Virus record (IMG/VR): IMGVR_UViG_3300028536_000015
Location: 9,365 to 73,364 of that record
Reading direction: 5' to 3' (one strand)
Length of the DNA: 64,000 bases
Source of the DNA: a virus
How positions within the stretch are numbered: the first letter of the stretch is position 1; the number at the start of each line of letters is the position of its first letter. This document shows positions 1 to 64,000 of this stretch, one piece after another. Both the position numbers and the translations under genes were made by a program. The notes under the pieces are model-generated. The model ran no database searches. It saw only the letters and a program-made list of their open reading frames with translations, and had not been told where the DNA came from.

Positions 1-412
1 AGGAAACAGCAGCAGTAAATCCAATGTTCAAACCAATCTGGCTGGCCGAAAGAGTGGCGACCGTCGAGCACTGCGCAATGTAGAGCATCTCTGTATCAGT
101 GCAGCACCAGCCCTTTACGTCGTTGGTGCCCGACGTGGTCGCGACCGATCCTGGGAAATATGGCGAGAACACAATGCGGTTCACAGACGCGTTGTAATAT
201 TCGCAGCCCATGAAGATGCCGCGAATTTGCTGAGTACCGGAAGCCGGTAGGGTTACATAAGGACCGGTGGTCGAAGTCGCGATCGGATCACCAGTGAAGT
301 ACAAATTGGGATCGGACGACGCGATGACTACGGTCTCAAAGCCCGCAGTCGGGGCGCCACCGTCAAGGCGGCGAAGCTGACGAAAACCAAAGGGCGCTGG
401 GGTATTTGCCAT
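1..412 (-). CDS. Phage head-associated (capsid decoration-like) protein, runs off the left edge
   Basis: Manual translation from ATG at 412: MANTPAPFGFRQLRRLDGGAPTAGFETVVIASSDPNLYFTGDPI. RBS AAGGAG upstream. A MANxxAPFGF start is typical of the gene preceding the major capsid gene in this phage type. Confidence 0.65.
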   Translation of the reverse strand, partial: MANTPAPFGFRQLRRLDGGAPTAGFETVVIASSDPNLYFTGDPIATSTTGPYVTLPASGTQQIRGIFMGCEYYNASVNRIVFSPYFPGSVATTSGTNDVKGWCCTDTEMLYIAQCSTVATLSASQIGLNIGFTAAVS

Positions 413-429
413 TTTGCGATAGCTCCTTT

Positions 430-552
430 TGCGTATCCAGGACCATCCTGGTTACGTCAAACGTCAGAAAGCGATCAACGCTTTTCCGACAGAGCCATCA
501 CGGCGCGTGATGGTGGTGGTTTTGGCAGCGCGCCAAGCCCGATATCGAGCTG
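430..552 (-). ncRNA. Structured 5' leader of the capsid operon (five hairpins, possible pseudoknot)
   Basis: Minus-strand stems GCTCG/CGGGC, TTGGC/GCCAA, CCATCACG/CGTGATGG, GTCGG-AAAGCG/CGCTTT-CTGAC and CCAGGA/TCCTGG directly before the RBS. Confidence 0.55.
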
Positions 553-562
553 TAATTCGTCA

Positions 563-591
563 CACTTACGACAGAATTATATTACCGTCAA
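563..591 (-). promoter_or_regulatory. Putative sigma70-type promoter for the capsid operon
   Basis: TTGACG-N17-TAAGTG on the minus strand just upstream of the structured leader. Confidence 0.45.
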
Positions 592-752
592 GCCTTGTTG
601 CGTTTAAATAGCTCGCACCAATAGCTTTTTTCGATCTCTCCAATAACTAACGTACACTTCCCTCCAGGGATATAATGAGCGCAGATACCGCAATGCGCCT
701 TCCTCATTCCCTGGGAGTAATCAACATCATCCTTATGATGGGTCGGCTTCAT
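588..752 (-). CDS. 54-aa HiPIP-like four-cysteine protein (not in ORF track)
   Basis: MKPTHHKDDVDYSQGMRKAHCGICAHYIPGGKCTLVIGEIEKSYWCELFKRNKA. Pattern CxxC...C..V.G.I....WC..F. ATG directly follows the upstream stop codons. Confidence 0.6.
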   Translation of the reverse strand: MKPTHHKDDVDYSQGMRKAHCGICAHYIPGGKCTLVIGEIEKSYWCELFKRNKA

Positions 753-754
753 TA

Positions 755-1285
755 TTATTCTTCAGGAACCCTCAAAAGAGGCTCATAGCTCTTGTTGATC
801 TTATTGGAGTTGAGCGCAGTGCGATGCTGGCCATCTAGTGTTACGTTAACATCACCGCCACGAAGCTGCTGTTCCTTGATCCAGACCTGTTCGCGGGCCT
901 TCTTCTTGTCGTGCGCCAGCGCCATTTTGGTATATTCAGCAGGTCGCTCCATCAGAACAAGACCCTCGACATTGATCTCGCCCTCATAGCCCTTGGGCAT
1001 CCAAACGCCATCGTGGCGCCTGGATGGAACCGGCATCCAGCCCTTGCGCTCGAACCGAGCCCGGCGCTGAGGTTGGTGCTGGCCGAAGATACTATCCGTG
1101 ACCCACTGGTAGGTCATGCCGTCCGGGATCATCTCAGGACCAACCTTGAGCCGATCTTCATCTTCATCAACCACGTAAACGAAGTCATCCGGAAGACGAG
1201 AAGTGGCCTTCGGGCGAAGGTCGATCTTCTCCTTGTTCTTGGCTCCAGGAGGCCGACCGCGACGCTTGGGTTCTTCAGTTGTCAT
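755..1285 (-). CDS. Conserved phage head-module protein
   Basis: 176 aa with YQWV...GWMPV...H...GLVLMERP pattern; lies between scaffold-like and capsid genes. Confidence 0.65.
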   Translation of the reverse strand: MTTEEPKRRGRPPGAKNKEKIDLRPKATSRLPDDFVYVVDEDEDRLKVGPEMIPDGMTYQWVTDSIFGQHQPQRRARFERKGWMPVPSRRHDGVWMPKGYEGEINVEGLVLMERPAEYTKMALAHDKKKAREQVWIKEQQLRGGDVNVTLDGQHRTALNSNKINKSYEPLLRVPEE

Positions 1286-2351
1286 AGTAGCCTTCTTCCT
1301 TCATCTCATTAAGGCGCATCAGGTTCCGGGCGTACTCTTGTGGAGAGATGCCTGAAATCGCCGCTGCTTCCTGCTGCTTGATGCTCAGCTTGATCTTCGA
1401 GGAACTGGGCTTGCCGCTATTGGTCGGAGCATCCCTGGATACTGGTGCTGACACTAGCGTTCTCCTTGCGGTCTGACGGCGGGAGACGGGCTCGCTCTCC
1501 TCCTCGTCATCTTCATCGATCTCTTCCTCAGTCTCTGAGTAGCCAAGGCGATCTTCCAAGTACTGAAAATACTTCTTCGACCCAGGAGTAAATCCCTTAT
1601 CTTCCGCTTCCACATGGGCACCTTGAAGCCTCATATTTTTGCGTTGATCGGTCCAGGCGTCTGGATGAGTTTTCAGCCATTCCTTCTGGCTTGGCAGCAA
1701 GGCTGAATTAGCGTCAATCTGTTGTTCCACGCTAAGACGCTGCGCAGGAGGAGGATTGCGCTTTAGTTCCTCAGCCTTGGCGACAGCATTGGCTTTTCGT
1801 TGCTCAAGGATATTCTTGCCATCCTCAAGCTGGATGATCTTGGCCTCAGCCCTGGCAATACGCTTCTGGGCATCCGTGGCGGCCCTATGATCACCATTTG
1901 TGAGGGCGCCCTCAAGATCGCGCTGTGCCCCTTCGGACTCGCTCTCAGCCGCGCCCATGGCGGTCAGGACTGATTGATACTCCGCTTCTTCGGCGCGCGT
2001 GAGATAACCACTCGACTCGCGCTGGGCTTCCTGGAGACGGGTCTGGGCTTCGGCCTGCTGCCTCTGGGTCTCGATCTGAACCTTGCGGCCTTCTTCGATC
2101 GCAGCCCGCATATCCTCAAGTTGCTTCTTGAGATCGCTGGTTTCGGCGACACGAGCTTCCTCTTCCGCCTTCTTATGACGGCGATACTCGCGAGCGGCTT
2201 CTTTCTTGGACTCTTTTTGAGCGTCCGTATCCGTAGCAAGTTCCGCAAAAGAGTCCGCAGGATTACTCTCTTCGGTAACTACGGGATCATAGTCGATCTC
2301 CACCTCAACATCCTGAGGCTCTTTGTCTCTCGGAGGCTTAATGCGGGGCAT
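1275..2351 (-). CDS. Putative capsid scaffolding protein
   Basis: Acidic coiled-coil protein with C-terminal KIKLSIKQQEAAAISGISPQEYAR motif; head-module position. Confidence 0.6.
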   Translation of the reverse strand: MPRIKPPRDKEPQDVEVEIDYDPVVTEESNPADSFAELATDTDAQKESKKEAAREYRRHKKAEEEARVAETSDLKKQLEDMRAAIEEGRKVQIETQRQQAEAQTRLQEAQRESSGYLTRAEEAEYQSVLTAMGAAESESEGAQRDLEGALTNGDHRAATDAQKRIARAEAKIIQLEDGKNILEQRKANAVAKAEELKRNPPPAQRLSVEQQIDANSALLPSQKEWLKTHPDAWTDQRKNMRLQGAHVEAEDKGFTPGSKKYFQYLEDRLGYSETEEEIDEDDEEESEPVSRRQTARRTLVSAPVSRDAPTNSGKPSSSKIKLSIKQQEAAAISGISPQEYARNLMRLNEMKEEGYYDN

Positions 2352-2770
2352 TAGTAAACCATCTCCGGTCTGGGAATGATCAGTTTGACGCTGGTATCGA
2401 CCAGCATTCTACAGGGGCGCTCACCGACTTTAAGCTGCCATCCATCCCCTGGACGGAAGACAACCCAATCGCCAATCTGGGCGCGCTGCTCGCCGAACTC
2501 CATGTCAGCGGTACTCACAAAAGCAGCGGGACCGCATTTCAGGACCAATCCAACCTTGCCCTGATAGTCATCTTCCTTGCGGGTATTGTCCGTCAGAATG
2601 ATGCCGCCCTTGGTCTTTTCGGGACGCTTCCAGATACCTACGAGTATCTGATTATACATCACGTCAACTTCAGAGATGTCACCGACTTCATTGAATATCT
2701 GAAATTTATCTTCCTCATCGGGGTGATAAGGAGGAGGAGCGGCGGCGACCCAAGCTCTAACTTTCCCCAT
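2351..2770 (-). CDS. groES: GroES-like co-chaperonin
   Basis: EKTKGGIILTD...GLVLKCGP...IGDWVVF matches the Cpn10 signature. Confidence 0.85.
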   Translation of the reverse strand: MGKVRAWVAAAPPPYHPDEEDKFQIFNEVGDISEVDVMYNQILVGIWKRPEKTKGGIILTDNTRKEDDYQGKVGLVLKCGPAAFVSTADMEFGEQRAQIGDWVVFRPGDGWQLKVGERPCRMLVDTSVKLIIPRPEMVY

Positions 2771-2779
2771 TTTGTACCT

Positions 2780-2962
2780 TTACGTCCTCATGATCTCATC
2801 ATCGATCTGTTCGCAGATAGCGATAACATCTCGGATGCACTGAAAGTATCCCATCTGTCTCATATAATCATCTTGTGTCAAGACAGTCTGGGTAATAACT
2901 TCCGTTCTAGTTCTCTTTAACTCATCTAAACGTTTGAATAGCTCATTCTCAAAGTTGTTCAC
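2780..2962 (-). CDS. Hypothetical protein
   Basis: 60 aa, coupled to neighbours; DYMRQMGY pattern typical of the gene preceding phage groES. Confidence 0.6.
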   Translation of the reverse strand: MNNFENELFKRLDELKRTRTEVITQTVLTQDDYMRQMGYFQCIRDVIAICEQIDDEIMRT

Positions 2963-3420
2963 TTTGACTTCTTCCCAGCCTGTTGAAGACGGGCAACTCC
3001 TGTTGCTTGACCAGCATCAGGAATGCGACCGCCAGAGGCACGCTTAATACCTCCTCCACGCTTCTGCATGGGCATCCCAGGCATGCCTCCTCCAGGAGGA
3101 GGAGCGCCCAGGGGAGATGCCGGGGCTGGCGAGGGGGAGGGCATACCAGCCCCGGCTTGCATCGCGGCCATATCGTCCGGAGAGGGAGTCGCCGGGGGAA
3201 GACCGCGAGCAATCGATGATTTATGCTTTCCACTATGATGCTTGGCACGACCACCACGCGCCAAGGCATGAGGATGATCCTTGATCTCCATCACGTCGGA
3301 ATGAGAACTGTCTACGTGACCGTATCCCTTCGTATCAAGATTCTTGACGGAGCCACCCTTATGGATGGAGCCCATCTTGCTCTTGCCAGATTTATGCGCT
3401 TGGTGCTTGAAGGGATGCAT
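2959..3420 (-). CDS. Low-complexity basic protein with repeated xxGG motifs
   Basis: HKGG, ARGG, KRGG, ASGG motifs and a Pro/Gly-rich core; overlaps neighbours. Confidence 0.55.
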   Translation of the reverse strand: MHPFKHQAHKSGKSKMGSIHKGGSVKNLDTKGYGHVDSSHSDVMEIKDHPHALARGGRAKHHSGKHKSSIARGLPPATPSPDDMAAMQAGAGMPSPSPAPASPLGAPPPGGGMPGMPMQKRGGGIKRASGGRIPDAGQATGVARLQQAGKKSK

Positions 3421-3637
3421 GTTTCATAACCTCTTTAACAGCGTTAATGGGTTGGCTATCGCCGTGCAGTTGATCCCCAACAAACCATTTCAGGTGAACT
3501 TCTTGTTGGTCGCAGCCTACAACCGTCATGTCAGGGCTGCCGCTTTTCAATTGGACTATATCACCAGCTTTATACCTTGGGGCGAATTTTGTAAAAACCA
3601 GAAGGTTAGTTCCCAGCACTTCTTTAACTTCGGCCAT
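3392..3637 (-). CDS. YodC/DUF2158-family small protein
   Basis: YKAGDIVQLKSGSPDMTV...WF motif. Confidence 0.7.
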   Translation of the reverse strand: MAEVKEVLGTNLLVFTKFAPRYKAGDIVQLKSGSPDMTVVGCDQQEVHLKWFVGDQLHGDSQPINAVKEVMKHASLQAPSA

Positions 3638-3639
3638 AA

Positions 3640-6267
3640 TCAGTCTCCCTTTGATGCAGGCTTAGGCTTGGCTTTAATTGCTTCTATCTTAGCGTCATTG
3701 TTCATGCCCGCAATGTGCGCTTTGTTGGCCTCTTGAAGCGTGGCCATATGCGCCTCATGGGCATGATCGCGCGCCTGCTGAATATGATCAGATTGAATGG
3801 ATTGCAGATGTTGGTTCTGATCCGATTGTAATTCCTGCTGATGCTGATGATGTTGCATCAAGAGTTGGACCGCATTCTGCATGGTCTCCTGGCCACCGCT
3901 GTCATCCTGACTATGGATAAGGCGCTCTTCCAGAAGCTTAAGACGCTCCAGAACGATCTTCATCTGCTCTACACGCTCGCGTGAGGCACGATCAGCCGCC
4001 TTGTCCTGAGAGGACATCTTCTGGATTTCCATCTTGAGCTGCATCTGCATAATATTGGATTGCTGAGCTTGCTGATTGGCCTGCTGTTTGGCCTGCGCGG
4101 CAACCATGCCTGGATCAGGCGGGGCAGGTGCAGGCGTGGCGCGGAACAGTCCCTGTGGGTCTATGCCAGCAATCCGCATGGTGCGGACATCAACTGCAAT
4201 CGGGTCATAAAGAGCTGGCTTGGCAGCAGAAAGAGTCTGGATGACCGCAGCCTTCGCGATCCTGTGCATGCTGGTTGGATTGTTCGGATCGGCTACGGGA
4301 ACAAGATTAGCGTCATTGAGCGCTTTGAGGAATTGCTGCTTCTTCCACGGCATCGCCGGGTGGTTATTGAAACGCCAAAAGGCTTCCGGGTCTTCCTTAA
4401 AACGCTCCTTAAGAAGCTTGAACTCGCGCAATTGGGCGTCGTGTAACCTTTTGTGAACCGCATCCATTACTTTCGTTGCCTGCTCGATCAGAGCCAAGGT
4501 GGTTCCAACCGGAGCGTCTTGCTTGCCCTCACCGATATTCACATCAGCAGCGCCACCTGCCCGCTGTCCGACTTCTTCCACATGCTGAATGAACTGAACA
4601 AAGGCAGCACCGACATCCTTGTACGGCATCGGCATCACGGCCTGACCGATCGGCATGCCGCCGGTATCCAAACCAATTCCAGTACCCGGAGCCACGCGGA
4701 ATTGGTTGGTTAGCTGCCGTCCGAATTGCTTCTGATAGACGAACCCAGGGAAGTTCGCGAACATGCCCGCATCGAGGATTTCTCGCCATGCTGCCGTCAA
4801 AGCCGCCGTGGTGTTACCCAGGATGTTGATAAGACCGATGCCATAGAAGCCCATGGCGTTTACGAAGGGGAAACTTACGAAGTACTCTTTCGCGATAGCG
4901 AGCTTGTCTTTTTCTTCCCAATTGCGCCGTACCTGAAGGACCTTGCGGCTTTCTTTGTGGATCGTGACCACATAGGGAACGTGTAGACCGGTCACCTTGC
5001 CTTTATTTTTGTGCTCGAAACCATCGATATCAAGCTCGCAATAGCACTCGTAAATCTCATGCTCGGCATCCTGGGGGCGCTGGGCCAGAGGCACGACACC
5101 CGTTATTTCGTTCTTGATCTGATCGACAGGAGAGGGCTGAAGATAAGAGGGAGCGGGCATGATATCCGTATCACGATAAGCTCCGACAATCTGCATCAGC
5201 TTAAGCGTTCTGGGACGCATCTTGATGATGTGCGTAATGCGACCGCAGTTATCCAAATCAGTCGCTGAATTGTTAACGACAAGGTCTTCAGCATTAACAC
5301 TTTCCGATACGGGTCTACGTCTCAAAGGACAGTTATAGACCTTCTTAAATCCCTGGCCGCCAGCGCCAACCCAAAACAGCATGCGATCCGTATCGGGCAC
5401 GTATTCAGTCGCGACCGCTGTCAGATAGTGATTGAAGTCTGTTTCGAGCGCCATGGCCAGTTCGTCCGCTGGGTCATTTTGACCATCGGGAATAGCCGGT
5501 GACGGGGGCTGCATCATGCCAGTCGGCGCCGCAGACGGTGGGGACGGCGGCGCCGATCCTTCAGGGGCGGGCATGCTCGGTGGAGGTGCCGGGGGTCCCG
5601 GAGGTGCAGGAGGAGGGGGAGTCCCAGGCGCTGGCGGCCCTTGCACTGGCTGGCCTTGCAAGGGATTTCCCATCGGTGGACCGCCATTATGTCCCATTTG
5701 AGGCGGGGGAGCTGGTGGAGGCGTCGGAGGAGCTTGCGGCACTGCCTGCTTCGGTCCGAGCGTATTATCGTTCCGAACCTTAACAGGGCCGCCAGCAGGA
5801 AGCAGTTCGCCACGGGCATTTGCCTGAAATCTCAATACCGTATCGGCGAGAAGAGGATGCCTGACCTTGGAAATGCCGCCATCGGTACTCACCTCACCGG
5901 TCGGGATTTCGAGCTTAAACCCAAGCAGTTCGATCCCACGCGCGCGCGTTTCTAGCCAGTCCTTGCGTGATTGGATGTCGATTTCGACACCTTCAAGTAT
6001 CTCGGTAGCGATGCGCTGAAGCTCGCCTTCATCGATATCATCTGCAAGGTTTCTATAAAAATCGTTCTTATCGTCCTCATTTTCGACAGATTTCGGTGCA
6101 AAATCGAAGGTAATGGAACCGTCTGAGTTCTTGGTTTGCTGAACGCCATTCGTAGGTTTCGACTGATCATCCTGGTTGAAATGACTCAAATCCAAAGTAA
6201 TCGGAGAGGCAAAGGGATTGCCTCCAGGAGGTTGGGTAACATTTAGCGGGTCTAAGTGATTTGCCAT
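3640..6267 (-). CDS. Portal protein
   Basis: 875 aa after terL; HPLLADTVLRFQA and FYGIGLINILG motifs; Gln-rich coiled-coil C-terminus; Pro-rich insertion. Confidence 0.85.
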   Translation of the reverse strand: MANHLDPLNVTQPPGGNPFASPITLDLSHFNQDDQSKPTNGVQQTKNSDGSITFDFAPKSVENEDDKNDFYRNLADDIDEGELQRIATEILEGVEIDIQSRKDWLETRARGIELLGFKLEIPTGEVSTDGGISKVRHPLLADTVLRFQANARGELLPAGGPVKVRNDNTLGPKQAVPQAPPTPPPAPPPQMGHNGGPPMGNPLQGQPVQGPPAPGTPPPPAPPGPPAPPPSMPAPEGSAPPSPPSAAPTGMMQPPSPAIPDGQNDPADELAMALETDFNHYLTAVATEYVPDTDRMLFWVGAGGQGFKKVYNCPLRRRPVSESVNAEDLVVNNSATDLDNCGRITHIIKMRPRTLKLMQIVGAYRDTDIMPAPSYLQPSPVDQIKNEITGVVPLAQRPQDAEHEIYECYCELDIDGFEHKNKGKVTGLHVPYVVTIHKESRKVLQVRRNWEEKDKLAIAKEYFVSFPFVNAMGFYGIGLINILGNTTAALTAAWREILDAGMFANFPGFVYQKQFGRQLTNQFRVAPGTGIGLDTGGMPIGQAVMPMPYKDVGAAFVQFIQHVEEVGQRAGGAADVNIGEGKQDAPVGTTLALIEQATKVMDAVHKRLHDAQLREFKLLKERFKEDPEAFWRFNNHPAMPWKKQQFLKALNDANLVPVADPNNPTSMHRIAKAAVIQTLSAAKPALYDPIAVDVRTMRIAGIDPQGLFRATPAPAPPDPGMVAAQAKQQANQQAQQSNIMQMQLKMEIQKMSSQDKAADRASRERVEQMKIVLERLKLLEERLIHSQDDSGGQETMQNAVQLLMQHHQHQQELQSDQNQHLQSIQSDHIQQARDHAHEAHMATLQEANKAHIAGMNNDAKIEAIKAKPKPASKGD

Positions 6268-6276
6268 TAAATAGCC

Positions 6277-7881
6277 TTAGCAAGGATATAAAACTGGTAG
6301 TCTTCTTCGGTATTTTAGCAATTCTTCCTCTTCGTACTCCGTCTCCTCCTTACGGAGCACAAATCCCATGTCGCGTAAATACCTTAGCGCCTGGGTAGTT
6401 GAATCAACCAAGTCATCGTGAGGTGCCTTTGGAAACGTAGCACACTGATCGATTACTTTGGTGGCCCAGTCCACATCTGGCGCATAGACCATTCCTTCCG
6501 AGAAGATGTGCACAATACTATGGGCGCGAGCGACTTTATCTCCCTTGCGGGTGGGATTGATTAGCTCGACACCGAAGTTCCCAGAGAAGCCCACGATCTT
6601 TCTGATTTCCTGTGCTACCGAAATACCGCTGGCTTTGGCCTCGATGAGTAGCTTATCGACCGGATATCTTGGTTCGCCAAGGTCTATCTTCCGACTATCC
6701 CTAGTGCAGCAGTCTATAACACGTTGAACCAGTTCAGGAAACCCAAGGCGCTCTTCCCAGGCATAAAGCAGGATGACTCTGGGATTTCCGTACTGATCGC
6801 GGAAAACGCCCCAAATCGTCAGGGCTGAAGGATCGTTCTCTTCTTTTTCGGTATAGGCGCTGTCCAACGAGGCAATAATGAACTCGCAACGAGGGTATTC
6901 ACCGCTTTCCCAGACTTTCCACCAATCCTGCTTGATGATGGCGCCGCCGCGCGGTGTCGGGATTTGCTGGTACTGACCGGCCCACGCATAGGGTCCTTTT
7001 GCGTGCTCTAGAGCATCAACGCTCTCTTTAGAGAACCTCTCTGGCCACGCCAACTCGCCGTCTTGAGTTCTGGGGTCTTCCCAGATGATCTCCTCGCCTT
7101 CGTGATTTGTACCAAGAACGGTAACACAGTGTCTGGTCTCATCATACCGCATAGGTATCATAAGATGGGTATAACCTAGCTCCCTTGAGATCGCGACACC
7201 AGACACATCTTCCGCATGAAGTCTCTGTTGAATAACAACAATCGCGCTTTCCTGGGGATTATTCAGGCGGTCCGGGACGACTTCCGTGAACCACATATTG
7301 GTTGTGGCGCGAACGGCCTCCGACTCCATCAGCATGGTATTATTGGCATCATCGATGATGAACCTGTCACCACGCTCACCGACGCCGATACCACCGACCG
7401 ACGTAGCCAACTTCCATCCGGTTTTATCGTTGGCGAATTTTACTTTCGTAAATTGGTCGTTGGAGATGCCAAATCGAGACCCCCATAGGCGCTGGTATCG
7501 ATCGCTCATGACAATATTTCTGCATCGCATATTGTCTCGTTCTGTCAAGTGGTTAGAATAAGATGCGCAGACGTATCGATACCATGGTTTATTCTGCGGT
7601 CCCCACTCATAGGCGGGCCACATGACATCCGTTAACAGGGATTTTGTGAACCCAGGCGAGACGTTTATCAGGAGCCGCTTTATATCTCCACGCGTAACCG
7701 CTTCCAAATGCTCAGCAATTGCCGAAATAGCCCAGCCTTTTACGAAGGGGATCGCAGGTTCGACCACAGGCCAAACATACTCCACGAATGAAATGAGGCT
7801 TTTTTCGTATACCTCTGCCTCAAGTTTTTCACGAAGCTTAGCGGTGGCCTTTGCGATGTTGGCAATTCTTGATTGGTCCAT
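6277..7881 (-). CDS. terL: Terminase large subunit
   Basis: RLLINVSPGFTKS (Walker A), FIIDD (Walker B), QQRLH, and nuclease motifs SLDSAY and HDDLVDSTTQAL. Confidence 0.95.
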   Translation of the reverse strand: MDQSRIANIAKATAKLREKLEAEVYEKSLISFVEYVWPVVEPAIPFVKGWAISAIAEHLEAVTRGDIKRLLINVSPGFTKSLLTDVMWPAYEWGPQNKPWYRYVCASYSNHLTERDNMRCRNIVMSDRYQRLWGSRFGISNDQFTKVKFANDKTGWKLATSVGGIGVGERGDRFIIDDANNTMLMESEAVRATTNMWFTEVVPDRLNNPQESAIVVIQQRLHAEDVSGVAISRELGYTHLMIPMRYDETRHCVTVLGTNHEGEEIIWEDPRTQDGELAWPERFSKESVDALEHAKGPYAWAGQYQQIPTPRGGAIIKQDWWKVWESGEYPRCEFIIASLDSAYTEKEENDPSALTIWGVFRDQYGNPRVILLYAWEERLGFPELVQRVIDCCTRDSRKIDLGEPRYPVDKLLIEAKASGISVAQEIRKIVGFSGNFGVELINPTRKGDKVARAHSIVHIFSEGMVYAPDVDWATKVIDQCATFPKAPHDDLVDSTTQALRYLRDMGFVLRKEETEYEEEELLKYRRRLPVLYPC

Positions 7882-8129
7882 AAGGGCTTAGCTCCTAAAT
7901 GGCTAATATCATATTTGCGCCTTAATGTAATGAGACAATTTGGGTATGAGAAAGAACGCGCTTTGGCCCATGGGCATCGTTGGTCTCGGAATACTTGCGC
8001 TTGGGTTACTTGGGGCAGCGGGCTTCTTTCATGCGCCTAAATCATTCCTTCAAGCACCTGCGCTCTGGTCTGATGTCTGTGTCAAGACGGATGCCTGTAA
8101 GCCTTTGCAATCCCCCAAGATGGTGAGCC

Positions 8130-8324
8130 ATGAAAAAACAGGAACTAGAAGCGCTGTACGAGCAGATCGAAGTGCTGGAGCGAGTACGAAAGGCACAGGG
8201 GGAATTCGACGCAAACTCAAAAACCATCCTCATGCTGTTATCGACGGTACGCGAACTTGTAATCCATGCCATCGAGGAACAAAGCCGGGTGTCAAAACTC
8301 ATCCGGTCCAAACCCAAAGGCTAG
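8130..8324 (+). CDS. Hypothetical protein
   Basis: 64-aa helical ORF with a plausible RBS, preceding the sugar cluster. Confidence 0.45.
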   Translation: MKKQELEALYEQIEVLERVRKAQGEFDANSKTILMLLSTVRELVIHAIEEQSRVSKLIRSKPKG

Positions 8325-8342
8325 AATAACGAGAGGGAAACC

Positions 8343-8894
8343 ATGACGCCGATTGATGAATACGATCAGCCCGTTCTCGCAAAGAGAGCAAATTTTCTAC
8401 AAACCAAGGGACTATCTCTGGTTCCGATCAATGAGAATATTCGGGATTATTCCAGATGGCTCAATGATCCTGAGGTCGTTAAGTTCTCAGAACTTCGCCA
8501 TCGTTCGCATACCCCTGAAAGCTGCATAGAGTACATCAAGGGCTTTGATCAGATCGATAACTGCATGTGGGCGATCTATGCCATCGGTCCTGACATGCAT
8601 ATCGGGAATATCACCATCCACATCGATCCCAACAACAACGTCGCTCAGATGGGCATGCTGATCGGTGAAAAGTGGGCATGGGGACGCAAATATGGCCGGG
8701 AAGCATGGGGGGCCGTAATGACCTGGGCGAAGACTCAGAAAATCCGCCAAGTCGAGGCTGGTTGTATGCTCAATAACGTTGGCATGCGCCGCATCATGAT
8801 ACTTTGCGAAATGTTGCATTGCGCAACCGTTGAAGGTCATTTCTTGCTTGATGGAGCCATTATCTCCAAAGCCATCCACCGGAAGATATTCTGA
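8343..8894 (+). CDS. GNAT N-acetyltransferase (RimJ/RimL type, PseH-like role inferred)
   Basis: WLNDPEV, HIGNI, GMLIGEKWAWGRKYGREA motifs; first gene of the sugar cluster. Confidence 0.8.
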   Translation: MTPIDEYDQPVLAKRANFLQTKGLSLVPINENIRDYSRWLNDPEVVKFSELRHRSHTPESCIEYIKGFDQIDNCMWAIYAIGPDMHIGNITIHIDPNNNVAQMGMLIGEKWAWGRKYGREAWGAVMTWAKTQKIRQVEAGCMLNNVGMRRIMILCEMLHCATVEGHFLLDGAIISKAIHRKIF

Positions 8895-9706
8895 TGCATA
8901 AAACGAAAGAGTTTTGGGACCAACAGGCTGAGAAGCATGGCGCTGATCAAGCCGCGACAGCGCCAGACCATTTCTACCGCGATAACATCGAGATCAAGCG
9001 CATCGTTGAAGTCATGACGATCATGGAGCCGGAAGCTATCTTGGATATAGGCTGCGGTAATGGCTATTCCACGATCGAAATCGCCAAGAAGTTTCCGACA
9101 TCGATGGTGATCGGGGTCGATACTAGCGAAAAGATGCTCGAAGAGGCCCGAGAGGCCGCCAAGGGCATCAATAACATCACCTTTTTCCAGGGTGATGTCC
9201 TTACTCTATCCTGGCATCCGAAATTGCAGCATCAAAAGTTCGATGTGGTGCTCAGTGTGCGCTGTTTGATCAATCTGGACAACTGGGAAGAGCAAAAACT
9301 CGCCATTTTGCAGATGCGAAAGCTTCTGACGCCGGACGGTTCTCTGATTTTAGTCGAAAACACCAAAGAGGGACTGGATAAGCTCAATTTGCTCCGTCAG
9401 ATCGTGGATTTGCCCCCGATCGAACAGCGATGGCACAATAATTACATCCCGGAAGACAAATTGAAGCAGTTTGTCGCTGAAAACAACCGAAAACTGTTCC
9501 AACTCATGGCAATGGAGAACATCGGGAACCTCTACTACATCATTTCGAGGGTGGTTTATGCCAAACTTGCGCAAATGGAGGGCAAAGAGCCATCCTATGA
9601 TCACCCACTCAATGAAATAGCATCTCAACTGCCTAGCCTGGGCGATCATTACTCATGTTCACCGAACTATATGATGATCTTAGAGAACATCCCGGACGAA
9701 AGTTAA
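8894..9706 (+). CDS. Class I SAM-dependent methyltransferase
   Basis: ILDIGCGNG motif I; FDVVLSVRCLINL. Confidence 0.9.
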   Translation: MHKTKEFWDQQAEKHGADQAATAPDHFYRDNIEIKRIVEVMTIMEPEAILDIGCGNGYSTIEIAKKFPTSMVIGVDTSEKMLEEAREAAKGINNITFFQGDVLTLSWHPKLQHQKFDVVLSVRCLINLDNWEEQKLAILQMRKLLTPDGSLILVENTKEGLDKLNLLRQIVDLPPIEQRWHNNYIPEDKLKQFVAENNRKLFQLMAMENIGNLYYIISRVVYAKLAQMEGKEPSYDHPLNEIASQLPSLGDHYSCSPNYMMILENIPDES

Positions 9707-9727
9707 TCAGCAACAAAGGAAAGAGAC

Positions 9728-10003
9728 ATGACACAGAAATTGGACGCGAAATTCTCTGGCGTAATTTTTAAGATCAAGGATGGATCGATTGTCAGCGACG
9801 ACGAGTATGTGGTATTCTTGGCAAAGGATACCGCATTCTATGAGACACTTCCGACCTATCGCCGTAAGTGCATTGAGCTTGGTGCCGATCAAGAACAGAT
9901 CGCGGCAGTCGATCGCATGATCGCAAGAGCGACTGATTGGCGGCATGCTAATCCCGATCGCTGCAAAGTTCCTGATGCTAAGGGTGAAAAGCTGGTTGGT
10001 TAA
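9728..10003 (+). CDS. Hypothetical phage protein
   Basis: 91 aa with a good RBS; VVFLAKD...LPTY pattern. Confidence 0.6.
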   Translation: MTQKLDAKFSGVIFKIKDGSIVSDDEYVVFLAKDTAFYETLPTYRRKCIELGADQEQIAAVDRMIARATDWRHANPDRCKVPDAKGEKLVG

Positions 10004-10028
10004 TTAATCCCGCATCAAGAAGAAAGTA

Positions 10029-10673
10029 ATGGGCAAGCAGGAAGATATCTTTCTGGAGAGCGAGGGGGACGCGTGGTTTGAGCGAAATATATACAAAGTT
10101 CGTGAGGATGTCCACGCAGACCCCGTTATCCAGCTCGTTCTCAGGCATTTTAATACCGGCGAGCCATTGGGGGTCCTAGAGATAGGATGCTCCAATGGCT
10201 GGCGCTTGAGCGAACTCCATAAAATCTACCATTGGTTCTGTTACGGCATCGATCCTTCAGCCGAGGCCATCAAAAACGGCCTGATGAGGTTCGGCAACCT
10301 GGAGAAACTGAACCTTACCCGAGGTTCAGCGACGGCTCATCCTTATCATTCCGCAACCATGGATATGATCATCTATGGTTTTTGCCTCTATGTGTGCGAT
10401 CCCGAAGAGCTGTTCGAGATCGTTACGCAGGCCGACAATGCTCTAAAAGACGGCGGCTCAATCATCATCCATGATTTTGACGCAGAGTATCCTCATTCTG
10501 TCCCCAATCATCATGTAGAAGGATTGATATCTTACAAGATGGATTGGAGCAAGCTTTGGCTATGTCATCCGGCATATAGATTGGTCGAGAAGGTATCATT
10601 TGCAGACGGAACCGCTGTCTGGCTTCTTAGGAAATCTCAGGGAGATGCGTTTCCGTGCTCATCGGCATCTTAG
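10029..10673 (+). CDS. Class I SAM methyltransferase of the type found in nonulosonate clusters
   Basis: FLESEGDAWFERN, VLEIGCSNG, GFCLY, SYKMD motifs. Confidence 0.85.
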   Translation: MGKQEDIFLESEGDAWFERNIYKVREDVHADPVIQLVLRHFNTGEPLGVLEIGCSNGWRLSELHKIYHWFCYGIDPSAEAIKNGLMRFGNLEKLNLTRGSATAHPYHSATMDMIIYGFCLYVCDPEELFEIVTQADNALKDGGSIIIHDFDAEYPHSVPNHHVEGLISYKMDWSKLWLCHPAYRLVEKVSFADGTAVWLLRKSQGDAFPCSSAS

Positions 10674-11524
10674 GGTTTGGTTCGATTGGAATGCGTCATG
10701 GGCGCAATCTCATGGATATCGGGCATCAGGTTGTTTTCCATGATCCTGGCGTTCTCGGCAGCATAGATCGTGATGTTCTAATCCGAGAGGCGGATGCGGT
10801 CATTATCTGCACGCCAACGATACGGCATGCTCTTGATCTCTGCGATGTCTTGCAGGCAAGGAAGCATGTCCTGGTTGAGAAACCCATTGGTTATGACTGT
10901 CCTCCATATATCTCGGGCCTCATCATGGGCGCGCGGTCAGCAGCGAGAGATTTGGTAGTCGCTACTGGGTTCATGTGTCGGTTTCATCCTGAAGTTCAGA
11001 GAGCAAGGAGCATGATAGATTATGGCTACTTCAACAAAATCATCGATGTGCAATTCGATGTTTTACAAAAAAATAGCAAACCTGAATACTTGCGTGATGG
11101 TGTTATCCGAAATTGGGCTTCGCACGAACTCGACTTGGCTAGATATCTCTTGGGAAATCTCTGTCTAGAAAAAGCTGATGTTGGCGTTTCTCTCGATCAC
11201 CAAGACATTTCTATGGTAGCTGATCTCTATAGCATAGAGCATGACTGTCCTGTGATTATACGAGCCGATTACATTACCAGTCCAGAGTTTAGAAGATTTT
11301 CTATTCAAGGCAATAAAGCTGTAGCCGTCGCGTTTAATCTAGTGCGAGGAGAGGCCGTCTGGGACCAAACCTACGTGGATGAACTCAAGGCATTCATCAA
11401 TGCGATCGATGGTAAGGACCCTGGACCGCTGGCAGATGGTGCAGATGGTGTCGCGGCTCTTCAACTCGTCATGGACATAAGAGAGAAGGTTGGATTGGAA
11501 GATGAGCAAAAGAAGAACATTTAG
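10655..11524 (+). CDS. Gfo/Idh/MocA-family oxidoreductase
   Basis: GILGFGSIG Rossmann motif, HVLVEKP, SHELD. Confidence 0.9.
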   Translation: MLIGILGFGSIGMRHGRNLMDIGHQVVFHDPGVLGSIDRDVLIREADAVIICTPTIRHALDLCDVLQARKHVLVEKPIGYDCPPYISGLIMGARSAARDLVVATGFMCRFHPEVQRARSMIDYGYFNKIIDVQFDVLQKNSKPEYLRDGVIRNWASHELDLARYLLGNLCLEKADVGVSLDHQDISMVADLYSIEHDCPVIIRADYITSPEFRRFSIQGNKAVAVAFNLVRGEAVWDQTYVDELKAFINAIDGKDPGPLADGADGVAALQLVMDIREKVGLEDEQKKNI

Positions 11525-11708
11525 ATGCGAGTTATGTGAAATGAATTATCCGGTAGAACCGGGATGGACTGACGACATGGCAAAGGAGGAGTTTCGTCGT
11601 CTTTATCCAGGGCAGCCATTCAAGAATGTCGCCAAAATCTGTGATGACTGCCATAAAATGGTCGAGATATGGCGCCAGGAGAATGAGGGAAAGAGGACGC
11701 TTCAATGA
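11502..11708 (+). CDS. Small CxxC...CxxC protein
   Basis: CELC and CDDC motifs; start taken at MSKRR. Confidence 0.55.
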   Translation: MSKRRTFRCELCEMNYPVEPGWTDDMAKEEFRRLYPGQPFKNVAKICDDCHKMVEIWRQENEGKRTLQ

Positions 11709-11717
11709 GACTTCCTC

Positions 11718-12227
11718 ATGAAGCCAAAACACAAGATATCTCAGACTACGCTCAAGCATCATCTAAAATATGATCCTGAAAGTGGAATATTCTACTGGAG
11801 ACATTCCACCTATCGAACTGACCTAATTGGCAATCAAGCTGGGTACATTGATCGACGTGGGTATATCCGCATTAAGATTGGATCGATTACATATCTAGCT
11901 CATAGACTAGCCTACATCTACATGACCGGAACTAATCCTCCAGAGCTTATCGACCATAAGGATAACAACCGACAGAATAATCGATGGATAAACATCCGTT
12001 CAGCTACACATGGGCAAAATGTCTCAAACTCCTCAGGATGGAAAAAGAGAAAAATAAAACTACCCAAAGGAGTGTACAAACATTCCATGTCAGCAGGATA
12101 TTTTGCCATGATCGTAGTAGACAGAAAACGTCACTATCTTGGCTCCTTCAAAACAATAGAAGAAGCGAAAGCTACCTACATTTCCGCCGCCATAAAATTC
12201 AAAGGCGAATTCGCGAGGGCTTCATGA
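11718..12227 (+). CDS. HNH homing endonuclease (HNH_3 plus AP2-like C-terminus)
   Basis: YDPESGIFYW, AHRLAY, IDHKDNNRQNN, YLGSF motifs. Confidence 0.9.
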   Translation: MKPKHKISQTTLKHHLKYDPESGIFYWRHSTYRTDLIGNQAGYIDRRGYIRIKIGSITYLAHRLAYIYMTGTNPPELIDHKDNNRQNNRWINIRSATHGQNVSNSSGWKKRKIKLPKGVYKHSMSAGYFAMIVVDRKRHYLGSFKTIEEAKATYISAAIKFKGEFARAS

Positions 12228-14212
12228 CTAAAACCGTTGCCATATGCCAAGCTAGGATGTCCAGTACCCGCTTACCGGGAAAGGTTATGAAAGACCTTGC
12301 GGGAAGACCTGTAATAGATTGGGTGGTAGAGGCCGCCAAACACGCTCCCGGCGTTGACGAGGTCATAGTTGCCACCTCCATAGAACCTGCGGATGACGTG
12401 ATTGCGGAGTGGGCTACACATAAGGGAGTAGCATTATACCGAGGATCGTTAACTGATGTCATGAGCCGATTTGTAGGAGCGGCCAATCAAACCAACGCCG
12501 ATATTATCGTTCGCTTGACCTGTGACTGTCCTCTGCTTGACCCGAATGTAATTGGAGAAGTGATCCAACTCAGGAAAATAAAAAATGCAGACTACGCCTC
12601 ATGTACTGATCCTCCCTCGTATAGTGACGGTCTCGATGTCGAGGTATTCACGCGGGGAACTCTGGAAAGCGCCAATCGGGAAGCAACGCGAGGAACTGAC
12701 CGAGATACTGTTACTCGCTTTATGGTTCGCAATCGTCATAGGTTTCATGCTGTTAATTTGGTCTGCTCGCTTCCTAATCTCGCTCGTGAACGGTGGGTCC
12801 TCGATAGTCCAGAGGATTATGAATTCATCCTGGAGATCGCAAAGAGGCTTGGCGGCGGCAGAAATCCACCGTCATACCTTCAGATTTTGTCGATCCTTGA
12901 TAAGGAGCCATCACTCCGGGCGATAAACAACATGCACTCTCGCAACGAGCGCTTCTATGAGGCGCTTGCTGCGGAAGGCTCTAGCAAACGATCATATCAT
13001 AATTCCAAGATGATGCTAGCTAAGGCTGAGGCTTTGATCCCCTTGGGAACGCAGACCTTCAGCAAGAGCAAGCTGATGTTCCCGGAAGGAGCAGCGCCAC
13101 TGTTCGTAACCCATGGAGATGGGGCCTATGTCTTTGACGTGGATGGCAATGATTATGTTGATTGCGTCGGAGGGCTTCTGCCTAATATCCTTGGCTACAG
13201 AGACCCCGATGTGGATAGCGCTATCCGCGATCAGCTATCTAGCGGGATTAGCTTTAGCCTTGCGACCCCTTTAGAAGAGAAACTAGCGGCGCTGCTCCAT
13301 AAGCATATTCCATCCGCTGAGATGGTGAAATTCGGCAAGAACGGCAGCGATGTCACGACTGCCGCTGTCCGTCTTGCGCGCCATGTCACCGGACGAGATA
13401 TGGTCATGGTAGGTGGCTATCACGGCTGGCACGACTGGAGTATGGCGGTTAGTGAGCGCCATAATGGCATCCCCTGGGATGTCCAAAAGCTTTCCGATAG
13501 TCTGCACGCTGATAAAGAGCGGTTTAGCTCATACGCCGCCATGATCATTGAGCCTGAGTTCTATTCCAAGGAAGAGCTACAAGGCATCCAAAAACTATCC
13601 CTTGAATATGGGTTCCTCTTGATCTTTGACGAGATCATCACTGGGTTCCGTTGCGGGTTGGGGGGTTTGCAGAAAGTCCATGGGGTGGCGCCTGATTTGT
13701 CTTGTTTTGGCAAATCCATGGCCAACGGCATGCCGATATCTGCCTTGGTCGGACTTGAGAAATACATGAAACACATGCCTGAGATTGCTTATTCAGGCAC
13801 GTTCTTTGGCGAAACACTATCGATCGCAGCGGCGATTGCGACCATCGAAAAGTTGGAACGCGAGAGGGTCCCGGTTTGGTTACTGTCCCTTGGTATCTCT
13901 GTCTATGCCAATGTTACAACCCTGATCCAGAAGGCCAGATTGACTGAGTATATCTCATTGTATGGCCCTATGGAGCTAAATCGCATCAAGTTCAAGAACA
14001 ATGGCGTCCAGAGCCTGTTCATTCAGGAGATGGCCAAGAACGGCGTGCTCATCATCGGTAGCCACAACCTCAGCTTTGCTCATGGTAAAACCGAGCTGGA
14101 TATCATCACCAGAGCCTGGGAAAAGACACTGGACAAGCTTGCTGAAGCGGCGAGTTCCAATATCCTGGATCATCTCGATGGCGGTCTCGTCATGGCGAAA
14201 GGCGTCAGATGA
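12224..14212 (+). CDS. Fusion of SpsF/PseF-like cytidylyltransferase and class III (GSA-aminomutase-like) aminotransferase
   Basis: Start MTKTVAICQARMSSTRLPGKV (ATGA overlap with the HNH stop), RLTCDCP; C-terminal TQTFSK, FDEIITGFR, FGKSMANG. Confidence 0.9.
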   Translation: MTKTVAICQARMSSTRLPGKVMKDLAGRPVIDWVVEAAKHAPGVDEVIVATSIEPADDVIAEWATHKGVALYRGSLTDVMSRFVGAANQTNADIIVRLTCDCPLLDPNVIGEVIQLRKIKNADYASCTDPPSYSDGLDVEVFTRGTLESANREATRGTDRDTVTRFMVRNRHRFHAVNLVCSLPNLARERWVLDSPEDYEFILEIAKRLGGGRNPPSYLQILSILDKEPSLRAINNMHSRNERFYEALAAEGSSKRSYHNSKMMLAKAEALIPLGTQTFSKSKLMFPEGAAPLFVTHGDGAYVFDVDGNDYVDCVGGLLPNILGYRDPDVDSAIRDQLSSGISFSLATPLEEKLAALLHKHIPSAEMVKFGKNGSDVTTAAVRLARHVTGRDMVMVGGYHGWHDWSMAVSERHNGIPWDVQKLSDSLHADKERFSSYAAMIIEPEFYSKEELQGIQKLSLEYGFLLIFDEIITGFRCGLGGLQKVHGVAPDLSCFGKSMANGMPISALVGLEKYMKHMPEIAYSGTFFGETLSIAAAIATIEKLERERVPVWLLSLGISVYANVTTLIQKARLTEYISLYGPMELNRIKFKNNGVQSLFIQEMAKNGVLIIGSHNLSFAHGKTELDIITRAWEKTLDKLAEAASSNILDHLDGGLVMAKGVR

Positions 14213-14415
14213 GCACTGTTATCATGAAATTAACGGTGCCTTCTGATTGGGATGGCCAACAGTTGAAGCCAGCCGGCACTATTGGTTTAAGACAAATCTG
14301 TCTAAACCGAACTAACTGGATGGCCCATGATCAGCTAAGTTCGATCATCATACCTGATGGTGGCCAAATTATCATCAGACGCGATGGTCATACGATCTAT
14401 ATTGAGCGACCATGA
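14209..14415 (+). CDS. Hypothetical protein
   Basis: 68 aa with ATGA overlaps on both sides. Confidence 0.55.
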   Translation: MSTVIMKLTVPSDWDGQQLKPAGTIGLRQICLNRTNWMAHDQLSSIIIPDGGQIIIRRDGHTIYIERP

Positions 14416-15332
14416 AAGTCCTTATCACCGGAGGCTCAGGTAGCTGGGCGCAGGCTTGTGTTAAACGCCTCCTAGATGACAAGTTGGCTGACCGCATCGT
14501 TATATATTCTCGTGGTGAGCACCTTCAAGAGGAGATGGCGCGACGCTTTAATCATGATGATCGCCTCAGGTTCGTCATAGGGGATGTTCGTGACCGTGAT
14601 CGACTTGAGATGGCGATGTATGGGATTGACACAGTTCTCCATGCTGCGGCCCTTAAGATCGTTCCCACGGCTGAGTATAATCCTTACGAATGCGTGCAGA
14701 CCAACATCGGAGGAGCTGAAAATGTTGCTAGAGCTAGTCTTGCTGCTGGCGTACAGCGCGTTATCGCTCTTTCTACTGATAAATCAGTCTCTCCTCTTAA
14801 CCTCTATGGTGCGACAAAGCTTGCTGCTGAGAAGATTTTCGTGGCAGCAAATAATATGTCTGCTGGTCGATGTAGCTATTCTGTCTGCCGCTATGGGAAT
14901 GTCGTTAATAGTCGCGGGTCTGTGGTTCCGCTATTTAAACGACTTGCCAATGCTGGAGAACGTCTACCCATCACTGATCCACAGATGACCCGGTTCTGGA
15001 TGACGCTGGATCAAGCTGTTGATCTCGTGCTGTCGTCTCTAGAGATGATGAAGGGTCGGGAAATCTTCATTCCAAAGATACCATCTGTGCGAATTGTTGA
15101 TCTTGCCGCCGCTATTTCGCCAGAGTGTGGGACTAAGATTACCGGCATCAGACCGGGGGAGAAACTCCACGAAGTCTTGATGACACAAGAGGAAGCCAGA
15201 GGTGCTCTGGAGGCCTGGGATCGCTTTATCGTAAATTCTGACGGCGTATCCAACATCAAAGAACCAAGGACCTATTCTAGTGATAGTAATGGCGATTATC
15301 TTAGTTTGGAAGAAATTAAGAGATATCTATAA
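14412..15332 (+). CDS. pseB: UDP-N-acetylglucosamine 4,6-dehydratase (inverting)
   Basis: HAAALKIVPTAEYNPYE, LSTDK, YGATK, RYGNV, MTRFW, GIRPGEKLHE motifs. Confidence 0.9.
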   Translation: MKVLITGGSGSWAQACVKRLLDDKLADRIVIYSRGEHLQEEMARRFNHDDRLRFVIGDVRDRDRLEMAMYGIDTVLHAAALKIVPTAEYNPYECVQTNIGGAENVARASLAAGVQRVIALSTDKSVSPLNLYGATKLAAEKIFVAANNMSAGRCSYSVCRYGNVVNSRGSVVPLFKRLANAGERLPITDPQMTRFWMTLDQAVDLVLSSLEMMKGREIFIPKIPSVRIVDLAAAISPECGTKITGIRPGEKLHEVLMTQEEARGALEAWDRFIVNSDGVSNIKEPRTYSSDSNGDYLSLEEIKRYL

Positions 15333-15338
15333 GAGGGG

Positions 15339-16427
15339 ATGATGGTGAAACTATTCACGACCATAGGAAACGATGAAGAAGAAGCTGTCCTGAGGGTTCT
15401 ACGCAGAAAGCAGCTCTCTGGATATATAGCCGGGAAGGATACCTCTGGTGTAGAAGTCAATCGACTAGAGACTAACTGGGCTGAGTTCTTCGGCGTCAAT
15501 TACGCGATTGCGTGCAATTCAGCCACGTCTGGGTTGCTCGCGGCCTGCATGGCAATCGGCGTGGGTCCTGGCGATGAAGTTATCGTTCCCTTTTTGACCA
15601 TGTCTGCCACAGCCTGCGCTCCGAATGTTCTTGGGGCGCAGATCGTGCTTGCGGACGTTGATGAGAACCTATGTATCGATGTCAACCATGTCGGTAAGCT
15701 CATCAATGAGAACACCAAGGCTGTCATCGCGACCAACCTATTCGGCCATCCAGCGAAACTAGCACAGTTGCGCGGCATGTGCGACAGCGTCAACGTCTTC
15801 CTGATTGAAGACAATGCGCAGGCCATAGGCGCGAAAGAAGGAACCCGCTACACCGGGACCATAGGTCATATCGGCGTGTTCTCGCTGAACTACCATAAGC
15901 AAATCCAGGCTGGTGAAGGTGGCGTGTGCGTCACAGATAATTATCTTTTGAACATGAAGCTGCGTGGCGCCATAAATCATGGCGAGCACATGAAGCTCGA
16001 TTTCCCAGGGCTGAACCTGCGCATGACCGAGATCACAGCCGCTATCGCCATAGAGCAACTTAAGAAATTACCAGATATTCTGGAAGCTAAAGAAGAAGTG
16101 GCACGCGCCATCATTGGTCATATGAAACGATGTAGTTACATCAATCCACCTCCGACCCGCGATAATTGCACGAACGTATATTACGCCCTGCCGTTTCAGG
16201 TTATTGAGGGCTTCAGCCTCATAAGCGTTATTGCTCATTTTCAAAGTAAATCAGGTCTTAATCTCTCGCTGGGTTATAGCAATCTCATGAAACTTAGGAT
16301 CGGTGATAAATGGGTAAAGGACAAATGCCATAAATACCGAGATGTAAGTAGGTTAGTCCTTCTGGAGATGTACAGCGATGACATCACGATGGATAGCCTG
16401 AAGCATATGGAGAAGGTATTCACATGA
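15339..16427 (+). CDS. DegT/DnrJ/EryC1/StrS aminotransferase (PseC-like role inferred)
   Basis: NSATSGL, IEDNAQA, FSLNYHKQIQAGEGG motifs; follows pseB. Confidence 0.85.
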   Translation: MMVKLFTTIGNDEEEAVLRVLRRKQLSGYIAGKDTSGVEVNRLETNWAEFFGVNYAIACNSATSGLLAACMAIGVGPGDEVIVPFLTMSATACAPNVLGAQIVLADVDENLCIDVNHVGKLINENTKAVIATNLFGHPAKLAQLRGMCDSVNVFLIEDNAQAIGAKEGTRYTGTIGHIGVFSLNYHKQIQAGEGGVCVTDNYLLNMKLRGAINHGEHMKLDFPGLNLRMTEITAAIAIEQLKKLPDILEAKEEVARAIIGHMKRCSYINPPPTRDNCTNVYYALPFQVIEGFSLISVIAHFQSKSGLNLSLGYSNLMKLRIGDKWVKDKCHKYRDVSRLVLLEMYSDDITMDSLKHMEKVFT

Positions 16428-16639
16428 CCGACGAGGAACTGTTAGATCAGATCACCAGAGTTCGCGCGCAGAATAACGTCAATTGGGTGGAACTCTTAAG
16501 GATCGCATTACGCGCTGATCCCAAGGCCACCAAGGAGGTTCTTGGCAAGGTTCTTATCATGGACCTCCAAGTGAGTAGGCTCACCAGAGCCCTGTCCGCG
16601 ACAGACTGGAAGCCCAGGGACCTGGAGGACAAGAAATGA
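16424..16639 (+). CDS. Small hypothetical protein of a type seen in sugar clusters
   Basis: DQITRVRAQNNVNWVELLRIA pattern; coupled on both sides. Confidence 0.6.
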   Translation: MTDEELLDQITRVRAQNNVNWVELLRIALRADPKATKEVLGKVLIMDLQVSRLTRALSATDWKPRDLEDKK

Positions 16640-17679
16640 AAATAGGCTCACGGGAGATCGGACCGGATCATCCTCCTTATATCGTGGCCGAATTATCTGC
16701 TTCGCATCTAGGAGACATCAATAACGTATTCAGGCTGATCGATGAGGCGAGACATGCTGGCGCTGATGCCGTCAAGCTACAGGCCTACACACCAGATACG
16801 ATTACGATGGATAGCAAGAATGCTGACTTTCTCATCAAGGAAGGTCCCTGGAAAGGACGATATCTCTTTGACCTTTACGCAGAAGCTCACGTGCCTTTTT
16901 CGTGGATGGAACGTATATTTGATTATGCTCGCAACGTTCGTTGCATCGAGATATTTGCATCTGTTTTCGACGAGAGCGCGGTTGGTCTCATGGAAGAACT
17001 TTATGCCCGTGCTTACAAGATTGCGAGCTTCGAGTTATCTCATCTCCCTCTCATCAGGAACGTAGCGGAGACCAATAAGCCGATTATCTTGTCTACTGGG
17101 ATGGGTTCCACCAAGGAAATCCTGGACGCCATGAACGTCATCAACAAGTTCTCTCTCAAGCCTGATATCGCCCTGCTTCATTGTGTCAGCGCCTATCCGA
17201 CACCTGCCAGTCAGGCCAACTTGCCGGCGCTAGGGCCTTTGAGCGAACTCCTGGGAGGGAAACATGTGGTTGGTCTGTCTGACCATACTCTTGGTATTGC
17301 TGTGGCTGTATCTGCTGTTTGCTACGGTGCGACCATCATTGAAAAGCATCTATGTCTTAGTAGGAGCGCAGGTGGCCCTGACGCTGATTTTAGTCTGGAA
17401 CCTGATGAGTTCACAGCCCTGGTAAAATCATGCCGCGAGGCATGGGAGGCTACTCGGCCGTCGAAGTCTCCGGATCAGAAGGCAAATCTTCAATGGCGTC
17501 GGTCGATTTATGTAACGAATCCAATTTCCGAAGGCGAGCCTCTGTCCAAGGAGAATATCCGAGTGATACGGCCAGCGAACGGGCTTTTGCCGTCATTTTA
17601 CCCGTCCGTTTTGGGGCGAAAGGCAAAGGTGGCCCTGCAACCTGGGACTCCATTATCTCTCGATCACTTACTCTCATAA
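16636..17679 (+). CDS. pseI: Pseudaminic acid synthase (NeuB family with SAF domain)
   Basis: PYIVAELSASH, AVKLQAYTPDTIT, KIASFE, LHCVSAYP, GLSDHT, IEKH, RRSIY motifs. Confidence 0.9.
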   Translation: MKIGSREIGPDHPPYIVAELSASHLGDINNVFRLIDEARHAGADAVKLQAYTPDTITMDSKNADFLIKEGPWKGRYLFDLYAEAHVPFSWMERIFDYARNVRCIEIFASVFDESAVGLMEELYARAYKIASFELSHLPLIRNVAETNKPIILSTGMGSTKEILDAMNVINKFSLKPDIALLHCVSAYPTPASQANLPALGPLSELLGGKHVVGLSDHTLGIAVAVSAVCYGATIIEKHLCLSRSAGGPDADFSLEPDEFTALVKSCREAWEATRPSKSPDQKANLQWRRSIYVTNPISEGEPLSKENIRVIRPANGLLPSFYPSVLGRKAKVALQPGTPLSLDHLLS

Positions 17680-17917
17680 TCTTTACAGAAACCGTGCAAC
17701 CTAGCGCGGCAGCTAGTTTCTTGATGGTCATGGTACTCATGTGGACGATCTTGCCGGTTTCATAGGCGGCAATAAACGATTGGGATATCCCAGACGCATG
17801 AGCTAGCTGTTCCTGGGTCATATAGGGCGTCTGGGTCTGTCGAAGCCAGCGGAGGCGCTGGTGGAGCACTTGATGCTCGTTCGAAACCATGGCCCCCTTA
17901 GGGCGTCCGCGCGGCAT
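17450..17917 (-). CDS. XRE-family helix-turn-helix regulator
   Basis: MTQEQLAHASGISQSFIAAYETG...KKLAAALG. The 3' end overlaps pseI antisense. Confidence 0.75.
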   Translation of the reverse strand: MPRGRPKGAMVSNEHQVLHQRLRWLRQTQTPYMTQEQLAHASGISQSFIAAYETGKIVHMSTMTIKKLAAALGCTVSVKIMRVSDREIMESQVAGPPLPFAPKRTGKMTAKARSLAVSLGYSPWTEARLRKLDSLHKSTDAIEDLPSDPETSTAE

Positions 17918-18290
17918 CGCATTCTTCCATGATCTGTTCAGCCCGCATGATCTCCTCTTCGGAGAACTCAACCCTGGTATCGATGATTACGTAAGGCACA
18001 TATGGGTCCAATGGCTGCGCTACGCCTCCTGAAGTATACCCCCCTGATCCCGTTTGAATTAATACACCACCATATGGGTATGGAGTGAGAGTTCCGGTTC
18101 CGGCGCCGCCCATGACTGAGTGTGGGTATGATGTTAGTGTACCCGTTACCACATTAGAGCCAACATTAGAGTTCTGGGGGGAAATCACCCATCCTGGGTT
18201 TTGGTTATATTGGGCGCTATAGGCTTGGTTTGAGACCGCGATCTGATCTGTGGCTACACTGTAGCCTGGGTGGGTGGTTTTACTTGCCAT
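17898..18290 (-). CDS. Hypothetical protein
   Basis: Start MASKTT with GAGGAG RBS. Confidence 0.5.
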   Translation of the reverse strand: MASKTTHPGYSVATDQIAVSNQAYSAQYNQNPGWVISPQNSNVGSNVVTGTLTSYPHSVMGGAGTGTLTPYPYGGVLIQTGSGGYTSGGVAQPLDPYVPYVIIDTRVEFSEEEIMRAEQIMEECDAARTP

Positions 18291-18459
18291 AGGCCTGCTC
18301 CTCTTCGGTTTCCCTGAAGTTCGCCATGAAGCCGATCGCGTTGGCTTCCTCCCGGCGCCTGAGGCGAGGGTTGATATAGCCATCCTCTTGCATTCTGGGA
18401 ACGGTGTAGCGCTTGATCTCTCGATGCCGGATAGGCTTTCCAGAGGAATGAGGTCTCAT
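18280..18459 (-). CDS. 59-aa hypothetical protein (not in ORF track)
   Basis: MRPHSSGKPIRHREIKRY...NAIGFMANF...; ATGA-coupled to the upstream gene. Confidence 0.5.
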   Translation of the reverse strand: MRPHSSGKPIRHREIKRYTVPRMQEDGYINPRLRRREEANAIGFMANFRETEEEQAYGK

Positions 18460-18842
18460 AGCTGCTTGCCTGTTTTTACGTCGAATAGAGGGTGCGCGGA
18501 AGTAATGGAGAGCTTAGGAGGCGATGCATCCGACGCGCTAGACGGAAACGTATTTTCCAGCGCCGGGCCTCCATTCCCGATCTGATCCATCTGCGCCATG
18601 AGCTTGTCGTACTCTTCGATCTTGCTCATGTTCTCGTGGTTCAGGGCGAGGCGCTGCTCAAATTTATCCATGATCGCCGAGTGCTTGCCAGCGTCCCTCG
18701 CCGCCCGGTCCGTAATGCCCTGGGCGCGCTTCATGTTCTCTACTAGCTTCTGAAGGTCAGAAAGCGCCATCCTGCCAATGCTCTCTATGTCTGCCACGTA
18801 CAGTAAAAGCATAACGCATAGGAATAGGAAAATCCAGTCCAT
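18456..18842 (-). CDS. Hypothetical protein
   Basis: Coupled ORF in the minus-strand array. Confidence 0.55.
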   Translation of the reverse strand: MDWIFLFLCVMLLLYVADIESIGRMALSDLQKLVENMKRAQGITDRAARDAGKHSAIMDKFEQRLALNHENMSKIEEYDKLMAQMDQIGNGGPALENTFPSSASDASPPKLSITSAHPLFDVKTGKQL

Positions 18843-19094
18843 TCATCTTTTCGTCAGATTAGTAATCGGCAGGGACGTTGGCTTCTTCTGCTTGTTTTGA
18901 TGCGTAATTAGCTTATCCAGCTTGGAGTTAGCTGATTTGTACGAAGATTGGATGTCCTTGAGCATATTCGCCATAATCGAGTTATCAATTTTTAATTGAT
19001 CCATACCTATCCTGAGTTCCATAACAGCGCTGTTCAGGCGCCAGATCATGAAACCCAGGACAAGGAGCGCAACGGCAAGCAGGGCTTCTTTCAC
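18843..19094 (-). CDS. Hypothetical membrane-anchored protein
   Basis: N-terminal hydrophobic segment; coupled. Confidence 0.55.
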   Translation of the reverse strand: MKEALLAVALLVLGFMIWRLNSAVMELRIGMDQLKIDNSIMANMLKDIQSSYKSANSKLDKLITHQNKQKKPTSLPITNLTKR

Positions 19095-19609
19095 ATCCGG
19101 CCCGCCGCCTTGAGCATCCTGACCACCAGCTCGTCAGGGGACATTCCGGCGATGCGCATTTGATCGACGCTCTTCCTGGAGAAGATGAACTTGTCTACCT
19201 TCTGAAGACCCTCTTCCTGCTTGGTCGAGAGACTGGATAGGAGCTGAGAAAAGGTTCCGGCATCACCAGACTTGAGCATCTGCTCAAACTCGCTCCGGGT
19301 TCCAGGGATGATCGTGTCCAGACTGGGATCGATGATGATCTTGACCTCGTGCATTTCGCCTTCATGACGCCACTGAAACGTATGAACCTCGGGAGCGCGT
19401 GGAGCCATCTTCTCGACAACAGTCTCCTTGATGAGCTTGTTACCCTCTTCCGTGAGCTTGCTGATATAGTCTGAGAAGTTGGTTGCTTCTTCCTTCTTGG
19501 GTTCTTTGCGTTTCTTGAGTTGCTTCCTGAACTCCATCACAATAGCGACGATTACCACCGCCCAGTAGAAGCAGGCGGTGACGTTAAGAAAGATTTCATT
19601 GCCGGTCAT
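19091..19609 (-). CDS. Hypothetical membrane-anchored protein
   Basis: N-terminal hydrophobic segment; RBS present. Confidence 0.6.
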   Translation of the reverse strand: MTGNEIFLNVTACFYWAVVIVAIVMEFRKQLKKRKEPKKEEATNFSDYISKLTEEGNKLIKETVVEKMAPRAPEVHTFQWRHEGEMHEVKIIIDPSLDTIIPGTRSEFEQMLKSGDAGTFSQLLSSLSTKQEEGLQKVDKFIFSRKSVDQMRIAGMSPDELVVRMLKAAGRM

Positions 19610-19613
19610 TTAG

Positions 19614-19997
19614 TTACCCTCCTTCTTTTTCAGATATTTCCTTGAGTTCGTTGCCGCCACTCTTGCGGGCGATCATGGATATCTCCTCTCCGTCCTGTCT
19701 TTGCTCGTCCATCAGAGCCACGGTGCACGGGAGACATACCAGGGTCAGGTTCTTCGGCATATTGTCGCGGAAGAAAATCTTACGATCGCAGAAGCTGCAC
19801 TTATCGTACTTGATCTGATCAGCCCAGATATCCGGGATGTTTCGGATGTTTTCCTCAGTCGCAGGAAGACAGGAGCCGAAGTCAGCGCTACTGATATGAG
19901 CATCCATCTCCGTGTCGTCTACTTCCTTCAGAGAGCCCTCGGCGACCATCTCGTCCAGAATTTCCAAGCTCTTCTTTAGTTTCTTAATATCCATCAT
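19614..19997 (-). CDS. Hypothetical CxxC...CxxC protein
   Basis: CSFC and CLPC motifs. Confidence 0.6.
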   Translation of the reverse strand: MMDIKKLKKSLEILDEMVAEGSLKEVDDTEMDAHISSADFGSCLPATEENIRNIPDIWADQIKYDKCSFCDRKIFFRDNMPKNLTLVCLPCTVALMDEQRQDGEEISMIARKSGGNELKEISEKEGG

Positions 19998-20257
19998 TGT
20001 CTTCCCTCCAGTTCATCCATGATTTGCATGGCGCGGAATGTCTCTTCGTATTCCTTGCAGAGACCTTCTACCCTATCCCGACTTACCTTTTGTTCCCGGT
20101 CCCGGTATAGTATTTCTTCCCTCATAGCTTCGAATTCTACGTAGTTATGTCTCGCTATGTTTTCTTTCTTCATACGCCATGCACTGAACATCATAATCAA
20201 ACCAACCGACATCATAAAGATGAACACGGTACAAAAGAGCACAATCAAAACGCTCAT
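19994..20257 (-). CDS. Hypothetical membrane-anchored protein
   Basis: N-terminal hydrophobic segment; ATGA coupling. Confidence 0.55.
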   Translation of the reverse strand: MSVLIVLFCTVFIFMMSVGLIMMFSAWRMKKENIARHNYVEFEAMREEILYRDREQKVSRDRVEGLCKEYEETFRAMQIMDELEGRQ

Positions 20258-20691
20258 AGCAGGTTCAAGCTCCTCTTGATCGCCATGATATCAGCGCCGA
20301 GCTTGCCTTTCGCCAGCTCTTTCACGCGCTCGATAGAACTGACGATCGTTGAACGGTCACGGCCTCCTAAGCGGGAAGCAATCTGAGGTATCGACAGGCT
20401 GGTATGCTGACTGGCAATGTAGGCAATAACATGACGGGCGCAGACGATCTTCACACCACGACGCGCTGAGATAATATCCAGCATGGACACTTTATAATAT
20501 TTGCACACTTTCCGAAAGATGTCCTTGAACGTGATGGACTTCGGATCGATCAGGAAATCATAGTCGTCTTCTTCGATCTGGATCGGTGGGGGCGCAGGCT
20601 CTTCCTGAGGGACCAGCTTGGCTGCATCGGCAATCCTCCCGCGCCGCTCCTTGTGTTCTCTCTGAAGCTTTTGCAGGTACGTCTCGGTCAT
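20254..20691 (-). CDS. DnaA C-terminal (domain IV) HTH-like protein
   Basis: VCKYYKVSMLDIISARR...ARHVIAYI...SIPQIASRLGGRDRSTIV matches DnaA domain IV. Confidence 0.85.
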   Translation of the reverse strand: MTETYLQKLQREHKERRGRIADAAKLVPQEEPAPPPIQIEEDDYDFLIDPKSITFKDIFRKVCKYYKVSMLDIISARRGVKIVCARHVIAYIASQHTSLSIPQIASRLGGRDRSTIVSSIERVKELAKGKLGADIMAIKRSLNLL

Positions 20692-20975
20692 TGGATAAAC
20701 TGCTGTTCGCCCCCTTCGAAGGCCGGCTTGTCGAAGTTAATCAGCTTGGTGACAACCTCCGTCATCTCCTGAAGGGCTCCGCGTTTATCATCGTTGCAGT
20801 CGATGATATAAGCCGCAAGAAATGACAGAGCGCACATCACATCTCTTGCGCTCATCCCCTCTACCATCTCGATAAGATTAGCCGTGATCTCTCCGACTTT
20901 TTGATCGTCGTCGTGGAACATCTTGCTGACCGACTTGATGAACTCTGCCCTGTTATTGAAATCGAACTTAGCCAT
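20688..20975 (-). CDS. Hypothetical protein
   Basis: Start MAKFDF with GGAG RBS. Confidence 0.55.
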   Translation of the reverse strand: MAKFDFNNRAEFIKSVSKMFHDDDQKVGEITANLIEMVEGMSARDVMCALSFLAAYIIDCNDDKRGALQEMTEVVTKLINFDKPAFEGGEQQFIQ

Positions 20976-21448
20976 TGAGTTTCTCCAGACTTCCCACAAA
21001 GGTTCCACCGATTTCCGCACCTTTGGTATCAAGTTCGTTGAACGGCGATAGAAAAACTTCACCACCCTCAGGTCGATTGATGACATACTGGCCCATACGC
21101 TTGTCACCCTTGCGGTCTTCAGCAGTAATCTGGGATGACTTCGATGCGGTCGGGACATTCGCTAGGCATGACGCCTGACAAGTAATCGTCGCGCCCACGC
21201 GTGACACCCCAGGCTTCAGCCATGAAGCCGACGACATGAGCATCGACTTCCTTGGCCTTCGCCTGGATGAACTTGAAGAGTTCCTGCTTCTCACCGGGAG
21301 TACCCGAAAACTGGGTGATAACGGGAATGATCTCCTTGTCGCTGACGATGATCCACATCGGCATGACTTCACCATTTTTATCGAAGCAGTCCTTGGAGAA
21401 TTCAGCCAGATGCTTCAGCATCTCCTCTGCGTTCTTGATGTCGCTCAT
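20968..21448 (-). pseudogene. Hypothetical gene apparently split by a one-base frameshift near 21133
   Basis: Removing one C joins ...PSECPDRIEVI to QITAEDRKGDKRMGQYVINR..., giving one ORF coupled to both neighbours. Confidence 0.5.
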
Positions 21449-21768
21449 TTCAGGTTCTCCTTCATCTTCTCAAAAAAGACCGCACCGGCACCCTTCTGCA
21501 AATCTCCGGTGTCCCTTTCGGATACCTTCTCGGAAATCTTGGTCGCGGCGGCTAGCATGATCGCAAGCGTCTTCTCGGGATTACTGGAGCAATAGAGCAC
21601 GTAGGCAAGTCCCAAGGACAGCGCCAAGGCGACATCGGCTGGCGTCGTGCTGGTCGTGATCATGCTGGACATCTGATCGAGCGCAGTCCTGGCGGATTGC
21701 GGGAACTTGCCCATGTATTCCGGATCAAGCGCATCATGCATGACCTTCTTCATTTCATCTGATTTCAT
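21445..21768 (-). CDS. Hypothetical protein
   Basis: Coupled ORF. Confidence 0.6.
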   Translation of the reverse strand: MKSDEMKKVMHDALDPEYMGKFPQSARTALDQMSSMITTSTTPADVALALSLGLAYVLYCSSNPEKTLAIMLAAATKISEKVSERDTGDLQKGAGAVFFEKMKENLK

Positions 21769-22079
21769 TTTCCTTTTCCCTCTTGTACAAGATTTTCATA
21801 AAGTTCGATAGATTGCATCGTGTCTTCGTATTCGAAGGCGGCTCTGTCCATATTGGAATTGGACTTGCCGATCATGCCTTTTTCAAGCGCGAGTATCTCA
21901 CTGATGATTGCTGCTTGTTGCCCTGGGGTTGGCATATTATACAGGTCATTCATCTTCTGATGATACGTATCTTTGCCCCATTCAGTATGAAACAGACTTG
22001 AAATAGGTGCAACCGATGAGGAGCCTTTGGCGCCCACGTTAATTGAGCCTCTCGTCCTTGGTCGAGCTTGCTTCATCAA
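21765..22079 (-). CDS. Hypothetical protein (start uncertain)
   Basis: Fills the gap in the minus-strand array. Confidence 0.45.
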   Translation of the reverse strand: MMKQARPRTRGSINVGAKGSSSVAPISSLFHTEWGKDTYHQKMNDLYNMPTPGQQAAIISEILALEKGMIGKSNSNMDRAAFEYEDTMQSIELYENLVQEGKGK

Positions 22080-22317
22080 GGAAGTCCACGTCCTCAGCGC
22101 CGGCTTCGATGATCTGTTCGTAGATGTATTCGGCGATCGCCCTGGAGGCGTTGAACAAGCCCTCCTGGCTTTCCTCCTTCATGTCTTCGAGGCACTCGCG
22201 AGGAGATTTACCCTTTGGGCGCGCGGTTCCTGTGAGACCCTCGACGATCCGGATCGCCATCTCGGCTTGATCCAGCTTGATCGCGATGATCTTCTTCTCT
22301 TTGGTTTCCTTGGTCAT
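22039..22317 (-). CDS. Hypothetical protein
   Basis: AGAGGGAA RBS upstream. Confidence 0.6.
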   Translation of the reverse strand: MTKETKEKKIIAIKLDQAEMAIRIVEGLTGTARPKGKSPRECLEDMKEESQEGLFNASRAIAEYIYEQIIEAGAEDVDFLDEASSTKDERLN

Positions 22318-22377
22318 TAGCTTTTCCCTCTGAGACTAGACGTGGATACTAGACACAGAATGTGGTTATTTAAGGAT

Positions 22378-22713
22378 TTAATATCCCAGTTCTTCTGCAA
22401 GATTTGCATATATATCATACTCGGCGTCGTCGGCCGCGAACTTCTTGCTGAGCTTCTTCAGGCGAAGGGCATGCTTACGACCGGCGGCAAAGCCACTATT
22501 CCAAGATGCATGGCGTCCATTTTTCCGGCACGCTTTCTGAAATTCATCCGAAGTGTAGTAATCGTAACGTGCGATGATATCACCCATGCTGGGCCTATCC
22601 AGCATCTTATAGGGATTTTCTTTTGGCATCTTACAGGGATTGGTCCCGGAGTTATATCCGCGCTGCCAAGCCTTTGATCTAGGAATAGGTTTTCTTGCGG
22701 ACTTCATCGACAA
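22378..22713 (-). CDS. Hypothetical protein, weakly Rmf-like
   Basis: AWQRGYNSG...NPY...WNSGF pattern. Confidence 0.5.
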   Translation of the reverse strand: MSMKSARKPIPRSKAWQRGYNSGTNPCKMPKENPYKMLDRPSMGDIIARYDYYTSDEFQKACRKNGRHASWNSGFAAGRKHALRLKKLSKKFAADDAEYDIYANLAEELGY

Positions 22714-22987
22714 CCCACTGACGGTTCTTTTGCGCGGCGAGCACTCTTTCGTCGCCAGCTATTTCATGCATCTCACTCGATGTCAGATGACGTAGACCAT
22801 AGTCTTCGAACGCAGCGATATTGCCGCAATAGACACAGACCGAGATATCTCCAGGGACAGGCATGGCATGTTCGGCCGTGGTGCTGGTTGCCATGTCCAA
22901 GTCTTTGCCGCAATCAAGGCACTTGATCTCAGTTATCTTTGTAGTGTTCCCGACTTTCATATGCCCTCCTATCTTGCTCCAATTCAT
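22679..22987 (-). CDS. Hypothetical zinc-finger-like protein
   Basis: CLDC and CVYC motifs. Confidence 0.6.
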   Translation of the reverse strand: MNWSKIGGHMKVGNTTKITEIKCLDCGKDLDMATSTTAEHAMPVPGDISVCVYCGNIAAFEDYGLRHLTSSEMHEIAGDERVLAAQKNRQWVVDEVRKKTYS

Positions 22988-23123
22988 TGGTCTCTACCAG
23001 CCGGCTCTTGATATCTCGTCTTACGGCCTGTCTCTCGCCTTTCCAGAAAGGTCGTTTGACCCACTTAAGATGCTTCCACCATTCCGGCGATGAGGTCAGA
23101 ATTCCCTTCTTCTTGGTTGCCAT
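22929..23123 (-). CDS. Hypothetical protein
   Basis: GGAGG RBS; WWKHLK...FWKGER. Confidence 0.5.
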   Translation of the reverse strand: MATKKKGILTSSPEWWKHLKWVKRPFWKGERQAVRRDIKSRLVETNELEQDRRAYESREHYKDN

Positions 23124-23373
23124 TTAGTTCCTCCATGATTTCGATAGCGCGCATGGTTTCATCATATCCAGAGCTATCCATAACGAGAGGATAGCAGATA
23201 TGACCTTCAGCGATATCAAGAGCTTTATTGAGAAACATCGCATCCTCATCGCCTTGTTCAAGGCAGCCGTGTTCTTTAGCTTGGTTCCAAAACTCCAGGT
23301 AAATCTTTTGGGCTTGACGCTGTTCTGGTGAGCGACGCCAACGAGCAAGGGCATCATCATATAACTTACCCAT
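23065..23373 (-). CDS. Hypothetical protein
   Basis: GAGGAG RBS. Confidence 0.5.
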   Translation of the reverse strand: MGKLYDDALARWRRSPEQRQAQKIYLEFWNQAKEHGCLEQGDEDAMFLNKALDIAEGHICYPLVMDSSGYDETMRAIEIMEELNGNQEEGNSDLIAGMVEAS

Positions 23374-23587
23374 TGGATATCTCCTCGATCAGTTGATTGA
23401 TCATGTCTTGCTCTTGATCCCATTCGGTCATGCCGCGAATTTGGGTATCGGCGCATTCCCAACCATGATCCCAACGGCGCCATTTGTGTATAGACCTTGT
23501 GCGGCGTGGATTAGCATCACGCGGCTTGCCGTTGTGGCGAGCGCGGTAGCCATCGTACCACCATCGATTATGTCCCTCGGTCGGCAT
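23366..23587 (-). CDS. Small Rmf-like protein
   Basis: GYRARHNGKPRDANP...WDHGW pattern. Confidence 0.5.
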   Translation of the reverse strand: MPTEGHNRWWYDGYRARHNGKPRDANPRRTRSIHKWRRWDHGWECADTQIRGMTEWDQEQDMINQLIEEISNG

Positions 23588-23591
23588 GGTC

Positions 23592-23801
23592 TCATCTCAA
23601 GAAGTCGTCTATGGCTGCGATCAGGTCCTCGACGTAGGAGCTGCCCCAGTCTTTCGCGATGGTTCTGGACTTCAGCAGCACGAGGAACTCAGAAAGCATC
23701 GCGCGGCTTTTGGCAGTAGGCGAAGTTACCAGCGCATGGAAATTAGCCTCGTTGCCTCCAGCGGCGACGTGAGGCATTTGCTGTTTGGCGGGAGTTACCA
23801 T
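23592..23801 (-). CDS. Hypothetical protein
   Basis: Coupled ORF. Confidence 0.5.
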   Translation of the reverse strand: MVTPAKQQMPHVAAGGNEANFHALVTSPTAKSRAMLSEFLVLLKSRTIAKDWGSSYVEDLIAAIDDFLR

Positions 23802-24409
23802 TGCAGGTCCTTCATTTCGAGTTCAGCTAGACACACAAATCTTGTTCCTTCGATGACCGCATCAAAAGACTTATGGTGGTGACCGTAGACCCAGAGTTTT
23901 GGTTTATGGACTTCCCAGAGTTTCTGTAAAGAAATTTGCGTGATGGATTTATCGTCCCAATGGTGCGAGTGCATCATGGGGATAATGCTCAAGGGGCAGT
24001 CGTGGGTGACCATGACGGTTGGCTTATAAGAGTTATATCTCGCCATGAGAGTTTCGAACTGCTCGGAAGACAACTCTTCGTTTTTCCACCAGGAGAAGTC
24101 TTCGACGCGGTACATATGGTCGATTGAGAACGCGCCGCCGATAAGCATAACTCCGTCGTCGTAAGTTCCGTCAGGTATCCACTGGGTGTGACGTGCGCAG
24201 ACATCGGGGTTATCGTGGTTGCCTCGGATAAATCTTGCGTTGGTTTCGACCATGAGGTCATAAGGCGGGTTTGTTTGGAACTCGCCATGGGGCCAGCGCC
24301 GGAACCCGATGCCCATGTCACCGACCTGAATGGTGCTCGGGGAAGACCTTATGAGTTTCTTATACTGTTGGTACTTTCCATGGACATCGCCGATGAAGGT
24401 GGCTTGCAT
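23795..24409 (-). CDS. Calcineurin-like metallophosphoesterase
   Basis: GDVHG, QVGD, RGNHD, THDCP, GHHH motifs. Confidence 0.9.
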   Translation of the reverse strand: MQATFIGDVHGKYQQYKKLIRSSPSTIQVGDMGIGFRRWPHGEFQTNPPYDLMVETNARFIRGNHDNPDVCARHTQWIPDGTYDDGVMLIGGAFSIDHMYRVEDFSWWKNEELSSEQFETLMARYNSYKPTVMVTHDCPLSIIPMMHSHHWDDKSITQISLQKLWEVHKPKLWVYGHHHKSFDAVIEGTRFVCLAELEMKDLQW

Positions 24410-24417
24410 GGTAGTCC

Positions 24418-25272
24418 CTAGAGGATGGGGCGTTGGAAGAGATAAGGTTCTTTGGGGATGACGAGGTTGGCGCGTTGGGTCAGGGGCTTGGCGAGGATTT
24501 CCATGGGAAGTAGTTTTTCTTGGGAGACCAAGAAACTCTCACCCAAGAGTTTGCGCAGCTTGGTGGGGTCGCTGGTGCCGTGGGTCTGGATCAGATGGCG
24601 CATGGTGAGATATCGGCTGTTGAAGTACATGTAGTGGGTTCCTTCTTCGAGCGCGAAGGGTTTGAAACCAGCACCAATGAAGGAGCCTCCGCTGAAACCC
24701 AGGTTGGGGTTGATGAACGTGAATAGGATTTTTGTAGAAAAGTTTTTTATGAGATGACTTGAAAGGCGTTTGGTAAAGTGACTGAAGGTATTTGCGGGAG
24801 CCCATCGGAACGCAAAGAAGCGCGTGTAGGTGAAGGCTTCTGCTGGAACTATTTTATCTTTGATCTTGTCTATGACGTGAGCGAGATCACACAGAGCTAC
24901 ACTACCGATGCAGACGATCTTGCCGCTGGTTTTATCGAGGTAGCCAAAATGGAACCCGGGTCGATAGGACCCAATATAGTGGAAGTTTTCGTGGAGTTTT
25001 TTTGCTATGGTTTCATCTAACTTAATGAACTCCAGATGGTCGAGGGTCAGTTCAGTTCGCGGGGGTGCTAGGTGATGCGCATAGTTCTTGGTTCGTGCTT
25101 GCAGCAAAGCCGCTAGGCGGAACATCTCGTCTCTGAAATCGCCTGGGCCGGGGACCCCGCCATCGGCAGAAAGACGGGGGATGTGGAGTAAGGTTTGGGA
25201 ACGCAGCGCAAGAGGATCGATATTGTGCATTGCGGCACATTCGTCTACCTCGTGCTGATCTAAGACAGTCAT
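24418..25272 (-). CDS. Mom-like (GNAT-fold) putative DNA modification protein
   Basis: HENFHYIG...TRFFAFRWAPANTFS...TFINPNLGFSGGSF resembles the Mom-family HY...R....P.N..S...SY.DP..G..G..Y layout. Confidence 0.55.
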   Translation of the reverse strand: MTVLDQHEVDECAAMHNIDPLALRSQTLLHIPRLSADGGVPGPGDFRDEMFRLAALLQARTKNYAHHLAPPRTELTLDHLEFIKLDETIAKKLHENFHYIGSYRPGFHFGYLDKTSGKIVCIGSVALCDLAHVIDKIKDKIVPAEAFTYTRFFAFRWAPANTFSHFTKRLSSHLIKNFSTKILFTFINPNLGFSGGSFIGAGFKPFALEEGTHYMYFNSRYLTMRHLIQTHGTSDPTKLRKLLGESFLVSQEKLLPMEILAKPLTQRANLVIPKEPYLFQRPIL

Positions 25273-25529
25273 AACAGTTCCTCCCACAGTTCCATGGCGC
25301 GCAATGTCTCCTGATACTCATCTGCTGCCTCCCTGAATACGTCCTTCCCCACTCCTAGATGCTCGTTATAACAGTGCCAGAGCAGCTCGTGGTTGAGCCT
25401 GTCATACCATTCAGTCGTGTCCTTAAGCTCTTGGAACCTCTGAAAAATAGCGGTGTGATCCAGAAGCGGCAGCGCCAGGATCAAGTTGTAAATCTCTTCA
25501 AACGCCGCGCTCTCAGATGTTCGTGACAT
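25269..25529 (-). CDS. Hypothetical protein
   Basis: AGAGGGAA RBS; coupled to the next gene. Confidence 0.6.
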   Translation of the reverse strand: MSRTSESAAFEEIYNLILALPLLDHTAIFQRFQELKDTTEWYDRLNHELLWHCYNEHLGVGKDVFREAADEYQETLRAMELWEELL

Positions 25530-25573
25530 CAGGGTTCCCTCTCATAGGATTGTGGCACAATAAGGGTGAGTGG

Positions 25574-25834
25574 TCATTCATCCAAAAATCTGATACTCTC
25601 ATCGTCAATCACAACCGGACACACTGCGGGTTTCAATCGGGTTTTCTTCCGCAATCGATACGCCTTCATGTAAGCCGCCCTTGCCCGCTTCCGCGATGGC
25701 TTCGGGAAACTCCCGTCCGCAAGCCGGTCCAGGAACTCCTGGCATAGCCGCTTGATCCTGGGGACTAAGCTAGTATCCCTGAAGAACTCAGCCTCTCTCC
25801 TAATCTCTTCATTCGTCATTCTGTAACCCATCAC
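25574..25834 (-). CDS. Hypothetical basic protein
   Basis: RAAYMKAYR pattern; first gene of the leftward array. Confidence 0.5.
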   Translation of the reverse strand: MMGYRMTNEEIRREAEFFRDTSLVPRIKRLCQEFLDRLADGSFPKPSRKRARAAYMKAYRLRKKTRLKPAVCPVVIDDESIRFLDE

Positions 25835-26046
25835 TCATGTTGCTGTAGCCAGTTACATATCGTCTGGCGCAGGTACAACAAGGGTTCAATAGAATTTTTT
25901 ATAAAGAGTCGGGAGACCAAAGAAGTCTCAGACCCCGCCGGCCCTTTCCCTAGCGGCCCTGCCCCCGGCCTGGGTCCCTTTCCCATATCATACTACCTCA
26001 CCCTATAGCCCTAGGGGCGCCCCAGTGCATAGGCACATCACACATG

Positions 26047-26059
26047 CAAGCCATTGATA
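26047..26059. promoter_or_regulatory. IHF consensus site
   Basis: CAAGCCATTGATA is the reverse complement of WATCAA-N4-TTR. Confidence 0.55.
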
Positions 26060-26078
26060 TCATTGATGTATCGCAACG

Positions 26079-26106
26079 TAGTTCCATAATAGATGTTATG
26101 CGAACT
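26079..26106 (-). other. dif-like XerC/XerD recombination site
   Basis: AGTTCGCATAA-CATCTA-TTATGGAACTA: 11-6-11 layout with CGCATAA and TTATG arms. Confidence 0.8.
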
Positions 26107-26549
26107 GTGATGTGGACACGTGTGGGTGCGTGGAGATGGGGAAGAGCGCGGACAGACTACGTATTGCCCTATCTTCCTGCTCGATAGTCTTGGATATCTT
26201 ATCTGTGCCTAGGGAGGCACGAGAGAGCGGGACAACAGGTCTTATGCATCTATTGTGCATCTCTAGCACACCCTCTGTAGGGGCTTTGCAGGGGTAGGTG
26301 TGCGGGGAAAATGTTGCGCTGGGGTCTAAGCTCGGGAGAGCGTTGCGCGCCCTGGTGCGCCTGGAGACATGCACAAATGCATTGCTGCTATGCGTCAGGC
26401 AATTATACCCGGATAGCTTAGCAGCTCTGGTGACTGTGAACATTGTTCACTCATAGCTCCTATGCAATTATGCATGGATTGCTTGCACTTAGCAAGAGCT
26501 ATGTTTGTTTGCATACCTGCTATGCGTTTGCCCCACTAACCCAATTTGT

Positions 26550-26950
26550 ACAAAGGCGTATGTACATCGGGTGAGGCGAGGGCTTGGTGCTCTCGCGGAG
26601 ATACCCGATACCCTTGGATTGAGCCTCCCGCCTGATTGGCGCGGGACACCAGCGAGGTGCAGCTAGCACCATATCGCGGCCAAGTGGCGAACTATAAGCC
26701 ACAGCGCTCCAGCCCTTACGGTTTCGCACTTGCGATAACCCTGGCGACACTAGCGACCAACAGTCCGTTAGTGACTGTGTTAGAGTAGGGGCATGTTCTA
26801 CATGCTGGCGAGGGCTTTCGAGCTAGTAGCCAACCGAGGGTAGCACGGCGGGACCGAAAATCGGGTAGCACTCCATTGCGAGTGTGTGGCGCGGCCACAA
26901 TACCTAAAAGTCCTCTCAAGGCAGCGCCTCTCGACCGTGGCCTATTCCTT
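26550..26950 (+). ncRNA. Large multi-stem structured RNA candidate, family not recognised
   Basis: Five nested long-range helices and several local hairpins, G-U pairs favouring the plus strand, no credible ORF. Confidence 0.65.
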
Positions 26951-27239
26951 GAGATGATACCAAGTTTTGCATTGCACTTAACATGGTCACAATGAGCTTG
27001 GAACGCAGGCTAGCGCTTGCGAAAGGTAAACAGCCGCTTCTCACGAGCCTGACGCTTTCGCCGCACTGCTGGCGCTTACAAGCTCTTCCCTTTTCCTCTT
27101 AGACTACCGCTAATGTTACCTAGTGGGGCTAGCTCGGAACTACATTCCAGGCTGGCCTTACTGCGAAGCATTACGCTTCAGACATGAGAAAGCAAGAAAA
27201 TGCATTCTCATGCTTTTTCTTGAGAGGGAAAACTATACC

Positions 27240-27419
27240 ATGGTCGCAGATCAACGCAAAGGTGCGCGTGCTCGTGCTCGGAACCGTATCAACACCATGT
27301 TGGACAATATGGTTGCCGCCAGCGAAACACCGCAAACCGCCACGTTCTCTAACGCCGCATGTTCCTCCGATATGGAGCATATGCGTTGGGCCGATGATGG
27401 CGGGCGACATCACGACTAA
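27240..27419 (+). CDS. 59-aa hypothetical protein
   Basis: AGAGGG RBS; its stop codon begins repeat copy 2. Confidence 0.55.
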   Translation: MVADQRKGARARARNRINTMLDNMVAASETPQTATFSNAACSSDMEHMRWADDGGRHHD

Positions 27420-27490
27420 TGTTTCGGCATGGGCAGGGAATTATACCTGCCCATTGCGAAGCATTATCGCTTCACAAGAGGGAAATTACC

Positions 27491-27679
27491 ATGACTGACA
27501 AAGGGATGCACACCGCAAGCGCCGGACATGGCCAGGATTGGGGGATTGATAATCTCTCAACTGCCCATGATCACGGGCGCGTTGTTCCGCCCATCGCCTA
27601 TCAGACGCCGGATGTGACTGTCTATGATATCGGTCACGAAAACGACGACCTGATCACGTCAGGTGATACCAATGTCTGA
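27491..27679 (+). CDS. Hypothetical protein
   Basis: AGAGGG RBS after repeat copy 2. Confidence 0.55.
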   Translation: MTDKGMHTASAGHGQDWGIDNLSTAHDHGRVVPPIAYQTPDVTVYDIGHENDDLITSGDTNV

Positions 27680-27743
27680 TGAAGGTACTGCGCTTCTGGC
27701 GCTGATGATCCTCATCGCCTTTACATTCGTTGTCTTGCTCTAA
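27672..27743 (+). CDS. 23-aa hydrophobic peptide
   Basis: MSDEGTALLALMILIAFTFVVLL with AGGTG RBS; its stop begins repeat copy 3. Confidence 0.45.
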   Translation: MSDEGTALLALMILIAFTFVVLL

Positions 27744-27804
27744 TGTTTCGGCATGCAGCATTCGTGCTGCATAGCGAAGCATTACGCTTCAAGAGGGAAA
27801 GACT

Positions 27805-28368
27805 ATGCCAACAATCGAGTTTAGCAATGCATTCGACGCGACAAACAAGCGCGTTCTGTCCGAAGTGTTCGCTATCGTCATCAAGAAACTTGATCTCACT
27901 GAAGATTTCAAGGTCAAGGTCTCGATGGAGTTTATGGATAACAGAAGCCTTTATGCGCGGGTTGCGCGGGGAGGCGAAAAGCTGTTCCTGATGGAAATGA
28001 ACAGCAACGGCTTCAACCTATTCGACGCAACTGCCGCGTTTGGACACGAGCTGATCCACGTGCAGCAGCACATCAAGGGTTGGTTGCGCGTCAAGAATAC
28101 AGGCAAGGTTTGGTCCGATGGGCTCTATTGGAAGGGCGAATTCTATTCCGCTCTTCATCTGATGCTCAACGGCTCCAGCAACTGCGTTCCTTGGGAAATC
28201 GACGCTTGGAAACGCATGGGTGAGCTGCACAAATACGTGGTCTCTCATTTGCCGCCGGCTGATGCCGCGCTGATCGATATCACCAAATCGACCGGCCTTA
28301 AAGATACTTGGAATGCAGACTATGCATCTTGGAAAGAGTGCGAAGAGATTTTTTCTCTTAAACACTAA
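27805..28368 (+). CDS. Zincin-like metallopeptidase
   Basis: HELIHVQQ (HExxH) and PWEIDA. Confidence 0.75.
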   Translation: MPTIEFSNAFDATNKRVLSEVFAIVIKKLDLTEDFKVKVSMEFMDNRSLYARVARGGEKLFLMEMNSNGFNLFDATAAFGHELIHVQQHIKGWLRVKNTGKVWSDGLYWKGEFYSALHLMLNGSSNCVPWEIDAWKRMGELHKYVVSHLPPADAALIDITKSTGLKDTWNADYASWKECEEIFSLKH

Positions 28369-28478
28369 ATCGCTTCTGTCCTGCCGCGTACCTAATAAGC
28401 CTTGAGGAAGGCTTCTCAGGCTTTCTCAAGTACGCGGCAGTGAGAAGCGATTAAGCTTCATGAAGAGGGAAACTTCAA

Positions 28479-28700
28479 ATGACCAAAGCAACAAGCAAGT
28501 CTTGGGATGAGGTTCATGCCGAGCGCGTGGCCTATCGGCGCGCTCACAATAACCAGCCCAATGGCTACCGGCCTGTTACGGAAGCGGAATTGCAGACGCA
28601 ACGGAAAGAACTGTTTAGCGAATTGGAACCGGATATCAATCCGGAAACCAAAATCGTGAGCATTCTCGATCCGAATTTCGGCAAGGTCAAAGCGGCTTAG
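28479..28700 (+). CDS. Hypothetical protein
   Basis: Between repeat copies 4 and 5; RBS present. Confidence 0.6.
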   Translation: MTKATSKSWDEVHAERVAYRRAHNNQPNGYRPVTEAELQTQRKELFSELEPDINPETKIVSILDPNFGKVKAA

Positions 28701-28774
28701 CTTTTCGACACTGCGGAGTTTAATCTCCGCAGCACGAAGCGCTGATGCTTCAAAAGAGGGAAAGAAATTCTACC

Positions 28775-28930
28775 ATGCAAATCTTCAGTGACAGTGACGA
28801 CTTGCCGATGAAGGCTGAAAAACGTGCCGAGACTTCATTGCTCAAATCCTTGTTTTACGAGGATGTTGCAATGAGCGCCGGCTGGGTCTTCATCATCCTG
28901 TGCGTTCTCGTGATTGCGGAGTGGGGCTGA
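28775..28930 (+). CDS. Small membrane protein
   Basis: C-terminal hydrophobic segment; RBS present. Confidence 0.5.
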   Translation: MQIFSDSDDLPMKAEKRAETSLLKSLFYEDVAMSAGWVFIILCVLVIAEWG

Positions 28931-29124
28931 TGAAAAAGATCAAAATCCCTCACCCTGTGCTCCAATGCCCAAAGGTCAGGAAGCGCCGCGTAGAAGCGGG
29001 TATTCTGATCGTTGTGTGCGTGGCGCTGGGCGCGCATTACATCATTCCGGACTACGAAGCTGTGATGAATTTCGCAGCCAGTTTTCTGTTCTGGCTTGAA
29101 CCGAAAATTGCGGTTGAAGTCTAA
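28930..29124 (+). CDS. Small membrane protein
   Basis: TGATG coupling; hydrophobic segments. Confidence 0.55.
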   Translation: MKKIKIPHPVLQCPKVRKRRVEAGILIVVCVALGAHYIIPDYEAVMNFAASFLFWLEPKIAVEV

Positions 29125-29234
29125 GCGTTTCGGCATGGGCTGGTTTATCCAGCCCATAGCGAAGCTCTTGAAGCTTTACATGAAAATGGTTGAGAAACCA
29201 TCCTCATGGTTTATCAATGGAGAGGGAAATACAA

Positions 29235-29390
29235 ATGGCTAAATGTGTTAAGAGCAAGCGTAACGGCAACATCATCAGGGTTTCTGATGAGGAAGCCGCG
29301 CGGCTTGTGAAAGAAAGCGATTTCGCATATGCGCCCAAGAGCGAGTATCGGGCATATATCGCCAAGACTGCCGAGGTGACCCATGCCTGA
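29235..29390 (+). CDS. Hypothetical protein
   Basis: MAKCVKSKRNGNIIRVSDEEAARLV; RBS present. Confidence 0.65.
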   Translation: MAKCVKSKRNGNIIRVSDEEAARLVKESDFAYAPKSEYRAYIAKTAEVTHA

Positions 29391-29550
29391 TATCAATGAT
29401 ATGATGGCCTGGGAAAACGGCGAAATGAATGAAGACCGCGAGGACAAGCTGTTCCAACAGCTTGTTGATAGCGGCTTGGCTTGGACGCTCCAGGGTATGT
29501 ATGGGCGTCGGGCATCGCAGCTATTGAGAGAACGGAGAATTCACCGTTAA
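29383..29550 (+). CDS. 55-aa conserved phage protein (not in ORF track)
   Basis: MPDINDMMAWENGEM...LFQQLVDSGLAWTLQGMYGRRA; the AWxLQGxYGR motif recurs in phage proteins. Confidence 0.7.
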   Translation: MPDINDMMAWENGEMNEDREDKLFQQLVDSGLAWTLQGMYGRRASQLLRERRIHR

Positions 29551-29612
29551 TGTTCATGTCCTGCCGCGTAAGCGCGGTAGTGATGAGCATTTGCTCAAAG
29601 AGGGAGAGACCT

Positions 29613-30026
29613 ATGTCTAAACACAATGTGAGAATGTTGAAAATGGATATCCATGAGACGCCCAAAGCGTTCAATATCAATGGTATCACATTTTCCAAAA
29701 AACGCCTTACTGAACTGTTCCCCGGCTGTGGATGCGACATCAAGACGTTCTATCGGCTAATGATTATCATGCCGTTCTTTGCGTCTCAAAAGAGCGTGGA
29801 AGAAGCCCCAACGGTTACAGGCAAATACGCCATCGCCAAGGCCAAACGGATTTTCGAAAACATCGGCCTGGATGACGCGTCTATTCTGCCGTTCATGCAG
29901 ATTGCGGCGCAACTCGGCGAGCTTCAAATCCCGGAATGCCTGGATGATATCACAGAACAGTGCCACGATCAGATTTGCGGCTGTGGCGCGAAGGTTTCAC
30001 CGGGTACCAAAAATACCCTTCATTAA
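29613..30026 (+). CDS. Hypothetical protein
   Basis: RBS after repeat copy 7. Confidence 0.6.
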   Translation: MSKHNVRMLKMDIHETPKAFNINGITFSKKRLTELFPGCGCDIKTFYRLMIIMPFFASQKSVEEAPTVTGKYAIAKAKRIFENIGLDDASILPFMQIAAQLGELQIPECLDDITEQCHDQICGCGAKVSPGTKNTLH

Positions 30027-30034
30027 CGGAGGGT

Positions 30035-30967
30035 ATGATGGACTTAGCTAAGAGCGCGATGCTAGTAAGCGTCAATATCGTGAATGGCGGATTGCTGGGA
30101 GAACGTAAAAACGCAAAAGCAACGGCCCTGATCCACAAGACCTATTCTATTGCTGATAAGCGTGCCAAAGCCAGCACGTTCTTGATTGACCGTAAGCATC
30201 CTAAAGTCAAAGCGGTTGTCGCAGCCTCACAACGCGTGCGCGAAGTCCTATATAAGTATACGCTATCATGGGGCGACGACAAAACGAGGCTTCTTTCGAT
30301 TTCCGTGCATGAGCTTTTCAGCAAGAAAATATCCGAAGCAGAGGCTGAATTGCGGGAGGCGTGGGATGAGTATCTCCATGTTTATCCGTCGTTGGTTGCC
30401 GATAGCGAGCGCAAGGAAAGCGGCTTAGGCGGCCTGTTTGATGCGTCTCAATATCCAAGCGTCAAGAAGGCCAGAGAGCTTTTTGCTTTTAAGCTCACCT
30501 ATTGGCCGGTTCCTAGCTCGGGTAACTTTGTTGCGGACATCGCCACGGAAGCAGCGGCAAAAGCCAAAGCTGATATGGCGCTGGAGATCGAGACCCGGCT
30601 CAAGACAAGCGCGCAAGAACTTGTCAATCGAGGGCGTGAAGCCGTTGCTACCTTGATGGAGCGGCTTCAGTCTTTCAATAAAAAGGCTGACGGCAAGATT
30701 ATTAAGGATAGCTTGATCAAAAACCTGGAAGAGGTTGCCCATCTGATCGAAGACATGAATATCACGGGAAATTCTGAGATTTATACCATGGCTCATAGGA
30801 TCAGGCGGCTTTCTAAGGTCAGCGCCGTAGGGTATCGAATGAGCCCTCAGTTTAGGGCTAATGGACTTTCTCTCGGGGAAGCCATCCTTAAAGAACAGAT
30901 CGACTTGGATACGCTCGATTTGGAAGTATCTGAAATGGTTGCAGAAGCAGGTGAATACGAGTTTTGA
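30035..30967 (+). CDS. DUF3150-like helical protein
   Basis: YTLSWGD..RLL and LGGLFDASQYPS...F motifs; linked to the AAA/vWA pair. Confidence 0.65.
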   Translation: MMDLAKSAMLVSVNIVNGGLLGERKNAKATALIHKTYSIADKRAKASTFLIDRKHPKVKAVVAASQRVREVLYKYTLSWGDDKTRLLSISVHELFSKKISEAEAELREAWDEYLHVYPSLVADSERKESGLGGLFDASQYPSVKKARELFAFKLTYWPVPSSGNFVADIATEAAAKAKADMALEIETRLKTSAQELVNRGREAVATLMERLQSFNKKADGKIIKDSLIKNLEEVAHLIEDMNITGNSEIYTMAHRIRRLSKVSAVGYRMSPQFRANGLSLGEAILKEQIDLDTLDLEVSEMVAEAGEYEF

Positions 30968-31121
30968 GTGCCTTAAAACTACCACATTATTATGGTTTAC
31001 AGAAAGCTTGAACGAGAGGGAATATGGAAATCTTCTTTATGCTCTACGCCTTAGGACAGGCGATGTTACTTGTTTTGTCCACAAGACGACTAGCGAAAAA
31101 CCCCCATCAGAAGGAATAGCA

Positions 31122-31301
31122 ATGCCAGCACCGTTACCGGATGATATCACGATTGATATCAAACTTTCTGTAGCCCGCGTCGCATGTGAGTTAGCCAAAA
31201 ACTATATCATAATGATGCAGGGTGATCCACGCGATAATCCGCACGGCGATAAGGTTTTAGCGGCCGTTTTGGATCAATTGGACGAAGCGTTGAAAGAATA
31301 A
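31122..31301 (+). CDS. Hypothetical protein
   Basis: AAGGA RBS; its stop begins repeat copy 8. Confidence 0.5.
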   Translation: MPAPLPDDITIDIKLSVARVACELAKNYIIMMQGDPRDNPHGDKVLAAVLDQLDEALKE

Positions 31302-31367
31302 GCTTTCATGTCCACTGGCTTACGAGCCAGTGAGATGAGCGCTTATGCTCAAAGAGGGAGACCTTAA

Positions 31368-32405
31368 ATGCTGAAATGCAAAATTACACAGCTTGCTGAC
31401 GTTGTGTATCCTTTGATCCACGCGAATATTCCCGTGATGATCAAAGGACCTACCGGGGTCGGCAAGTCTGCGGTGATCAATACGGAGATCATGTCCCGTA
31501 TCCGCACGGATTTCGGACAGGCTTCGAGGCTGCATGATATCAGGCTTTCCACAAAAGATATTGTGGATGGCACTGGCATGCCGCTGATCGATCGCGAGAA
31601 GATGGCCACCTATTGGACGCGGCCCGCGTTTGTTCCGGAAGATGACGGCGAAATGCATGTCATGTTCCTTGACGAGTTCGGCCATGCGAATGTTCAACTC
31701 CAGCAGATGTCTTATCAGTTGGTGTTGGATCGTTCGTGCGGCGGATATCCATTGCCCAAAAAGAACCGCATTATCCTTGGCTCGAACACCAGGGAAGACG
31801 GCGGCGGCGACAACAAGATGTTGAAGCCGCTGGAAAATCGTATGGCACATATCCAGGTGGAAGTCGATGAGATGGGCTTCATTGAGTTGATCAAGAAGTG
31901 GGGATGGGACAAGCGTCTGATTGCTTTCCTCAACCTGCGCCCTGAGTTGATCCATAAGGTGGACCCGAACCATCCGTCCTTTCCGACGCCGCGCTCTCTT
32001 GAGAACTTCAACAAAGTCCTTCAGGACCCGGCGCTGGCTCATTTGGACCCCAAGCCGCTCAAGTCTGTCCTGGAAAGCGCCGCGAGGTCTATCTTGGGCG
32101 AGGGGTTTGCGCATCAGTTCAGCACGTTCCTGGATCGTATCACCGCTGGTCTGCCCAAGATCGCAGATATCCTGGCGGACCCGACCAAGGCCAAGATGCC
32201 CGCTGATGCCCATTTCCAGTGGCTGATTGCCGGCACCATCTCGCGCAACATGAACGCCAAGAATGCCCCGGCGTTCGCCAAGTACTTGGCTCGCATGTCG
32301 CCTGACATTGCGTCCATGTGTGTTCATGATGCAATCTCGCGGGATCGTGCTTTGGGCGATGTTGTTTCGCTCAAGGCGCTGTTGTTGGAAGGATCGGGGA
32401 AGTAA
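31368..32405 (+). CDS. MoxR-like AAA+ ATPase
   Basis: GPTGVGKS, FLDE, PLENR, FPTPRS motifs. Confidence 0.9.
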   Translation: MLKCKITQLADVVYPLIHANIPVMIKGPTGVGKSAVINTEIMSRIRTDFGQASRLHDIRLSTKDIVDGTGMPLIDREKMATYWTRPAFVPEDDGEMHVMFLDEFGHANVQLQQMSYQLVLDRSCGGYPLPKKNRIILGSNTREDGGGDNKMLKPLENRMAHIQVEVDEMGFIELIKKWGWDKRLIAFLNLRPELIHKVDPNHPSFPTPRSLENFNKVLQDPALAHLDPKPLKSVLESAARSILGEGFAHQFSTFLDRITAGLPKIADILADPTKAKMPADAHFQWLIAGTISRNMNAKNAPAFAKYLARMSPDIASMCVHDAISRDRALGDVVSLKALLLEGSGK

Positions 32406-32406
32406 G

Positions 32407-32643
32407 ATGCAGGATTTATTTTATCTTCTTGCATCGATCTTTCTAATCTTGATGATGGCGTGGATGTTTAGCCGCTCAGGATTTGACGATAGCGACAAGA
32501 GCCGTAGCGAGCGTTCTGGTTTGATGATCTTCACGGATCACAAGACTGGTTGCCAATACGTTGGAACTATCCTTGGAGGTATTACTCCGCGCCTTACCTC
32601 GCAAGGTACTATTCTCTGTGTTTCCGAAGAGAAAAAAGATTGA
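32407..32643 (+). CDS. Small membrane protein (DUF6440-like)
   Basis: Hydrophobic segment followed by TDHKTGCQY...GGITPRL. Confidence 0.65.
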   Translation: MQDLFYLLASIFLILMMAWMFSRSGFDDSDKSRSERSGLMIFTDHKTGCQYVGTILGGITPRLTSQGTILCVSEEKKD

Positions 32644-32750
32644 CGTTTCCACTCATGGGCTTACGAGCCCATGCAGGAAGCGCCTAATGCTTTACATAAG
32701 AAAGCTTGAGTAAGCATTCTTATGGTTCATCAAGAAAGAGGGAGATATTA

Positions 32751-33980
32751 ATGTTTGGAATGAAACCGAATGCAATGCGGCGGATGCTTCTGGCGCGGGA
32801 GCGGATCGCGAGAAAGAACCCGTTCTTTGCATCCATCTTGTTCGGCGCCAATATCATCGAGAGCAAAAAGCATCAGACGATTTGGAGCGATGGATTGAAC
32901 ATCCTTTTCAATAAAGACTATGTTGAAGAGGGGAACAATGACAAATACATTGAGGGAGATGTCCTTCACTCCGTTCTACACTGTGCCTTGCTGCATCATC
33001 CTCGCAAGCGCTATCGCGATCCCAAGAGATGGAATGAAGCCTGCGACTATCCTGTCAACGCCGTGGTCAAGGACTACTTTCCTTTGTCCCCGGATGCCTT
33101 GACCAGCCAGAAGTATGGCGCCTTGGCACCGGAAGCTGTCTATGAACTGCTTCAGAGACAAGAAGAAAAGCAGCAAGGCAAAGGCAAGCCTCAGAAGTCC
33201 AAGGGTAAGCCTGAGAAGGGCGACAAAGGAGACGACAGTGGGCAGGGCGAGAACGATGAGAATGATCAGGACGATGGTGAGGGGCAGGAAAAAGAACAGC
33301 CCGGCACCATGTTTGAGCCTGACCCTGAGGATCAGGAACAGGATAGCGAGGAAAACGAGCGTCAGTGGAAAAGAGTTCTCACCGGCGCGATCGAGAAATC
33401 GCCTCCTGGGACCATGCCGGGAAGTCTCCAGCGCCTGATCCTGGATATCTTTCCAAAAGACAAGATCGATTGGAAGGACCTGATCCGGGATATGTCACGG
33501 GATGCCAAATCGAAGGCTACCAGAACGTGGCATCGGCCTAATCGGCGCCGCCTTGGCAATGATGAGTATATGCCGGGCTATGGCAACGATAACGTCTACA
33601 AGCTTGTCATGTGCCTGGATGTCTCGGGTTCGGTCAGTCAGCAAATGATCCAGGAAATGTGCGATGAGGCCGCAAGCCTTCTCGATCAGGACCTGGTCAC
33701 GAATGTTACGCTGATCTCCGTCGATACGCGCATTCAGAATGTCTTGGAGGCAACAACCGGCGAGGATATCAAGGGTTGGAACGCAGGGGGCGGGGGAGGA
33801 ACAGACTTCCGCAGCGCCATGGATACTATCGGCAAGATGGAGGATGTCATTGGCTGTATCTTTCTGACAGACATGGCCACGAGTTCCTTTGGTACCGAGC
33901 CCCCGTTTGGGGTAGTATGGGTCGATTGGAGCGGTGGTGGCAGCAAGGCGCCTTATGGGCGCACTGTTTCTTACCGCTGA
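32751..33980 (+). CDS. DUF2201-type metallopeptidase-like plus vWA domain protein
   Basis: HSVLH (HExxH-like, Glu absent), WNEACD..VN, acidic linker, DVSGS MIDAS, GGGGTDF, LTD. Confidence 0.85.
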   Translation: MFGMKPNAMRRMLLARERIARKNPFFASILFGANIIESKKHQTIWSDGLNILFNKDYVEEGNNDKYIEGDVLHSVLHCALLHHPRKRYRDPKRWNEACDYPVNAVVKDYFPLSPDALTSQKYGALAPEAVYELLQRQEEKQQGKGKPQKSKGKPEKGDKGDDSGQGENDENDQDDGEGQEKEQPGTMFEPDPEDQEQDSEENERQWKRVLTGAIEKSPPGTMPGSLQRLILDIFPKDKIDWKDLIRDMSRDAKSKATRTWHRPNRRRLGNDEYMPGYGNDNVYKLVMCLDVSGSVSQQMIQEMCDEAASLLDQDLVTNVTLISVDTRIQNVLEATTGEDIKGWNAGGGGGTDFRSAMDTIGKMEDVIGCIFLTDMATSSFGTEPPFGVVWVDWSGGGSKAPYGRTVSYR

Positions 33981-34035
33981 TGCTTAAACACAGAGGCTTA
34001 CAAGCCTCTGCATTAAGCACCATTAGGAGGGAAAC

Positions 34036-34332
34036 ATGAGAGATTACGTAGAACGTTCCTTGCTGATCAAGGGCCCATGGAATTTAGACGGAACAGAAGA
34101 TTTGAGTCATTGGGGTAATGCCACCTTCATAAGGCATATTACACCAAAGGGACCTGTAATAGAAATGAACCAAGGGGACCAATGGCATACCAGCATTCAT
34201 AAAGTTCCGGGGCTCAATATTCCATATTGGCTATCCGGAAGACTACCTGAGGAATATAAGCAGATAAGATATTTTCCAGACGCTGATCCGTTTGATGACG
34301 TGGTATGTCTGGAGGGAGGAAATGATGCGTGA
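34036..34332 (+). CDS. Hypothetical protein (paralog A)
   Basis: GGAGG RBS; WNLDGTEDLSHW. Confidence 0.6.
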   Translation: MRDYVERSLLIKGPWNLDGTEDLSHWGNATFIRHITPKGPVIEMNQGDQWHTSIHKVPGLNIPYWLSGRLPEEYKQIRYFPDADPFDDVVCLEGGNDA

Positions 34333-34633
34333 TATATTCGATGAGTATACCTGGAACCTGACAGGGCAAGAAGACCTGAACAGTTGGCGCCATCAAACTC
34401 AAAAATGGTACAAGACAAAAAGAGGGTGGTTTCTAACCACTACGGAAGACTACGGTTCAGTAATTCAACATTGGTTCTCTACGAATTCTGATAGTGATCT
34501 TCTTCCTGTATGGAACTTATGGGATGGAGCGATACTGCCTTATGATATCCTCGATGCTGAAGCTAACTGGGATCATAGTTTCGATTTGATCGATATCGAG
34601 CTGGCTGAGATGATCATGAAGGGGGAGCTTTAG
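34322..34633 (+). CDS. Hypothetical protein (paralog B)
   Basis: GGAGG RBS; WNLTGQEDLNSW. Confidence 0.6.
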   Translation: MMRDIFDEYTWNLTGQEDLNSWRHQTQKWYKTKRGWFLTTTEDYGSVIQHWFSTNSDSDLLPVWNLWDGAILPYDILDAEANWDHSFDLIDIELAEMIMKGEL

Positions 34634-34684
34634 AGGGAGGCAAGAGCACGGCTTGGTTATCATCATCAATCTTTACACCAAGTT

Positions 34685-34955
34685 TCCATAGCCGCTCCCC
34701 GCTCTCTCCCGGCTAGGTAAAGCCAGAGCAGTGGGAGCCAGCTAGCGCGTATCCCTGAGGTACCCGATATCGGGGGGTCAGCCGCCCGGCCTGCATTTGA
34801 GTTGCAGAACTGCCGTACATGCCTCAGGTACAGGCATAGCCTTGGCGGCATTTGCCTGGGTCGGGGTTTACCCCGCGCTTCGTCCTTGGAATTCCGCCAA
34901 GCCGCCTTAGGAGATGGGATTTCGACCTGCTCAGACGGCTAAAAGCCGGGCTGTG
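34685..34955 (-). ncRNA. GC-rich structured RNA candidate
   Basis: Many stems and a loop-distal pairing GTACCTG/CGGGTAC; no credible ORF. Confidence 0.45.
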
Positions 34956-34968
34956 GGACTTTTTCGGG

Positions 34969-34997
34969 TTGATTAACTGTTACACTATGACTATAAG
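34969..34997 (+). promoter_or_regulatory. Putative sigma70 promoter
   Basis: TTGATT-N17-TATAAG. Confidence 0.5.
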
Positions 34998-35044
34998 AAG
35001 CCTGTGCACAATTTCTGGATCGTCCTCAAAGTCAATCCAGCCCG

Positions 35045-35075
35045 AAGCCGTCCTGCTCCTACAGGGCGGCTTTTG
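35045..35075 (+). terminator. Intrinsic terminator
   Basis: AAGCCGTCCTG/CAGGGCGGCTT stem followed by T residues. Confidence 0.65.
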
Positions 35076-35106
35076 TGGTTCTGCACTAAGATGTTGCGTA
35101 TGTCAA

Positions 35107-35613
35107 TTAGTTGCCAGATTTTTCATCAGTCGGTGGTATTAGAATATTCCCGTCCTCCAGCTTGACGCCCAACGTATTTTCTATCGTTTTAGCATCCATT
35201 CCCAGTTCCTTGAGTTCCCCTTTAATGTAGCTGAGCAGTTGTTCCGGCGATTGATTATCAAAATCCCCAGGACCGCCAACCTCTTTGCGATCCAAAAACA
35301 TGCGGAACATCTCGCCGCCAAGAAGCTTCGCGTTAGTGGCAGCCGCCGCCATCTGGCCTAGCTTTCGGCTCAGTTCCCAATCATCGAAAACGCGCTGTAG
35401 GATTTGCGAGCGGGAGAGCTGAGCCCTCCTAGCGTTGACATCCATTAGCTCATTGACGCGCCTCCTAATGACCTTGCGGGCCATCCTGCGGGAGGCGGCC
35501 AGTGGCGGGTTACCAGAAGTTCCACCTGTCTCCAGGTAGGCATCAGCGGGTTCCTTGCCGGCGACCACCATCTGGCAGAACCGCTCGTCTTCTAGGTTTC
35601 TTAGAACTCCCAT
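35107..35613 (-). CDS. Putative terminase small subunit
   Basis: ERFCQ..V.G....DAY...G...AASR......IRRRVNEL N-terminal HTH typical of TerS. Confidence 0.7.
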   Translation of the reverse strand: MGVLRNLEDERFCQMVVAGKEPADAYLETGGTSGNPPLAASRRMARKVIRRRVNELMDVNARRAQLSRSQILQRVFDDWELSRKLGQMAAAATNAKLLGGEMFRMFLDRKEVGGPGDFDNQSPEQLLSYIKGELKELGMDAKTIENTLGVKLEDGNILIPPTDEKSGN

Positions 35614-35642
35614 GCAAATCCTCTTAATCCTCTTGAGAGAGT

Positions 35643-35680
35643 AAAAAAGACCCCCTGAGAGTTATCCCAGAGGGTCTAAG
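35643..35680 (-). terminator. Intrinsic terminator after the AAA ATPase gene
   Basis: AGACCCTCTG...CAGGGGGTCT followed by a T run on the minus strand. Confidence 0.7.
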
Positions 35681-35708
35681 AAAAAGCAACATATCGGATG
35701 GGGGAGGA

Positions 35709-37532
35709 TTAGATGCTACTTCCTTCCGACCTTTCACGGTCGAAAGCCGTCATAAGGCCAATAACCCTTCGTAAGACTGCGGTATCGACCTTCTTGTTTT
35801 CGGACTTTGCCAACGTCTGGCTCAGCCTGATGGCGTTCTTGATCTGGCGACCATTGATGTCGAGCGGGATAAGCTGGGCAACGTCGATGCCCGTGATGCC
35901 CGCGCTCTCCAACAGGTTATTCCAGATTTTCTCTCGCTTGTCATCCGCACCCTTCGTAAAGTGCAGCGCCACCGAAATACGCGAATAGAACGCAGTGTCG
36001 ATGTTCTTGACGCGGTTGGTGGTCAGGAACAAAACACCATGATGGTATTCGAGTAGTCTGAGGAACACACCGACCATGGCATTGCGCGTGATATCGTGCT
36101 CGTCCCTGGCCTCCAGGTAAATATCCGCCTCATCGAGGAGGATCACCGCGTTCCATACCGTAGCAACGTCTAGGATGACCCGTAGGCGCTCTTCGAGCTG
36201 GTCGGGCGTCACCCCTAGCTCTCCGACCGAAATCGCATACAGGGGCCTCTTAAGCAGTTCTGCGATGGTCTCAGCCGTCAGGGTCTTGCCTTGGCCGGGC
36301 GGACCATGCAGCAGGAAGATGCAACCGCCGCCCTTGCCCTCGATCAGGTCCGAGAAGGAACCGTCGTTGTGTTCGACCAGCGCCCGCACCAGCTTCTTCT
36401 CGTCGTCGGCCAGCACCAGCTTATCAAAACTATCTGACCGCCATGCGATTTCCGACAATCCCTTGATCGCCATCCGGCCCCAGCGCTTGGCTCTGAAACT
36501 AAAACCATAGACATAAGGGAAGGTTCTCCAGAGATCGTTTTCCGTGGGCGTATAGGCGACAACCTTGTGAACCGCGTTATCCCCGTCACGAACGCCAGCC
36601 AAATGGGTACTTCGCATTTCGCTGGTGAACTGATCGTTATCCACGCGCTTGAACGAATGAACGTCGATCATCACGCGGCCATCTGCGCGGAACGTCTCGT
36701 TGCTCCACCAGCTAGAACGCGTGAGCTGTCCAGTGTACGAAAGATACGTCGCACCTTTCGCGCACTTGACGTAGAGCTTGCCGTATTCCGAAAGCTTTTT
36801 CTTCACTTCCGGCGTGACTGTCTTGATGTGAAGGTCCTCGATCTTTTTGAGACCTTCGTAGGAGCCCAGCGACGCAACATATTTTCCGGGAACCAAATCA
36901 CCCTGCACCGCGTGGATGATATCCATGGTGACGGCCAGAAACTGACTGCCAAACCAAGTCGATTGGACGCCGGCATTTGAAACAACCCCGGCAATGGTGT
37001 TGCCGTCGTCGTCGCTGAAGTAGACTTCCTTGCCGGTCGAAAAGTAAAACGGCAGATCGTCAAAAGCAACGGCGCCTTGGAGAACCTGACGTGCGACCGC
37101 TTCTTCGATATCCTTGATCCTGGTTTCCAGGACTTTCAGGATCATCGCGATCTCTGCCGACTGGTTTTCGATGCCAATCGGATCACCCTCGTCATCCGTG
37201 GGCCCCCAGTGATAACCATATTGGGAAAGTCCGGGAACCCACTTGTTCTTGGTCCGAGCCAATTCACCCAACGGAAACACGCTGTTCATGCGGCTCATGC
37301 GGGCATGACCGAAAACATCCTGAAGCTGGCGAGTAAACGCTGCGTTGAAGTGCTTATTGGGAGAACGCGAGAAGTCCAGGAACTCCTCACCAAACTTATC
37401 TCGCTCGAAAGAGAAAAAATCGGCGAGGTTATTTTTCGCGAGCAGTTCCTTGACGCCCTTGGGGGTCAGAAGCTGGTCGGTCTTGACCGCCTCGCTGAGA
37501 TAAGCGGCGGCGGTGGTTTCTTTTGGTGTCAT
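35709..37532 (-). CDS. AAA+ ATPase with long N-terminal region, resembling a fungal AAA family
   Basis: GKGGGCIFLLHGPPGQGKTLTAE, WNAVILLDEAD, FLRLLEY, LFLTTNR, DTAFYSRI. Confidence 0.85.
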   Translation of the reverse strand: MTPKETTAAAYLSEAVKTDQLLTPKGVKELLAKNNLADFFSFERDKFGEEFLDFSRSPNKHFNAAFTRQLQDVFGHARMSRMNSVFPLGELARTKNKWVPGLSQYGYHWGPTDDEGDPIGIENQSAEIAMILKVLETRIKDIEEAVARQVLQGAVAFDDLPFYFSTGKEVYFSDDDGNTIAGVVSNAGVQSTWFGSQFLAVTMDIIHAVQGDLVPGKYVASLGSYEGLKKIEDLHIKTVTPEVKKKLSEYGKLYVKCAKGATYLSYTGQLTRSSWWSNETFRADGRVMIDVHSFKRVDNDQFTSEMRSTHLAGVRDGDNAVHKVVAYTPTENDLWRTFPYVYGFSFRAKRWGRMAIKGLSEIAWRSDSFDKLVLADDEKKLVRALVEHNDGSFSDLIEGKGGGCIFLLHGPPGQGKTLTAETIAELLKRPLYAISVGELGVTPDQLEERLRVILDVATVWNAVILLDEADIYLEARDEHDITRNAMVGVFLRLLEYHHGVLFLTTNRVKNIDTAFYSRISVALHFTKGADDKREKIWNNLLESAGITGIDVAQLIPLDINGRQIKNAIRLSQTLAKSENKKVDTAVLRRVIGLMTAFDRERSEGSSI

Positions 37533-37586
37533 GTTGTTTCCCTCTGGTTACTCAAGAGTACCCAAGTTGGGTCAGGCTTTGCGGCT

Positions 37587-37775
37587 TTACAAGTCCTCGA
37601 ATGGATTTTTTTCCAGCCTTTCCTCGATCCGCTTAACGATATCTCCCAATTGCTGCCATTCCCATTCGTCGGCAATATCGATGCCGGTGGATTTTTTGAA
37701 CGCGCGCTCATTGTCTACGATTTCGTCTAGCGTGGCTTTCGTAGAGCGCCGTATGAAATCTTTGTAGTCCGTCAT
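37587..37775 (-). CDS. Hypothetical protein
   Basis: ATGA-coupled to the helicase gene. Confidence 0.55.
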   Translation of the reverse strand: MTDYKDFIRRSTKATLDEIVDNERAFKKSTGIDIADEWEWQQLGDIVKRIEERLEKNPFEDL

Positions 37776-38617
37776 AGGATTTGGCCGCCTCCAACTTGTT
37801 CCCTGAAAACCCCAGTCTGCGGATCAACAAGAAAAATGCAGTGACCGAGATGTCCTGCTTGAGGCTGTTGGCGCACCTTCGCGCTGAATACTATAGTATC
37901 TAGAGGATTGCGTTTAACGATAAGTCCATTATCGCACTTATTGAACCAGTTCATAGAACCTTCGATATCCGCGAGTGTTACTTCGCGACCATTTGCGGCC
38001 TTTGTAGGGTGCGCAACCATAAACACCGTACATCCAGTAGTTTTAGCAAACATCTTCACGCGCATCAAGCAACGACCAATGTAATCCGTGAGAAGTTCGT
38101 CCTTTTGCTTTGCGCGTTCCAATTCATTCCAAGGATCGATCATCACAAAATCTATTTTATCTTTCTGCCAAGATGTATAAGCCCTCTCTAAAATCCATTC
38201 GATATCACGAGGATCATCATTGTAATGTTCGTAGTTAGATGATTGCACAAAACACATCTGGCTTGCGAATTTGCTGAATTCATTTTTGCTCGCAAACAAT
38301 CCTTCCATTTTTTCTACAATATTTATCTCATTCTCTGGAATATAAAGCCACGAACGTTTACCGCCATTCGCTGGATTAGTGCAGAGACGGATAAGCAGGT
38401 TATACAAGAACGTGCTCTTGCCGCTCCCGGCACTGCCAGTAACGACGACAAGTTGGGTTGGGTAGATTTTTAGAATTTTATCCATCTCATCCCAGCCTGT
38501 GGACATCGCATCCTTGAGGATGTTGGCTTGGTCAGGCAGATCGCTGAGCGCGTAATAGCCAGGGAGAGCATGGCGCGGAAACGGAACGGTAGTGCCAAAC
38601 GGGATGGTCGTGTTCAT
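37772..38617 (-). CDS. SF4 (DnaB/Twinkle-like) helicase domain protein
   Basis: TGSAGSGKS, IDPWNE, VAHPTK, DIEGS..WFNKCD motifs; no primase domain. Confidence 0.85.
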   Translation of the reverse strand: MNTTIPFGTTVPFPRHALPGYYALSDLPDQANILKDAMSTGWDEMDKILKIYPTQLVVVTGSAGSGKSTFLYNLLIRLCTNPANGGKRSWLYIPENEINIVEKMEGLFASKNEFSKFASQMCFVQSSNYEHYNDDPRDIEWILERAYTSWQKDKIDFVMIDPWNELERAKQKDELLTDYIGRCLMRVKMFAKTTGCTVFMVAHPTKAANGREVTLADIEGSMNWFNKCDNGLIVKRNPLDTIVFSAKVRQQPQAGHLGHCIFLVDPQTGVFREQVGGGQIL

Positions 38618-39261
38618 GCGAGATGTTTCCTGACGTCATAGGAGGGGGGGGCAGTAGGGAGGCGGTAATCGGATGAGGGCTGGTCTTCCCAGCGCCGCTT
38701 GTTCAGCCATGTGGCCGGCAGTGGCACGTACTGGACCTCGTCGGAGAATGTGAATTTTTTAAGGCCGGTCACAATTGTTTCGAGCGGAACTTTTTCTTTC
38801 ATCGCCCTCGAAAAAGCTTTGAACGCATCGGGCTTGGCGGCCTTCCTGGGATACAGGTTCCAGAACGTTTCAAAATCTGTGGTATAATCTTTCTTACTTT
38901 CTTTCTTTCTTCCTATTACTCTCTTACTATATATATCCTCGTTTTTTGAGAACGTTACAGAAACGCCGTTTTCATGTGTTAAATCAACACTGTTCGTCAG
39001 AATGACGCTGTTTACGGATTTCGCGTTTTCATGTGTTAAATCAATGCCATTCGTCATTCTGACGTTTGAAGCGTCATTCTGACGTTTTACGCGGTGGTAA
39101 CGGCGCTGTCTTTCGCAATGCAGCATGCGACTGCGTTCCTCTTTCGCTTGCTCCTCGGCAAGACGCAAAAGTTCCATTTTCATGTCGTCGGGGGACAGTT
39201 TGGCAATACGAAATAGTTTATCCGAAATGCCCATGCGTTCAACGCATGCCTTGCGGAACAC
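38614..39261 (-). CDS. Replication initiator (lambda O-like)
   Basis: FETFWNLYPRK..K..AFKAF and PATWLNKRRWED; internal DNA repeats; precedes the helicase. Confidence 0.8.
   Translation of the reverse strand: MFRKACVERMGISDKLFRIAKLSPDDMKMELLRLAEEQAKEERSRMLHCERQRRYHRVKRQNDASNVRMTNGIDLTHENAKSVNSVILTNSVDLTHENGVSVTFSKNEDIYSKRVIGRKKESKKDYTTDFETFWNLYPRKAAKPDAFKAFSRAMKEKVPLETIVTGLKKFTFSDEVQYVPLPATWLNKRRWEDQPSSDYRLPTAPPSYDVRKHLA
38881..39084. repeat. Putative replication origin (iterons plus AT-rich tract)
   Basis: CGTTTTCATGTGTTAAATCAA twice (38967, 39024); CGTCATTCTGACG at 39052 and 39072 and inverted at 38995; AT-rich 38881-38940. Confidence 0.65.
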
Positions 39262-39401
39262 AAGCAGATGCTATATGTTGGGATTTGGTCATTGGCGCAG
39301 GTCCTCAGAAGTTGCGACTGTGGCTTTTAGGCCCCGGTGTGCGTTCCCTCTCGCACCGGGGCCGTTCTATTCTGCATAGCTGCTATGCGCTGTCAATGCC
39401 A

Positions 39402-39965
39402 CTAGCACTGGTAGCTCGAACCAGACCACTGCATAGCCATAGCTTCGGCTATGCCTTGATACGTTCGCGATCTAAATCGCCATCGATCCGGACCAGGGCT
39501 GGCAAAATGAACCTTTGGTTCCCTGCCGTCCACGATGTTCGTTGGAACTAAGTCGGGAAGATTTTTTAACCATAGGCAAGTAGCCTTGGTTTCTCCATGG
39601 CCATATTGCCAAGGTTGTATTATTTGATTCGGTTTCCTTATTCTCGAACTAATAATCGATATTGGATTTTCCAAGGCTATAAACTCGATTGGAGAGTCAA
39701 GCAGTTTTCTTACAAAATCAATGGCTTGATCTTGTTCGTCCCCTTTATTCTTGAACCAGCGCGCGCCTGATACGGCGAGATGTGTACAAGGAGGATGGGC
39801 AATCATCATATCCCATCCATGATTAAGATACTTAAGCACATCGTCTTGAATATGTGGTCCAACTCGCTCGCTTGGCAGTAGATCGCAGCTTACTGCTTCA
39901 TGCCCTTGTTTTATGAAGGCATCCCGCACTATTCCGCTGAATTCACAAGCAATTAGAATTTTCAT
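39402..39965 (-). CDS. Short phage DNA cytosine methyltransferase-like protein
   Basis: ACEFSG, HPPCT, ENP, KATCLW, RSRTYQGIAEAMA motifs. Confidence 0.8.
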   Translation of the reverse strand: MKILIACEFSGIVRDAFIKQGHEAVSCDLLPSERVGPHIQDDVLKYLNHGWDMMIAHPPCTHLAVSGARWFKNKGDEQDQAIDFVRKLLDSPIEFIALENPISIISSRIRKPNQIIQPWQYGHGETKATCLWLKNLPDLVPTNIVDGREPKVHFASPGPDRWRFRSRTYQGIAEAMAMQWSGSSYQC

Positions 39966-40329
39966 TCTTAGCAGCAGCTCTGATGGTTACCCGACAATCC
40001 ACATCTAGTTTTTCATCCCAGAGCATTAGAATCTTCCTGCAAAGCCGATCGTTCTCGATCAAGCCATGCGCCTGAAGAAGGTCTGGGATGGCTTTAAGGA
40101 AATTATCGAGATCGGCCGCTGGCTGGCGTGGCCTCAGCCTCACAATGAGGCTGTACGGGCCTGGGATGGCCCTCAGGAGGAGTTGCGGTCTCTGGCTGAT
40201 GATGTGCAGGCCGGCTTGCTTAATCCATCCTAGGTACACTGGAGAGCGATGGACGCGCCCCCAGTGAGATCGCCACATGCGGTTGACGCTTGGAGGTTGA
40301 GGCAGGGTCAGGGTGATGGAACTTTTCAT
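39943..40329 (-). CDS. rusA: RusA-like Holliday junction resolvase
   Basis: LPQPPSVN, DLDNFLKAIPDLL, IEND motifs. Confidence 0.85.
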   Translation of the reverse strand: MKSSITLTLPQPPSVNRMWRSHWGRVHRSPVYLGWIKQAGLHIISQRPQLLLRAIPGPYSLIVRLRPRQPAADLDNFLKAIPDLLQAHGLIENDRLCRKILMLWDEKLDVDCRVTIRAAAKNENSNCL

Positions 40330-40367
40330 GGGATTAACGACTTGTAACCAAGCAAGGAGTGAACGCC

Positions 40368-40613
40368 ATGGGATGCTTCACGCTAAGTTGGCTGGAGGCC
40401 ATGCTGATCTGGCTGATTATCGCCAGCGCCGTGGTTGCGATCCTCAGACTGCTCATTCCTTGGATCACCTCGATTACGTTTCCCATCGTAGGTCAGGTGC
40501 TGGAGATTATCCTCTGGGCTGTCCTGGCCATCATCGCGGTCTATATCATCTTTGCCCTCTTGAGCTGCCTGATCGGTATGGGAGGTGGCCTACACTTTCC
40601 CCCCATCCGATAG
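40368..40613 (+). CDS. Small membrane protein
   Basis: Two hydrophobic segments and AAGGAG RBS; isolated plus-strand gene. Confidence 0.65.
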   Translation: MGCFTLSWLEAMLIWLIIASAVVAILRLLIPWITSITFPIVGQVLEIILWAVLAIIAVYIIFALLSCLIGMGGGLHFPPIR

Positions 40614-40679
40614 TCAGGTCGATCCTTTACCGCCGTATCCTCCAGCGCCGCCAGATATTTGTAAATCGTGTTAAGCTTG

Positions 40680-41204
40680 TTAGCGCCTAACGCGATACTC
40701 CGCCGGGCGGTAATAGATTGCCGCATGCGCCGCACAAAAAGATTTATTAGGGCCTTCGACTGGGTTCCCGCAATATGTAGCAAGATTATAGCGGTTGCCG
40801 TCCTTAATAATCGCGTGGCACGTCTGGCTGGTCAGCTCGACAATCTGGATACCGGGATTGTCGGGATCAAGCATCCTGGTAGGGATATGCGTCGGAAGCT
40901 TGGTTTGACGCTGTTTACGCAAAACCAAGGGCGCAAGAGTGTGCGTGGCGGGAACAACAATCCGCTTGCGGGGCTGGCTCTGTCTTGCCTTTGGGGAATT
41001 ACCCCGAGGCGGTTGTTTGATGTTCATTCGGAATGCCTTACCGATAACTGCGTTCCGGGTAATAGCGTACCCTTCACTTCTTAGTCTGCATGCGATCTCT
41101 GTTGAGGTCTTTCCGTTTTCCCACATGTCAGTAAGAGTTTTTACGTTTTCGTCGTTCCATGGAGTAGTCCCATAAAATCTACCGCAGCCCTTTTTTAGCG
41201 CCAT
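40680..41204 (-). CDS. gcrA: GcrA-like cell-cycle regulator
   Basis: W.DENV..L..MW..G.T..EIA...TRNAVIGKAFR and C-terminal C...YCG...FCAAH. Confidence 0.85.
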   Translation of the reverse strand: MALKKGCGRFYGTTPWNDENVKTLTDMWENGKTSTEIACRLRSEGYAITRNAVIGKAFRMNIKQPPRGNSPKARQSQPRKRIVVPATHTLAPLVLRKQRQTKLPTHIPTRMLDPDNPGIQIVELTSQTCHAIIKDGNRYNLATYCGNPVEGPNKSFCAAHAAIYYRPAEYRVRR

Positions 41205-41402
41205 CTAACTTACCCAATCATTTGGTTGAACGGCGCCATCTGTGAACTCTCTGATCCTAGCTTGCATCGCCGGTCTCGGCGTTCTACCGTCTTTTTGGCC
41301 GCAGCGTAACCACTTCTTTACGGTGTGAGGAGAAACCTCAAGTTTCTTTGCTATCGCGAGGATATCAAAGCTTTTTTGATGCATCCATTGTCTCAAAAGC
41401 AC
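41205..41402 (-). CDS. Cro-like HTH protein
   Basis: IAKKLEVSPHTVKKW...P...I..FTDGAVQPNDW. Confidence 0.75.
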   Translation of the reverse strand: MLLRQWMHQKSFDILAIAKKLEVSPHTVKKWLRCGQKDGRTPRPAMQARIREFTDGAVQPNDWVS

Positions 41403-41429
41403 TGATGTTCTCCAAGGTTAAACCTTGCC

Positions 41430-41503
41430 TTATTAGTTAACAAACAAAAATTTCCATGTCAACCCAAAATGTGCTTGACTGTGTAAAACACAAATAGTAT
41501 CTT
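41430..41503. promoter_or_regulatory. Divergent promoter pair
   Basis: Plus: TTGACT-N17-TATCTT (41475-41503). Minus: TTGACA starting at 41462 with an AT-rich -10 region. Confidence 0.6.
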
Positions 41504-41533
41504 CTGGGTTGATCGAGGTTCCTTAGCAAAAGG

Positions 41534-41995
41534 ATGGAAATTGAAATGATGAGAAGTGTTAGGAAGATCGAGGGCCTTCCGATTGCAGATGCATCCAATC
41601 GCATTGTGATCGAAATCAGCCGTCAAGATATCTCATCTGGAATGAACAAAGACCCTTCGGCATGTGCCGCTGCTAAAGCCTGCTTACGGCAAATTCCCAA
41701 GTGTACTGCGGTCCGTGTTTATAAGAGCCGCACTTTCCTGAAGATGGGAAAAAGATGGCTGCGGTATCACACTCCACTTGGAATGCGGACCGAGATCGTT
41801 GCGTTTGATCGCGGTGCGAACTTTCTCCCAGGTGTTTATGTTTTGACGCCATTACAGCCATCGCATAAAGCGACGGGAAAGTCGCTTAGCAAAACTCCAG
41901 CACCACCCAAAAAGAAGAAACCTGACGGCGGCAAAGGCAAGAAACGCAGACCGTATCACGTCATCGAGGGCGTGAGGGAATTCAACAAAGGATAA
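41534..41995 (+). CDS. Hypothetical basic protein
   Basis: First ORF after the promoter. Confidence 0.65.
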   Translation: MEIEMMRSVRKIEGLPIADASNRIVIEISRQDISSGMNKDPSACAAAKACLRQIPKCTAVRVYKSRTFLKMGKRWLRYHTPLGMRTEIVAFDRGANFLPGVYVLTPLQPSHKATGKSLSKTPAPPKKKKPDGGKGKKRRPYHVIEGVREFNKG

Positions 41996-42026
41996 CTAAT
42001 CTATCCTAAATACAGAGGGAAATCAC

Positions 42027-43184
42027 ATGGCAAAGACAGAGCGAGAAATCATCGCTGTCCGTCTTCAGAATGCTGCGCTTGACGACAAAGACAAGGATAC
42101 GATCGTCGCGCACGGCTGGCTTGATCTATCTGCCCTGCTTGAATTGAGGGTAGGAGACTATCAGCGAGAAGTCCTTGAGACCCACAAGTCCAAGAAGTCC
42201 AAACTATACACGGCGATCGAAAACGGCGAACGCATTCCCGATATCACATTGGGTATGCGCGGTCAGCGTTTTACAACGCGCGCCGGAACCTTCTATCTGG
42301 AGGATGATGTTTACATCATCGATGGCCTCCAGCGTGTCAGCAATCTTCGTAAGTTTGCCGTTCAGTATCCTGACCGGATAGATGAAATCAGGATCGGCGC
42401 GGAAGTGCGTTTTAATACCAATCGTGAAAGCGAAAAAGCGCTGTTCACGGCGATGAACCTGAACCGTACTGCCATGTCACCCAATGTGATCTTGCGCAAT
42501 GCGCGCGAGGAGAGCAATGGGTTGCTGACGCTTTACGGTCTCTCACATAACGATCCCAGCTTCGTGCTGTATAATCGTGTTTGCTGGAACCAAAAGATGA
42601 GCCGCAACGAACTATTGACGGCGCTGAATTACTGTAAGTCGGCCATCGCTCTACACCGCATCATGGTGTCGGGCCCGACCACTTCCGTCTCTCTTGTGCC
42701 TCCGCAGCTTCAGCGCTTGGGCGACGATCTGGGTATTCAGGCCATGCGCGAAAACGTCTATCGCTTTTTCGAAGTGATCGATGAAATATGGGGCATCAAG
42801 GGCGTCAAATACGTGGACATCAACACCCATCTGCGAAGCAACTTCCTGAATATCTTGGCGCGGCTGTTTGCCTCACATGAGAATTTCTGGGATGATAAGA
42901 AATTGATCGTTGATGCGCGGTGTCGGCAGAAGCTGAAGTCGTTTCCGCTCGATGATCCGCAAGTCCAGAAGCTGTCTGGCGCCGGTAATGCGGCTTCTGA
43001 TCTGCTCTATCGGTTGCTGCTGGATCACATGGATAAAGGCCAGAAAATCAATCGGCTTATCCCGCGCGAAATCCCTGATCTCCGTAGAGGACCTTATGCT
43101 AAAAAAGCTCAGGCCCGACGCCGGGAAACCATGCTGAAGCAAAAAGCAAAAGAGGTAGAGAATGCTTCGAGGAGGAAAAAGTGA
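42027..43184 (+). CDS. ParB/DndB-like (DGQHR-type) domain protein
   Basis: YQRE, IIDGLQRV, E..LF..MN motifs. Confidence 0.6.
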   Translation: MAKTEREIIAVRLQNAALDDKDKDTIVAHGWLDLSALLELRVGDYQREVLETHKSKKSKLYTAIENGERIPDITLGMRGQRFTTRAGTFYLEDDVYIIDGLQRVSNLRKFAVQYPDRIDEIRIGAEVRFNTNRESEKALFTAMNLNRTAMSPNVILRNAREESNGLLTLYGLSHNDPSFVLYNRVCWNQKMSRNELLTALNYCKSAIALHRIMVSGPTTSVSLVPPQLQRLGDDLGIQAMRENVYRFFEVIDEIWGIKGVKYVDINTHLRSNFLNILARLFASHENFWDDKKLIVDARCRQKLKSFPLDDPQVQKLSGAGNAASDLLYRLLLDHMDKGQKINRLIPREIPDLRRGPYAKKAQARRRETMLKQKAKEVENASRRKK

Positions 43185-43657
43185 AGAATATCTTCTCGAA
43201 TCTTTACGCACTTGATGACAAGTGCGTAAAGATGGTGAATGACGCGTATCTATGGGCGCTAGATTGGACCGGTATCTATGTCGGGACGATCCTACTCATC
43301 AATTGCGCGCCGGGCTTTGCGTTCTTATGGTATAAGTTGCCGGCATGGATGAGCCTGTTCTTTCTTACCTGTGTATTGATCATGGCTTGCCAGATGTACT
43401 GGCTGCAAAATTCTGGTAATAAAATCCAGTTCAATGCTTATGCCGAGATGGTGAGGGGCGCCATGTATAGATGGTGCTTTCTTGGCCTTAATATCGGCTC
43501 ATTGATGGCTGATATCTTTCTCAATCATCTAACGCTGTTGCAGGTGTTGGGGGATATTGATGCTATCTTGTTCTGGTACATCATCTGTATCAAGATCAGA
43601 GACCGCGAAAAGAAGAAGTTCCTCCTGCCAAAGATGGCCTATGGCATTAACACCTGA
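43181..43657 (+). CDS. Multi-pass membrane protein
   Basis: About four hydrophobic segments; coupled. Confidence 0.6.
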   Translation: MKNIFSNLYALDDKCVKMVNDAYLWALDWTGIYVGTILLINCAPGFAFLWYKLPAWMSLFFLTCVLIMACQMYWLQNSGNKIQFNAYAEMVRGAMYRWCFLGLNIGSLMADIFLNHLTLLQVLGDIDAILFWYIICIKIRDREKKKFLLPKMAYGINT

Positions 43658-44444
43658 GCAAGTAAAAGCGAGAGCTGGGAAACTAACCGCGTCCCGCGTC
43701 GGAGCGCTAGTCAGTGGCGATAAAGAAAAGGTTCTTGATGTTTGGAAAGAGCTTGTTGGCGACCCTAGTTGGATAGAGCCTGATTTTTCGGATAATTGGC
43801 CAGTCCAACTCGGGGAGGCTACTGAAGCTCTCAATTTGAGATGGTACTCGAAGAGGACCGGCAACATCTTGACTAGACAAGGCGATGTCGTGATACACCC
43901 TGATTATGATTGGGCAGCGGCGACCTTGGACGGTTATGATGCCGTTCTCGCGTGTCCCGTTGAAACCAAATGCGTTGGCGGGTGGGAAAAAACTGAGACG
44001 GTTATCCAGAGATATATGCCTCAGCTTCAATGGCAATGTGAGGTGACTCAGTCGAAGAAGTGCGCGATCTCCATCATCGCGGGCTCTGCCGAGCCCTATA
44101 TCGAGTACATCAAATACGACAAAGATTACGCCGACGAACTGATGGCGCGCGCGCACCGGTTCATGAATCATGTCTGGATGATGGCGCCGCCCGTTGTTAT
44201 CGAGAAGGCTGTTCCTGTATATGTTGCGCACGATAAAATGCGGGAAATAAATGCCTATGGCAACAATACGTTTGCCGCAATGGCGTCACAATATATCGAC
44301 AATAAGAAGAACGCAGCGGACTTCAAAGAAGCTGAGACAAAACTAAAAGAACTGATGCCGCCAGATGCCAAGCGAATGTTTGGCTACTTTCTCCAATTGA
44401 AGCGAGCCAAAAATGGAACCATCCGTATTAGCGCCTTGGATTGA
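43641..44444 (+). CDS. YqaJ/lambda-exonuclease-family nuclease
   Basis: R.GKLTAS, G...E, ATLDG, VETKC, YMPQLQWQ motifs. Confidence 0.9.
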   Translation: MALTPEQVKARAGKLTASRVGALVSGDKEKVLDVWKELVGDPSWIEPDFSDNWPVQLGEATEALNLRWYSKRTGNILTRQGDVVIHPDYDWAAATLDGYDAVLACPVETKCVGGWEKTETVIQRYMPQLQWQCEVTQSKKCAISIIAGSAEPYIEYIKYDKDYADELMARAHRFMNHVWMMAPPVVIEKAVPVYVAHDKMREINAYGNNTFAAMASQYIDNKKNAADFKEAETKLKELMPPDAKRMFGYFLQLKRAKNGTIRISALD

Positions 44445-45159
44445 TACTACCCGTTCTGAAAACATTGATGCGTTGGTAGATGCGCTATCTAAGGCTCAAG
44501 CCAAGATCACCGCGCCAGATCGCAATCGCTCGGTTCACGTAGATATGAAAGGTGGCGGGACTTACGATTTCTCGTATGCTACGCTTTCTCATATCATCGA
44601 AAAGATACGTGGTCCGCTGACCGAGAATGGTCTGTGGTTTACACAAATCATGAAAGAGGACCAGGGGACATACATCCTGGATACGCGCCTGATGCATTCA
44701 AGTGGCCAATGGATCGCTTGTCAGATGCCATTGATCTGGGATGGCATGGGCGGCAATCAGAAATTCGGTTCGGCGCTGACATTCATGCGGCGCTATGCCC
44801 TGACAAGCCTCTTGGGGATCGCAGCCGAAGAAGATGACGACGCTAATGCGGCTGACGGCAACCAGATGACCGACCGTAAGCCGAACGCGCCTAAGCCTGA
44901 TGTGATGAGCGACGCCGCTACCACCCAGCCGAAGAAACTAACGGTGCCGGTCCCACTCCATCCCCTGTCGGGAGATTGGGCACTCTTTGGTCGCGCTCTT
45001 ATTACCTACGTGAAGGATTCCAAAGACTATAAGGAGGCCGAACAGTGGATTTCTCATAATCAGGAAATCATGGATACCATGAAGACTGCGGCACCCAAGA
45101 TGTGGACCAACCTGACTACCTCGCTGACCAAAGTCATGGATGACAAAGGAGCGCAATAA
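44413..45159 (+). CDS. erf: ERF-family ssDNA annealing protein
   Basis: ALSKAQ, YATL, HSSGQW, GSALTFMRRYAL...EDDDAN. Confidence 0.9.
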   Translation: MEPSVLAPWIDTTRSENIDALVDALSKAQAKITAPDRNRSVHVDMKGGGTYDFSYATLSHIIEKIRGPLTENGLWFTQIMKEDQGTYILDTRLMHSSGQWIACQMPLIWDGMGGNQKFGSALTFMRRYALTSLLGIAAEEDDDANAADGNQMTDRKPNAPKPDVMSDAATTQPKKLTVPVPLHPLSGDWALFGRALITYVKDSKDYKEAEQWISHNQEIMDTMKTAAPKMWTNLTTSLTKVMDDKGAQ

Positions 45160-45464
45160 TGCCTGGGCCGTATCGAATTAGTGGCGCGATCTTTCCTAAA
45201 GAGATACCCAATGGTCCTGCGTTCGGTGGAACGATCGAGATCGAGGGCGTGAAATATAACATCTCACTCTGGGAGAAGACATCCAAAGCCGGTAACAGCT
45301 ATCTACAAATATCGGAAGACAAACGAGCGGGTAATCTCCAAGGTAGCAGCGTCGGAACTAGTTCGGTGGCTAACAAGTTCAGGCGTCCTGCGGTAACGCC
45401 AGCACCAAGCCCCATAAACGACTTGGACGACGAAGATATTCCGTTCGCCCCAGAGTTTAGATGA
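45159..45464 (+). CDS. Putative single-stranded DNA-binding protein
   Basis: Beta-rich core and acidic DDEDIPF tail. Confidence 0.7.
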   Translation: MPGPYRISGAIFPKEIPNGPAFGGTIEIEGVKYNISLWEKTSKAGNSYLQISEDKRAGNLQGSSVGTSSVANKFRRPAVTPAPSPINDLDDEDIPFAPEFR

Positions 45465-45790
45465 CCGACAACCGACCGACATCCGAGCGTTATCACGAAG
45501 CAGCCACAACATGGGTCGAGGCTGATGCTGCCGCGTCTCTTCTAGAGGAAACGCGGAGCGCGGTATTATCCGATATGGTCACGGAGATGCTATCCAAGAA
45601 CATCAGTATGGCGGTTAACCGCGCTGAGGCCTTAGTTAAGTCATCTTCCAGGTGGAGAGCATTCGTCACCGAAATGGTCGAACTAAGACGCAAAGCCAAT
45701 ATGGCCAAGATTACCACGGAATATATTCGCATGCGGCATTCAGAAGAGATGTCGCAAGAAGCAACACATAGAGCGGCGAGCAGAATATGA
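45461..45790 (+). CDS. Conserved phage recombination-module protein
   Basis: Helical ORF, coupled. Confidence 0.6.
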   Translation: MTDNRPTSERYHEAATTWVEADAAASLLEETRSAVLSDMVTEMLSKNISMAVNRAEALVKSSSRWRAFVTEMVELRRKANMAKITTEYIRMRHSEEMSQEATHRAASRI

Positions 45791-46098
45791 GTGATATCAT
45801 GAAACTTCTAGATGAAATTAGCGACCGTGAGCGCGAGATCAATGATTATGCCAAAGAGCATCGCCTGAAAATCGTCTCCGATCTTATCCAGTACGCATGC
45901 GCGCCATATGGCGGAAGTGCTGAAGGGGGCCTTGATATTGACGGCCTGATTAAGGATGCCGTCAAGCTTTCTCGGTTCGTTGAGCGCGGAGAAGCCAAAA
46001 CCACTCATGCGCCCGAGATCACGATGAGGCCTTCTGGTAAAAAGCCCAAAGCAAAGCGTCCCTATGTCAAGCGGAGCAAGTTTTGGAAGAAGAAGTAG
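45787..46098 (+). CDS. Hypothetical protein
   Basis: Coupled ORF. Confidence 0.55.
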   Translation: MSDIMKLLDEISDREREINDYAKEHRLKIVSDLIQYACAPYGGSAEGGLDIDGLIKDAVKLSRFVERGEAKTTHAPEITMRPSGKKPKAKRPYVKRSKFWKKK

Positions 46099-46283
46099 AC
46101 TATCTCAAGATAAAACTAACGGAGACTCAAAAGAAGGTCCTCCTGGCTTTGTATGGAGACTCTGATCATCATCCATGTCTTAAGGTGTCAGAGATCGCGA
46201 AAAGAACCGATCTCTCGTTTGATGAAGTCCTCAAGGCTATTGGATTTCTGGAGCATGTTGGTTTTGCGGCTCAAAAAGATTGA
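46083..46283 (+). CDS. Small winged-HTH-like protein
   Basis: LTETQKKVL...VSEIAKRT.LS...V..AI..LE..G. Confidence 0.5.
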   Translation: MEEEVDYLKIKLTETQKKVLLALYGDSDHHPCLKVSEIAKRTDLSFDEVLKAIGFLEHVGFAAQKD

Positions 46284-46645
46284 TGCGTAAGGAATTCTCA
46301 CGTCGAGTAAAGTTCCAAGCGTTCAAGCGATGCTGCAATGACAAGGGCGTGCCATATTGCGAGATATGCGGCATTCCCTTGTCCGCAGGTAACCTGACTT
46401 ACGATCATCGGGTACCTGACGGTCTTGGCGGCGACCCAACGTTAGAGAATTGCCAAGTAATCTGTATCAAGATTTGCCACAGAAAGAAAACCCACGAAGA
46501 AGATAACCTTGTCATGAAAAAAGCAGATAGGGTCCTAAAGAAGACGTTTGGTATCTCTACCCGTAAAGGGCGCCCCATTCCGGGCTCCAAGGCTAGCGGC
46601 TTCAAGAGGAAGTTCGACGGAACAGTCGTGAAGAGGGAAAGATGA
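46283..46645 (+). CDS. Zinc-binding HNH endonuclease
   Basis: CEICG, DHRVP..LGG...LENC..IC..CH.KKT. Confidence 0.85.
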   Translation: MRKEFSRRVKFQAFKRCCNDKGVPYCEICGIPLSAGNLTYDHRVPDGLGGDPTLENCQVICIKICHRKKTHEEDNLVMKKADRVLKKTFGISTRKGRPIPGSKASGFKRKFDGTVVKRER

Positions 46646-46902
46646 CAGAGGAAGATATCAAGAAGTTTGTCGCGGAGCGCGATGAGGTGCTGCTCTCTGG
46701 CGATCTGGAGCGCGTTCTAGCTTTCCACAAGAAGCATAACCCAAGCCTTATTGCGGTCGCTCAACCAGATAATATGGTCTTGGAGGCGTCCATGCATAAG
46801 GCTAGGACCGCAGCCAAGAGCTTGCCGATTGAGGCACGCAAAGTATCCAAGGCGTGGCTTCTGGAGCATGGCTTCACGTCGCTGGATGATGGTGATCTAT
46901 GA
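46642..46902 (+). CDS. Hypothetical protein
   Basis: Coupled ORF. Confidence 0.6.
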   Translation: MTEEDIKKFVAERDEVLLSGDLERVLAFHKKHNPSLIAVAQPDNMVLEASMHKARTAAKSLPIEARKVSKAWLLEHGFTSLDDGDL

Positions 46903-47573
46903 GAAGTCTTGTTCCGGTAACCCCACGCGAGAGATGGGTTCATTACAGCAGCCGTCCTGATCAGATCGTGTTCTATGATACTGATTATTCGAAGGCCAAG
47001 GGTGAGCATGGGCATTTCAAACCTATTGGCCTATGGATAACGCCTTATAGCCAAGAGGATAATTGGTTCGAATGGTCTATGGGGGAAGAGTTTCGGATCA
47101 GTGAGCTGAACTACGTTCATGACGTAGAGCTTGCCGCTTGTGCTAATATCCTAAGGATAGCTAGCGTAGAGGGCTTGGATGCGTTCTCTCAGGAGTATGC
47201 GATAGACCTGTTCTCTAATAATCAAAAAGCTATAAGCCCCACTACGGGCGAGCGGCTAGAGAGTTGGATGTACTGCGATTGGCCGCGTCTGGCCCAGAGT
47301 TACGATGGGATCATGATCAGTCCGTATCAGAAGTCTCGCAGGCTAATGACCCATAATGGGAGCAGGACGGATTGGTACTATTCGTGGGACTGTGCTTCCG
47401 GGTGCATATGGAACGCAAGGGCGATCGAGAGTATTAATCTGCGCTCTACTGTCTCTGCGGGCTATGTTGAGAAACCAAGACGTAGTATAACGGAGATGAT
47501 GAGTGAACTTAAATCTGCCGTGGATGAGATCGCTGATGTCACCAATCCATCACAAGTACGTACAGCACCTTAG
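46899..47573 (+). CDS. Conserved hypothetical viral protein
   Basis: KPIGLW, DWPRLAQSYDGI, WYYSWDCASGCIWN motifs. Confidence 0.65.
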   Translation: MRSLVPVTPRERWVHYSSRPDQIVFYDTDYSKAKGEHGHFKPIGLWITPYSQEDNWFEWSMGEEFRISELNYVHDVELAACANILRIASVEGLDAFSQEYAIDLFSNNQKAISPTTGERLESWMYCDWPRLAQSYDGIMISPYQKSRRLMTHNGSRTDWYYSWDCASGCIWNARAIESINLRSTVSAGYVEKPRRSITEMMSELKSAVDEIADVTNPSQVRTAP

Positions 47574-47670
47574 CTGTATTATGCTTGTCGTAGATGTGCG
47601 GTATGATCGCCACCATAGGCATCATGATCGACACTACGAAATCTTTCTAACCCCAAACAGGAGAAGCAAA

Positions 47671-47988
47671 TTGGCAAATGTAACTGTAAGTGTAGGCCAC
47701 ACCGTTGACTTCGCTCTGGTGTTCCTTGACCAGAACGGCAACCCGATGCTCGTAACCCCAACCCCGGACACCCCGCCGACCTGGACCGATACCACGCCTG
47801 CTACCGGCACTCTGACGCCGGCTGCGAGCGGCCTGACTGCTCAGGAAAGCGCTCTTGCTGTGGGAACGGACACTGTAAGTGTCACGCTCACGGTGGGAGG
47901 CGTTTCGTTTTCCGCCTCGATCGACCTGACCGTACAGGCAGCGCCACAAGTGCTGACCAGTGTACAGATCACAGGTACCGCTAATTAA
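47671..47988 (+). CDS. Ig-like beta-rich protein
   Basis: TTG start after AGGAG; DQNGNPM...W...G.D.VSVT; Thr/Val-rich. Confidence 0.6.
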   Translation: MANVTVSVGHTVDFALVFLDQNGNPMLVTPTPDTPPTWTDTTPATGTLTPAASGLTAQESALAVGTDTVSVTLTVGGVSFSASIDLTVQAAPQVLTSVQITGTAN

Positions 47989-48021
47989 TGGGAAGGTCGA
48001 GGGTCTAAACCTGAAGCGTCC

Positions 48022-48062
48022 AAATATGCAGGGAGCTTCAAAAACTTCCTGCATATTTTTTA
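48022..48062 (+). terminator. Intrinsic terminator between convergent genes
   Basis: AAATATGCAGGGAG/CTTCCTGCATATTT stem plus T run. Confidence 0.65.
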
Positions 48063-48547
48063 TGATGATATGAGACAACTTGATTAGGGTTCACGATCAC
48101 ATAGCCAGAGATATGTCTTTCGTGCACCAGGGTTCTATGCCCATAATTTGAGTCGTGGACCAGCCAGACATCCCCGCCCCGATGTTCCATCAGCACCATC
48201 ACATGATGCCTCCTGGCTGCGGCCATGCCCGGTGAGGCTATGGCCCTGGGGAACCTGTCGATCCACTCAGCAGCGCGGTTCAGGGGCTCTATGATACGCC
48301 CAAACAGATACAGAGAGGCTCCGCAGCCACAGAACGCATGGGGGCATCCCTCTGGGCGTCCACCGATGACCGTTCCAGCGTCGTAGCTGGCAGTAGCATA
48401 GTGTCTATGATGCCGGGAATGGTGGTGAGCATGATGAACGCCATGGCGAGCGCCATGGTGGCGCTGATGATGATGCCTAGCCTCTGCGGGAGAGATAGAG
48501 AGAGTAAAAGCGATGATCGAGAGTAGGATACATACTGTTCTAGCCAC
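48038..48547 (-). CDS. Secreted His-rich protein with CHAP-like Cys/His domain
   Basis: Signal peptide ending AEA, His-rich linker, FCGC...HHV...DSN. Confidence 0.55.
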   Translation of the reverse strand: MARTVCILLSIIAFTLSISPAEARHHHQRHHGARHGVHHAHHHSRHHRHYATASYDAGTVIGGRPEGCPHAFCGCGASLYLFGRIIEPLNRAAEWIDRFPRAIASPGMAAARRHHVMVLMEHRGGDVWLVHDSNYGHRTLVHERHISGYVIVNPNQVVSYHHKKYAGSF

Positions 48548-48888
48548 TACGGATATTCCCCATCTATTCCCGGTTTTCTCTCCCCCGGCCTTTTGGTAAT
48601 CCAGCCGTTTCCCCTGCGCAAATCCTCTACTATTCGATGTAGAAGGATATAATTATCGCTTAGCGAGTCTAGTTTAGTGGTCTGGATCGCTTGCAGGACG
48701 ATGATCTCGGATAGCTTTTTGATCTCTGCCTGCATGCCAGCAATGTCCTTGGCTTGGTTCAAAAGAGATAGCTCGACCCGCGAGGTTGATCGGCCTACCG
48801 TAAACAAACCTATGCCGACGCTACCAACAATAGCGATGATCTCGCCAACCTTTAGTGCAACATCCAACGTACTGGCGCTGGCGTCCAT
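48547..48888 (-). CDS. Membrane protein in the lysis module
   Basis: One hydrophobic segment plus coiled coil. Confidence 0.55.
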   Translation of the reverse strand: MDASASTLDVALKVGEIIAIVGSVGIGLFTVGRSTSRVELSLLNQAKDIAGMQAEIKKLSEIIVLQAIQTTKLDSLSDNYILLHRIVEDLRRGNGWITKRPGERKPGIDGEYP

Positions 48889-48898
48889 CGCTTACCTC

Positions 48899-49105
48899 TT
48901 AAGTCTTAGGGCAGTTGTCTACATAGAACTGTTCGTTCTCAAGCAGGCGTCTTTTTACGCCAATAGGGGCAATGATCTTTGAGTCCCCTTTTTCAACGAT
49001 TACCTTGTTGTAAATCAGACAGAAGGAATCGATCTCATCCTGAGTGCAGCTACTTTGGCTCAAGGCCAGTAAGCTGAGCATCAACAGCATCAGAAGTGAG
49101 CGCAT
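48899..49105 (-). CDS. Putative outer-membrane spanin (lipoprotein)
   Basis: Hydrophobic leader followed by Cys; overlaps the upstream gene. Confidence 0.6.
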   Translation of the reverse strand: MRSLLMLLMLSLLALSQSSCTQDEIDSFCLIYNKVIVEKGDSKIIAPIGVKRRLLENEQFYVDNCPKT

Positions 49106-49277
49106 TGATTTGGTCCTTCAGGGTCTTCATCGTGGCGGTCTTTGTTAGAATAGATGCGGAGACCTTGGCGATCTCCGCATCCGTCCCAGCCTGGAATGAT
49201 TTTGCATCATGAGCTTCACTCATGAGATTATTCACGAGCTTCAGAACCAACAAAATAATCTCAGGCCAAGTAAACAA
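49050..49277 (-). CDS. Putative inner-membrane spanin
   Basis: TTG start, N-terminal hydrophobic segment, helical tail. Confidence 0.5.
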   Translation of the reverse strand: MFTWPEIILLVLKLVNNLMSEAHDAKSFQAGTDAEIAKVSASILTKTATMKTLKDQINALTSDAVDAQLTGLEPK

Positions 49278-49278
49278 A

Positions 49279-49449
49279 TCACGAGTCCTTCGGGAGGTTA
49301 GGAACCAAGAAAACAAGGATAGGCGTAAGAACACCAACGATGCCATTGACCATGGACTCTGAGAGACCGAAGTGAAGGCCAAACAAGTTGGCAAGCGTTA
49401 CCCCGCCCATGATGACACCGACGATGGCTTTGTCGAACGTCGTATACAT
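49279..49449 (-). CDS. Putative holin
   Basis: 56 aa with two hydrophobic segments and VPN end; follows the endolysin. Confidence 0.6.
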   Translation of the reverse strand: MYTTFDKAIVGVIMGGVTLANLFGLHFGLSESMVNGIVGVLTPILVFLVPNLPKDS

Positions 49450-49450
49450 T

Positions 49451-50122
49451 TTATGTTCTCCTGAAGATTGACGATAGAGAAGACATGATACTTGCGAATA
49501 ACGAAGGGGGAGGCTGTACTTTTTGTACGAGAGGCGATGCGGGAGGTTTTGCCCCATTAGACAAGACTGAAGGGTCGATCGACTTCATGGCCAACAGTAA
49601 CCCGGCGCACCCCAATTGTCTATCGACAACATCGGGGTCGAATACCCCATCCCTGATATATTTGCCGCTGGTATATTGGTTGGTGCCAGACCAGACGTAA
49701 GGAGAAGCGATTCCTCTGTTCGCGTAACCGAGCCCATTGTACTCTTCCAGCATTGTTAGAGTGCCGCCAATGCTCCAATCCTTGTTTCTGGCAGCAAATG
49801 GAGCGCAATTGACCAAGGCATCTACGGCGGCTTCTTCCCATGAGCTAAATGGCCCGCGACCGGCAGGAACATGAACCGATACTTCATTCCAGGGATCGCC
49901 TTGAGCAAGAGAGCTATGCCAGTTCTGACTGGCCTCTCGTTCGTGCACCACAGCGATAAACCACCAGGGGACGCCAGTCTGGACAGATACTTGCTGGTAA
50001 CTAGCTTTGGCGCTGATTAGGCGACGCGCGACATCAAGAAACTGCGTGCCGTGATCGGGGTTGATCCTGGCTTTCAGCCATCTTGCCGTATTGAGGCTTT
50101 TGAGCTTACTGAGATCAGCCAT
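49451..50122 (-). CDS. Endolysin (lysozyme-family protein)
   Basis: VPWWFIAVVHEREAS, GDP, VPAGRGPF, EEYNGLGY, SPYVWSGT, QLGCA. Confidence 0.85.
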   Translation of the reverse strand: MADLSKLKSLNTARWLKARINPDHGTQFLDVARRLISAKASYQQVSVQTGVPWWFIAVVHEREASQNWHSSLAQGDPWNEVSVHVPAGRGPFSSWEEAAVDALVNCAPFAARNKDWSIGGTLTMLEEYNGLGYANRGIASPYVWSGTNQYTSGKYIRDGVFDPDVVDRQLGCAGLLLAMKSIDPSVLSNGAKPPASPLVQKVQPPPSLFASIMSSLSSIFRRT

Positions 50123-50123
50123 G

Positions 50124-51089
50124 TCAAGCGGCGCGAATCATGGTTATTCCCCCTGCATATCCTGGTATCGGACTAGCAACAATGGCCTGAGAACCATTTG
50201 TATACGTGAGTGAATTAACCCCAGAAGCAAAGAATGATTGACCCCATACGTTATTAATGGCGGCAAGAATATTGCCGCTACCACCAGGATTGCCGATGTT
50301 AAAGTTTGAGTTAAATGTATTGCCGGAATTACTAACAGGAGCAAAAATAGAACTGCTCCCATTAGGAAAAACCGTAACAGTCCCGGTCGCGGTAAGAGAG
50401 GGTATCTGGCTTGATCCAAGATTAATACCGTTACTACCGCCTGAAGCAAACAACGTATTTCCGTCAATGCCAGCGCCAGCAGTTGTAAGATTGCTGGTTC
50501 CCTGATTTAGGGCAAATCTGGATTTTCCCCGAGTATCAGGAAGGGTATTGCCTCCAAGCAAATTAGCAAGAATCGGATATGTCGCAGAACTAAAGGTGGC
50601 TCCAGTACAATTGAGATATGGGGCTTTAGTACATGCACCGATCCATGAAGGAACTTGAGTTCCAGCATAGTCCCAATACTGACCTATGTTGCCCAGATTA
50701 CGGAAGTTTACGGTGGTTCCATCATAGAAAACATCTTGTGTTCCTGGAGGAAGTCCAATGCCTTGGCCGGATGCGCCGGTAGAAATAAGAACGGCACAAA
50801 AGCTTGAAGGAGAATTGAGTAACTGATTGTCCACCGTCCAGAATTTATAGATACTAGGGAGAAATATCTGAACAATTCCAAGAAGCGTACCCGTCAATCG
50901 AATGACGGAGTTTTGTGCTTGTGATGCAGTTAGAGTAACTGGGGTGCTGCTCAGCGCCAAGGTTGTTACGCTGCCAAAGGCCTGATCGATAATCCCCGTA
51001 TTTCCATTGACGGGGATGTCCCATACGCCCGTATCAGTACCTCTGATAGGCTGAGCAAGGACTAGGTTTGGGGTCGTCGGATCGGGCAT
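50124..51089 (-). CDS. Tail fiber protein with collar domain
   Basis: YLNCTGATFSSATYPILA...LPDTRG collar motif. Confidence 0.8.
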   Translation of the reverse strand: MPDPTTPNLVLAQPIRGTDTGVWDIPVNGNTGIIDQAFGSVTTLALSSTPVTLTASQAQNSVIRLTGTLLGIVQIFLPSIYKFWTVDNQLLNSPSSFCAVLISTGASGQGIGLPPGTQDVFYDGTTVNFRNLGNIGQYWDYAGTQVPSWIGACTKAPYLNCTGATFSSATYPILANLLGGNTLPDTRGKSRFALNQGTSNLTTAGAGIDGNTLFASGGSNGINLGSSQIPSLTATGTVTVFPNGSSSIFAPVSNSGNTFNSNFNIGNPGGSGNILAAINNVWGQSFFASGVNSLTYTNGSQAIVASPIPGYAGGITMIRAA

Positions 51090-53144
51090 CTATTTACTCC
51101 ACAGCGGAGTGGCGGAAGTGAACGCGCTCACCATCTTGTCTTTATCAAGTCCTGTGGAATTTGAAAGAGAGATGGCGAAGTTACGGGCTGCCGTCTCGAC
51201 GGCCCTGGGGACCTTGCCGGCGGTCCAGAGCGCGGGGTTATGGATGTATCGCTCCATGGCACGCGAAAAGGCCGTTGCCGATCTGGCCGTTGCAGGACGC
51301 GCCAGAATAGAAGCCAATATGGCTCCCGTTCCAAGCTCCCCTGCCGTATTCAAGTAATTACCTTCTTTGTAATCATTATAGAGACCCAAAGCCGCGCCAG
51401 CCCCCATCAGATAGGGTCCTGTGCGGGAAGTGTTTCGGAACTGATTTACGTTAGTCACAGCTCTTCCCAGGTTCAGGATCGCATCATAGGCATCGCGTCT
51501 TGGATTGCCGGCTACGCCAAACATGGCATCGCGACCCGCATTGGACATCTTACCATCCGCCGAAAGAAGCCGCTGAATACTAAAGTCACCCGCATCATTG
51601 GCGCCCATGCGACCTAAAACAGACCCCTGAATTCTCTCCCAGTCGGCGGGACGCATGGTATTTCTCAGTGCCGCGATAGCACCCACGTTGGGTCTGGGAG
51701 AGTTGATATTTCTGAATATCGTATCTGCCGCAGAGGTATCGCCAGTACCCTTACCGATCGCCGTCGTGATCTGATCGGAGATGTCTTTCCCAATAGAATG
51801 CTGAGCATTAGCCCGCTGCCAGAGGCTCACAGCCCGCTGGCCGCCCTGAGCCCTGACGATGTCCTCCATGTCTTTGGTGATCGCAGAAATAGTCCCGACA
51901 TAATCCGCGTATTGCGTGTCAGCTTTGCCCTGCATGCTTCTCCACTTTGTATAAAGATTGGTACGCAGGTCTTTGAGGGCTGGGTAACTTAGACCTCCGG
52001 CATGGTTAACCGCTTCCATGGCTTGTGTCAGGATAGGTCCTGGGTTCCCGCCATACTGACCTAGGCGGTTCATCTGATTGGCCGTTTCCTGCCATAGCGC
52101 CATAGGGATTTGCTGGGCATGCGGGTTCGGCAGCGCATTGGTAACGGCATTATAGTTTTGCTCGGATATTCGCTTGCTAGCCGTCGTGAAGTCGTTCTTA
52201 GCTTGATTGGCGGCTTGCGAAGCCGAAGTCCTTAATTCGGTAGGCGTTCCAGGACCTACAAATCGATCCCGGATACCCCTGATGCCTTCAATCGCGCGTT
52301 CGCCTGCCGCGTGAAGGCTGGTTCCTACTCCAGGAAGGTGGCTCAGGTTCTCGCCCGCTGCCTGCAAAATCGGACTATCGGTCACCATGTAATGCGGTAA
52401 CTGGACTCCATAACGATTGGCGGCGTCAATAATAGCCTGTCTGGCAGCAGTAGCCACACGAGGGCCGAACGCAGCATTCGTGGGGGCACCCAGAGTAGCG
52501 CCAAAGGCAGCGCCTTCCCCTGCGCTCTTGGGAATATCAGACGCCTCAGGAGCCTCGCCAGCGCCACGGAGAGCCCCTTGAAGTGCGCCCATGCCAGCGC
52601 CTCTTAACGCCCGCGCTCCCATCGTCGCGCCACGGAAAGCTGAACCTCCAGGTATCGCCATAGAACCCGCAATATCAGAGCCTGTAGCAATCGCAGGATG
52701 TTGGGCAGCGGACTCTTCCAGAGCTTTTCGGTGCTCATCTCGCGCCTTTGTGTACGCTTCGGACGCGTCTTTATCTCCACTGATAAGCTTCTGGTAGCCC
52801 ATTCGTGCCAAGCCACGAATGGCTTGCTCTGGCAAAATGGGCATCCACTCCGGAGAACCTTCCGCTATGCCGGAAGCCGCCTTAAGACCTGCCATCTCAT
52901 CGCTGAAGCCAGAAGTCAGCCCATGAACACCATGGAGCGCAGCGGACTCTAATGAGCCGTATTCTTTTGTGGGAGGCGTCTTATTAATGGGCTCATCCAG
53001 AGAACCAAAGAATGCTGCCGGACCAACCTTAGAGGGCGGCGGTTCACCCTGATAAACGTCAATGCGGCCACCTCCACTAGGAGGGGCAGGCGTCGCATCA
53101 TTGCTATCTAGAGAGTTAAAGAAATCTCCGGGGCCAGCCATCAC
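51090..53144 (-). CDS. Putative internal virion/ejection protein
   Basis: Ala/Gly-rich helical 684 aa; GLTSGFSDE motif; position in the tail module. Confidence 0.65.
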   Translation of the reverse strand: MMAGPGDFFNSLDSNDATPAPPSGGGRIDVYQGEPPPSKVGPAAFFGSLDEPINKTPPTKEYGSLESAALHGVHGLTSGFSDEMAGLKAASGIAEGSPEWMPILPEQAIRGLARMGYQKLISGDKDASEAYTKARDEHRKALEESAAQHPAIATGSDIAGSMAIPGGSAFRGATMGARALRGAGMGALQGALRGAGEAPEASDIPKSAGEGAAFGATLGAPTNAAFGPRVATAARQAIIDAANRYGVQLPHYMVTDSPILQAAGENLSHLPGVGTSLHAAGERAIEGIRGIRDRFVGPGTPTELRTSASQAANQAKNDFTTASKRISEQNYNAVTNALPNPHAQQIPMALWQETANQMNRLGQYGGNPGPILTQAMEAVNHAGGLSYPALKDLRTNLYTKWRSMQGKADTQYADYVGTISAITKDMEDIVRAQGGQRAVSLWQRANAQHSIGKDISDQITTAIGKGTGDTSAADTIFRNINSPRPNVGAIAALRNTMRPADWERIQGSVLGRMGANDAGDFSIQRLLSADGKMSNAGRDAMFGVAGNPRRDAYDAILNLGRAVTNVNQFRNTSRTGPYLMGAGAALGLYNDYKEGNYLNTAGELGTGAILASILARPATARSATAFSRAMERYIHNPALWTAGKVPRAVETAARNFAISLSNSTGLDKDKMVSAFTSATPLWSK

Positions 53145-56095
53145 TGCGCACCCAGCATATCAAGATGCCCAGTAAGCCAATAGCTAGCAGTGTTTCCGTA
53201 ATGTTTATTAAATCCAGCAACAACCGCAGGATCATGAGGATGCTCTTTCAGGATTTTAACGGCTTCAGGTAGCTGCTCGGAAGCTTTCCTGTTCGGCAGG
53301 TTCTCCATCATGGAGCGCACAATATAACGATCGACAGGATTTTGTTTCTGGAATGCTTGTTCCCATCCAGTCGGAATGCCTTTGTTCTCTTTGATGTAAT
53401 TTTCATAAAAAGCATGCTTGTCGCGGGTGTACTGTAACTGAGAGTCATAACCAGCCAGAAGTCTCAGCATGCCAAGTGGGCTTTGCGTCAAGCCAGGAGT
53501 GGACTCGATGCCGACTTGCTGACCCGCAAAAGCCTCGCGAGAACTCAGGTTAGACGCAAACAGCATACCAAGGGTGCGCTGATCCTTTGAGATCACTTCC
53601 ATGGCTGCAAGTTTCTCAGGATCGATCGCAGGAGGCTTTCCAGCAGCGCGAGCCGCTTCGTTGAGCGATCGCGCATAACGAATACGCTCATCGACGTTAT
53701 TGCCGCGCATGGTAGCTATCTTGGTCAAGAACCCATCAGAGTCCGCGTCCTTCATAAGTTTGCCGAACTGCTGTTTGCTCTGCTGAACAAGAATATCTTC
53801 GTTGCCCATGTTGTTGGCTTCTTTGGTATGAAGCGTTGTTACATGGTTATTCTCAGCGTTAGCTTGCGTAAGCGCGGGAGAGCCTTTGCGATAGTTCGAA
53901 GTGTCTACTTTAGGCGGAACAAGATTGCTGGCCAGTTGAGGTTCTCTCATCGGAGAGACTTCGGCAGGTGTAGATATCCCACTTGGTGTATTGTCTGGAG
54001 ATATCTTGCTGGTACTGTCAGAAGGCTTTCCAGGATCAGTAAGAGAGCCGTTTGCAACGGTACCGTCAGGATTGACAACCTTTGTTTCACCAGTGGTCTT
54101 ATTGTAGAGCGTCTTGCTGCCATCCACGGGATTCTCATTGATGGTCATCCATCCGCGTAGACCCAAAAGCTGGGCCTGCATCTGAATTTGTTGTTTGCGG
54201 ACATCGATTTCTTGTTTCTGGTATGGCGTCATCCTTTCGTATTGATCGCGATGGAACTGGGCCTGCTGAGCAAGCTGCTTGGCTTTCTGATTAACGCCTT
54301 CTTCGGTCGCAAGGTCCTTGCGCTGTTGTTCAAGTGTCTGCACGCCAGCCTGTAGACCCTTGCCGATATTCACGCCAGCAAACGGAGACGTGCCGGCCAT
54401 CATCGCAAAGCCCGCATTCATCAGCGCCGTCCAAGGACTTTTTGCAAAGTTCCTAGATGTATCGTGAACCTGATCCAGATCAGGGTAAGGTAACTTTTGA
54501 TCGAGGCTTGTGGTGGTATCTTGAGGAGGAGGCGGCGGTGGTGGGGCTCTCATAGGTCCGCCAGCGCCAGGAGCGCCCATTCCCGGTCCACCAGCGACTT
54601 CCTGCGGAGGAGGCAACGGTGGCGCTTGCTGAGGCGGTTGACCCTGACCAGAAGTCATATTGCCCATCATCTTGCCGTCAGGACCAAACACAGGAGGCTG
54701 CTCAGCCGGCGGTCCCGCAGCCATAGGCTGTTGAGGAGGAGGGGACGGCGGCATTGGCGTGTGGGGATTATTGCCGCCAATCGGATAGGCTCCAGCGCCC
54801 TGCAAATAATGGTTCTGCGCCATGGCCAGGGGCATTTCGCCCATGGCCGATGAAGCATCTGCGGCTTCGTTCTCAAACGGGTTCCCGCCATCCGCAAATG
54901 TTTGAACGCCCAGGTTGGGATTGACCATGCCGCCCTGGCTGAGGAACATCGGGGCGATCTGCATCACCATTTTACCGATATCGCCCGCGCTCGGACCGGA
55001 ACTCGCGGCTGATTGAGAAGGAGGATTGAGGTTCAGCAGTGGATGGCTACCACTAGAGGCGACCTTCATGTCAGGAACAATGGGATCGGACTCCATCCAG
55101 TCGGGATTACCCATGGAACTACCAGCAGAGCCACCAGCCGCGTATCCAACGGCGCCGCCACGGGCACTGAGGGGAGCGCCACCGACCGATGTGGGACCTA
55201 CGGAACCTGGAATAGACGACCCTGGATACAAAGCCGATGGGCTACTGTTGAACGCACCAAGGCCGCCAGCCAAGCCAGCGGCGCCTACGCCTGCACCAAG
55301 TAATTGGCTCCACATGCTCGGAGCGGGCGCGGTGGTCGTTCCCTGCCCTGTTGTAGTGCCACCCATGGCACCAGACAGGCCGCCCGTGATGCCCGCAAGG
55401 TACTGCGCAGTCTGAAACGGATACGCAAGCTGCGCAAGTTGGTTCTGATACGGCGCATTGAGCTGAGCCTGTTGCTGAGCCTGCTGCTGATTGCCAGACG
55501 CAAGCAGGGCGCCAGTTCCTTGCATATTCGCGCCCAGAACAGATGTTCCCAGGTTGGTCATGCCGTAGCCGGCATTGGCCGTCATCTGCTGTTGCTGCTG
55601 AGCCGCGTTTAGGGCGCTCTGATAAATCCCAGAAGCGGTCTGGCCTGTGGCCAAGTTCTGCTGCCGGGCCAATTCACCCTGGGCAACGCCAATACGGTCA
55701 GCGCCGACACCACCTGCGGTCTGCGTAGACCTACCAGTCAAATCCTGCATCTGTTGGCCCTGCGATTCTTGCAGGTTCGCCATGACGGCAGATGCATATG
55801 GATTATAATAATTGCTGATCTGTTGCCCGGTCAGGGGCTGTGCGCTGGATTGAATGTCTTGCTGAGCCTGATTATAATAGGGCTGAGCCGAGCCTTGTAA
55901 GTTCTGGTATTGCTGAAAGGCTTGATTTTGAGTCGGGTTAAACCCAGCAACTGGCGCTACTGGCAGATTAAAGGGCGTATTCGCAGCGTTCGTGGCCATG
56001 TTAATAGCCTGCGTGCCCGCGCCAGAAATAGCCGGGTTCGCAGAGTATGTCTGAGATTGATTTGTGGTTGTAGTGTTACTTCCTTTCGACCCCAA
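53141..56095 (-). CDS. Putative DNA transfer/ejection protein
   Basis: MGSKG...TTT start, YYNPY, Gln/Gly-rich, xxGG motifs. Confidence 0.7.
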   Translation of the reverse strand: MGSKGSNTTTTNQSQTYSANPAISGAGTQAINMATNAANTPFNLPVAPVAGFNPTQNQAFQQYQNLQGSAQPYYNQAQQDIQSSAQPLTGQQISNYYNPYASAVMANLQESQGQQMQDLTGRSTQTAGGVGADRIGVAQGELARQQNLATGQTASGIYQSALNAAQQQQQMTANAGYGMTNLGTSVLGANMQGTGALLASGNQQQAQQQAQLNAPYQNQLAQLAYPFQTAQYLAGITGGLSGAMGGTTTGQGTTTAPAPSMWSQLLGAGVGAAGLAGGLGAFNSSPSALYPGSSIPGSVGPTSVGGAPLSARGGAVGYAAGGSAGSSMGNPDWMESDPIVPDMKVASSGSHPLLNLNPPSQSAASSGPSAGDIGKMVMQIAPMFLSQGGMVNPNLGVQTFADGGNPFENEAADASSAMGEMPLAMAQNHYLQGAGAYPIGGNNPHTPMPPSPPPQQPMAAGPPAEQPPVFGPDGKMMGNMTSGQGQPPQQAPPLPPPQEVAGGPGMGAPGAGGPMRAPPPPPPPQDTTTSLDQKLPYPDLDQVHDTSRNFAKSPWTALMNAGFAMMAGTSPFAGVNIGKGLQAGVQTLEQQRKDLATEEGVNQKAKQLAQQAQFHRDQYERMTPYQKQEIDVRKQQIQMQAQLLGLRGWMTINENPVDGSKTLYNKTTGETKVVNPDGTVANGSLTDPGKPSDSTSKISPDNTPSGISTPAEVSPMREPQLASNLVPPKVDTSNYRKGSPALTQANAENNHVTTLHTKEANNMGNEDILVQQSKQQFGKLMKDADSDGFLTKIATMRGNNVDERIRYARSLNEAARAAGKPPAIDPEKLAAMEVISKDQRTLGMLFASNLSSREAFAGQQVGIESTPGLTQSPLGMLRLLAGYDSQLQYTRDKHAFYENYIKENKGIPTGWEQAFQKQNPVDRYIVRSMMENLPNRKASEQLPEAVKILKEHPHDPAVVAGFNKHYGNTASYWLTGHLDMLGAQ

Positions 56096-56110
56096 GTTGT
56101 ATATCCTCCT

Positions 56111-56650
56111 CTATCCCGGATTGAAGAATTCGCCATGAAGTTTTTGCGCAGTTTTAAGCGCGGCTTCATGGGCTTCTTTAGCGGTTACATGGAAGGATTG
56201 ATGAAGACGTTTACGACCTATACCCATAGCTCTGGGAGCGCATATTTCAGCGCACCATAAGCCTCTCTGCTTACAAAAATGAACCCACTTAAATCCAGAT
56301 TTGTTATTGCTCTGTATCTTCTTGTTGGTTCGATTTTGCGATACAGTTACTTCTCGCAGGTTTTCAATTCGGTTATCAGATCGATCGCCATTAATATGGT
56401 CGATTTCTCCTTTCGGCCAAGCGCCAGTGGCCCAAACCCATACAAGATGGTGAGCGCGTATCTTATGATATTTTTTATTTCCCAAAGGGAAGCTTACAAG
56501 ACGGTAGCCATTCCATGCAGTCCAACTGGCATCAAGCCAATTGCCACCGCGAGATAGGCGCCTAACATCTCCAGTCTCAGGCGTAACCTGGAACTGAGCC
56601 TCCAACATAGAGCCGGTTATTTCAATGCCCAATTTGGGTTTCCCAAGCAC
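56111..56650 (-). CDS. HNH homing endonuclease
   Basis: AHHLVW, IDHINGDRSDNRIENLRE, NNKSGFK. Confidence 0.9.
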   Translation of the reverse strand: MLGKPKLGIEITGSMLEAQFQVTPETGDVRRLSRGGNWLDASWTAWNGYRLVSFPLGNKKYHKIRAHHLVWVWATGAWPKGEIDHINGDRSDNRIENLREVTVSQNRTNKKIQSNNKSGFKWVHFCKQRGLWCAEICAPRAMGIGRKRLHQSFHVTAKEAHEAALKTAQKLHGEFFNPG

Positions 56651-56682
56651 TCCCTCAGATAATCCCCATGCGTTTTATACAG

Positions 56683-57237
56683 TTAGGCTCGCTTTGCCGC
56701 AAGCCACGACTCTTTCTCCATATTGTGGTTCTTGCGCTTAACGTCCGTGTCTCCAATCGGGTACAAAAAGAAAGCCCCAATGCGTGGTAGATATCGATCA
56801 TAGAGCCTGATCTTGGCGGCGGTTCTGTCGTTTGACATGATGCCGGTAACTAACTTTATGTCCAGTTCGTCAGCCATATTCTTCATCCACTGGATACAAG
56901 CCTTGGCATGTTCTGAAGCTCGATATTCAGGGTCTACATAAACGATCAATTCTTCAAGGTGAATTTGCTCCGAATACCAGTAACTTCCCAGGATAACAAA
57001 AACGATGGCTTCTAGTTTCCCAGGGCTGCCTATGACGCCGATTTGGCCGCGTGGCCCGTTGTCGTTGCTCATGACTTGATCTGGATAGATGGCGCGGTTC
57101 AGATAGTAATCGACTTTTTGGGGGGCTAACTTGAAAATGCCATTGTCTCGATGCCCCATCAGAAACAGGCGCCATATTTCCGGAATATCAGCCGCGATGG
57201 CCTTGCGAACGAGAGAAGGAGATGGCTTGATGGTCAT
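56683..57237 (-). CDS. GNAT-fold protein of the tail module
   Basis: VRKA...DIPEI, YVDPEYR, K.RLY motifs; precedes the ejection gene. Confidence 0.7.
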   Translation of the reverse strand: MTIKPSPSLVRKAIAADIPEIWRLFLMGHRDNGIFKLAPQKVDYYLNRAIYPDQVMSNDNGPRGQIGVIGSPGKLEAIVFVILGSYWYSEQIHLEELIVYVDPEYRASEHAKACIQWMKNMADELDIKLVTGIMSNDRTAAKIRLYDRYLPRIGAFFLYPIGDTDVKRKNHNMEKESWLAAKRA

Positions 57238-57782
57238 GCAGCTCTCCGGAATTCGCCATGGTATTTTTCTTCTGCGGAGATGCGAGCCGCTATAGCATCA
57301 TTCATGTCATTAAAGTACCCAAGGTGTGTCCACTTGCCATTAGCTTTTATATAAGCTCGATATTTTTGCTTTTGTTCGTGCCAACACACACCCTTTCGAA
57401 CAGAAGATTTTTTGTGGATTATTTTTGAATTGAAGCAATTTTCTTGTTGGGTGCATTCCCTCAAATTCAAGATACTATTGTTGGATGGATTACCATCTTT
57501 GTGATCAAGATATCCCTCTGGCCACGCGCCGGTCATATAGAGCCACGCCAACCGATGGGCTAGATAGAGTTTATCAAGAACTCGAACATGAATGTATCCT
57601 AGATCATCAGTCCAGCCCATAATCTTACCATGCTTAACCGATCGCTTAGTTTTAGCTCTGGAAAAATTTCCAGAGTTTGGATCGTAAACGACTCTAGTCT
57701 TCAAAATATCCTGAGTAAGATTTGGGAACTTACCGCTATATGTTGCGGCATATCTTTTTTTAGGGATCACGCCTCTTGGCAT
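57234..57782 (-). CDS. HNH homing endonuclease with AP2-like domain
   Basis: AHRLAWLYMTG, LDHKDG..SNN...NLRE, HLGYF. Confidence 0.9.
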   Translation of the reverse strand: MPRGVIPKKRYAATYSGKFPNLTQDILKTRVVYDPNSGNFSRAKTKRSVKHGKIMGWTDDLGYIHVRVLDKLYLAHRLAWLYMTGAWPEGYLDHKDGNPSNNSILNLRECTQQENCFNSKIIHKKSSVRKGVCWHEQKQKYRAYIKANGKWTHLGYFNDMNDAIAARISAEEKYHGEFRRAA

Positions 57783-59863
57783 CAGTTTTGCTTCGGTCCT
57801 GGGAGAGATTGAAGTGTTTTTACATGCTCCTTCCTAACATGCTTAACGAATGCGTCAAGGACGGCCCAGCCCTTTTTCATATCACCACCCCCAATCGCAG
57901 CTACTGCGTGTGGATGCACCACGTACTCACCTCCGGCTGCAATTATTTTGGCGGTGTTAGTATCCCCTCCATCCGTAAAGCCTAACTTAGATACTTTAGA
58001 TAAAGAAGATAGTCTGCGCATCTTTACTGGACCAGAACCACTATGTGATCTGGGTAAATTCATGCCGTATGGACCTTTGTTAAAAATCCGATCCAAAATG
58101 GTTCCTCCAGCCATGGTATTGCCCTGGCCCAGCGCGCTGGGAATGTCGGCAGGAAGCACATAGGAGCCTCCAGGGACGTTCAGTGGTATCTTGTCAGTAC
58201 GCCCAGGGATTGCGGATTTAAGCATCCCAGAGCTTCCCCTGGCCTCGCTGCGCACAAACCAGGGAGGATTAGGAAGACCGCCCGCAGCCATATGTGTCCT
58301 GCCTCCGCTCTTGCGCCATTGAAGGCCGCGTGTGACACTCTCAGTATCTTCAGGATGTATCTGATATTTATATCCCTTAGCGCGTCTATCTTGAACATTT
58401 CGCGCCTCAGTCTCACCGGAATTGCGCTCATAAGTAGAATGTTCAGCGCGCTCCCTAGCGGCATTTTCTGGCGTTAGCTGATATGATCTTTTAGCCTGTT
58501 CTTTAGCTAGGTCTTCATGCCAACTGGGAATAGCAAATGAACCCTCCTCTTGAGGAAAGAGTTCATGACTATGTTCAGCTCGTCCAGAAACGGCACCAGG
58601 ATTTGAACCTCCTGAAAAACCTTCTCTATGTTGAATTGCATGTTGCATCTCATGAAGAGCGTAACTTACACTCTTTGGATCGTCAGGATGAGCAATACCA
58701 ATCACTCCCCTCTTTGGATCAAAAGCTGCGCTGGCGCCCATTATTTGTAGTTCTGGCGCATACTCTATCGGAGGCACACCATAAATTTTGTGGAAATCTC
58801 CCGCCGGATGCACGAGTTCGTATTTATCCTTTAGCCCTTTAATTGGCTGGAGACTCGCGCCAAGATCGGATATCTCTTTGCGCGGTTTCATATCAGCGCC
58901 AAAAGACCAGCCGGATTTCGGGAAGACATCTCGATCCTGGAAATTGCCCGCAGCAGCGCGCGACTCAAGAGTACTCCTGGCTTGGGCATCTCTTAAGTCT
59001 TGCTGCATACCAGCATAAATATCCCGGAACTTCGGGTTCATCTTCTCGCTGGCTTCTTTGATAGCTTCTCCGACCACGGGATGTGCCATAGTTGGCTTGC
59101 CAGCGGCACGAGCTTCCTGTCGTAACATATGTGCGCCATAGGGACCCACAAAGACACCAGAAATCCCAGGAGTGGGTCTAACGCCAGCATTACCCAGCCC
59201 CTGGAGAGCTGTCTCCATAGCCGGCCCAATAGACTTTTTCTGATATCCCTCCTCGCCAAGATGACTTACGTCCTGGGCGCTGGCATCGATGGCGCGCTGA
59301 GGAATCGAGGCCAATGTGTCGATCTTATGCTTGACGTAGGGGTTAACGAAGGTCTCAGGCGACATGGCGGCCTGATCTGACGAATTGAAGATATCGTCAG
59401 TAGTAGCGCCACCGTCTGCCTTCATGTCGTAATCAACGATGTTCCCGGCGTCGTTATAGATATTTCTATGGTCTTTGTTGGTTCGCATTCCCTGCATCAT
59501 ATTTTCCGGAGTCATAAGGCTGGGATCGTTTTGTTGGGGGTTCATCAACATCTGGGCAAATCCTTGCGGATGATCCAGCATATTCAGGAAGCCCATCCCT
59601 CCCATACCCAGCATGCCGCCGCCGGCTTTCTTGAGGGGGCCGCCCTGTTTGTATCCCTTCCACGGTTTCTTGGACATCACGCCGCCGATCGAAGGTGGTA
59701 CGATCTTTCCAGCAACCTTGAGACCACCGCCAGCTTTCTTGCCGTATTTCCTTGCGGTCGAGAGCGCAGCAGCAATGGATTGATCCTGGGGATGACCAGC
59801 TCTCATCATTTCCCTTATATTGCTGGAAATCGCTGGTTTACTTCCTGATTTGATCAACGGCAT
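57782..59863 (-). CDS. Mosaic virion-associated protein with LPD23-like and zincin-like region
   Basis: GW.FGAD.K.R.EISD, LHEMQHAIQ..EGF..G, GETEARNVQ.R; multiple xxGG motifs. Confidence 0.65.
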   Translation of the reverse strand: MPLIKSGSKPAISSNIREMMRAGHPQDQSIAAALSTARKYGKKAGGGLKVAGKIVPPSIGGVMSKKPWKGYKQGGPLKKAGGGMLGMGGMGFLNMLDHPQGFAQMLMNPQQNDPSLMTPENMMQGMRTNKDHRNIYNDAGNIVDYDMKADGGATTDDIFNSSDQAAMSPETFVNPYVKHKIDTLASIPQRAIDASAQDVSHLGEEGYQKKSIGPAMETALQGLGNAGVRPTPGISGVFVGPYGAHMLRQEARAAGKPTMAHPVVGEAIKEASEKMNPKFRDIYAGMQQDLRDAQARSTLESRAAAGNFQDRDVFPKSGWSFGADMKPRKEISDLGASLQPIKGLKDKYELVHPAGDFHKIYGVPPIEYAPELQIMGASAAFDPKRGVIGIAHPDDPKSVSYALHEMQHAIQHREGFSGGSNPGAVSGRAEHSHELFPQEEGSFAIPSWHEDLAKEQAKRSYQLTPENAARERAEHSTYERNSGETEARNVQDRRAKGYKYQIHPEDTESVTRGLQWRKSGGRTHMAAGGLPNPPWFVRSEARGSSGMLKSAIPGRTDKIPLNVPGGSYVLPADIPSALGQGNTMAGGTILDRIFNKGPYGMNLPRSHSGSGPVKMRRLSSLSKVSKLGFTDGGDTNTAKIIAAGGEYVVHPHAVAAIGGGDMKKGWAVLDAFVKHVRKEHVKTLQSLPGPKQN

Positions 59864-60081
59864 CAGTACAATGCAATCTTGCCAGAGAACCCAGAAGAAG
59901 TGACTACCGTGATATAGCCCTTAGTCTGGCTTGAGCTGAAGGTGATGGCGCCAACTGACGATGGCGCTGTCGTGGACACAGCAGTGGCTCCAGGAAATAC
60001 CTGACTCAAGGTCTTGTTAACGGAGTTGAGAGCGACAACTCCGTTTTGGAGAGCTGAGATCAGATCGGTAATTGATGCCAT
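59863..60081 (-). CDS. Small tail-module protein
   Basis: Coupled on both sides. Confidence 0.6.
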   Translation of the reverse strand: MASITDLISALQNGVVALNSVNKTLSQVFPGATAVSTTAPSSVGAITFSSSQTKGYITVVTSSGFSGKIALY

Positions 60082-62102
60082 TAGCGTCTTCCATCCTGAG
60101 CAAATCGATATCTAAGGCGGCCAATGCGCCAAAAGGCGTCAAGGTCTATACCTTCGACCTTCATGCTCATCAGCCTACCACGAATGCGTGTGTTGATGAA
60201 CTCGGTATTCTTATTGAACGCATAGGGACCATACACTCTTGGTGTGTCACCGGGATAGTCCGTCGCAAAGAACGTCAGGGTCAGATTGGCGCTGGTGCCT
60301 CCAGGAAACGTCGTGAACTGCATGTCCGGTAATATCCAGTCTACGATGGCCATCTCATTGCCATCAGCGATAGACCAATAACCTGTCTGGAAGGACGTAT
60401 CGATCGGAAGCGTGCCCGCATTGTATCCGATCTCGTGTTGATAGATCGTCCCTGTTAGATCAGCGCCAATCGGATTGCCCAGCACCGTCACATCGATCCA
60501 GGCCGAACGGCCAAGAGTGCCATAGTCCCATTCGTTTTCTGTGGTGTTTAGCTTAGCATAGAGGGAATTCTCGCCATTGCCGCCTAGCGCCGGAAAGAAC
60601 CAGGAAATCTCGTTATACAGGCTGTTAACGGCGCAACGTACTTTCCCGATGTTAGCGATGTCCATGTTCTGGAAGACAAAGTTCCATACCGGACATGGTA
60701 CGGTCGCCACGCCTTGCTCGCTAAGAACAAAGAAATTATTGGGACCCATCCAATAAACATTGCCATTAAGAATACCGCAGGCGTGCTGTCCGACAAGGCC
60801 GCAACCAGAACCAATTCGGTTAAACCCGAATACAATCGGCTGACCAACGTTTTGCATGACGTAGACATCGATGTCGGTCCATATGATGCCTTGCTGGGCT
60901 GATTGGATGCCGCCCCTGATGATCGAACCCGTGGGAATACGAAACGACCCAGCCCAGGTCTGAGAGTTGACCGCAAAGTTGGTATAGTCCAATGCATCAG
61001 ACCATCTCACAACAAGAGGGTCTTTTACGCCGCTGCTCTGGATAGAGCCCCAGCATACGAGAATTTGCTGAGGTTGAGAGACGAAGATGCCGCCATTGAA
61101 AAACGGCGCTGTTGGAATAACACTGGCGTTCTGGAAGCCGCTATTGGCGGACCAGACATAAACAGGCCCTCCAGAGGGACACGCAAGCAGTGCCTCTCCC
61201 CAGTTCGACAGACTCCAGTCCGTCGCTGTGATAGGCGTGCCAGAACCCGCTGGCGCCGCGCTGCCTGTTCCAAAACCACCAAGGCCAAATGGTCCACCGC
61301 CGAAACCCAAGCTCGCAGGAGGACCCAGCGTATAATAATAGACCAACTCAGCCCGGCTGGAATTCATGGATGCCGTTGCAGCGCTGGTACCTTGCGTGGC
61401 CACACTGATATTAAAGCTGGTCGAGTCAATGATGCTTTGTATAGAGTAGGGCCCTTGGATGGTCACGCCGCCGATGCTGCTGGGCGCAATGAACTGCTGA
61501 AATATTCCCGTGATCATTGGGAAGTTGTTGTTGGGAAGAACAACTTTAACAATGGCGCTTCCAGAAGACACCGTAAATATCGGGAGAATTCCGCTCGACG
61601 TAACAGTCGTATTCGCTGGAACACTGGACAGGATAGTATAATTGCTCGAACCAAGAGCCGAATTGACGGGATAGGCGCCATTCAGAAGAAGATTGCTGAG
61701 CGCGATTGGAGTGTTAAAGTAAACAGTAGTAAAAACTGTGGCGCTGGAATTGGCGTCTACGATCGTGACGATATTGCTTCCGCTGGAAACAGAGAAATTA
61801 GGTGTAAAGTCGCTAATCCTAGTCTGAGGTGTAATGTCTGTATTAGCCCCAGATACGATCACAGAGAGCGATTGCGTAGCGCCAATGCCGAGATACTTAT
61901 TGGTGAGAAGTCCCTCCCAGCCGAAAAGCTCCTTGATCGTAGAACCTATCGCGACAGGATAATATTGGCTCCAGCCGCCGACCTTTTGCACCATTTGCTG
62001 CTGGTATCGAACATTATTCGCCGCCGAGATGCCAGCCTCGTTCTGCGATAGCGTCAACATTGTATTAACGCCAGGACGCAGATTTACAGAGGTCATCGGC
62101 AT
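60081..62102 (-). CDS. Tail nozzle/DNA stabilization protein (P22 gp10-like)
   Basis: RPGVN start, KVGGW, VRWSD, EISWFFP, RIRGR...WRIG..R...DGRR end. Confidence 0.75.
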   Translation of the reverse strand: MPMTSVNLRPGVNTMLTLSQNEAGISAANNVRYQQQMVQKVGGWSQYYPVAIGSTIKELFGWEGLLTNKYLGIGATQSLSVIVSGANTDITPQTRISDFTPNFSVSSGSNIVTIVDANSSATVFTTVYFNTPIALSNLLLNGAYPVNSALGSSNYTILSSVPANTTVTSSGILPIFTVSSGSAIVKVVLPNNNFPMITGIFQQFIAPSSIGGVTIQGPYSIQSIIDSTSFNISVATQGTSAATASMNSSRAELVYYYTLGPPASLGFGGGPFGLGGFGTGSAAPAGSGTPITATDWSLSNWGEALLACPSGGPVYVWSANSGFQNASVIPTAPFFNGGIFVSQPQQILVCWGSIQSSGVKDPLVVRWSDALDYTNFAVNSQTWAGSFRIPTGSIIRGGIQSAQQGIIWTDIDVYVMQNVGQPIVFGFNRIGSGCGLVGQHACGILNGNVYWMGPNNFFVLSEQGVATVPCPVWNFVFQNMDIANIGKVRCAVNSLYNEISWFFPALGGNGENSLYAKLNTTENEWDYGTLGRSAWIDVTVLGNPIGADLTGTIYQHEIGYNAGTLPIDTSFQTGYWSIADGNEMAIVDWILPDMQFTTFPGGTSANLTLTFFATDYPGDTPRVYGPYAFNKNTEFINTRIRGRLMSMKVEGIDLDAFWRIGRLRYRFAQDGRR

Positions 62103-62107
62103 GTGGG

Positions 62108-62827
62108 CTAAGCTCTCGGGGGCGTCGCTGGATTAGGAACTTGGGCCTGCCAAGCAGGGGCGGTATATTTTTTTCTTGCTTCTTCCATGTTGGCAGAAGC
62201 CAATAGTTTATCATACTGGCTATCCCATGAGACTGCCATTTGGGCGTTATCAGCCTGCGAACCGAAGTTCTTTTGATAACCAGACGCAAAGATCATCGAT
62301 GCCGCGATGAATAGATCAGGCAGCGTCTGAGTCAAGAATGTACTGGAATTGCTTACCGACAAAGCCAAAGGGCGCTGTGTTCCAACGATCTCTACGTTGT
62401 AGGATTGATCAGGACATGGCCCCAACGTGGCATATGTCGCTGTGGCCGGCGCGAAGAACTTGGGAACCCCGGTTCCGCTGGAGTTATTAGGATAAACCGT
62501 ATCGATGAACATCTTGGAGGCAACTTGGAGGGGAACGCGGGTTCCGTTCGACGAGAACGCAGTGACAGGCGTGATGACATTGATCTGATCTACAACCAGA
62601 AACGAACCTAGTGTCGTCGGATAGTTGAAGATACGCTGGTTGGCGACTACGTTGGTGCTAGTATCCGTAATGTACGTCGCGAGAAAATCTCCTTCTCGGT
62701 AAATCCTCTGCTCGGCGTAATCTATCATGCCGGGAAGCATGGTATTGAAGTTGGTGTCAGCCGTAGATGTGACCATCAAGTTGGTGATCTGAGCGATATA
62801 CGTTGTAAAATTAAGATCGCTTGCCAT
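62108..62827 (-). CDS. Head-tail adaptor-like protein
   Basis: IDYAEQRIYRE, G.PKFFA, GPCPD..Y.VE, PDL...AS motifs. Confidence 0.7.
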   Translation of the reverse strand: MASDLNFTTYIAQITNLMVTSTADTNFNTMLPGMIDYAEQRIYREGDFLATYITDTSTNVVANQRIFNYPTTLGSFLVVDQINVITPVTAFSSNGTRVPLQVASKMFIDTVYPNNSSGTGVPKFFAPATATYATLGPCPDQSYNVEIVGTQRPLALSVSNSSTFLTQTLPDLFIAASMIFASGYQKNFGSQADNAQMAVSWDSQYDKLLASANMEEARKKYTAPAWQAQVPNPATPPRA

Positions 62828-63534
62828 TATCCAGCCCTATATATCCGTAGCTGAGCGATAGAAACTGAGGATATTCCATCTCCCGTCAACAGGAACTGAT
62901 GATATAGATATCCCGTGGTCGGCGTAAGCGTCACATCGATGATTTCTCCGATCGAGCCAACCGTAACTCCGGTCGCCAACGTCGTGAACCCAACGGGCGT
63001 ATTAGAACCTTGAAAAGCCCATGTCACAGGTCCTGAGGCGACGAACTTGGCATTGTTGGGAGCAGTGGCAATGAACCTCGTAGCGGTTACCCCTTGCGTG
63101 GGATAAAGCAGTGACCAGTTCTTGCCGACTGAGTTATTGGCGCCTGAGATTGAGCCGGACAAGATGGCGCTGAACGCGAATGGTTTGTTGATGTTGGAAT
63201 CGAACGCAGCAGCCAACCCGCCACCTTGGATGAGGTTACCAATATTGAGACCGATTGTGTCTATGGGATTGTTATCAATATTGTATCTCTCAGGGCGAGG
63301 GTCATCCACGGGCTGAGGATCGGCCGGCAGAACAATCGTGCGAAGTTGTTCTTGTGGCGTATCGTAACAGTCATCGCAAACCAGCATGTTCTGGTTGACG
63401 GTCCTGGGACCAGCCCACTCATATTGCCATTTCAGGTCTGGCTTATTGTATAGGGCGCCGCACCTGTCACAAACCGCCCAAGCGACTGGATTGTGCGTTG
63501 AGACCTGAGCGCGGCCATGAGGGCGATAACTCAT
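62827..63534 (-). CDS. Virion-module protein with CxxC...CxxC N-terminus and beta-rich C-terminus
   Basis: CDRCG, VCDDCYD.PQ, DPQP..DPRP, FQGSN. Confidence 0.65.
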   Translation of the reverse strand: MSYRPHGRAQVSTHNPVAWAVCDRCGALYNKPDLKWQYEWAGPRTVNQNMLVCDDCYDTPQEQLRTIVLPADPQPVDDPRPERYNIDNNPIDTIGLNIGNLIQGGGLAAAFDSNINKPFAFSAILSGSISGANNSVGKNWSLLYPTQGVTATRFIATAPNNAKFVASGPVTWAFQGSNTPVGFTTLATGVTVGSIGEIIDVTLTPTTGYLYHQFLLTGDGISSVSIAQLRIYRAG

Positions 63535-63971
63535 CTAAAGTACCCAATAAGTCCTGGCATGATGGCGACGCTGACGTTTTCTATATCCTGCTTTGCAGCG
63601 ATATCCCAGGCTTCTTGCGCGTCTGCCTTGCGTTGCATCTCCAGAGGAGGTGCATAAATCCGTGCCAGTCTGGCGGCGAGACCAGAAACAAATGCATCCA
63701 GCCACAAATAGGGTATCTCGATGTTCTGGCCGTTGATGTACTCAGCGTCTTGTATCTGTCTCACCCTATAATAAAAAAGCGTATAAGGACCATTGCCGTC
63801 AGGCACCTGCCAAAGGGTGATCGTCGGAGATATCAACCGGTCGTACCAAAAGACCGTGGGAAACGCCTGCAAGGTCTTATCAGGATACGTCGCGTACTCA
63901 GATCGGCTGATGGGATAGATAGACCTATCAGTCGGTGGAGACCCGTACCTGACATAGGCATCCAGGATCAT
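63531..63971 (-). CDS. Head-tail adaptor-like protein, probably 5'-truncated
   Basis: ISRSEYA.YPDK...P..FWYDR, LWQVPD, GLAARLA motifs. Confidence 0.7.
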   Translation of the reverse strand: MILDAYVRYGSPPTDRSIYPISRSEYATYPDKTLQAFPTVFWYDRLISPTITLWQVPDGNGPYTLFYYRVRQIQDAEYINGQNIEIPYLWLDAFVSGLAARLARIYAPPLEMQRKADAQEAWDIAAKQDIENVSVAIMPGLIGYFR

Positions 63972-64000
63972 CGCGGTCTCGGCGGGAAGTTACGTGGAGC

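What the first reader, a model, noticed from the sequence alone, without database searches (positions are those of the whole stretch)
26550..26950. Roughly 400-nt ornate structured RNA candidate at the head of the early operon
Seen: nested long-range helices GAGGCG(26573)/CGCCTC(26925), GAGGGCT(26578)/AGTCCTC(26909), CTCGC-GGAG(26592)/CTCC..GCGAG(26871), TACCCGAT(26602)/ATCGGGTA(26860) and TACCCTTGG(26609)/CCGAGGGTA(26834). They enclose multibranch domains with TCCCGC/GCGGGA, GGTGC/GCACC, GTGGC/GCCAC, AGCCCT/AGGGCT, TCGCA/TGCGA, ACAGTC/GACTGT and GCATGT/ACATGC. There is no credible ORF. Known: phages carry large ncRNAs of unknown function such as GOLLD and ROOL. I do not recognise this one as those, or as RNase P, tmRNA or an intron. 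Inference: possibly a new large ncRNA class.
Basis: partly seen in the sequence, partly recalled or inferred. Interest (0 to 1): 0.8.

Follow-up and report, generated by a model that had tools for sequence, protein, structure and literature searches.

The report
New large structured phage RNA family
A gene-free stretch of a soil phage genome encodes a roughly 450-base RNA with a conserved, pseudoknotted fold that seven related phage sequences share and that matches no catalogued RNA family, so it looks like a new class of large phage RNA whose job is still unknown.

Summary
Window 26626-26859 (+) is the conserved core of a structured RNA. I found the same core in 7 other uncultivated phage or metagenome contigs. 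A covariance model built without the window recovers the window copy at 71.5 bits, E 1.3e-19.

- **Covariation:** across 8 sequences, 51 pairs in 11 helices, including a loop-to-strand pseudoknot, are 92.3% paired. 41 of 51 pairs change on both sides, and 0 of 500 shuffles reach this. Slid controls give 38-44% paired.
- **Known families:** Rfam 15 has no match in the window or in the relatives' RNA.
- **Coding:** rejected.
five of twelve are conserved, three clash with the conserved fold, and the four outer long-range helices are specific to the window and unsupported.
- **Setting:** the RNA follows a conserved operator-like block. A conserved tail comes next, then a hairpin of variable sequence and a C/U tract. 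The flanking small ORFs are not conserved.

My best reading is a discrete early ncRNA that acts as a folded RNA, probably in trans. A cis-acting antitermination leader is the main rival. I have no expression data, and the host is unknown, with hints of an alphaproteobacterium.

The parts
26379..26395 (.). Distal copy of an operator-like imperfect palindrome (GCAT-N-GC-ATGC type).
   Evidence: Direct repeat D3 with 26510-26527. The regex scan finds 1-2 copies upstream of the RNA in all 8 loci examined.
26483..26494 (.). Small palindrome that recurs inside the 3' tail of the RNA (26972-26983).
   Evidence: Repeat D10. An upstream copy is seen only in the window; relatives carry the 3' copy.
26511..26556 (+). 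Promoter-proximal conserved block: the proximal operator-like palindrome plus a conserved stretch just upstream of the RNA. The transcription start is not determined.
   Evidence: Conserved in alignments A1 and A10. blastn window against L002 and L004 matches 26510-26563 and 26452-26561. The sigma-70 scan finds no + strand site here.
26557..26625 (+). Variable 5' leader of the RNA, window-specific in sequence.
   Evidence: Length and sequence vary among relatives. Pairing with the 3' region is not above shuffles.
26626..26859 (+). Conserved structured core. Helices: Pa 26626-31/26641-46; Pb1 26651-55/26674-78; Pb2 26656-59/26667-70; pseudoknot 26662-66/26750-54; Pc 26684-88/26698-702; Pd 26761-66/26851-56; Pe 26775-82/26841-48; Pf 26788-90/26833-35; Pg 26791-95/26801-05; Ph 26814-16/26821-23.
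   Evidence: The leave-one-out model R2 gives 71.5 bits, E 1.3e-19, full length. 42 of 46 nested pairs and 5 of 5 pseudoknot pairs are canonical in the window.
26724..26735 (+). Small insertion hairpin (4 bp, 4-nt loop) between Pc and the 3' strand of the pseudoknot. It is shared only with L012.
   Evidence: Alignments A5 and A12.
26857..26952 (+). 3' domain of the window copy. It is divergent from the 3' domain of the relatives, which has a covarying long-range helix.
   Evidence: Alignments A7 and A8. The window row does not align beyond short motifs.
26953..26986 (+). Conserved 3' tail with a small hairpin (TGC-loop-GCA).
   Evidence: Conserved in all 8 rows of A7, including L032. Three invariant pairs in A8.
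26994..27085 (+). Long compound hairpin at the position where relatives carry a short hairpin of variable sequence. A terminator-like role is inferred.
   Evidence: Inverted repeat I18. The hairpin folds in the window and all 7 other sequences tested. The strict terminator scan flags L002 5229-5248 and L004 5436-5457, but neither the window nor L005.
27086..27100 (+). Conserved C/U-rich tract directly after the hairpin.
   Evidence: Conserved in all 8 rows of A7.
27165..27179 (+). 15-nt hairpin motif just upstream of the first downstream ORF (27184-27498), repeated exactly at 27776-27790.
   Evidence: Two exact + strand copies. In all, 6 matches at up to 3 mismatches against 2.07 expected.

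Best explanation
Window ~26557-27100 (+) encodes a member of a previously uncatalogued family of large (about 400-500 nt) structured phage RNAs.

Shown: a conserved core of about 230 nt folds into at least ten helices plus a pseudoknot. In the pseudoknot the loop of hairpin Pb pairs with a strand downstream of hairpin Pc. A closing helix, Pd, encloses a multi-branch domain (Pe, Pf, Pg, Ph). The loop and junction sequences are highly conserved.

Inferred: the RNA is transcribed rightward from a conserved, operator-guarded promoter block. It is the first product of the rightward (probably early) transcription unit. It ends at a hairpin of variable sequence followed by a conserved C/U tract. It then acts as a folded RNA, most likely in trans, by binding a host or phage macromolecule or by self-assembly early in infection. 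This is the general manner of the ornate phage RNAs GOLLD and ROOL, and the exact target is unknown.
For: **Homology**
- nhmmer profiles recover the element in relatives that were not in the seed, at E 4e-37 to 2.5e-25.
- A model built from the 7 other sequences finds only window 26626-26859 at high score: 71.5 bits, E 1.3e-19.
- A sequence-only HMM without the window finds 26634-26857 at E 4.6e-5.

**Structure**
- On the plain MAFFT alignment, RNAalifold predicts 53 pairs, and 35 of them have compensatory changes.
- On the model alignment, 92.3% of 401 cells are paired against 69.9% in shuffles. 41 of 51 pairs change on both sides against 21.6 in shuffles.
- The covariation score is 0.693 against 0.251, with 0 of 500 shuffles reaching any of the five measures. 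Slid partners give 38-44% paired and scores of 0.08-0.13.
- The pseudoknot was not part of the covariance model. It is still 95% paired, and all 5 of its pairs change on both sides.

**Strand**
- G-U cells number 26 against 7 A-C cells.
- Fold z is -3.39 on + and -1.19 on -.

**Not coding**
- Variable columns are even over codon phases: 37/66, 35/67, 34/66. At least 2 stops lie in every frame of the window, L002 and L004.

**Discrete gene**
- All 8 tail sequences folded have a hairpin just before the conserved C/U tract. Canonical terminator-like sites lie in L002 and L004.
- Relatives carry a recurring promoter-like motif between that hairpin and the next ORF.
- Flanking small ORFs are not conserved while the RNA is.

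**Not a known family**
-.
Against: - There is no expression evidence of any kind. Start, end and abundance are all inferred.
- No sigma-70-like promoter is found on the + strand upstream. The strict terminator scan finds nothing downstream of the RNA in the window or in L005. Terminator-like counts per region equal the shuffle expectation.
- The RNA lies between a promoter block and co-oriented genes, which fits a cis-acting leader equally well.
- There are only 8 sequences, in roughly 5 lineages. The model's effective sequence number is 2.55, and the alignment used for the final counts was fitted to the model.
- Single-sequence fold z-scores are modest: window core -1.93, L012 -1.44, L002 -0.63.
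- No partner protein was identified.
- The window copy is the most divergent member. Its 3' domain does not align with the others.
Confidence: 0.55

Rival explanations
1. It is a cis-acting leader of the rightward early operon. The nascent structured RNA modifies the transcribing RNA polymerase or switches between folds. This controls read-through of the hairpin/C-U-tract terminator(s) into the early genes. That would be processive antitermination in the manner of the HK022 put RNA, or attenuation.
For: The RNA sits directly between a conserved promoter/operator block and one or two terminator-like hairpins, ahead of co-oriented small ORFs. The window holds no copy of the promoter-like motif that relatives carry in front of their early genes. 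The window has duplicated and mutually exclusive pairing options: 26575-26585 = 26807-26817, 26838-26846 = 26863-26871, and both 26566-72 and 26860-67 are complementary to 26602-09. A put RNA is a cis element that suppresses pausing and termination in early phage genes (PMC9378689; abstract start seen in the listing).
Against: At about 400 nt with 11 helices and a pseudoknot, it is several times larger than put (put's size is recalled, not checked). By eye I found no segment that covaries with the terminator stems as an antiterminator would; this was not tested formally. Relatives have a promoter-like motif between the terminator and the first ORF. The first downstream ORF is not conserved. 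The alternative pairings in the window are not conserved.
Confidence: 0.3
2. The conservation reflects a DNA-level element, such as a replication origin, packaging site or regulatory region, and the pairings form in single-stranded DNA or not at all.
For: Operator-like palindromes and repeats crowd the upstream region. The phage encodes a DnaA C-terminal-domain protein and a DnaB-like helicase elsewhere.
Against: 41 of 51 pairs keep pairing through changes on both sides, including a pseudoknot. This is not expected of protein-binding duplex DNA. The excess of G-U over A-C (26 against 7) is strand-specific. The repeats lie upstream of the core, not inside it.
Confidence: 0.04
3. The window copy is a decaying remnant. 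Its many extra helices are chance products of a G+C-rich sequence, even if the family is functional in other phages.
For: The window scores lowest with both models: 120.5 bits against 165-211, and 71.5 against 163-210. The clade-B-only HMM does not find it. Its 3' domain has diverged.
Against: 42 of 46 nested pairs and 5 of 5 pseudoknot pairs are canonical in the window. That matches or beats L029, L018, L004 and L002. Where its sequence differs, hairpins are replaced by other hairpins, as with Pg and Ph.
Confidence: 0.06
4. It is a protein-coding gene on the minus strand. Open frames of 110-160 aa there occur in L005, L012 and L029.
For: Minus-strand ORFs of 127, 160 and 110 aa. The L005 and L012 products align at 55% identity over 78 aa.
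Against: There is no third-position bias: 37/66, 35/67 and 34/66 variable columns by phase. In the window, L002 and L004 every frame has at least 2 stops. There is no Pfam hit at E below 0.06. The protein similarity is what any frame of a conserved nucleotide block would give.
Confidence: 0.01

Closest known systems
ROOL and GOLLD (large ornate RNAs of phages and prophages)
   Same: They are large, phage-borne and non-coding, with elaborate covariation-supported secondary structure including pseudoknots. No protein partner is known and their function is unknown (PMC12286853; passages read).
   Different: There is no match to either Rfam model. This RNA is smaller, with a core of about 230 nt and a total of about 450. 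GOLLD is often over 800 nt. It is not next to tRNA islands: the window has no tRNA, and in L005 one tRNA lies about 0.9 kb upstream. It sits at a fixed place behind an operator-guarded promoter block. Oligomerisation was not tested.
HK022 put RNA (cis-acting antitermination element)
   Same: It lies just downstream of a phage early-type promoter region and upstream of terminators and early genes. It is an RNA that could act without a dedicated protein (PMC9378689; abstract start only).
   Different: This RNA is much larger and pseudoknotted, where put is two stem-loops (recalled). Sequence relatedness to put could not be assessed, because I do not know whether Rfam holds a put model. An effect on RNA polymerase was not tested.
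Riboswitch and T-box-type leaders
   Same: A structured 5' element is followed by a hairpin plus a U-rich tract, ahead of co-oriented genes.
   Different: No Rfam riboswitch or T-box hit. The downstream genes are not a conserved functional class. No conserved antiterminator alternative was seen by eye. The core is larger than the riboswitch aptamers I recall.
phi29 pRNA and P4 CI RNA (small phage RNAs made from early leaders)
   Different: No Rfam match of any kind in the region. Size and fold are unrelated. This phage has a terminase-portal packaging module.

Membership tests
   R2, built from 7 other sequences, matches window 26626-26859 at 71.5 bits, E 1.3e-19, model positions 1-211 of 211.
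   In the window, 42 of 46 nested pairs are canonical (3 non-canonical, 1 deleted) and 5 of 5 pseudoknot pairs.
   The window row does not align in A7. Only a weak 5-bp equivalent was found by eye.
GOLLD, ROOL, OLE, HEARO, raiA-type large RNAs (Rfam 15) | Match to the family covariance model at or above its gathering score. | tested here: not met
   0 matches in the 64-kb window. At E<=10 over 26000-27500 there are only 6 unrelated rows of 13.7-17.8 bits. 0 matches in L005 3850-4500. None of the 3 gathering hits in the 8 related loci lies in the RNA.
RNase P, tmRNA, group I/II introns, 6S, riboswitches, T-box (Rfam 15) | Match to the family covariance model. | tested here: not met
   Same searches. 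ARAGORN finds no tRNA or tmRNA in the window.
put-type cis antiterminator RNA | Located downstream of an early promoter and upstream of the terminators it overrides. | tested here: inconclusive
   The position fits, but neither promoter nor terminator function is shown.
put-type cis antiterminator RNA | The nascent RNA binds RNA polymerase and suppresses termination in cis. | not testable with these tools
   This needs in vitro transcription or reporter assays.
Riboswitch | An aptamer coupled to an expression platform with mutually exclusive terminator and antiterminator pairing, upstream of a conserved class of genes. | tested here: not met
   The first downstream ORF (27184-27498) has no relative in viral contigs and none in L002, L004, L005, L012 or L032. 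No antiterminator segment covarying with the terminator stems was seen. That check was by eye only.

The most novel reading that the evidence does not exclude
The RNA is an RNA-only machine that a clade of soil phages makes first on infection. It could be a new ribozyme or a self-assembling homo-oligomer of the ROOL/GOLLD kind. It could instead be a giant put-like element that reprograms host RNA polymerase without any protein. In every case it is built on a pseudoknotted core unrelated to any catalogued RNA.
Probability: 0.2. Interest if true: 0.9.

Novelty: categorically new. Interest (0 to 1): 0.72.

Why it matters
Large, intricately folded bacterial and phage RNAs are rare. Each class found so far (RNase P, group I/II introns, OLE, GOLLD, ROOL) has turned out to be a ribozyme, a ribonucleoprotein scaffold or an unexpected RNA-only assembly.

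This family has a compact core of about 230 nt. Its pseudoknot is supported by compensatory changes in every pair. It sits at a fixed, regulated position at the start of a phage transcription unit, and it matches none of the 4227 Rfam families.

That makes it a tractable target for chemical probing, cryo-EM and genetics. It could also show what a phage needs an RNA for in the first minutes of infection. The caveats are that only eight sequences are known, all uncultivated, and that function, host and expression are unknown.

Tried and rejected
**Searches that led nowhere**
- blastn (distant) of 26400-27200 and megablast of 20000-34000 against 50,697 phage records gave no match.
- The search for related loci with the two small flanking ORFs gave no relatives.
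- An exact-pattern scan of viral contigs with the promoter-block motif found only L002's contig.
- A scan with a 20-nt degenerate core motif found 3 stretches in viral contigs (2 real, 1 chance, L034) and 14 in genome contigs. None of the 14 holds the RNA. nhmmer recovered only the 34-nt seed region of L035 at E 0.01, and cmsearch found none.
- The last viral scan, with the tail motif, was too loose. Further members in IMG/VR may therefore have been missed.
- R1 against 151 alphaproteobacterial genomes gave one marginal 16.7-bit row and nothing else. The RNA was not found in those searched.

**Expression:** The look-up of sequencing runs for 24000-30000 (rna) listed no RNA holder. This is no evidence either way.

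**Partner protein:** tblastn of the window's ORFs in 20000-43500 against L002, L004, L005, L012 and L032 was the test. It found no convincing protein present with the RNA and absent from L032. Only two ORFs of 55-73 aa showed a patchy pattern.

**Neighbouring ORFs:** the upstream minus-strand ORFs of five loci share no invariant column. Pfam and PHROGs gave nothing for the immediate neighbours.

**Leader pairing:** leader-to-3' pairing by duplexfold against shuffles was not significant except in L005.

**L032 and L014:** these carry a different ~450-nt sequence at the same locus. Its fold z is -1.03, and neither model matches it. I could not tell whether it is a second RNA class.

**N4-like idea:** the AAA ATPase's best phage hits are N4-like genomes at 26-33% identity. 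No giant virion RNA polymerase ORF exists in the record, so I dropped the idea.

**Literature:** three accepted searches returned nothing describing this RNA. This covers only the held open-access library. Supplementary files were not consulted and could hold unnamed candidate motifs.

Full report
**Where the window lies.** The window is bases 9365-73364 of a 73,364-nt IMG/VR virus record rated 98% complete. Minus-strand ORFs run leftward from about 26443, and plus-strand ORFs run rightward from 27184. The stretch 26443-27184 holds no ORF longer than 76 aa.

- The 401-nt + strand folds to -168.1 kcal/mol. That is z -3.39 against 100 dinucleotide shuffles, and none of them folds as well.
- The reverse complement gives z -1.19.

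**Relatives.** DNA searches of isolated phages found nothing, and the small flanking ORFs have no relatives. I therefore used the AAA ATPase gene 4.4 kb downstream (31368-32405) as a handle.
- It retrieved L002 (81% aa), L004 (80%), L005 (62%) and L032 (60%) from viral contigs.
- It also retrieved 26 metagenome loci.
- An nhmmer profile built from the window, L002, L004 and L005 then found the element in L029, L012, L025 and L018. None of these was in the seed, and E ran from 4e-37 to 2.5e-25 (repeated).
- L003 and L010 (= L002), L033 (= L004) and L122 (= L005) are the same contigs fetched again.
- L032 and L014, which are near-identical to each other, share the upstream block and the 3' tail. 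They carry a different ~450-nt sequence in between.

**Structure.**
- RNAalifold on the plain MAFFT alignment of 8 sequences predicted 53 pairs, 35 of them with compensatory changes.
- I trimmed to the core (A5) and wrote out ten nested helices, Pa, Pb1, Pb2, Pc and Pd-Ph. Pc is split by an alignment gap and scores it as two segments. I added a pseudoknot between the Pb loop and a strand just 5' of a conserved CCAAC motif.
- From this I built model R1, with 212 positions and 46 pairs.
- cmsearch over 45 sources (402,859 nt, both strands) matched 8 of 45 at E<=1. These were exactly the eight seeds, with no spurious hit.

**Testing the window without circularity.**
- I rebuilt the model from the seven other sequences (R2). 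It finds window 26626-26859 full-length at 71.5 bits, E 1.3e-19.
- A second row at 29042-29157 (-) scores 20.2 bits. R1 did not report it at E<=1, and I regard it as noise.
- A sequence-only HMM without the window finds 26634-26857 at E 4.6e-5. A clade-B-only HMM finds L002 and L004 but not the window.

**Final pair counts.** These are from the R2 alignment of all eight sequences with the pseudoknot added. It covers 51 pairs, scored there as 11 helix segments with the pseudoknot, and 401 cells.

| Measure | Observed | Shuffled mean |
|---|---|---|
| Cells paired | 92.3% | 69.9% |
| Pairs changed on both sides | 41 of 51 | 21.6 |
| Covariation score | 0.693 | 0.251 |

- No shuffle out of 500 reached any of the five measures.
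- Sliding the partners by 1-3 columns gives 38-44% paired and scores of 0.08-0.13.
- The earlier R1-based alignment gave 88.0%, 39 of 51 and 0.601.
- The pseudoknot columns were not constrained by the model. They are still 95% paired, and all five pairs change on both sides.

Two caveats apply to these counts.
- The eight sequences form about five lineages. L012 and L025 are close, as are L029 and L018, and the effective sequence number is 2.55.
- The alignment was fitted to the nested structure.

**The window copy.**
- 42 of 46 nested pairs are canonical, 3 are non-canonical and 1 is deleted. All 5 pseudoknot pairs are canonical.
- Where the window differs from the consensus, hairpins are replaced by other hairpins. 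Ph is a 3-bp stem with a UUCG loop.
- Three clash with Pd, Pe, Pf or Ph: TACCCTTGG/CCGAGGGTA, ACAGTC/GACTGT and AGCCCT/AGGGCT.
- The four outer helices joining the leader to 26860-26930 have no conserved counterpart. Leader-to-3' duplex energy is z -1.27 in the window and between -0.45 and +1.45 in five others. Only L005 reaches -2.92.
- The relatives' 3' domain has a long-range helix with some covariation (11 of 26 pairs). The window's 3' domain does not align with it.

**Strand and coding.**
- G-U cells outnumber A-C cells 26 to 7 (29 to 12 on the earlier alignment). This points to the + strand.
- Minus-strand ORFs of 110-160 aa exist in L005, L012 and L029 and align with one another.
- Even so, variable columns are spread evenly over codon phases (37/66, 35/67, 34/66).
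- Every frame has at least 2 stops in the window, L002 and L004, and Pfam finds nothing.

**Setting.**
- *Upstream:* all eight loci examined carry one or two copies of an operator-like imperfect palindrome. One copy sits at a fixed distance from the RNA. The sigma-70 scan finds no + strand promoter there, so the start site is unknown.
- *Downstream of the core:*
  - Next come a conserved tail with a small hairpin, a hairpin whose sequence differs in every lineage, and a conserved C/U-rich tract.
  - The strict terminator scan flags this hairpin in L002 and a second one in L004. It flags nothing in the window or L005.
  - Relatives then show a recurring motif 25-40 nt ahead of early start codons. 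The window does not have it.
- *Neighbouring ORFs:* these are not conserved, so the RNA is the conserved island of this region.
- *The phage:*
  - It has a terminase and portal, a nonulosonic-acid sugar cluster, and a YqaJ/ERF recombination pair.
  - It also has a GcrA homolog and a DnaA C-terminal-domain protein.
  - L002 carries a match to a Rhizobiales sRNA model. Together with GcrA, this hints at an alphaproteobacterial host. It is a hint only, and the link between GcrA and Alphaproteobacteria is recalled.
- R1 was not found in 151 genomes of that class, apart from one marginal row.

**Comparison with known RNAs.** Rfam 15 (4227 families) gives 0 matches at gathering scores in the window and only six rows of 13.7-17.8 bits at E<=10 in 26000-27500. 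It gives 0 in L005's RNA and none in the RNA of the eight related loci. The nearest analogues are analogues in kind, not in sequence.
- ROOL and GOLLD are described as large, pseudoknotted RNAs of phages and prophages, of unknown function, often near tRNA islands. They form RNA-only nanocages (PMC12286853; passages read).
- The HK022 put RNA is a cis element that suppresses pausing and termination in early genes (PMC9378689; abstract start only).
- Three accepted literature searches found no description of this RNA.

**Mechanism.** What is shown is a conserved, pseudoknotted RNA fold on the + strand at a fixed, apparently regulated place. What is inferred is the following.
- It is a discrete early transcript ending at the hairpin and C/U tract.
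- It acts as a folded RNA in trans.
- The reasons are its own terminator-like end in every lineage, the promoter-like motifs ahead of the next genes in relatives, and the lack of any conserved downstream gene.
- A further reason is that its complexity is typical of ribozymes, scaffolds and ornate RNAs.

I put this at about 0.55. The cis-acting leader or antitermination model gets about 0.3, and the rest goes to minor rivals. I could not obtain expression data; no RNA run was listed.

Noticed in passing
L002:6648-6755 (+): A relative carries a full-length match to Rfam Atu_At1, a Rhizobiales sRNA, at 83.4 bits against a gathering score of 60. It lies in the phage's early region, about 1.4 kb downstream of its copy of the RNA. 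The window has no such match.
   Followed up: no
window 40680-41204 (-) and 20254-20691 (-): The phage encodes a GcrA cell-cycle-regulator homolog (PF07750, E 2.4e-22) and a protein with the DnaA C-terminal helix-turn-helix (PF08299, E 1.4e-18). These suggest an alphaproteobacterial host and interference with its cell cycle.
   Followed up: partly
window 8343-17679 (+): A sugar-modification cluster: GNAT acetyltransferase, two methyltransferases, an oxidoreductase, a cytidylyltransferase-aminotransferase fusion (742 aa), a PseB-like dehydratase, a DegT-type aminotransferase and NeuB. This looks like a nonulosonic-acid pathway carried by a phage.
   Followed up: no
window 27165-27179 and 27776-27790 (+): Two exact copies of a 15-nt hairpin motif (5-bp stem, 5-nt loop) lie just upstream of start codons. 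Similar hairpins precede ORFs in L002 (~5695) and L005 (~5060). The role is unknown: promoter, processing site or translational operator.
   Followed up: partly
L002:5324, L004:5537 and 5837, L005:4788, L012:5461, L025:452 and 1484, L029:493 and 793: The motif TTAGGCAATTT recurs 25-40 nt upstream of early start codons in relatives, often just after a hairpin. It may be a phage-specific promoter. It is absent from the window and from L032.
   Followed up: partly
L032:5290-5790 and L014:~1350-1850: These carry the same operator block and the same 3' tail, hairpin and C/U tract, but a different ~450-nt sequence in between. It matches neither model, and its fold z is -1.03. It could be a second RNA class in the same cassette position.
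   Followed up: partly
window 26575-26585 = 26807-26817; 26838-26846 = 26863-26871; 26566-72 and 26860-67 against 26602-09: There are exact direct repeats inside the window RNA, and two segments are each complementary to the same leader segment. This gives mutually exclusive pairings. The pattern is not conserved in relatives and is unexplained.
   Followed up: partly
window 29042-29157 (-): A weak second match of the leave-one-out model R2: 20.2 bits with a rough E of 1.3e-4, 116 nt against a 211-position model. R1 did not report it at E<=1, so it is probably noise.
   Followed up: no
L005:3048-3118 (+) and L002:18941-19025 (-): tRNA genes occur in two relatives. The one in L005 lies about 0.9 kb upstream of its RNA. 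The window has none.
   Followed up: no
window 31368-33980 (+): A MoxR-like AAA ATPase (weak Pfam hits) is followed by a DUF2201 metallopeptidase/VWA protein. This pair is conserved in all relatives, and its best isolated-phage hits are N4-like genomes at 26-33% identity. The record itself has no giant virion RNA polymerase ORF.
   Followed up: partly

Follow-up and report, generated by a model that had tools for sequence, protein, structure and literature searches.

A repeated RNA hairpin with two storeys and an alternative fold between the operon genes of a soil phage: a candidate RNase III-type processing module

What function is served by a hairpin that recurs between almost every gene of a phage operon? 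The operon belongs to a soil phage represented by an IMG/VR virus record (73 kb), of which a single stretch of 64 kb, here termed the window, was analysed. An initial annotation had placed ten elements in gene junctions of what it presumed to be an early operon, and all ten are found at those positions. A covariance model built from the ten copies and then run with filters off across the 64 kb recovers exactly these, all on the + strand, with scores of 35.5–56.6 bits (E 4e-7 to 7.5e-13). Beyond the ten copies, the model has no match at E 1e-4 in the 64 kb, the best other match being the minus-strand mirror of copy 10 (24.8 bits). The copies, and the optional second hairpin (hp2) found beside three of them, are as follows.

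27111..27181, + strand: element copy 1, 35.5 bits; 5′ leader of the first gene, no upstream gene; long upper stem (~18 bp), alternative partner present
27185..27222, + strand: optional hp2 following copy 1, from the fold; GAGGGA comes after it at 27224
27417..27475, + strand: element copy 2, 47.7 bits
27741..27792, + strand: element copy 3, 49.8 bits; UUCG tetraloop
28366..28461, + strand: element copy 4, 45.6 bits; long upper stem, 22 bp over 28-nt arms
28698..28753, + strand: element copy 5, 55.3 bits
29122..29179, + strand: element copy 6, 46.5 bits; alternative partner pairs via one G-U
29180..29221, + strand: optional hp2 of copy 6; in variants without it, 29176 or 29139 is joined to 29221 (runs X5, X7)
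29548..29599, + strand: element copy 7, 50.9 bits; UGAGC/GCUCA basal variant
31299..31353, + strand: element copy 8, 54.6 bits; UGAGC/GCUCA variant, UACG tetraloop; 5′ of the ATPase gene
32641..32695, + strand: element copy 9, 56.6 bits; UACG tetraloop
32697..32749, + strand: optional hp2 of copy 9; upstream of the DUF2201/VWA gene
33978..34026, + strand: element copy 10, 45.0 bits; last of the array; no alternative partner, SD directly after

The elements are framed by translation signals. In nine copies the element starts at the stop codon of the gene before it, as had been claimed; the basal stem of copy 2, for example, begins with the TAA of a 59-aa gene, and the element is followed by its alternative partner and then by GAGGGA at 27478. 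Copy 1 is preceded by an open frame of just 27 codons and by no gene. The claim that GAGGGA lies just after every element holds directly for seven copies, but copies 1, 6 and 9 are separated from it by a second hairpin, ~40 nt long. This hp2 is absent from variant contigs at copy 1 (joint 27184 to 23, run X2) and at copy 9, where 32692 or 32682 is joined to 32749 or 32751. Six related viral contigs contain 6–12 copies apiece, and 67 further copies were found in 25 of 80 metagenome loci, giving ~125 natural variants (58 from seven viral contigs and 67 from metagenome contigs); counts out of 58 refer to the elements of the seven viral contigs. In 48/58 copies the upstream stop codon falls in the first stem bases, its start lying at model position -2 to 0, and in 48/58 GAGGGA follows within 11 nt of the element. 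The main helix ends ~12–20 nt before this uniform ribosome-binding site, and, with stop and SD so near to either side of the folds, hardly any unstructured untranslated RNA remains.

The main fold (-20 to -53 kcal/mol) comprises a basal stem of ~9 bp, an internal loop that is 3x2 in 43/58 copies and 2x2 in 14/58, and an upper stem of 8–10 bp. Basal stem, loop and upper arm together span 19–22 positions in 51/58 copies, and UNCG or GNRA tetraloops occur in 25/58. In the seven-contig alignment, 94.8% of 879 cells are base paired and 12 of 15 pairs have double changes, values attained by none of 500 shuffles and compared with 36–47% in slid controls. The 67 metagenome copies replicate the result (95.9% paired), and a structure-blind MAFFT alignment of the ten copies has double changes at 10 of 13 RNAalifold pairs. 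The covarying stems of the initial annotation are confirmed. At orthologous junctions, such as ATPase/VWA, the upper stems of six genomes are wholly different yet paired. It is the basal stem and the internal loop that are conserved, the upper stem being free in sequence. The loop is non-Watson–Crick; an invariant AGC in the basal stem is paired to G-U-U, and the loop pair is G/G or A/A, never G/A, in 54/59 alignment rows. The reported bias of G-U pairs toward the transcribed strand is confirmed: at alignment columns 6/143, the basal pair is U-G in 52/59 rows. This conserved pair and the low scores of mirror matches (at most 25 bits) give the element an RNA-strand asymmetry.

No earlier description exists of a two-storey hairpin that recurs between nearly all genes of an operon and contains its own alternative fold. 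Rfam 15, searched for an already described family, gives no match at the gathering threshold in the whole window, and at E <= 10 yields sub-threshold miRNA, snoRNA and similar matches only (best 28.4 bits against a gathering score of 98). Simple terminator behaviour, the counter-explanation named in the initial annotation, is flagged in none of the ten copies: none has the G+C-rich hairpin and U run of an intrinsic (Rho-independent) terminator, the element tails read CGCUUCAAGAGGGA with no U run, and none of the 20 terminator-like sites in 25000–36000 coincides with an element. Promoter-like matches likewise overlap none of the ten copies.

The 3′ basal strand has a second possible partner immediately downstream. 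Their pairing forms a 5-bp hairpin that begins 2–3 nt past the internal loop, is weaker than the main pairing and mutually exclusive with it, and occurs in 52/58 copies against 2.5 expected. Its variable pairs covary (GC 39, UA 8 and AU 2 in one case, AU 41 and GC 11 in the other). Such a partner had been claimed for nine copies of the window, and nine of the ten have it, copy 10 being the exception. The six of 58 copies that lack it include the last copy of several arrays, and their lack of it speaks against a processing reading of the element. The alternative hairpin is worth -6 to -8 kcal/mol; because the main fold is 15–40 kcal/mol more stable, the alternative can persist only where the 5′ strand has been removed or occupied.

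Our preferred reading, held tentatively and a little short of probable, is that the elements are RNase III-type processing and stability sites, similar in build to the early sites of T7 and not homologous to them, at which a cut frees a protective 5′ hairpin. Each element would punctuate a single long transcript at the RNA level. The two-turn helix would be bound, and nicked at the internal loop as in T7 early sites, by a double-strand-specific endonuclease; this is most likely the RNase III of the host, because the phages encode none (neither RNase III nor T7-type RNAP genes were found in them). The upper hairpin would stay on the upstream message as a 3′ cap against exonucleases, and ribosomes terminating at the stop codon within the 5′ basal strand would help to remove the basal duplex. 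The released 3′ basal strand could then pair with its downstream partner, forming a 5′-terminal hairpin of the above energy with 2–3 unpaired nucleotides ahead of it, which would shield the new monophosphate end from 5′-end-dependent decay while leaving the SD open. The long transcript would thus most likely be cut into stable, uniformly translated single-gene messages, one per cassette; since each cassette message would have standard ends, genes could be added, lost or reordered without a changed expression context. Two points count against this reading. A junction that holds an element in one phage may lack it in another (F1/F2 has one in L018 and none in the window), so no single copy is essential, and a pure processing model does not require the stop codon to be fixed so tightly to the first stem bases.

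Every computable feature fits RNase III processing with a refolding 5′ hairpin, as the initial annotation had suggested, cleavage itself being the predicted step: the helix has about two turns and an internal loop at its centre, the tetraloops are stable, and the alternative hairpin lies near the loop. In the Nicholson review, the idealised E. coli RNase III substrate has 22 bp, or two A-helical turns, and loops or mismatches at the target site permit single-strand cleavage, after which stabilising 3′ hairpins remain (PMC3867540). The elements have the helix of two A-form turns (~20–22 bp) in the 51/58 copies counted above, and a mid-helix loop between a 9-bp and an 8–10-bp stem, which may direct a single cut. 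RNase III sites of this type also lack antideterminant base pairs in the proximal and distal boxes, by rules that hold for one enzyme at a time (E. coli). Against processing, the conserved AGC/G-U-U and the G/G or A/A pair could instead mark a sequence-specific protein.

The same review describes five RNase III signals in the T7 early precursor of ~7000 nt (PMC3867540), compared with ten or more copies per operon here. When positions 840–926, 1428–1498, 3096–3173, 5823–5925 and 6390–6477 of T7 are folded, upper stems of 9–13 bp stand above internal loops and lower stems; the hairpin at 840–926 sits between promoter A3 and gene 0.3, and the stop codon of gene 0.4 falls inside a lower (basal) stem with GAGGGAG after it. 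Both systems therefore consist of repeated intergenic hairpins of a polycistronic transcript, built from a lower stem, an internal loop and an upper stem, with stop codon and SD adjoining and one leader copy (here copy 1) preceding the first gene. In the T7 early sites, which we take to be those named R0.3, R0.5, R1, R1.1 and R1.3, the conserved part is the upper stem sequence, whereas here it is the basal stem and loop, and the covarying alternative partner for the 3′ lower strand that the elements possess is not seen in the T7 folds. On T7 1–9000 the element model (model R1) reaches no more than 10.7 bits, with no match on a + strand intergenic hairpin. The resemblance to the T7 sites is one of plan, not of descent.

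A second comparison concerns the freed 5′ end. Emory, Bouvet and Belasco reportedly described, in 1992, 5′-terminal stem-loops that stabilise E. coli mRNAs of the ompA and papA type. The alternative hairpin is like these in being short, a few nucleotides from the 5′ end and just 5′ of the SD; it differs in being latent within a larger fold, and would exist only after the upstream strand had been cut away. A bolder extension, which we regard as possible though doubtful, is that the element is a natural 'insulator part': a three-strand RNA device (5′ strand, 3′ strand and latent partner) in which cleavage or the arrival of a ribosome would turn a nuclease substrate into two protective end-hairpins. 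Every cassette would receive the same message ends and the same ribosome-binding site, permitting the free shuffling, gain and loss of genes in the clade, and the G/G-A/A loop pair and stem-locked stop codon would make cleavage depend on upstream translation.

A translation-termination switch, for which the position of the stop codon in the first stem bases speaks, is an unlikely alternative to processing. A ribosome at the stop would melt the basal stem and the 3′ strand would re-pair downstream, either changing initiation at the next SD (coupling) or hiding the RNA from cleavage during translation. Weak pairing is possible between the purine-rich SD and the pyrimidine-rich partner (GCUUC, GCUCA, GCUCU), and blocking the 5′ strand lowers the mean cost of SD opening from 2.6 to 1.9 kcal/mol (n=63), with drops of more than 2.5 kcal/mol in several copies. 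The mean effect is, however, just ~0.7 kcal/mol, and the partner is often 0–3 nt from the SD, too near for the two to close a hairpin. The SDs, which are uniform and strong, should initiate unaided, copy 1 has no upstream gene, and the far more stable main fold would re-form once the ribosome had left. The translation-coupled switch of the initial annotation thus retains its stop codon in the stem and is weakened by the small SD effect and by copy 1.

We consider it improbable that the elements are uncut stability or insulation hairpins, for which REP elements and the intercistronic hairpins of T4 are models. They would stop 3′ exonucleases after cuts elsewhere and leave no naked intercistronic RNA for RNase E or Rho, with no double-strand-specific cut involved. 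The highly stable upper stems with their UNCG or GNRA loops agree with this, as does the near absence of unstructured RNA between stop and SD, but it leaves unexplained the constant two-turn length, the conserved central loop with its G/G-A/A covariation, and a covarying alternative partner that is stable only without the 5′ strand.

Recombination at the level of DNA, with the elements mainly serving as crossover points that move cassettes by PeSL-like homologous or attC-like site-specific exchange, is very improbable, although relatives do gain and lose genes at the elements as had been anticipated. The seven arrays have shared gene families in differing positions and orders, always element-bounded; in metagenome variants a 78-aa gene is missing, the gap extending precisely from the ATPase stop region to copy 9 (joint 32392 to 32641, runs X2, X5), with other metagenome joints and loose ends at 27807, 29548 and 29592; and the phage products include a RecE-like exonuclease and an annealing protein of Erf-like type. 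Against this, the tyrosine recombinase family PF00589 is absent from all four genomes that are at least 98% complete (G000, G001, G002 and G004; control positive in 14/14 genomes), and the compensatory changes, conserved U-G pair and strand asymmetry argue for RNA. Any reshuffling of the operon must break in intergenic DNA, here full of elements, and the travel of element halves with flanking genes gave no clear signal (-0.10 against a background of -0.14 for element pairs sharing the upstream gene only; 0.02 against -0.02 for tails sharing the downstream gene only). Of the recombination handles proposed initially, the changes in gene order and content stand and an integrase is lacking; exchange at the elements is best regarded as a side effect.

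The promoter-early stem-loops (PeSLs) of T4-type phages are short repeated intergenic stem-loop motifs that likewise border small non-essential genes, most of them unknown, in plastic regions, and with which gene insertions, deletions and replacements among related phages coincide (Arbiol et al. 2010, PMC2839356; Comeau et al. 2014, PMC4122927). PeSLs consist of a strong sigma-70-like promoter plus an effective terminator, acting on DNA and transcription (PMC2839356, PMC4122927). The present elements have neither a terminator tail (0/10) nor an overlapping sigma-70-like promoter match in the ten copies, are tied to stop and SD, and have RNA covariation and an alternative fold; they are not PeSLs. 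Integron attC sites accompany arrays of co-oriented small cassettes, with an imperfect hairpin after each, and the elements share the cassette array and the hairpin layout, in which the base is conserved, the central bases are unpaired and the top varies. They differ from attC in being fixed to translation signals and in the absence of an integrase from the four genomes above, and the element basal strand AAUGUUUCG does not fit what we take to be the attC R-box consensus.

Recognition of the basal box and internal loop by a phage RNA-binding protein (a processive antiterminator, a translational regulator or a dedicated hairpin endonuclease) has the slightest chance of all: the AGC/GUU box and loop pair are more specific than usual RNase III sites, but there is no candidate, the array genes having no RNA-binding or nuclease family matches and the conserved 309-aa protein resembling DUF3150 (12% of nearest Atlas cluster members) with no PDB fold match at E <= 0.001, and AGC may equally be invariant because it must pair with two partners.

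The interpretation offered initially, with its three readings, is supported in part, and what gives the element its present value is the strength of the comparative evidence; the mechanism is a proposal drawn from sequence. The element represents a previously undescribed family of structured RNA that could now enter Rfam-style curation, and a candidate natural part for gene insulation in synthetic operons, the rules of which would, if processing is the true reading, be defined by the ~125 natural variants. On the same condition, the element would be a second, independently evolved and more elaborate solution of the T7 type for expressing a long transcript, and a rare single repeat that combines a processing signal, both protective ends and a translation start. 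RNA processing would then be linked to the modular evolution of phage accessory genes.

The window covers bases 9365-73364 of an IMG/VR virus record that is 73,364 bases long and estimated to be 98% complete. It carries ten copies of a repeated intergenic RNA hairpin (the element) within 27111-34026, all on the + strand. Folded in isolation, each copy (-20 to -53 kcal/mol) forms a basal stem, a small internal loop and an upper stem. A covariance model (R1) built on the ten copies after MAFFT alignment, searched with filters off, recovers exactly these ten in 64 kb at 35.5-56.6 bits; the top non-element match in the same search, at 24.8 bits, mirrors copy 10 on the minus strand. The initial annotation had nine copies beginning at the stop codon of the upstream gene, the first copy lacking such a gene, and G-U pairs favouring the + strand, all of which hold. 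It also placed a GAGGGA-type ribosome-binding site (SD) just downstream of every copy; the motif does follow each of them, but not directly in copies 1, 6 and 9, where an extra hairpin of ~40 nt intervenes. This second hairpin family (hp2) lies between element and SD at three places:

27185-27222, hp2 of copy 1
29180-29221, hp2 of copy 6
32697-32749, hp2 of copy 9

The hp2 stem resembles CAUGAGAA/UUCUCAUG, with GGUUYAUCAA after it. In metagenome variant contigs hp2 is missing at all three places and is therefore an optional insert. A stretch partly similar to it is found ahead of the gene at 31024.

Pairing in the element is supported by covariation, as had been predicted. Structure-blind RNAalifold on the MAFFT alignment recovers 13 pairs, 10 of them with double changes. 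In a model-fitted alignment of 59 rows (58 elements and one mirror match), 94.8% of 879 cells hold standard pairs and 12 of the 15 pairs show changes on both sides (221 cells); none of 500 shuffles reaches the observed pairing values, and sliding the partner by 1-3 columns leaves 36-47% paired. An alignment fitted to the model is biased toward structure, a bias that is answered by the MAFFT result and by a replicate on 67 other copies, from among the metagenome matches listed (95.9% paired, 12/15 pairs). Where different phages have an element at a shared junction (e.g. ATPase/VWA), the upper stems are unrelated yet fully paired. In 51 of 58 copies the helix is 19-22 positions long, the others having extra bases inserted at the top; 43 copies have a 3x2 internal loop and 14 a 2x2 one, and an apical tetraloop caps 34, of the UNCG or GNRA type in 25 of those. 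Three basal pairs are near-fixed (G-C, U-G and U-A), and AGC is invariant in 59/59 rows. We regard it as highly probable that the element is a selected RNA-level cis element. The loop bases adjoining the basal stem (alignment columns 11 and 137) are G/G in 31 and A/A in 23 of 59 rows and never G/A, a pattern that looks like covariation of a non-canonical (non-Watson-Crick) pair and is accounted for by none of the explanations tested.

The family extends well beyond the window, in contigs that derive from soil metagenomes. A protein search identified a close relative, its ATPase 81% identical, and an IMG/VR motif scan added five further viral contigs with several matches each. Scanning the array regions of these six relatives with the model at E <= 0.05 gave 56 matches on the array strand, plus four weak mirror matches; there are 6-12 copies per genome, invariably in a single cluster on a single strand. 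Searching with a profile of the aligned ATPases retrieved these six contigs again and none besides, so the array is present in 7/7 known clade members. A scan of metagenome contigs yielded at least 119 stretches, and the metagenome matches listed include at least 67 additional copies in 25 of 80 loci, three of them identical to copies already found; within each locus they lie on one strand. Cellular genomes gave no indication of the element: a pattern scan of one genome per prokaryote species (185,579 species) produced single matches only, treated as chance, and no locus with two. Megablast and blastn of 27000-34100 returned no match among GenBank phages. By protein, the closest GenBank ATPases are those of N4-like phages (~27-33% identity), and the element is absent from the 17 kb around the ATPase of one of these, Xanthomonas phage RiverRider (best 10.8 bits).

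Several known identities can be set aside. No described Rfam family matches the element: at the gathering threshold nothing was returned, and at E <= 10 only spurious miRNA and snoRNA matches. The window has no detected tRNAs. Terminator behaviour, which the initial annotation had named as speaking against its reading, is not seen; 0/10 copies are flagged and the U run is absent, and an intrinsic terminator is rejected. No promoter-like match overlaps any copy. An integron is likewise rejected, a tyrosine recombinase being absent from 4/4 near-complete genomes. In 4/4 genomes no phage-encoded RNase III (PF14622) was detected, nor a T7-type RNA polymerase (PF00940), the latter blank being weak because the control matched nowhere. 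Within the literature collection covered, full-text searching returned no description of such element arrays.

The 3′ basal strand has a second partner downstream, exclusive of the main fold, and its presence in nine window copies is confirmed. Across 58 copies the strand reads GAAGC (43), UGAGC (9), UAAGC (3), AGAGC (2) or GGAGC (1), and a perfect antiparallel 5-base partner lies between stem and SD in 52, against 2.5 expected from shuffled tails; in 50 it is purely Watson-Crick. The tail containing the partner was aligned by the covariance model on sequence only. The first variable pair is GC in 39 copies, UA in 8, AU in 2, GU in 2, UG in 1 and other in 3, and the second is AU in 41, GC in 11, GU in 1 and other in 2. 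The partner persists despite insertions of 12-30 nt in its loop in three relatives (L018, L014 and L016), and the six copies without one include the last copy of the array in the window, in L018, in L013 and in L017. This alternative hairpin begins 2-3 nt past the internal loop and has a predicted energy of -6 to -8 kcal/mol; because the main fold is far stronger, the alternative could last only once the 5′ strand is cut off or covered.

Some relatives carry further insertions. Elements 2 and 3 on the array strand of contig L014, which are neighbours, have the same ~27-nt hairpin (GGUUUUUGC...GCAAAAUACC) at different places, the alternative-hairpin loop in one and the apical loop in the next, while elements 1 and 2 have identical stems, which suggests their recent duplication. 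A 145-147-nt version of the element occurs downstream of 73-aa-gene homologues in L018 (10554-10700, minus strand) and L017 (5865-6009) and uses the rare GGAGC/GCUCC basal variant; its top insert of ~90 nt, with partial sequence likeness between the two contigs, may be a nested RNA.

Nicholson's review describes RNase III substrates as sharing a plan of two-turn helix and central loop; it associates internal loops with cleavage of one strand, from which stabilising 3′ hairpins result, and counts five signals in the early precursor of T7 (PMC3867540). The elements follow the same plan, with a two-turn helix, central loop, free upper-stem sequence and stable tetraloops, and are placed at gene junctions, plus one copy in the leader. 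When the early intergenic regions of T7 are folded, 5/6 form two-storey hairpins, the exception being the 0.6/0.7 junction; we take these hairpins to be the RNase III sites, the T7 record carrying no such annotation. At T7 1428-1498 the lower stem contains the gene 0.4 stop codon and the GAGGGAG SD of the next gene comes after it; the elements have this same arrangement, with an SD word that is almost identical. The T7 hairpins are not matched by model R1, so the likeness is convergent. By analogy with this shared plan, the likeliest reading of the elements is as processing sites. A host-RNase-III-type enzyme would cleave at the element, the upstream product would keep the upper hairpin as its cap, and the 3′ strand, once released, would fold anew into a 5′-terminal hairpin ahead of a standard SD. 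Such 5′-terminal hairpins are protective in E. coli. While the folds, how they covary and where they sit are demonstrated, the cut, the enzyme and the stability effect are what we infer, and the chain as a whole is put forward tentatively, as somewhat short of probable.

A stop codon starts at model position -2 to 0 in 48/58 copies, and in 46 of those it ends an open frame of 25 codons or more; GAGGGA or a close variant starts -3 to +11 nt past the model end in 48/58, some of the misses being regular-expression failures or inserted-hairpin cases. Overlapping or abutting genes have no element between them. Where the stop is TGA the stem tolerates an A-C mismatch (14 'other' cells at pair 3/146), so the coding signal outranks pairing. 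A stop codon locked in the stem would fit a switch operated by translation termination; such a switch predicts a larger effect on the SD than the 0.7 kcal/mol computed, a value for which the stem was misparsed in some copies with short outer helices and per-copy cut points are approximate, and it leaves copy 1 unexplained. Were the elements uncut stabiliser hairpins, their fixed length, loop and latent partner would be without explanation. The conserved box and loop would suit a phage protein dedicated to binding this RNA, for which no candidate emerged.

The elements may also be connected with the exchange of genes. The seven arrays contain several small accessory families and four core genes:

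F1
F2, DUF3150-like
F3, ATPase
F4, DUF2201/VWA

Orders and positions vary, always bounded by elements. Gene gain and loss at the elements among relatives, as initially proposed, is borne out in part: contigs of four other soil runs mapped on the window show variant joints there, a 78-aa gene being absent between 32392 and 32641 (runs X2 and X5), with loose contig ends at 27807, 29548 and 29592. This evidence is suggestive only, because these assembled contigs are short and repeats can break or mis-join assemblies. A RecE-like exonuclease (phrog_434, 7e-33) followed by an Erf-like single-strand annealing protein (phrog_2324, 2.9e-37) is encoded at 43557-45156; for this recombination pair, short repeats like the elements could serve as substrates. 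A co-travel test of element halves against flanking genes gave no clear signal. The PeSL of T4-type phages is described as a promoter-terminator cassette mediating modular shuffling (PMC2839356, PMC4122927) and is the closest published parallel; the elements, by contrast, lack both promoter and terminator and are RNA devices. Exchange at the elements is likely a consequence of the repeat and not its primary function.

Among the array genes, a trio at 30038-33980 recurs in 7/7 arrays: a 309-aa DUF3150-like protein, a MoxR/AAA ATPase (phrog_1297) with homologues also in N4-like phages, and a DUF2201 metallopeptidase-like/VWA protein. The 309-aa protein (30038-30967) was considered as a possible RNA enzyme, which is not supported; the Atlas places it in DUF3150-like viral clusters, and its AlphaFold2 model (mean pLDDT 72.7) has no Foldseek match in the PDB at E <= 0.001. 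Upstream of the array, ~1.8 kb (25290-27110) reaching back to divergent minus-strand genes has no ORF of at least 120 aa and no promoter match above 9 of 12. Comparison of 2.2 kb upstream among arrays identified no promoter, the shared sequence being only ~110 nt (26451-26560) with L015, at 76%, and 54 nt with L018; the region could hold the operon promoter, a leader or an RNA of its own. At the other side, a strong terminator-like hairpin (35648-35677, minus strand; 13 pairs, then TTTTTT) marks the meeting point of the + strand array region and convergent minus-strand replication genes.

The comparative evidence for the elements is very solid and their design attractive, while their function is a proposed one. 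Punctuating a phage early transcript with sites of the RNase III type is classic; what appears to be new here is a latent 5′ hairpin that covaries, covariation of a non-canonical pair in the loop, a stop codon fixed within the stem, the number of element copies and the link to cassette shuffling.
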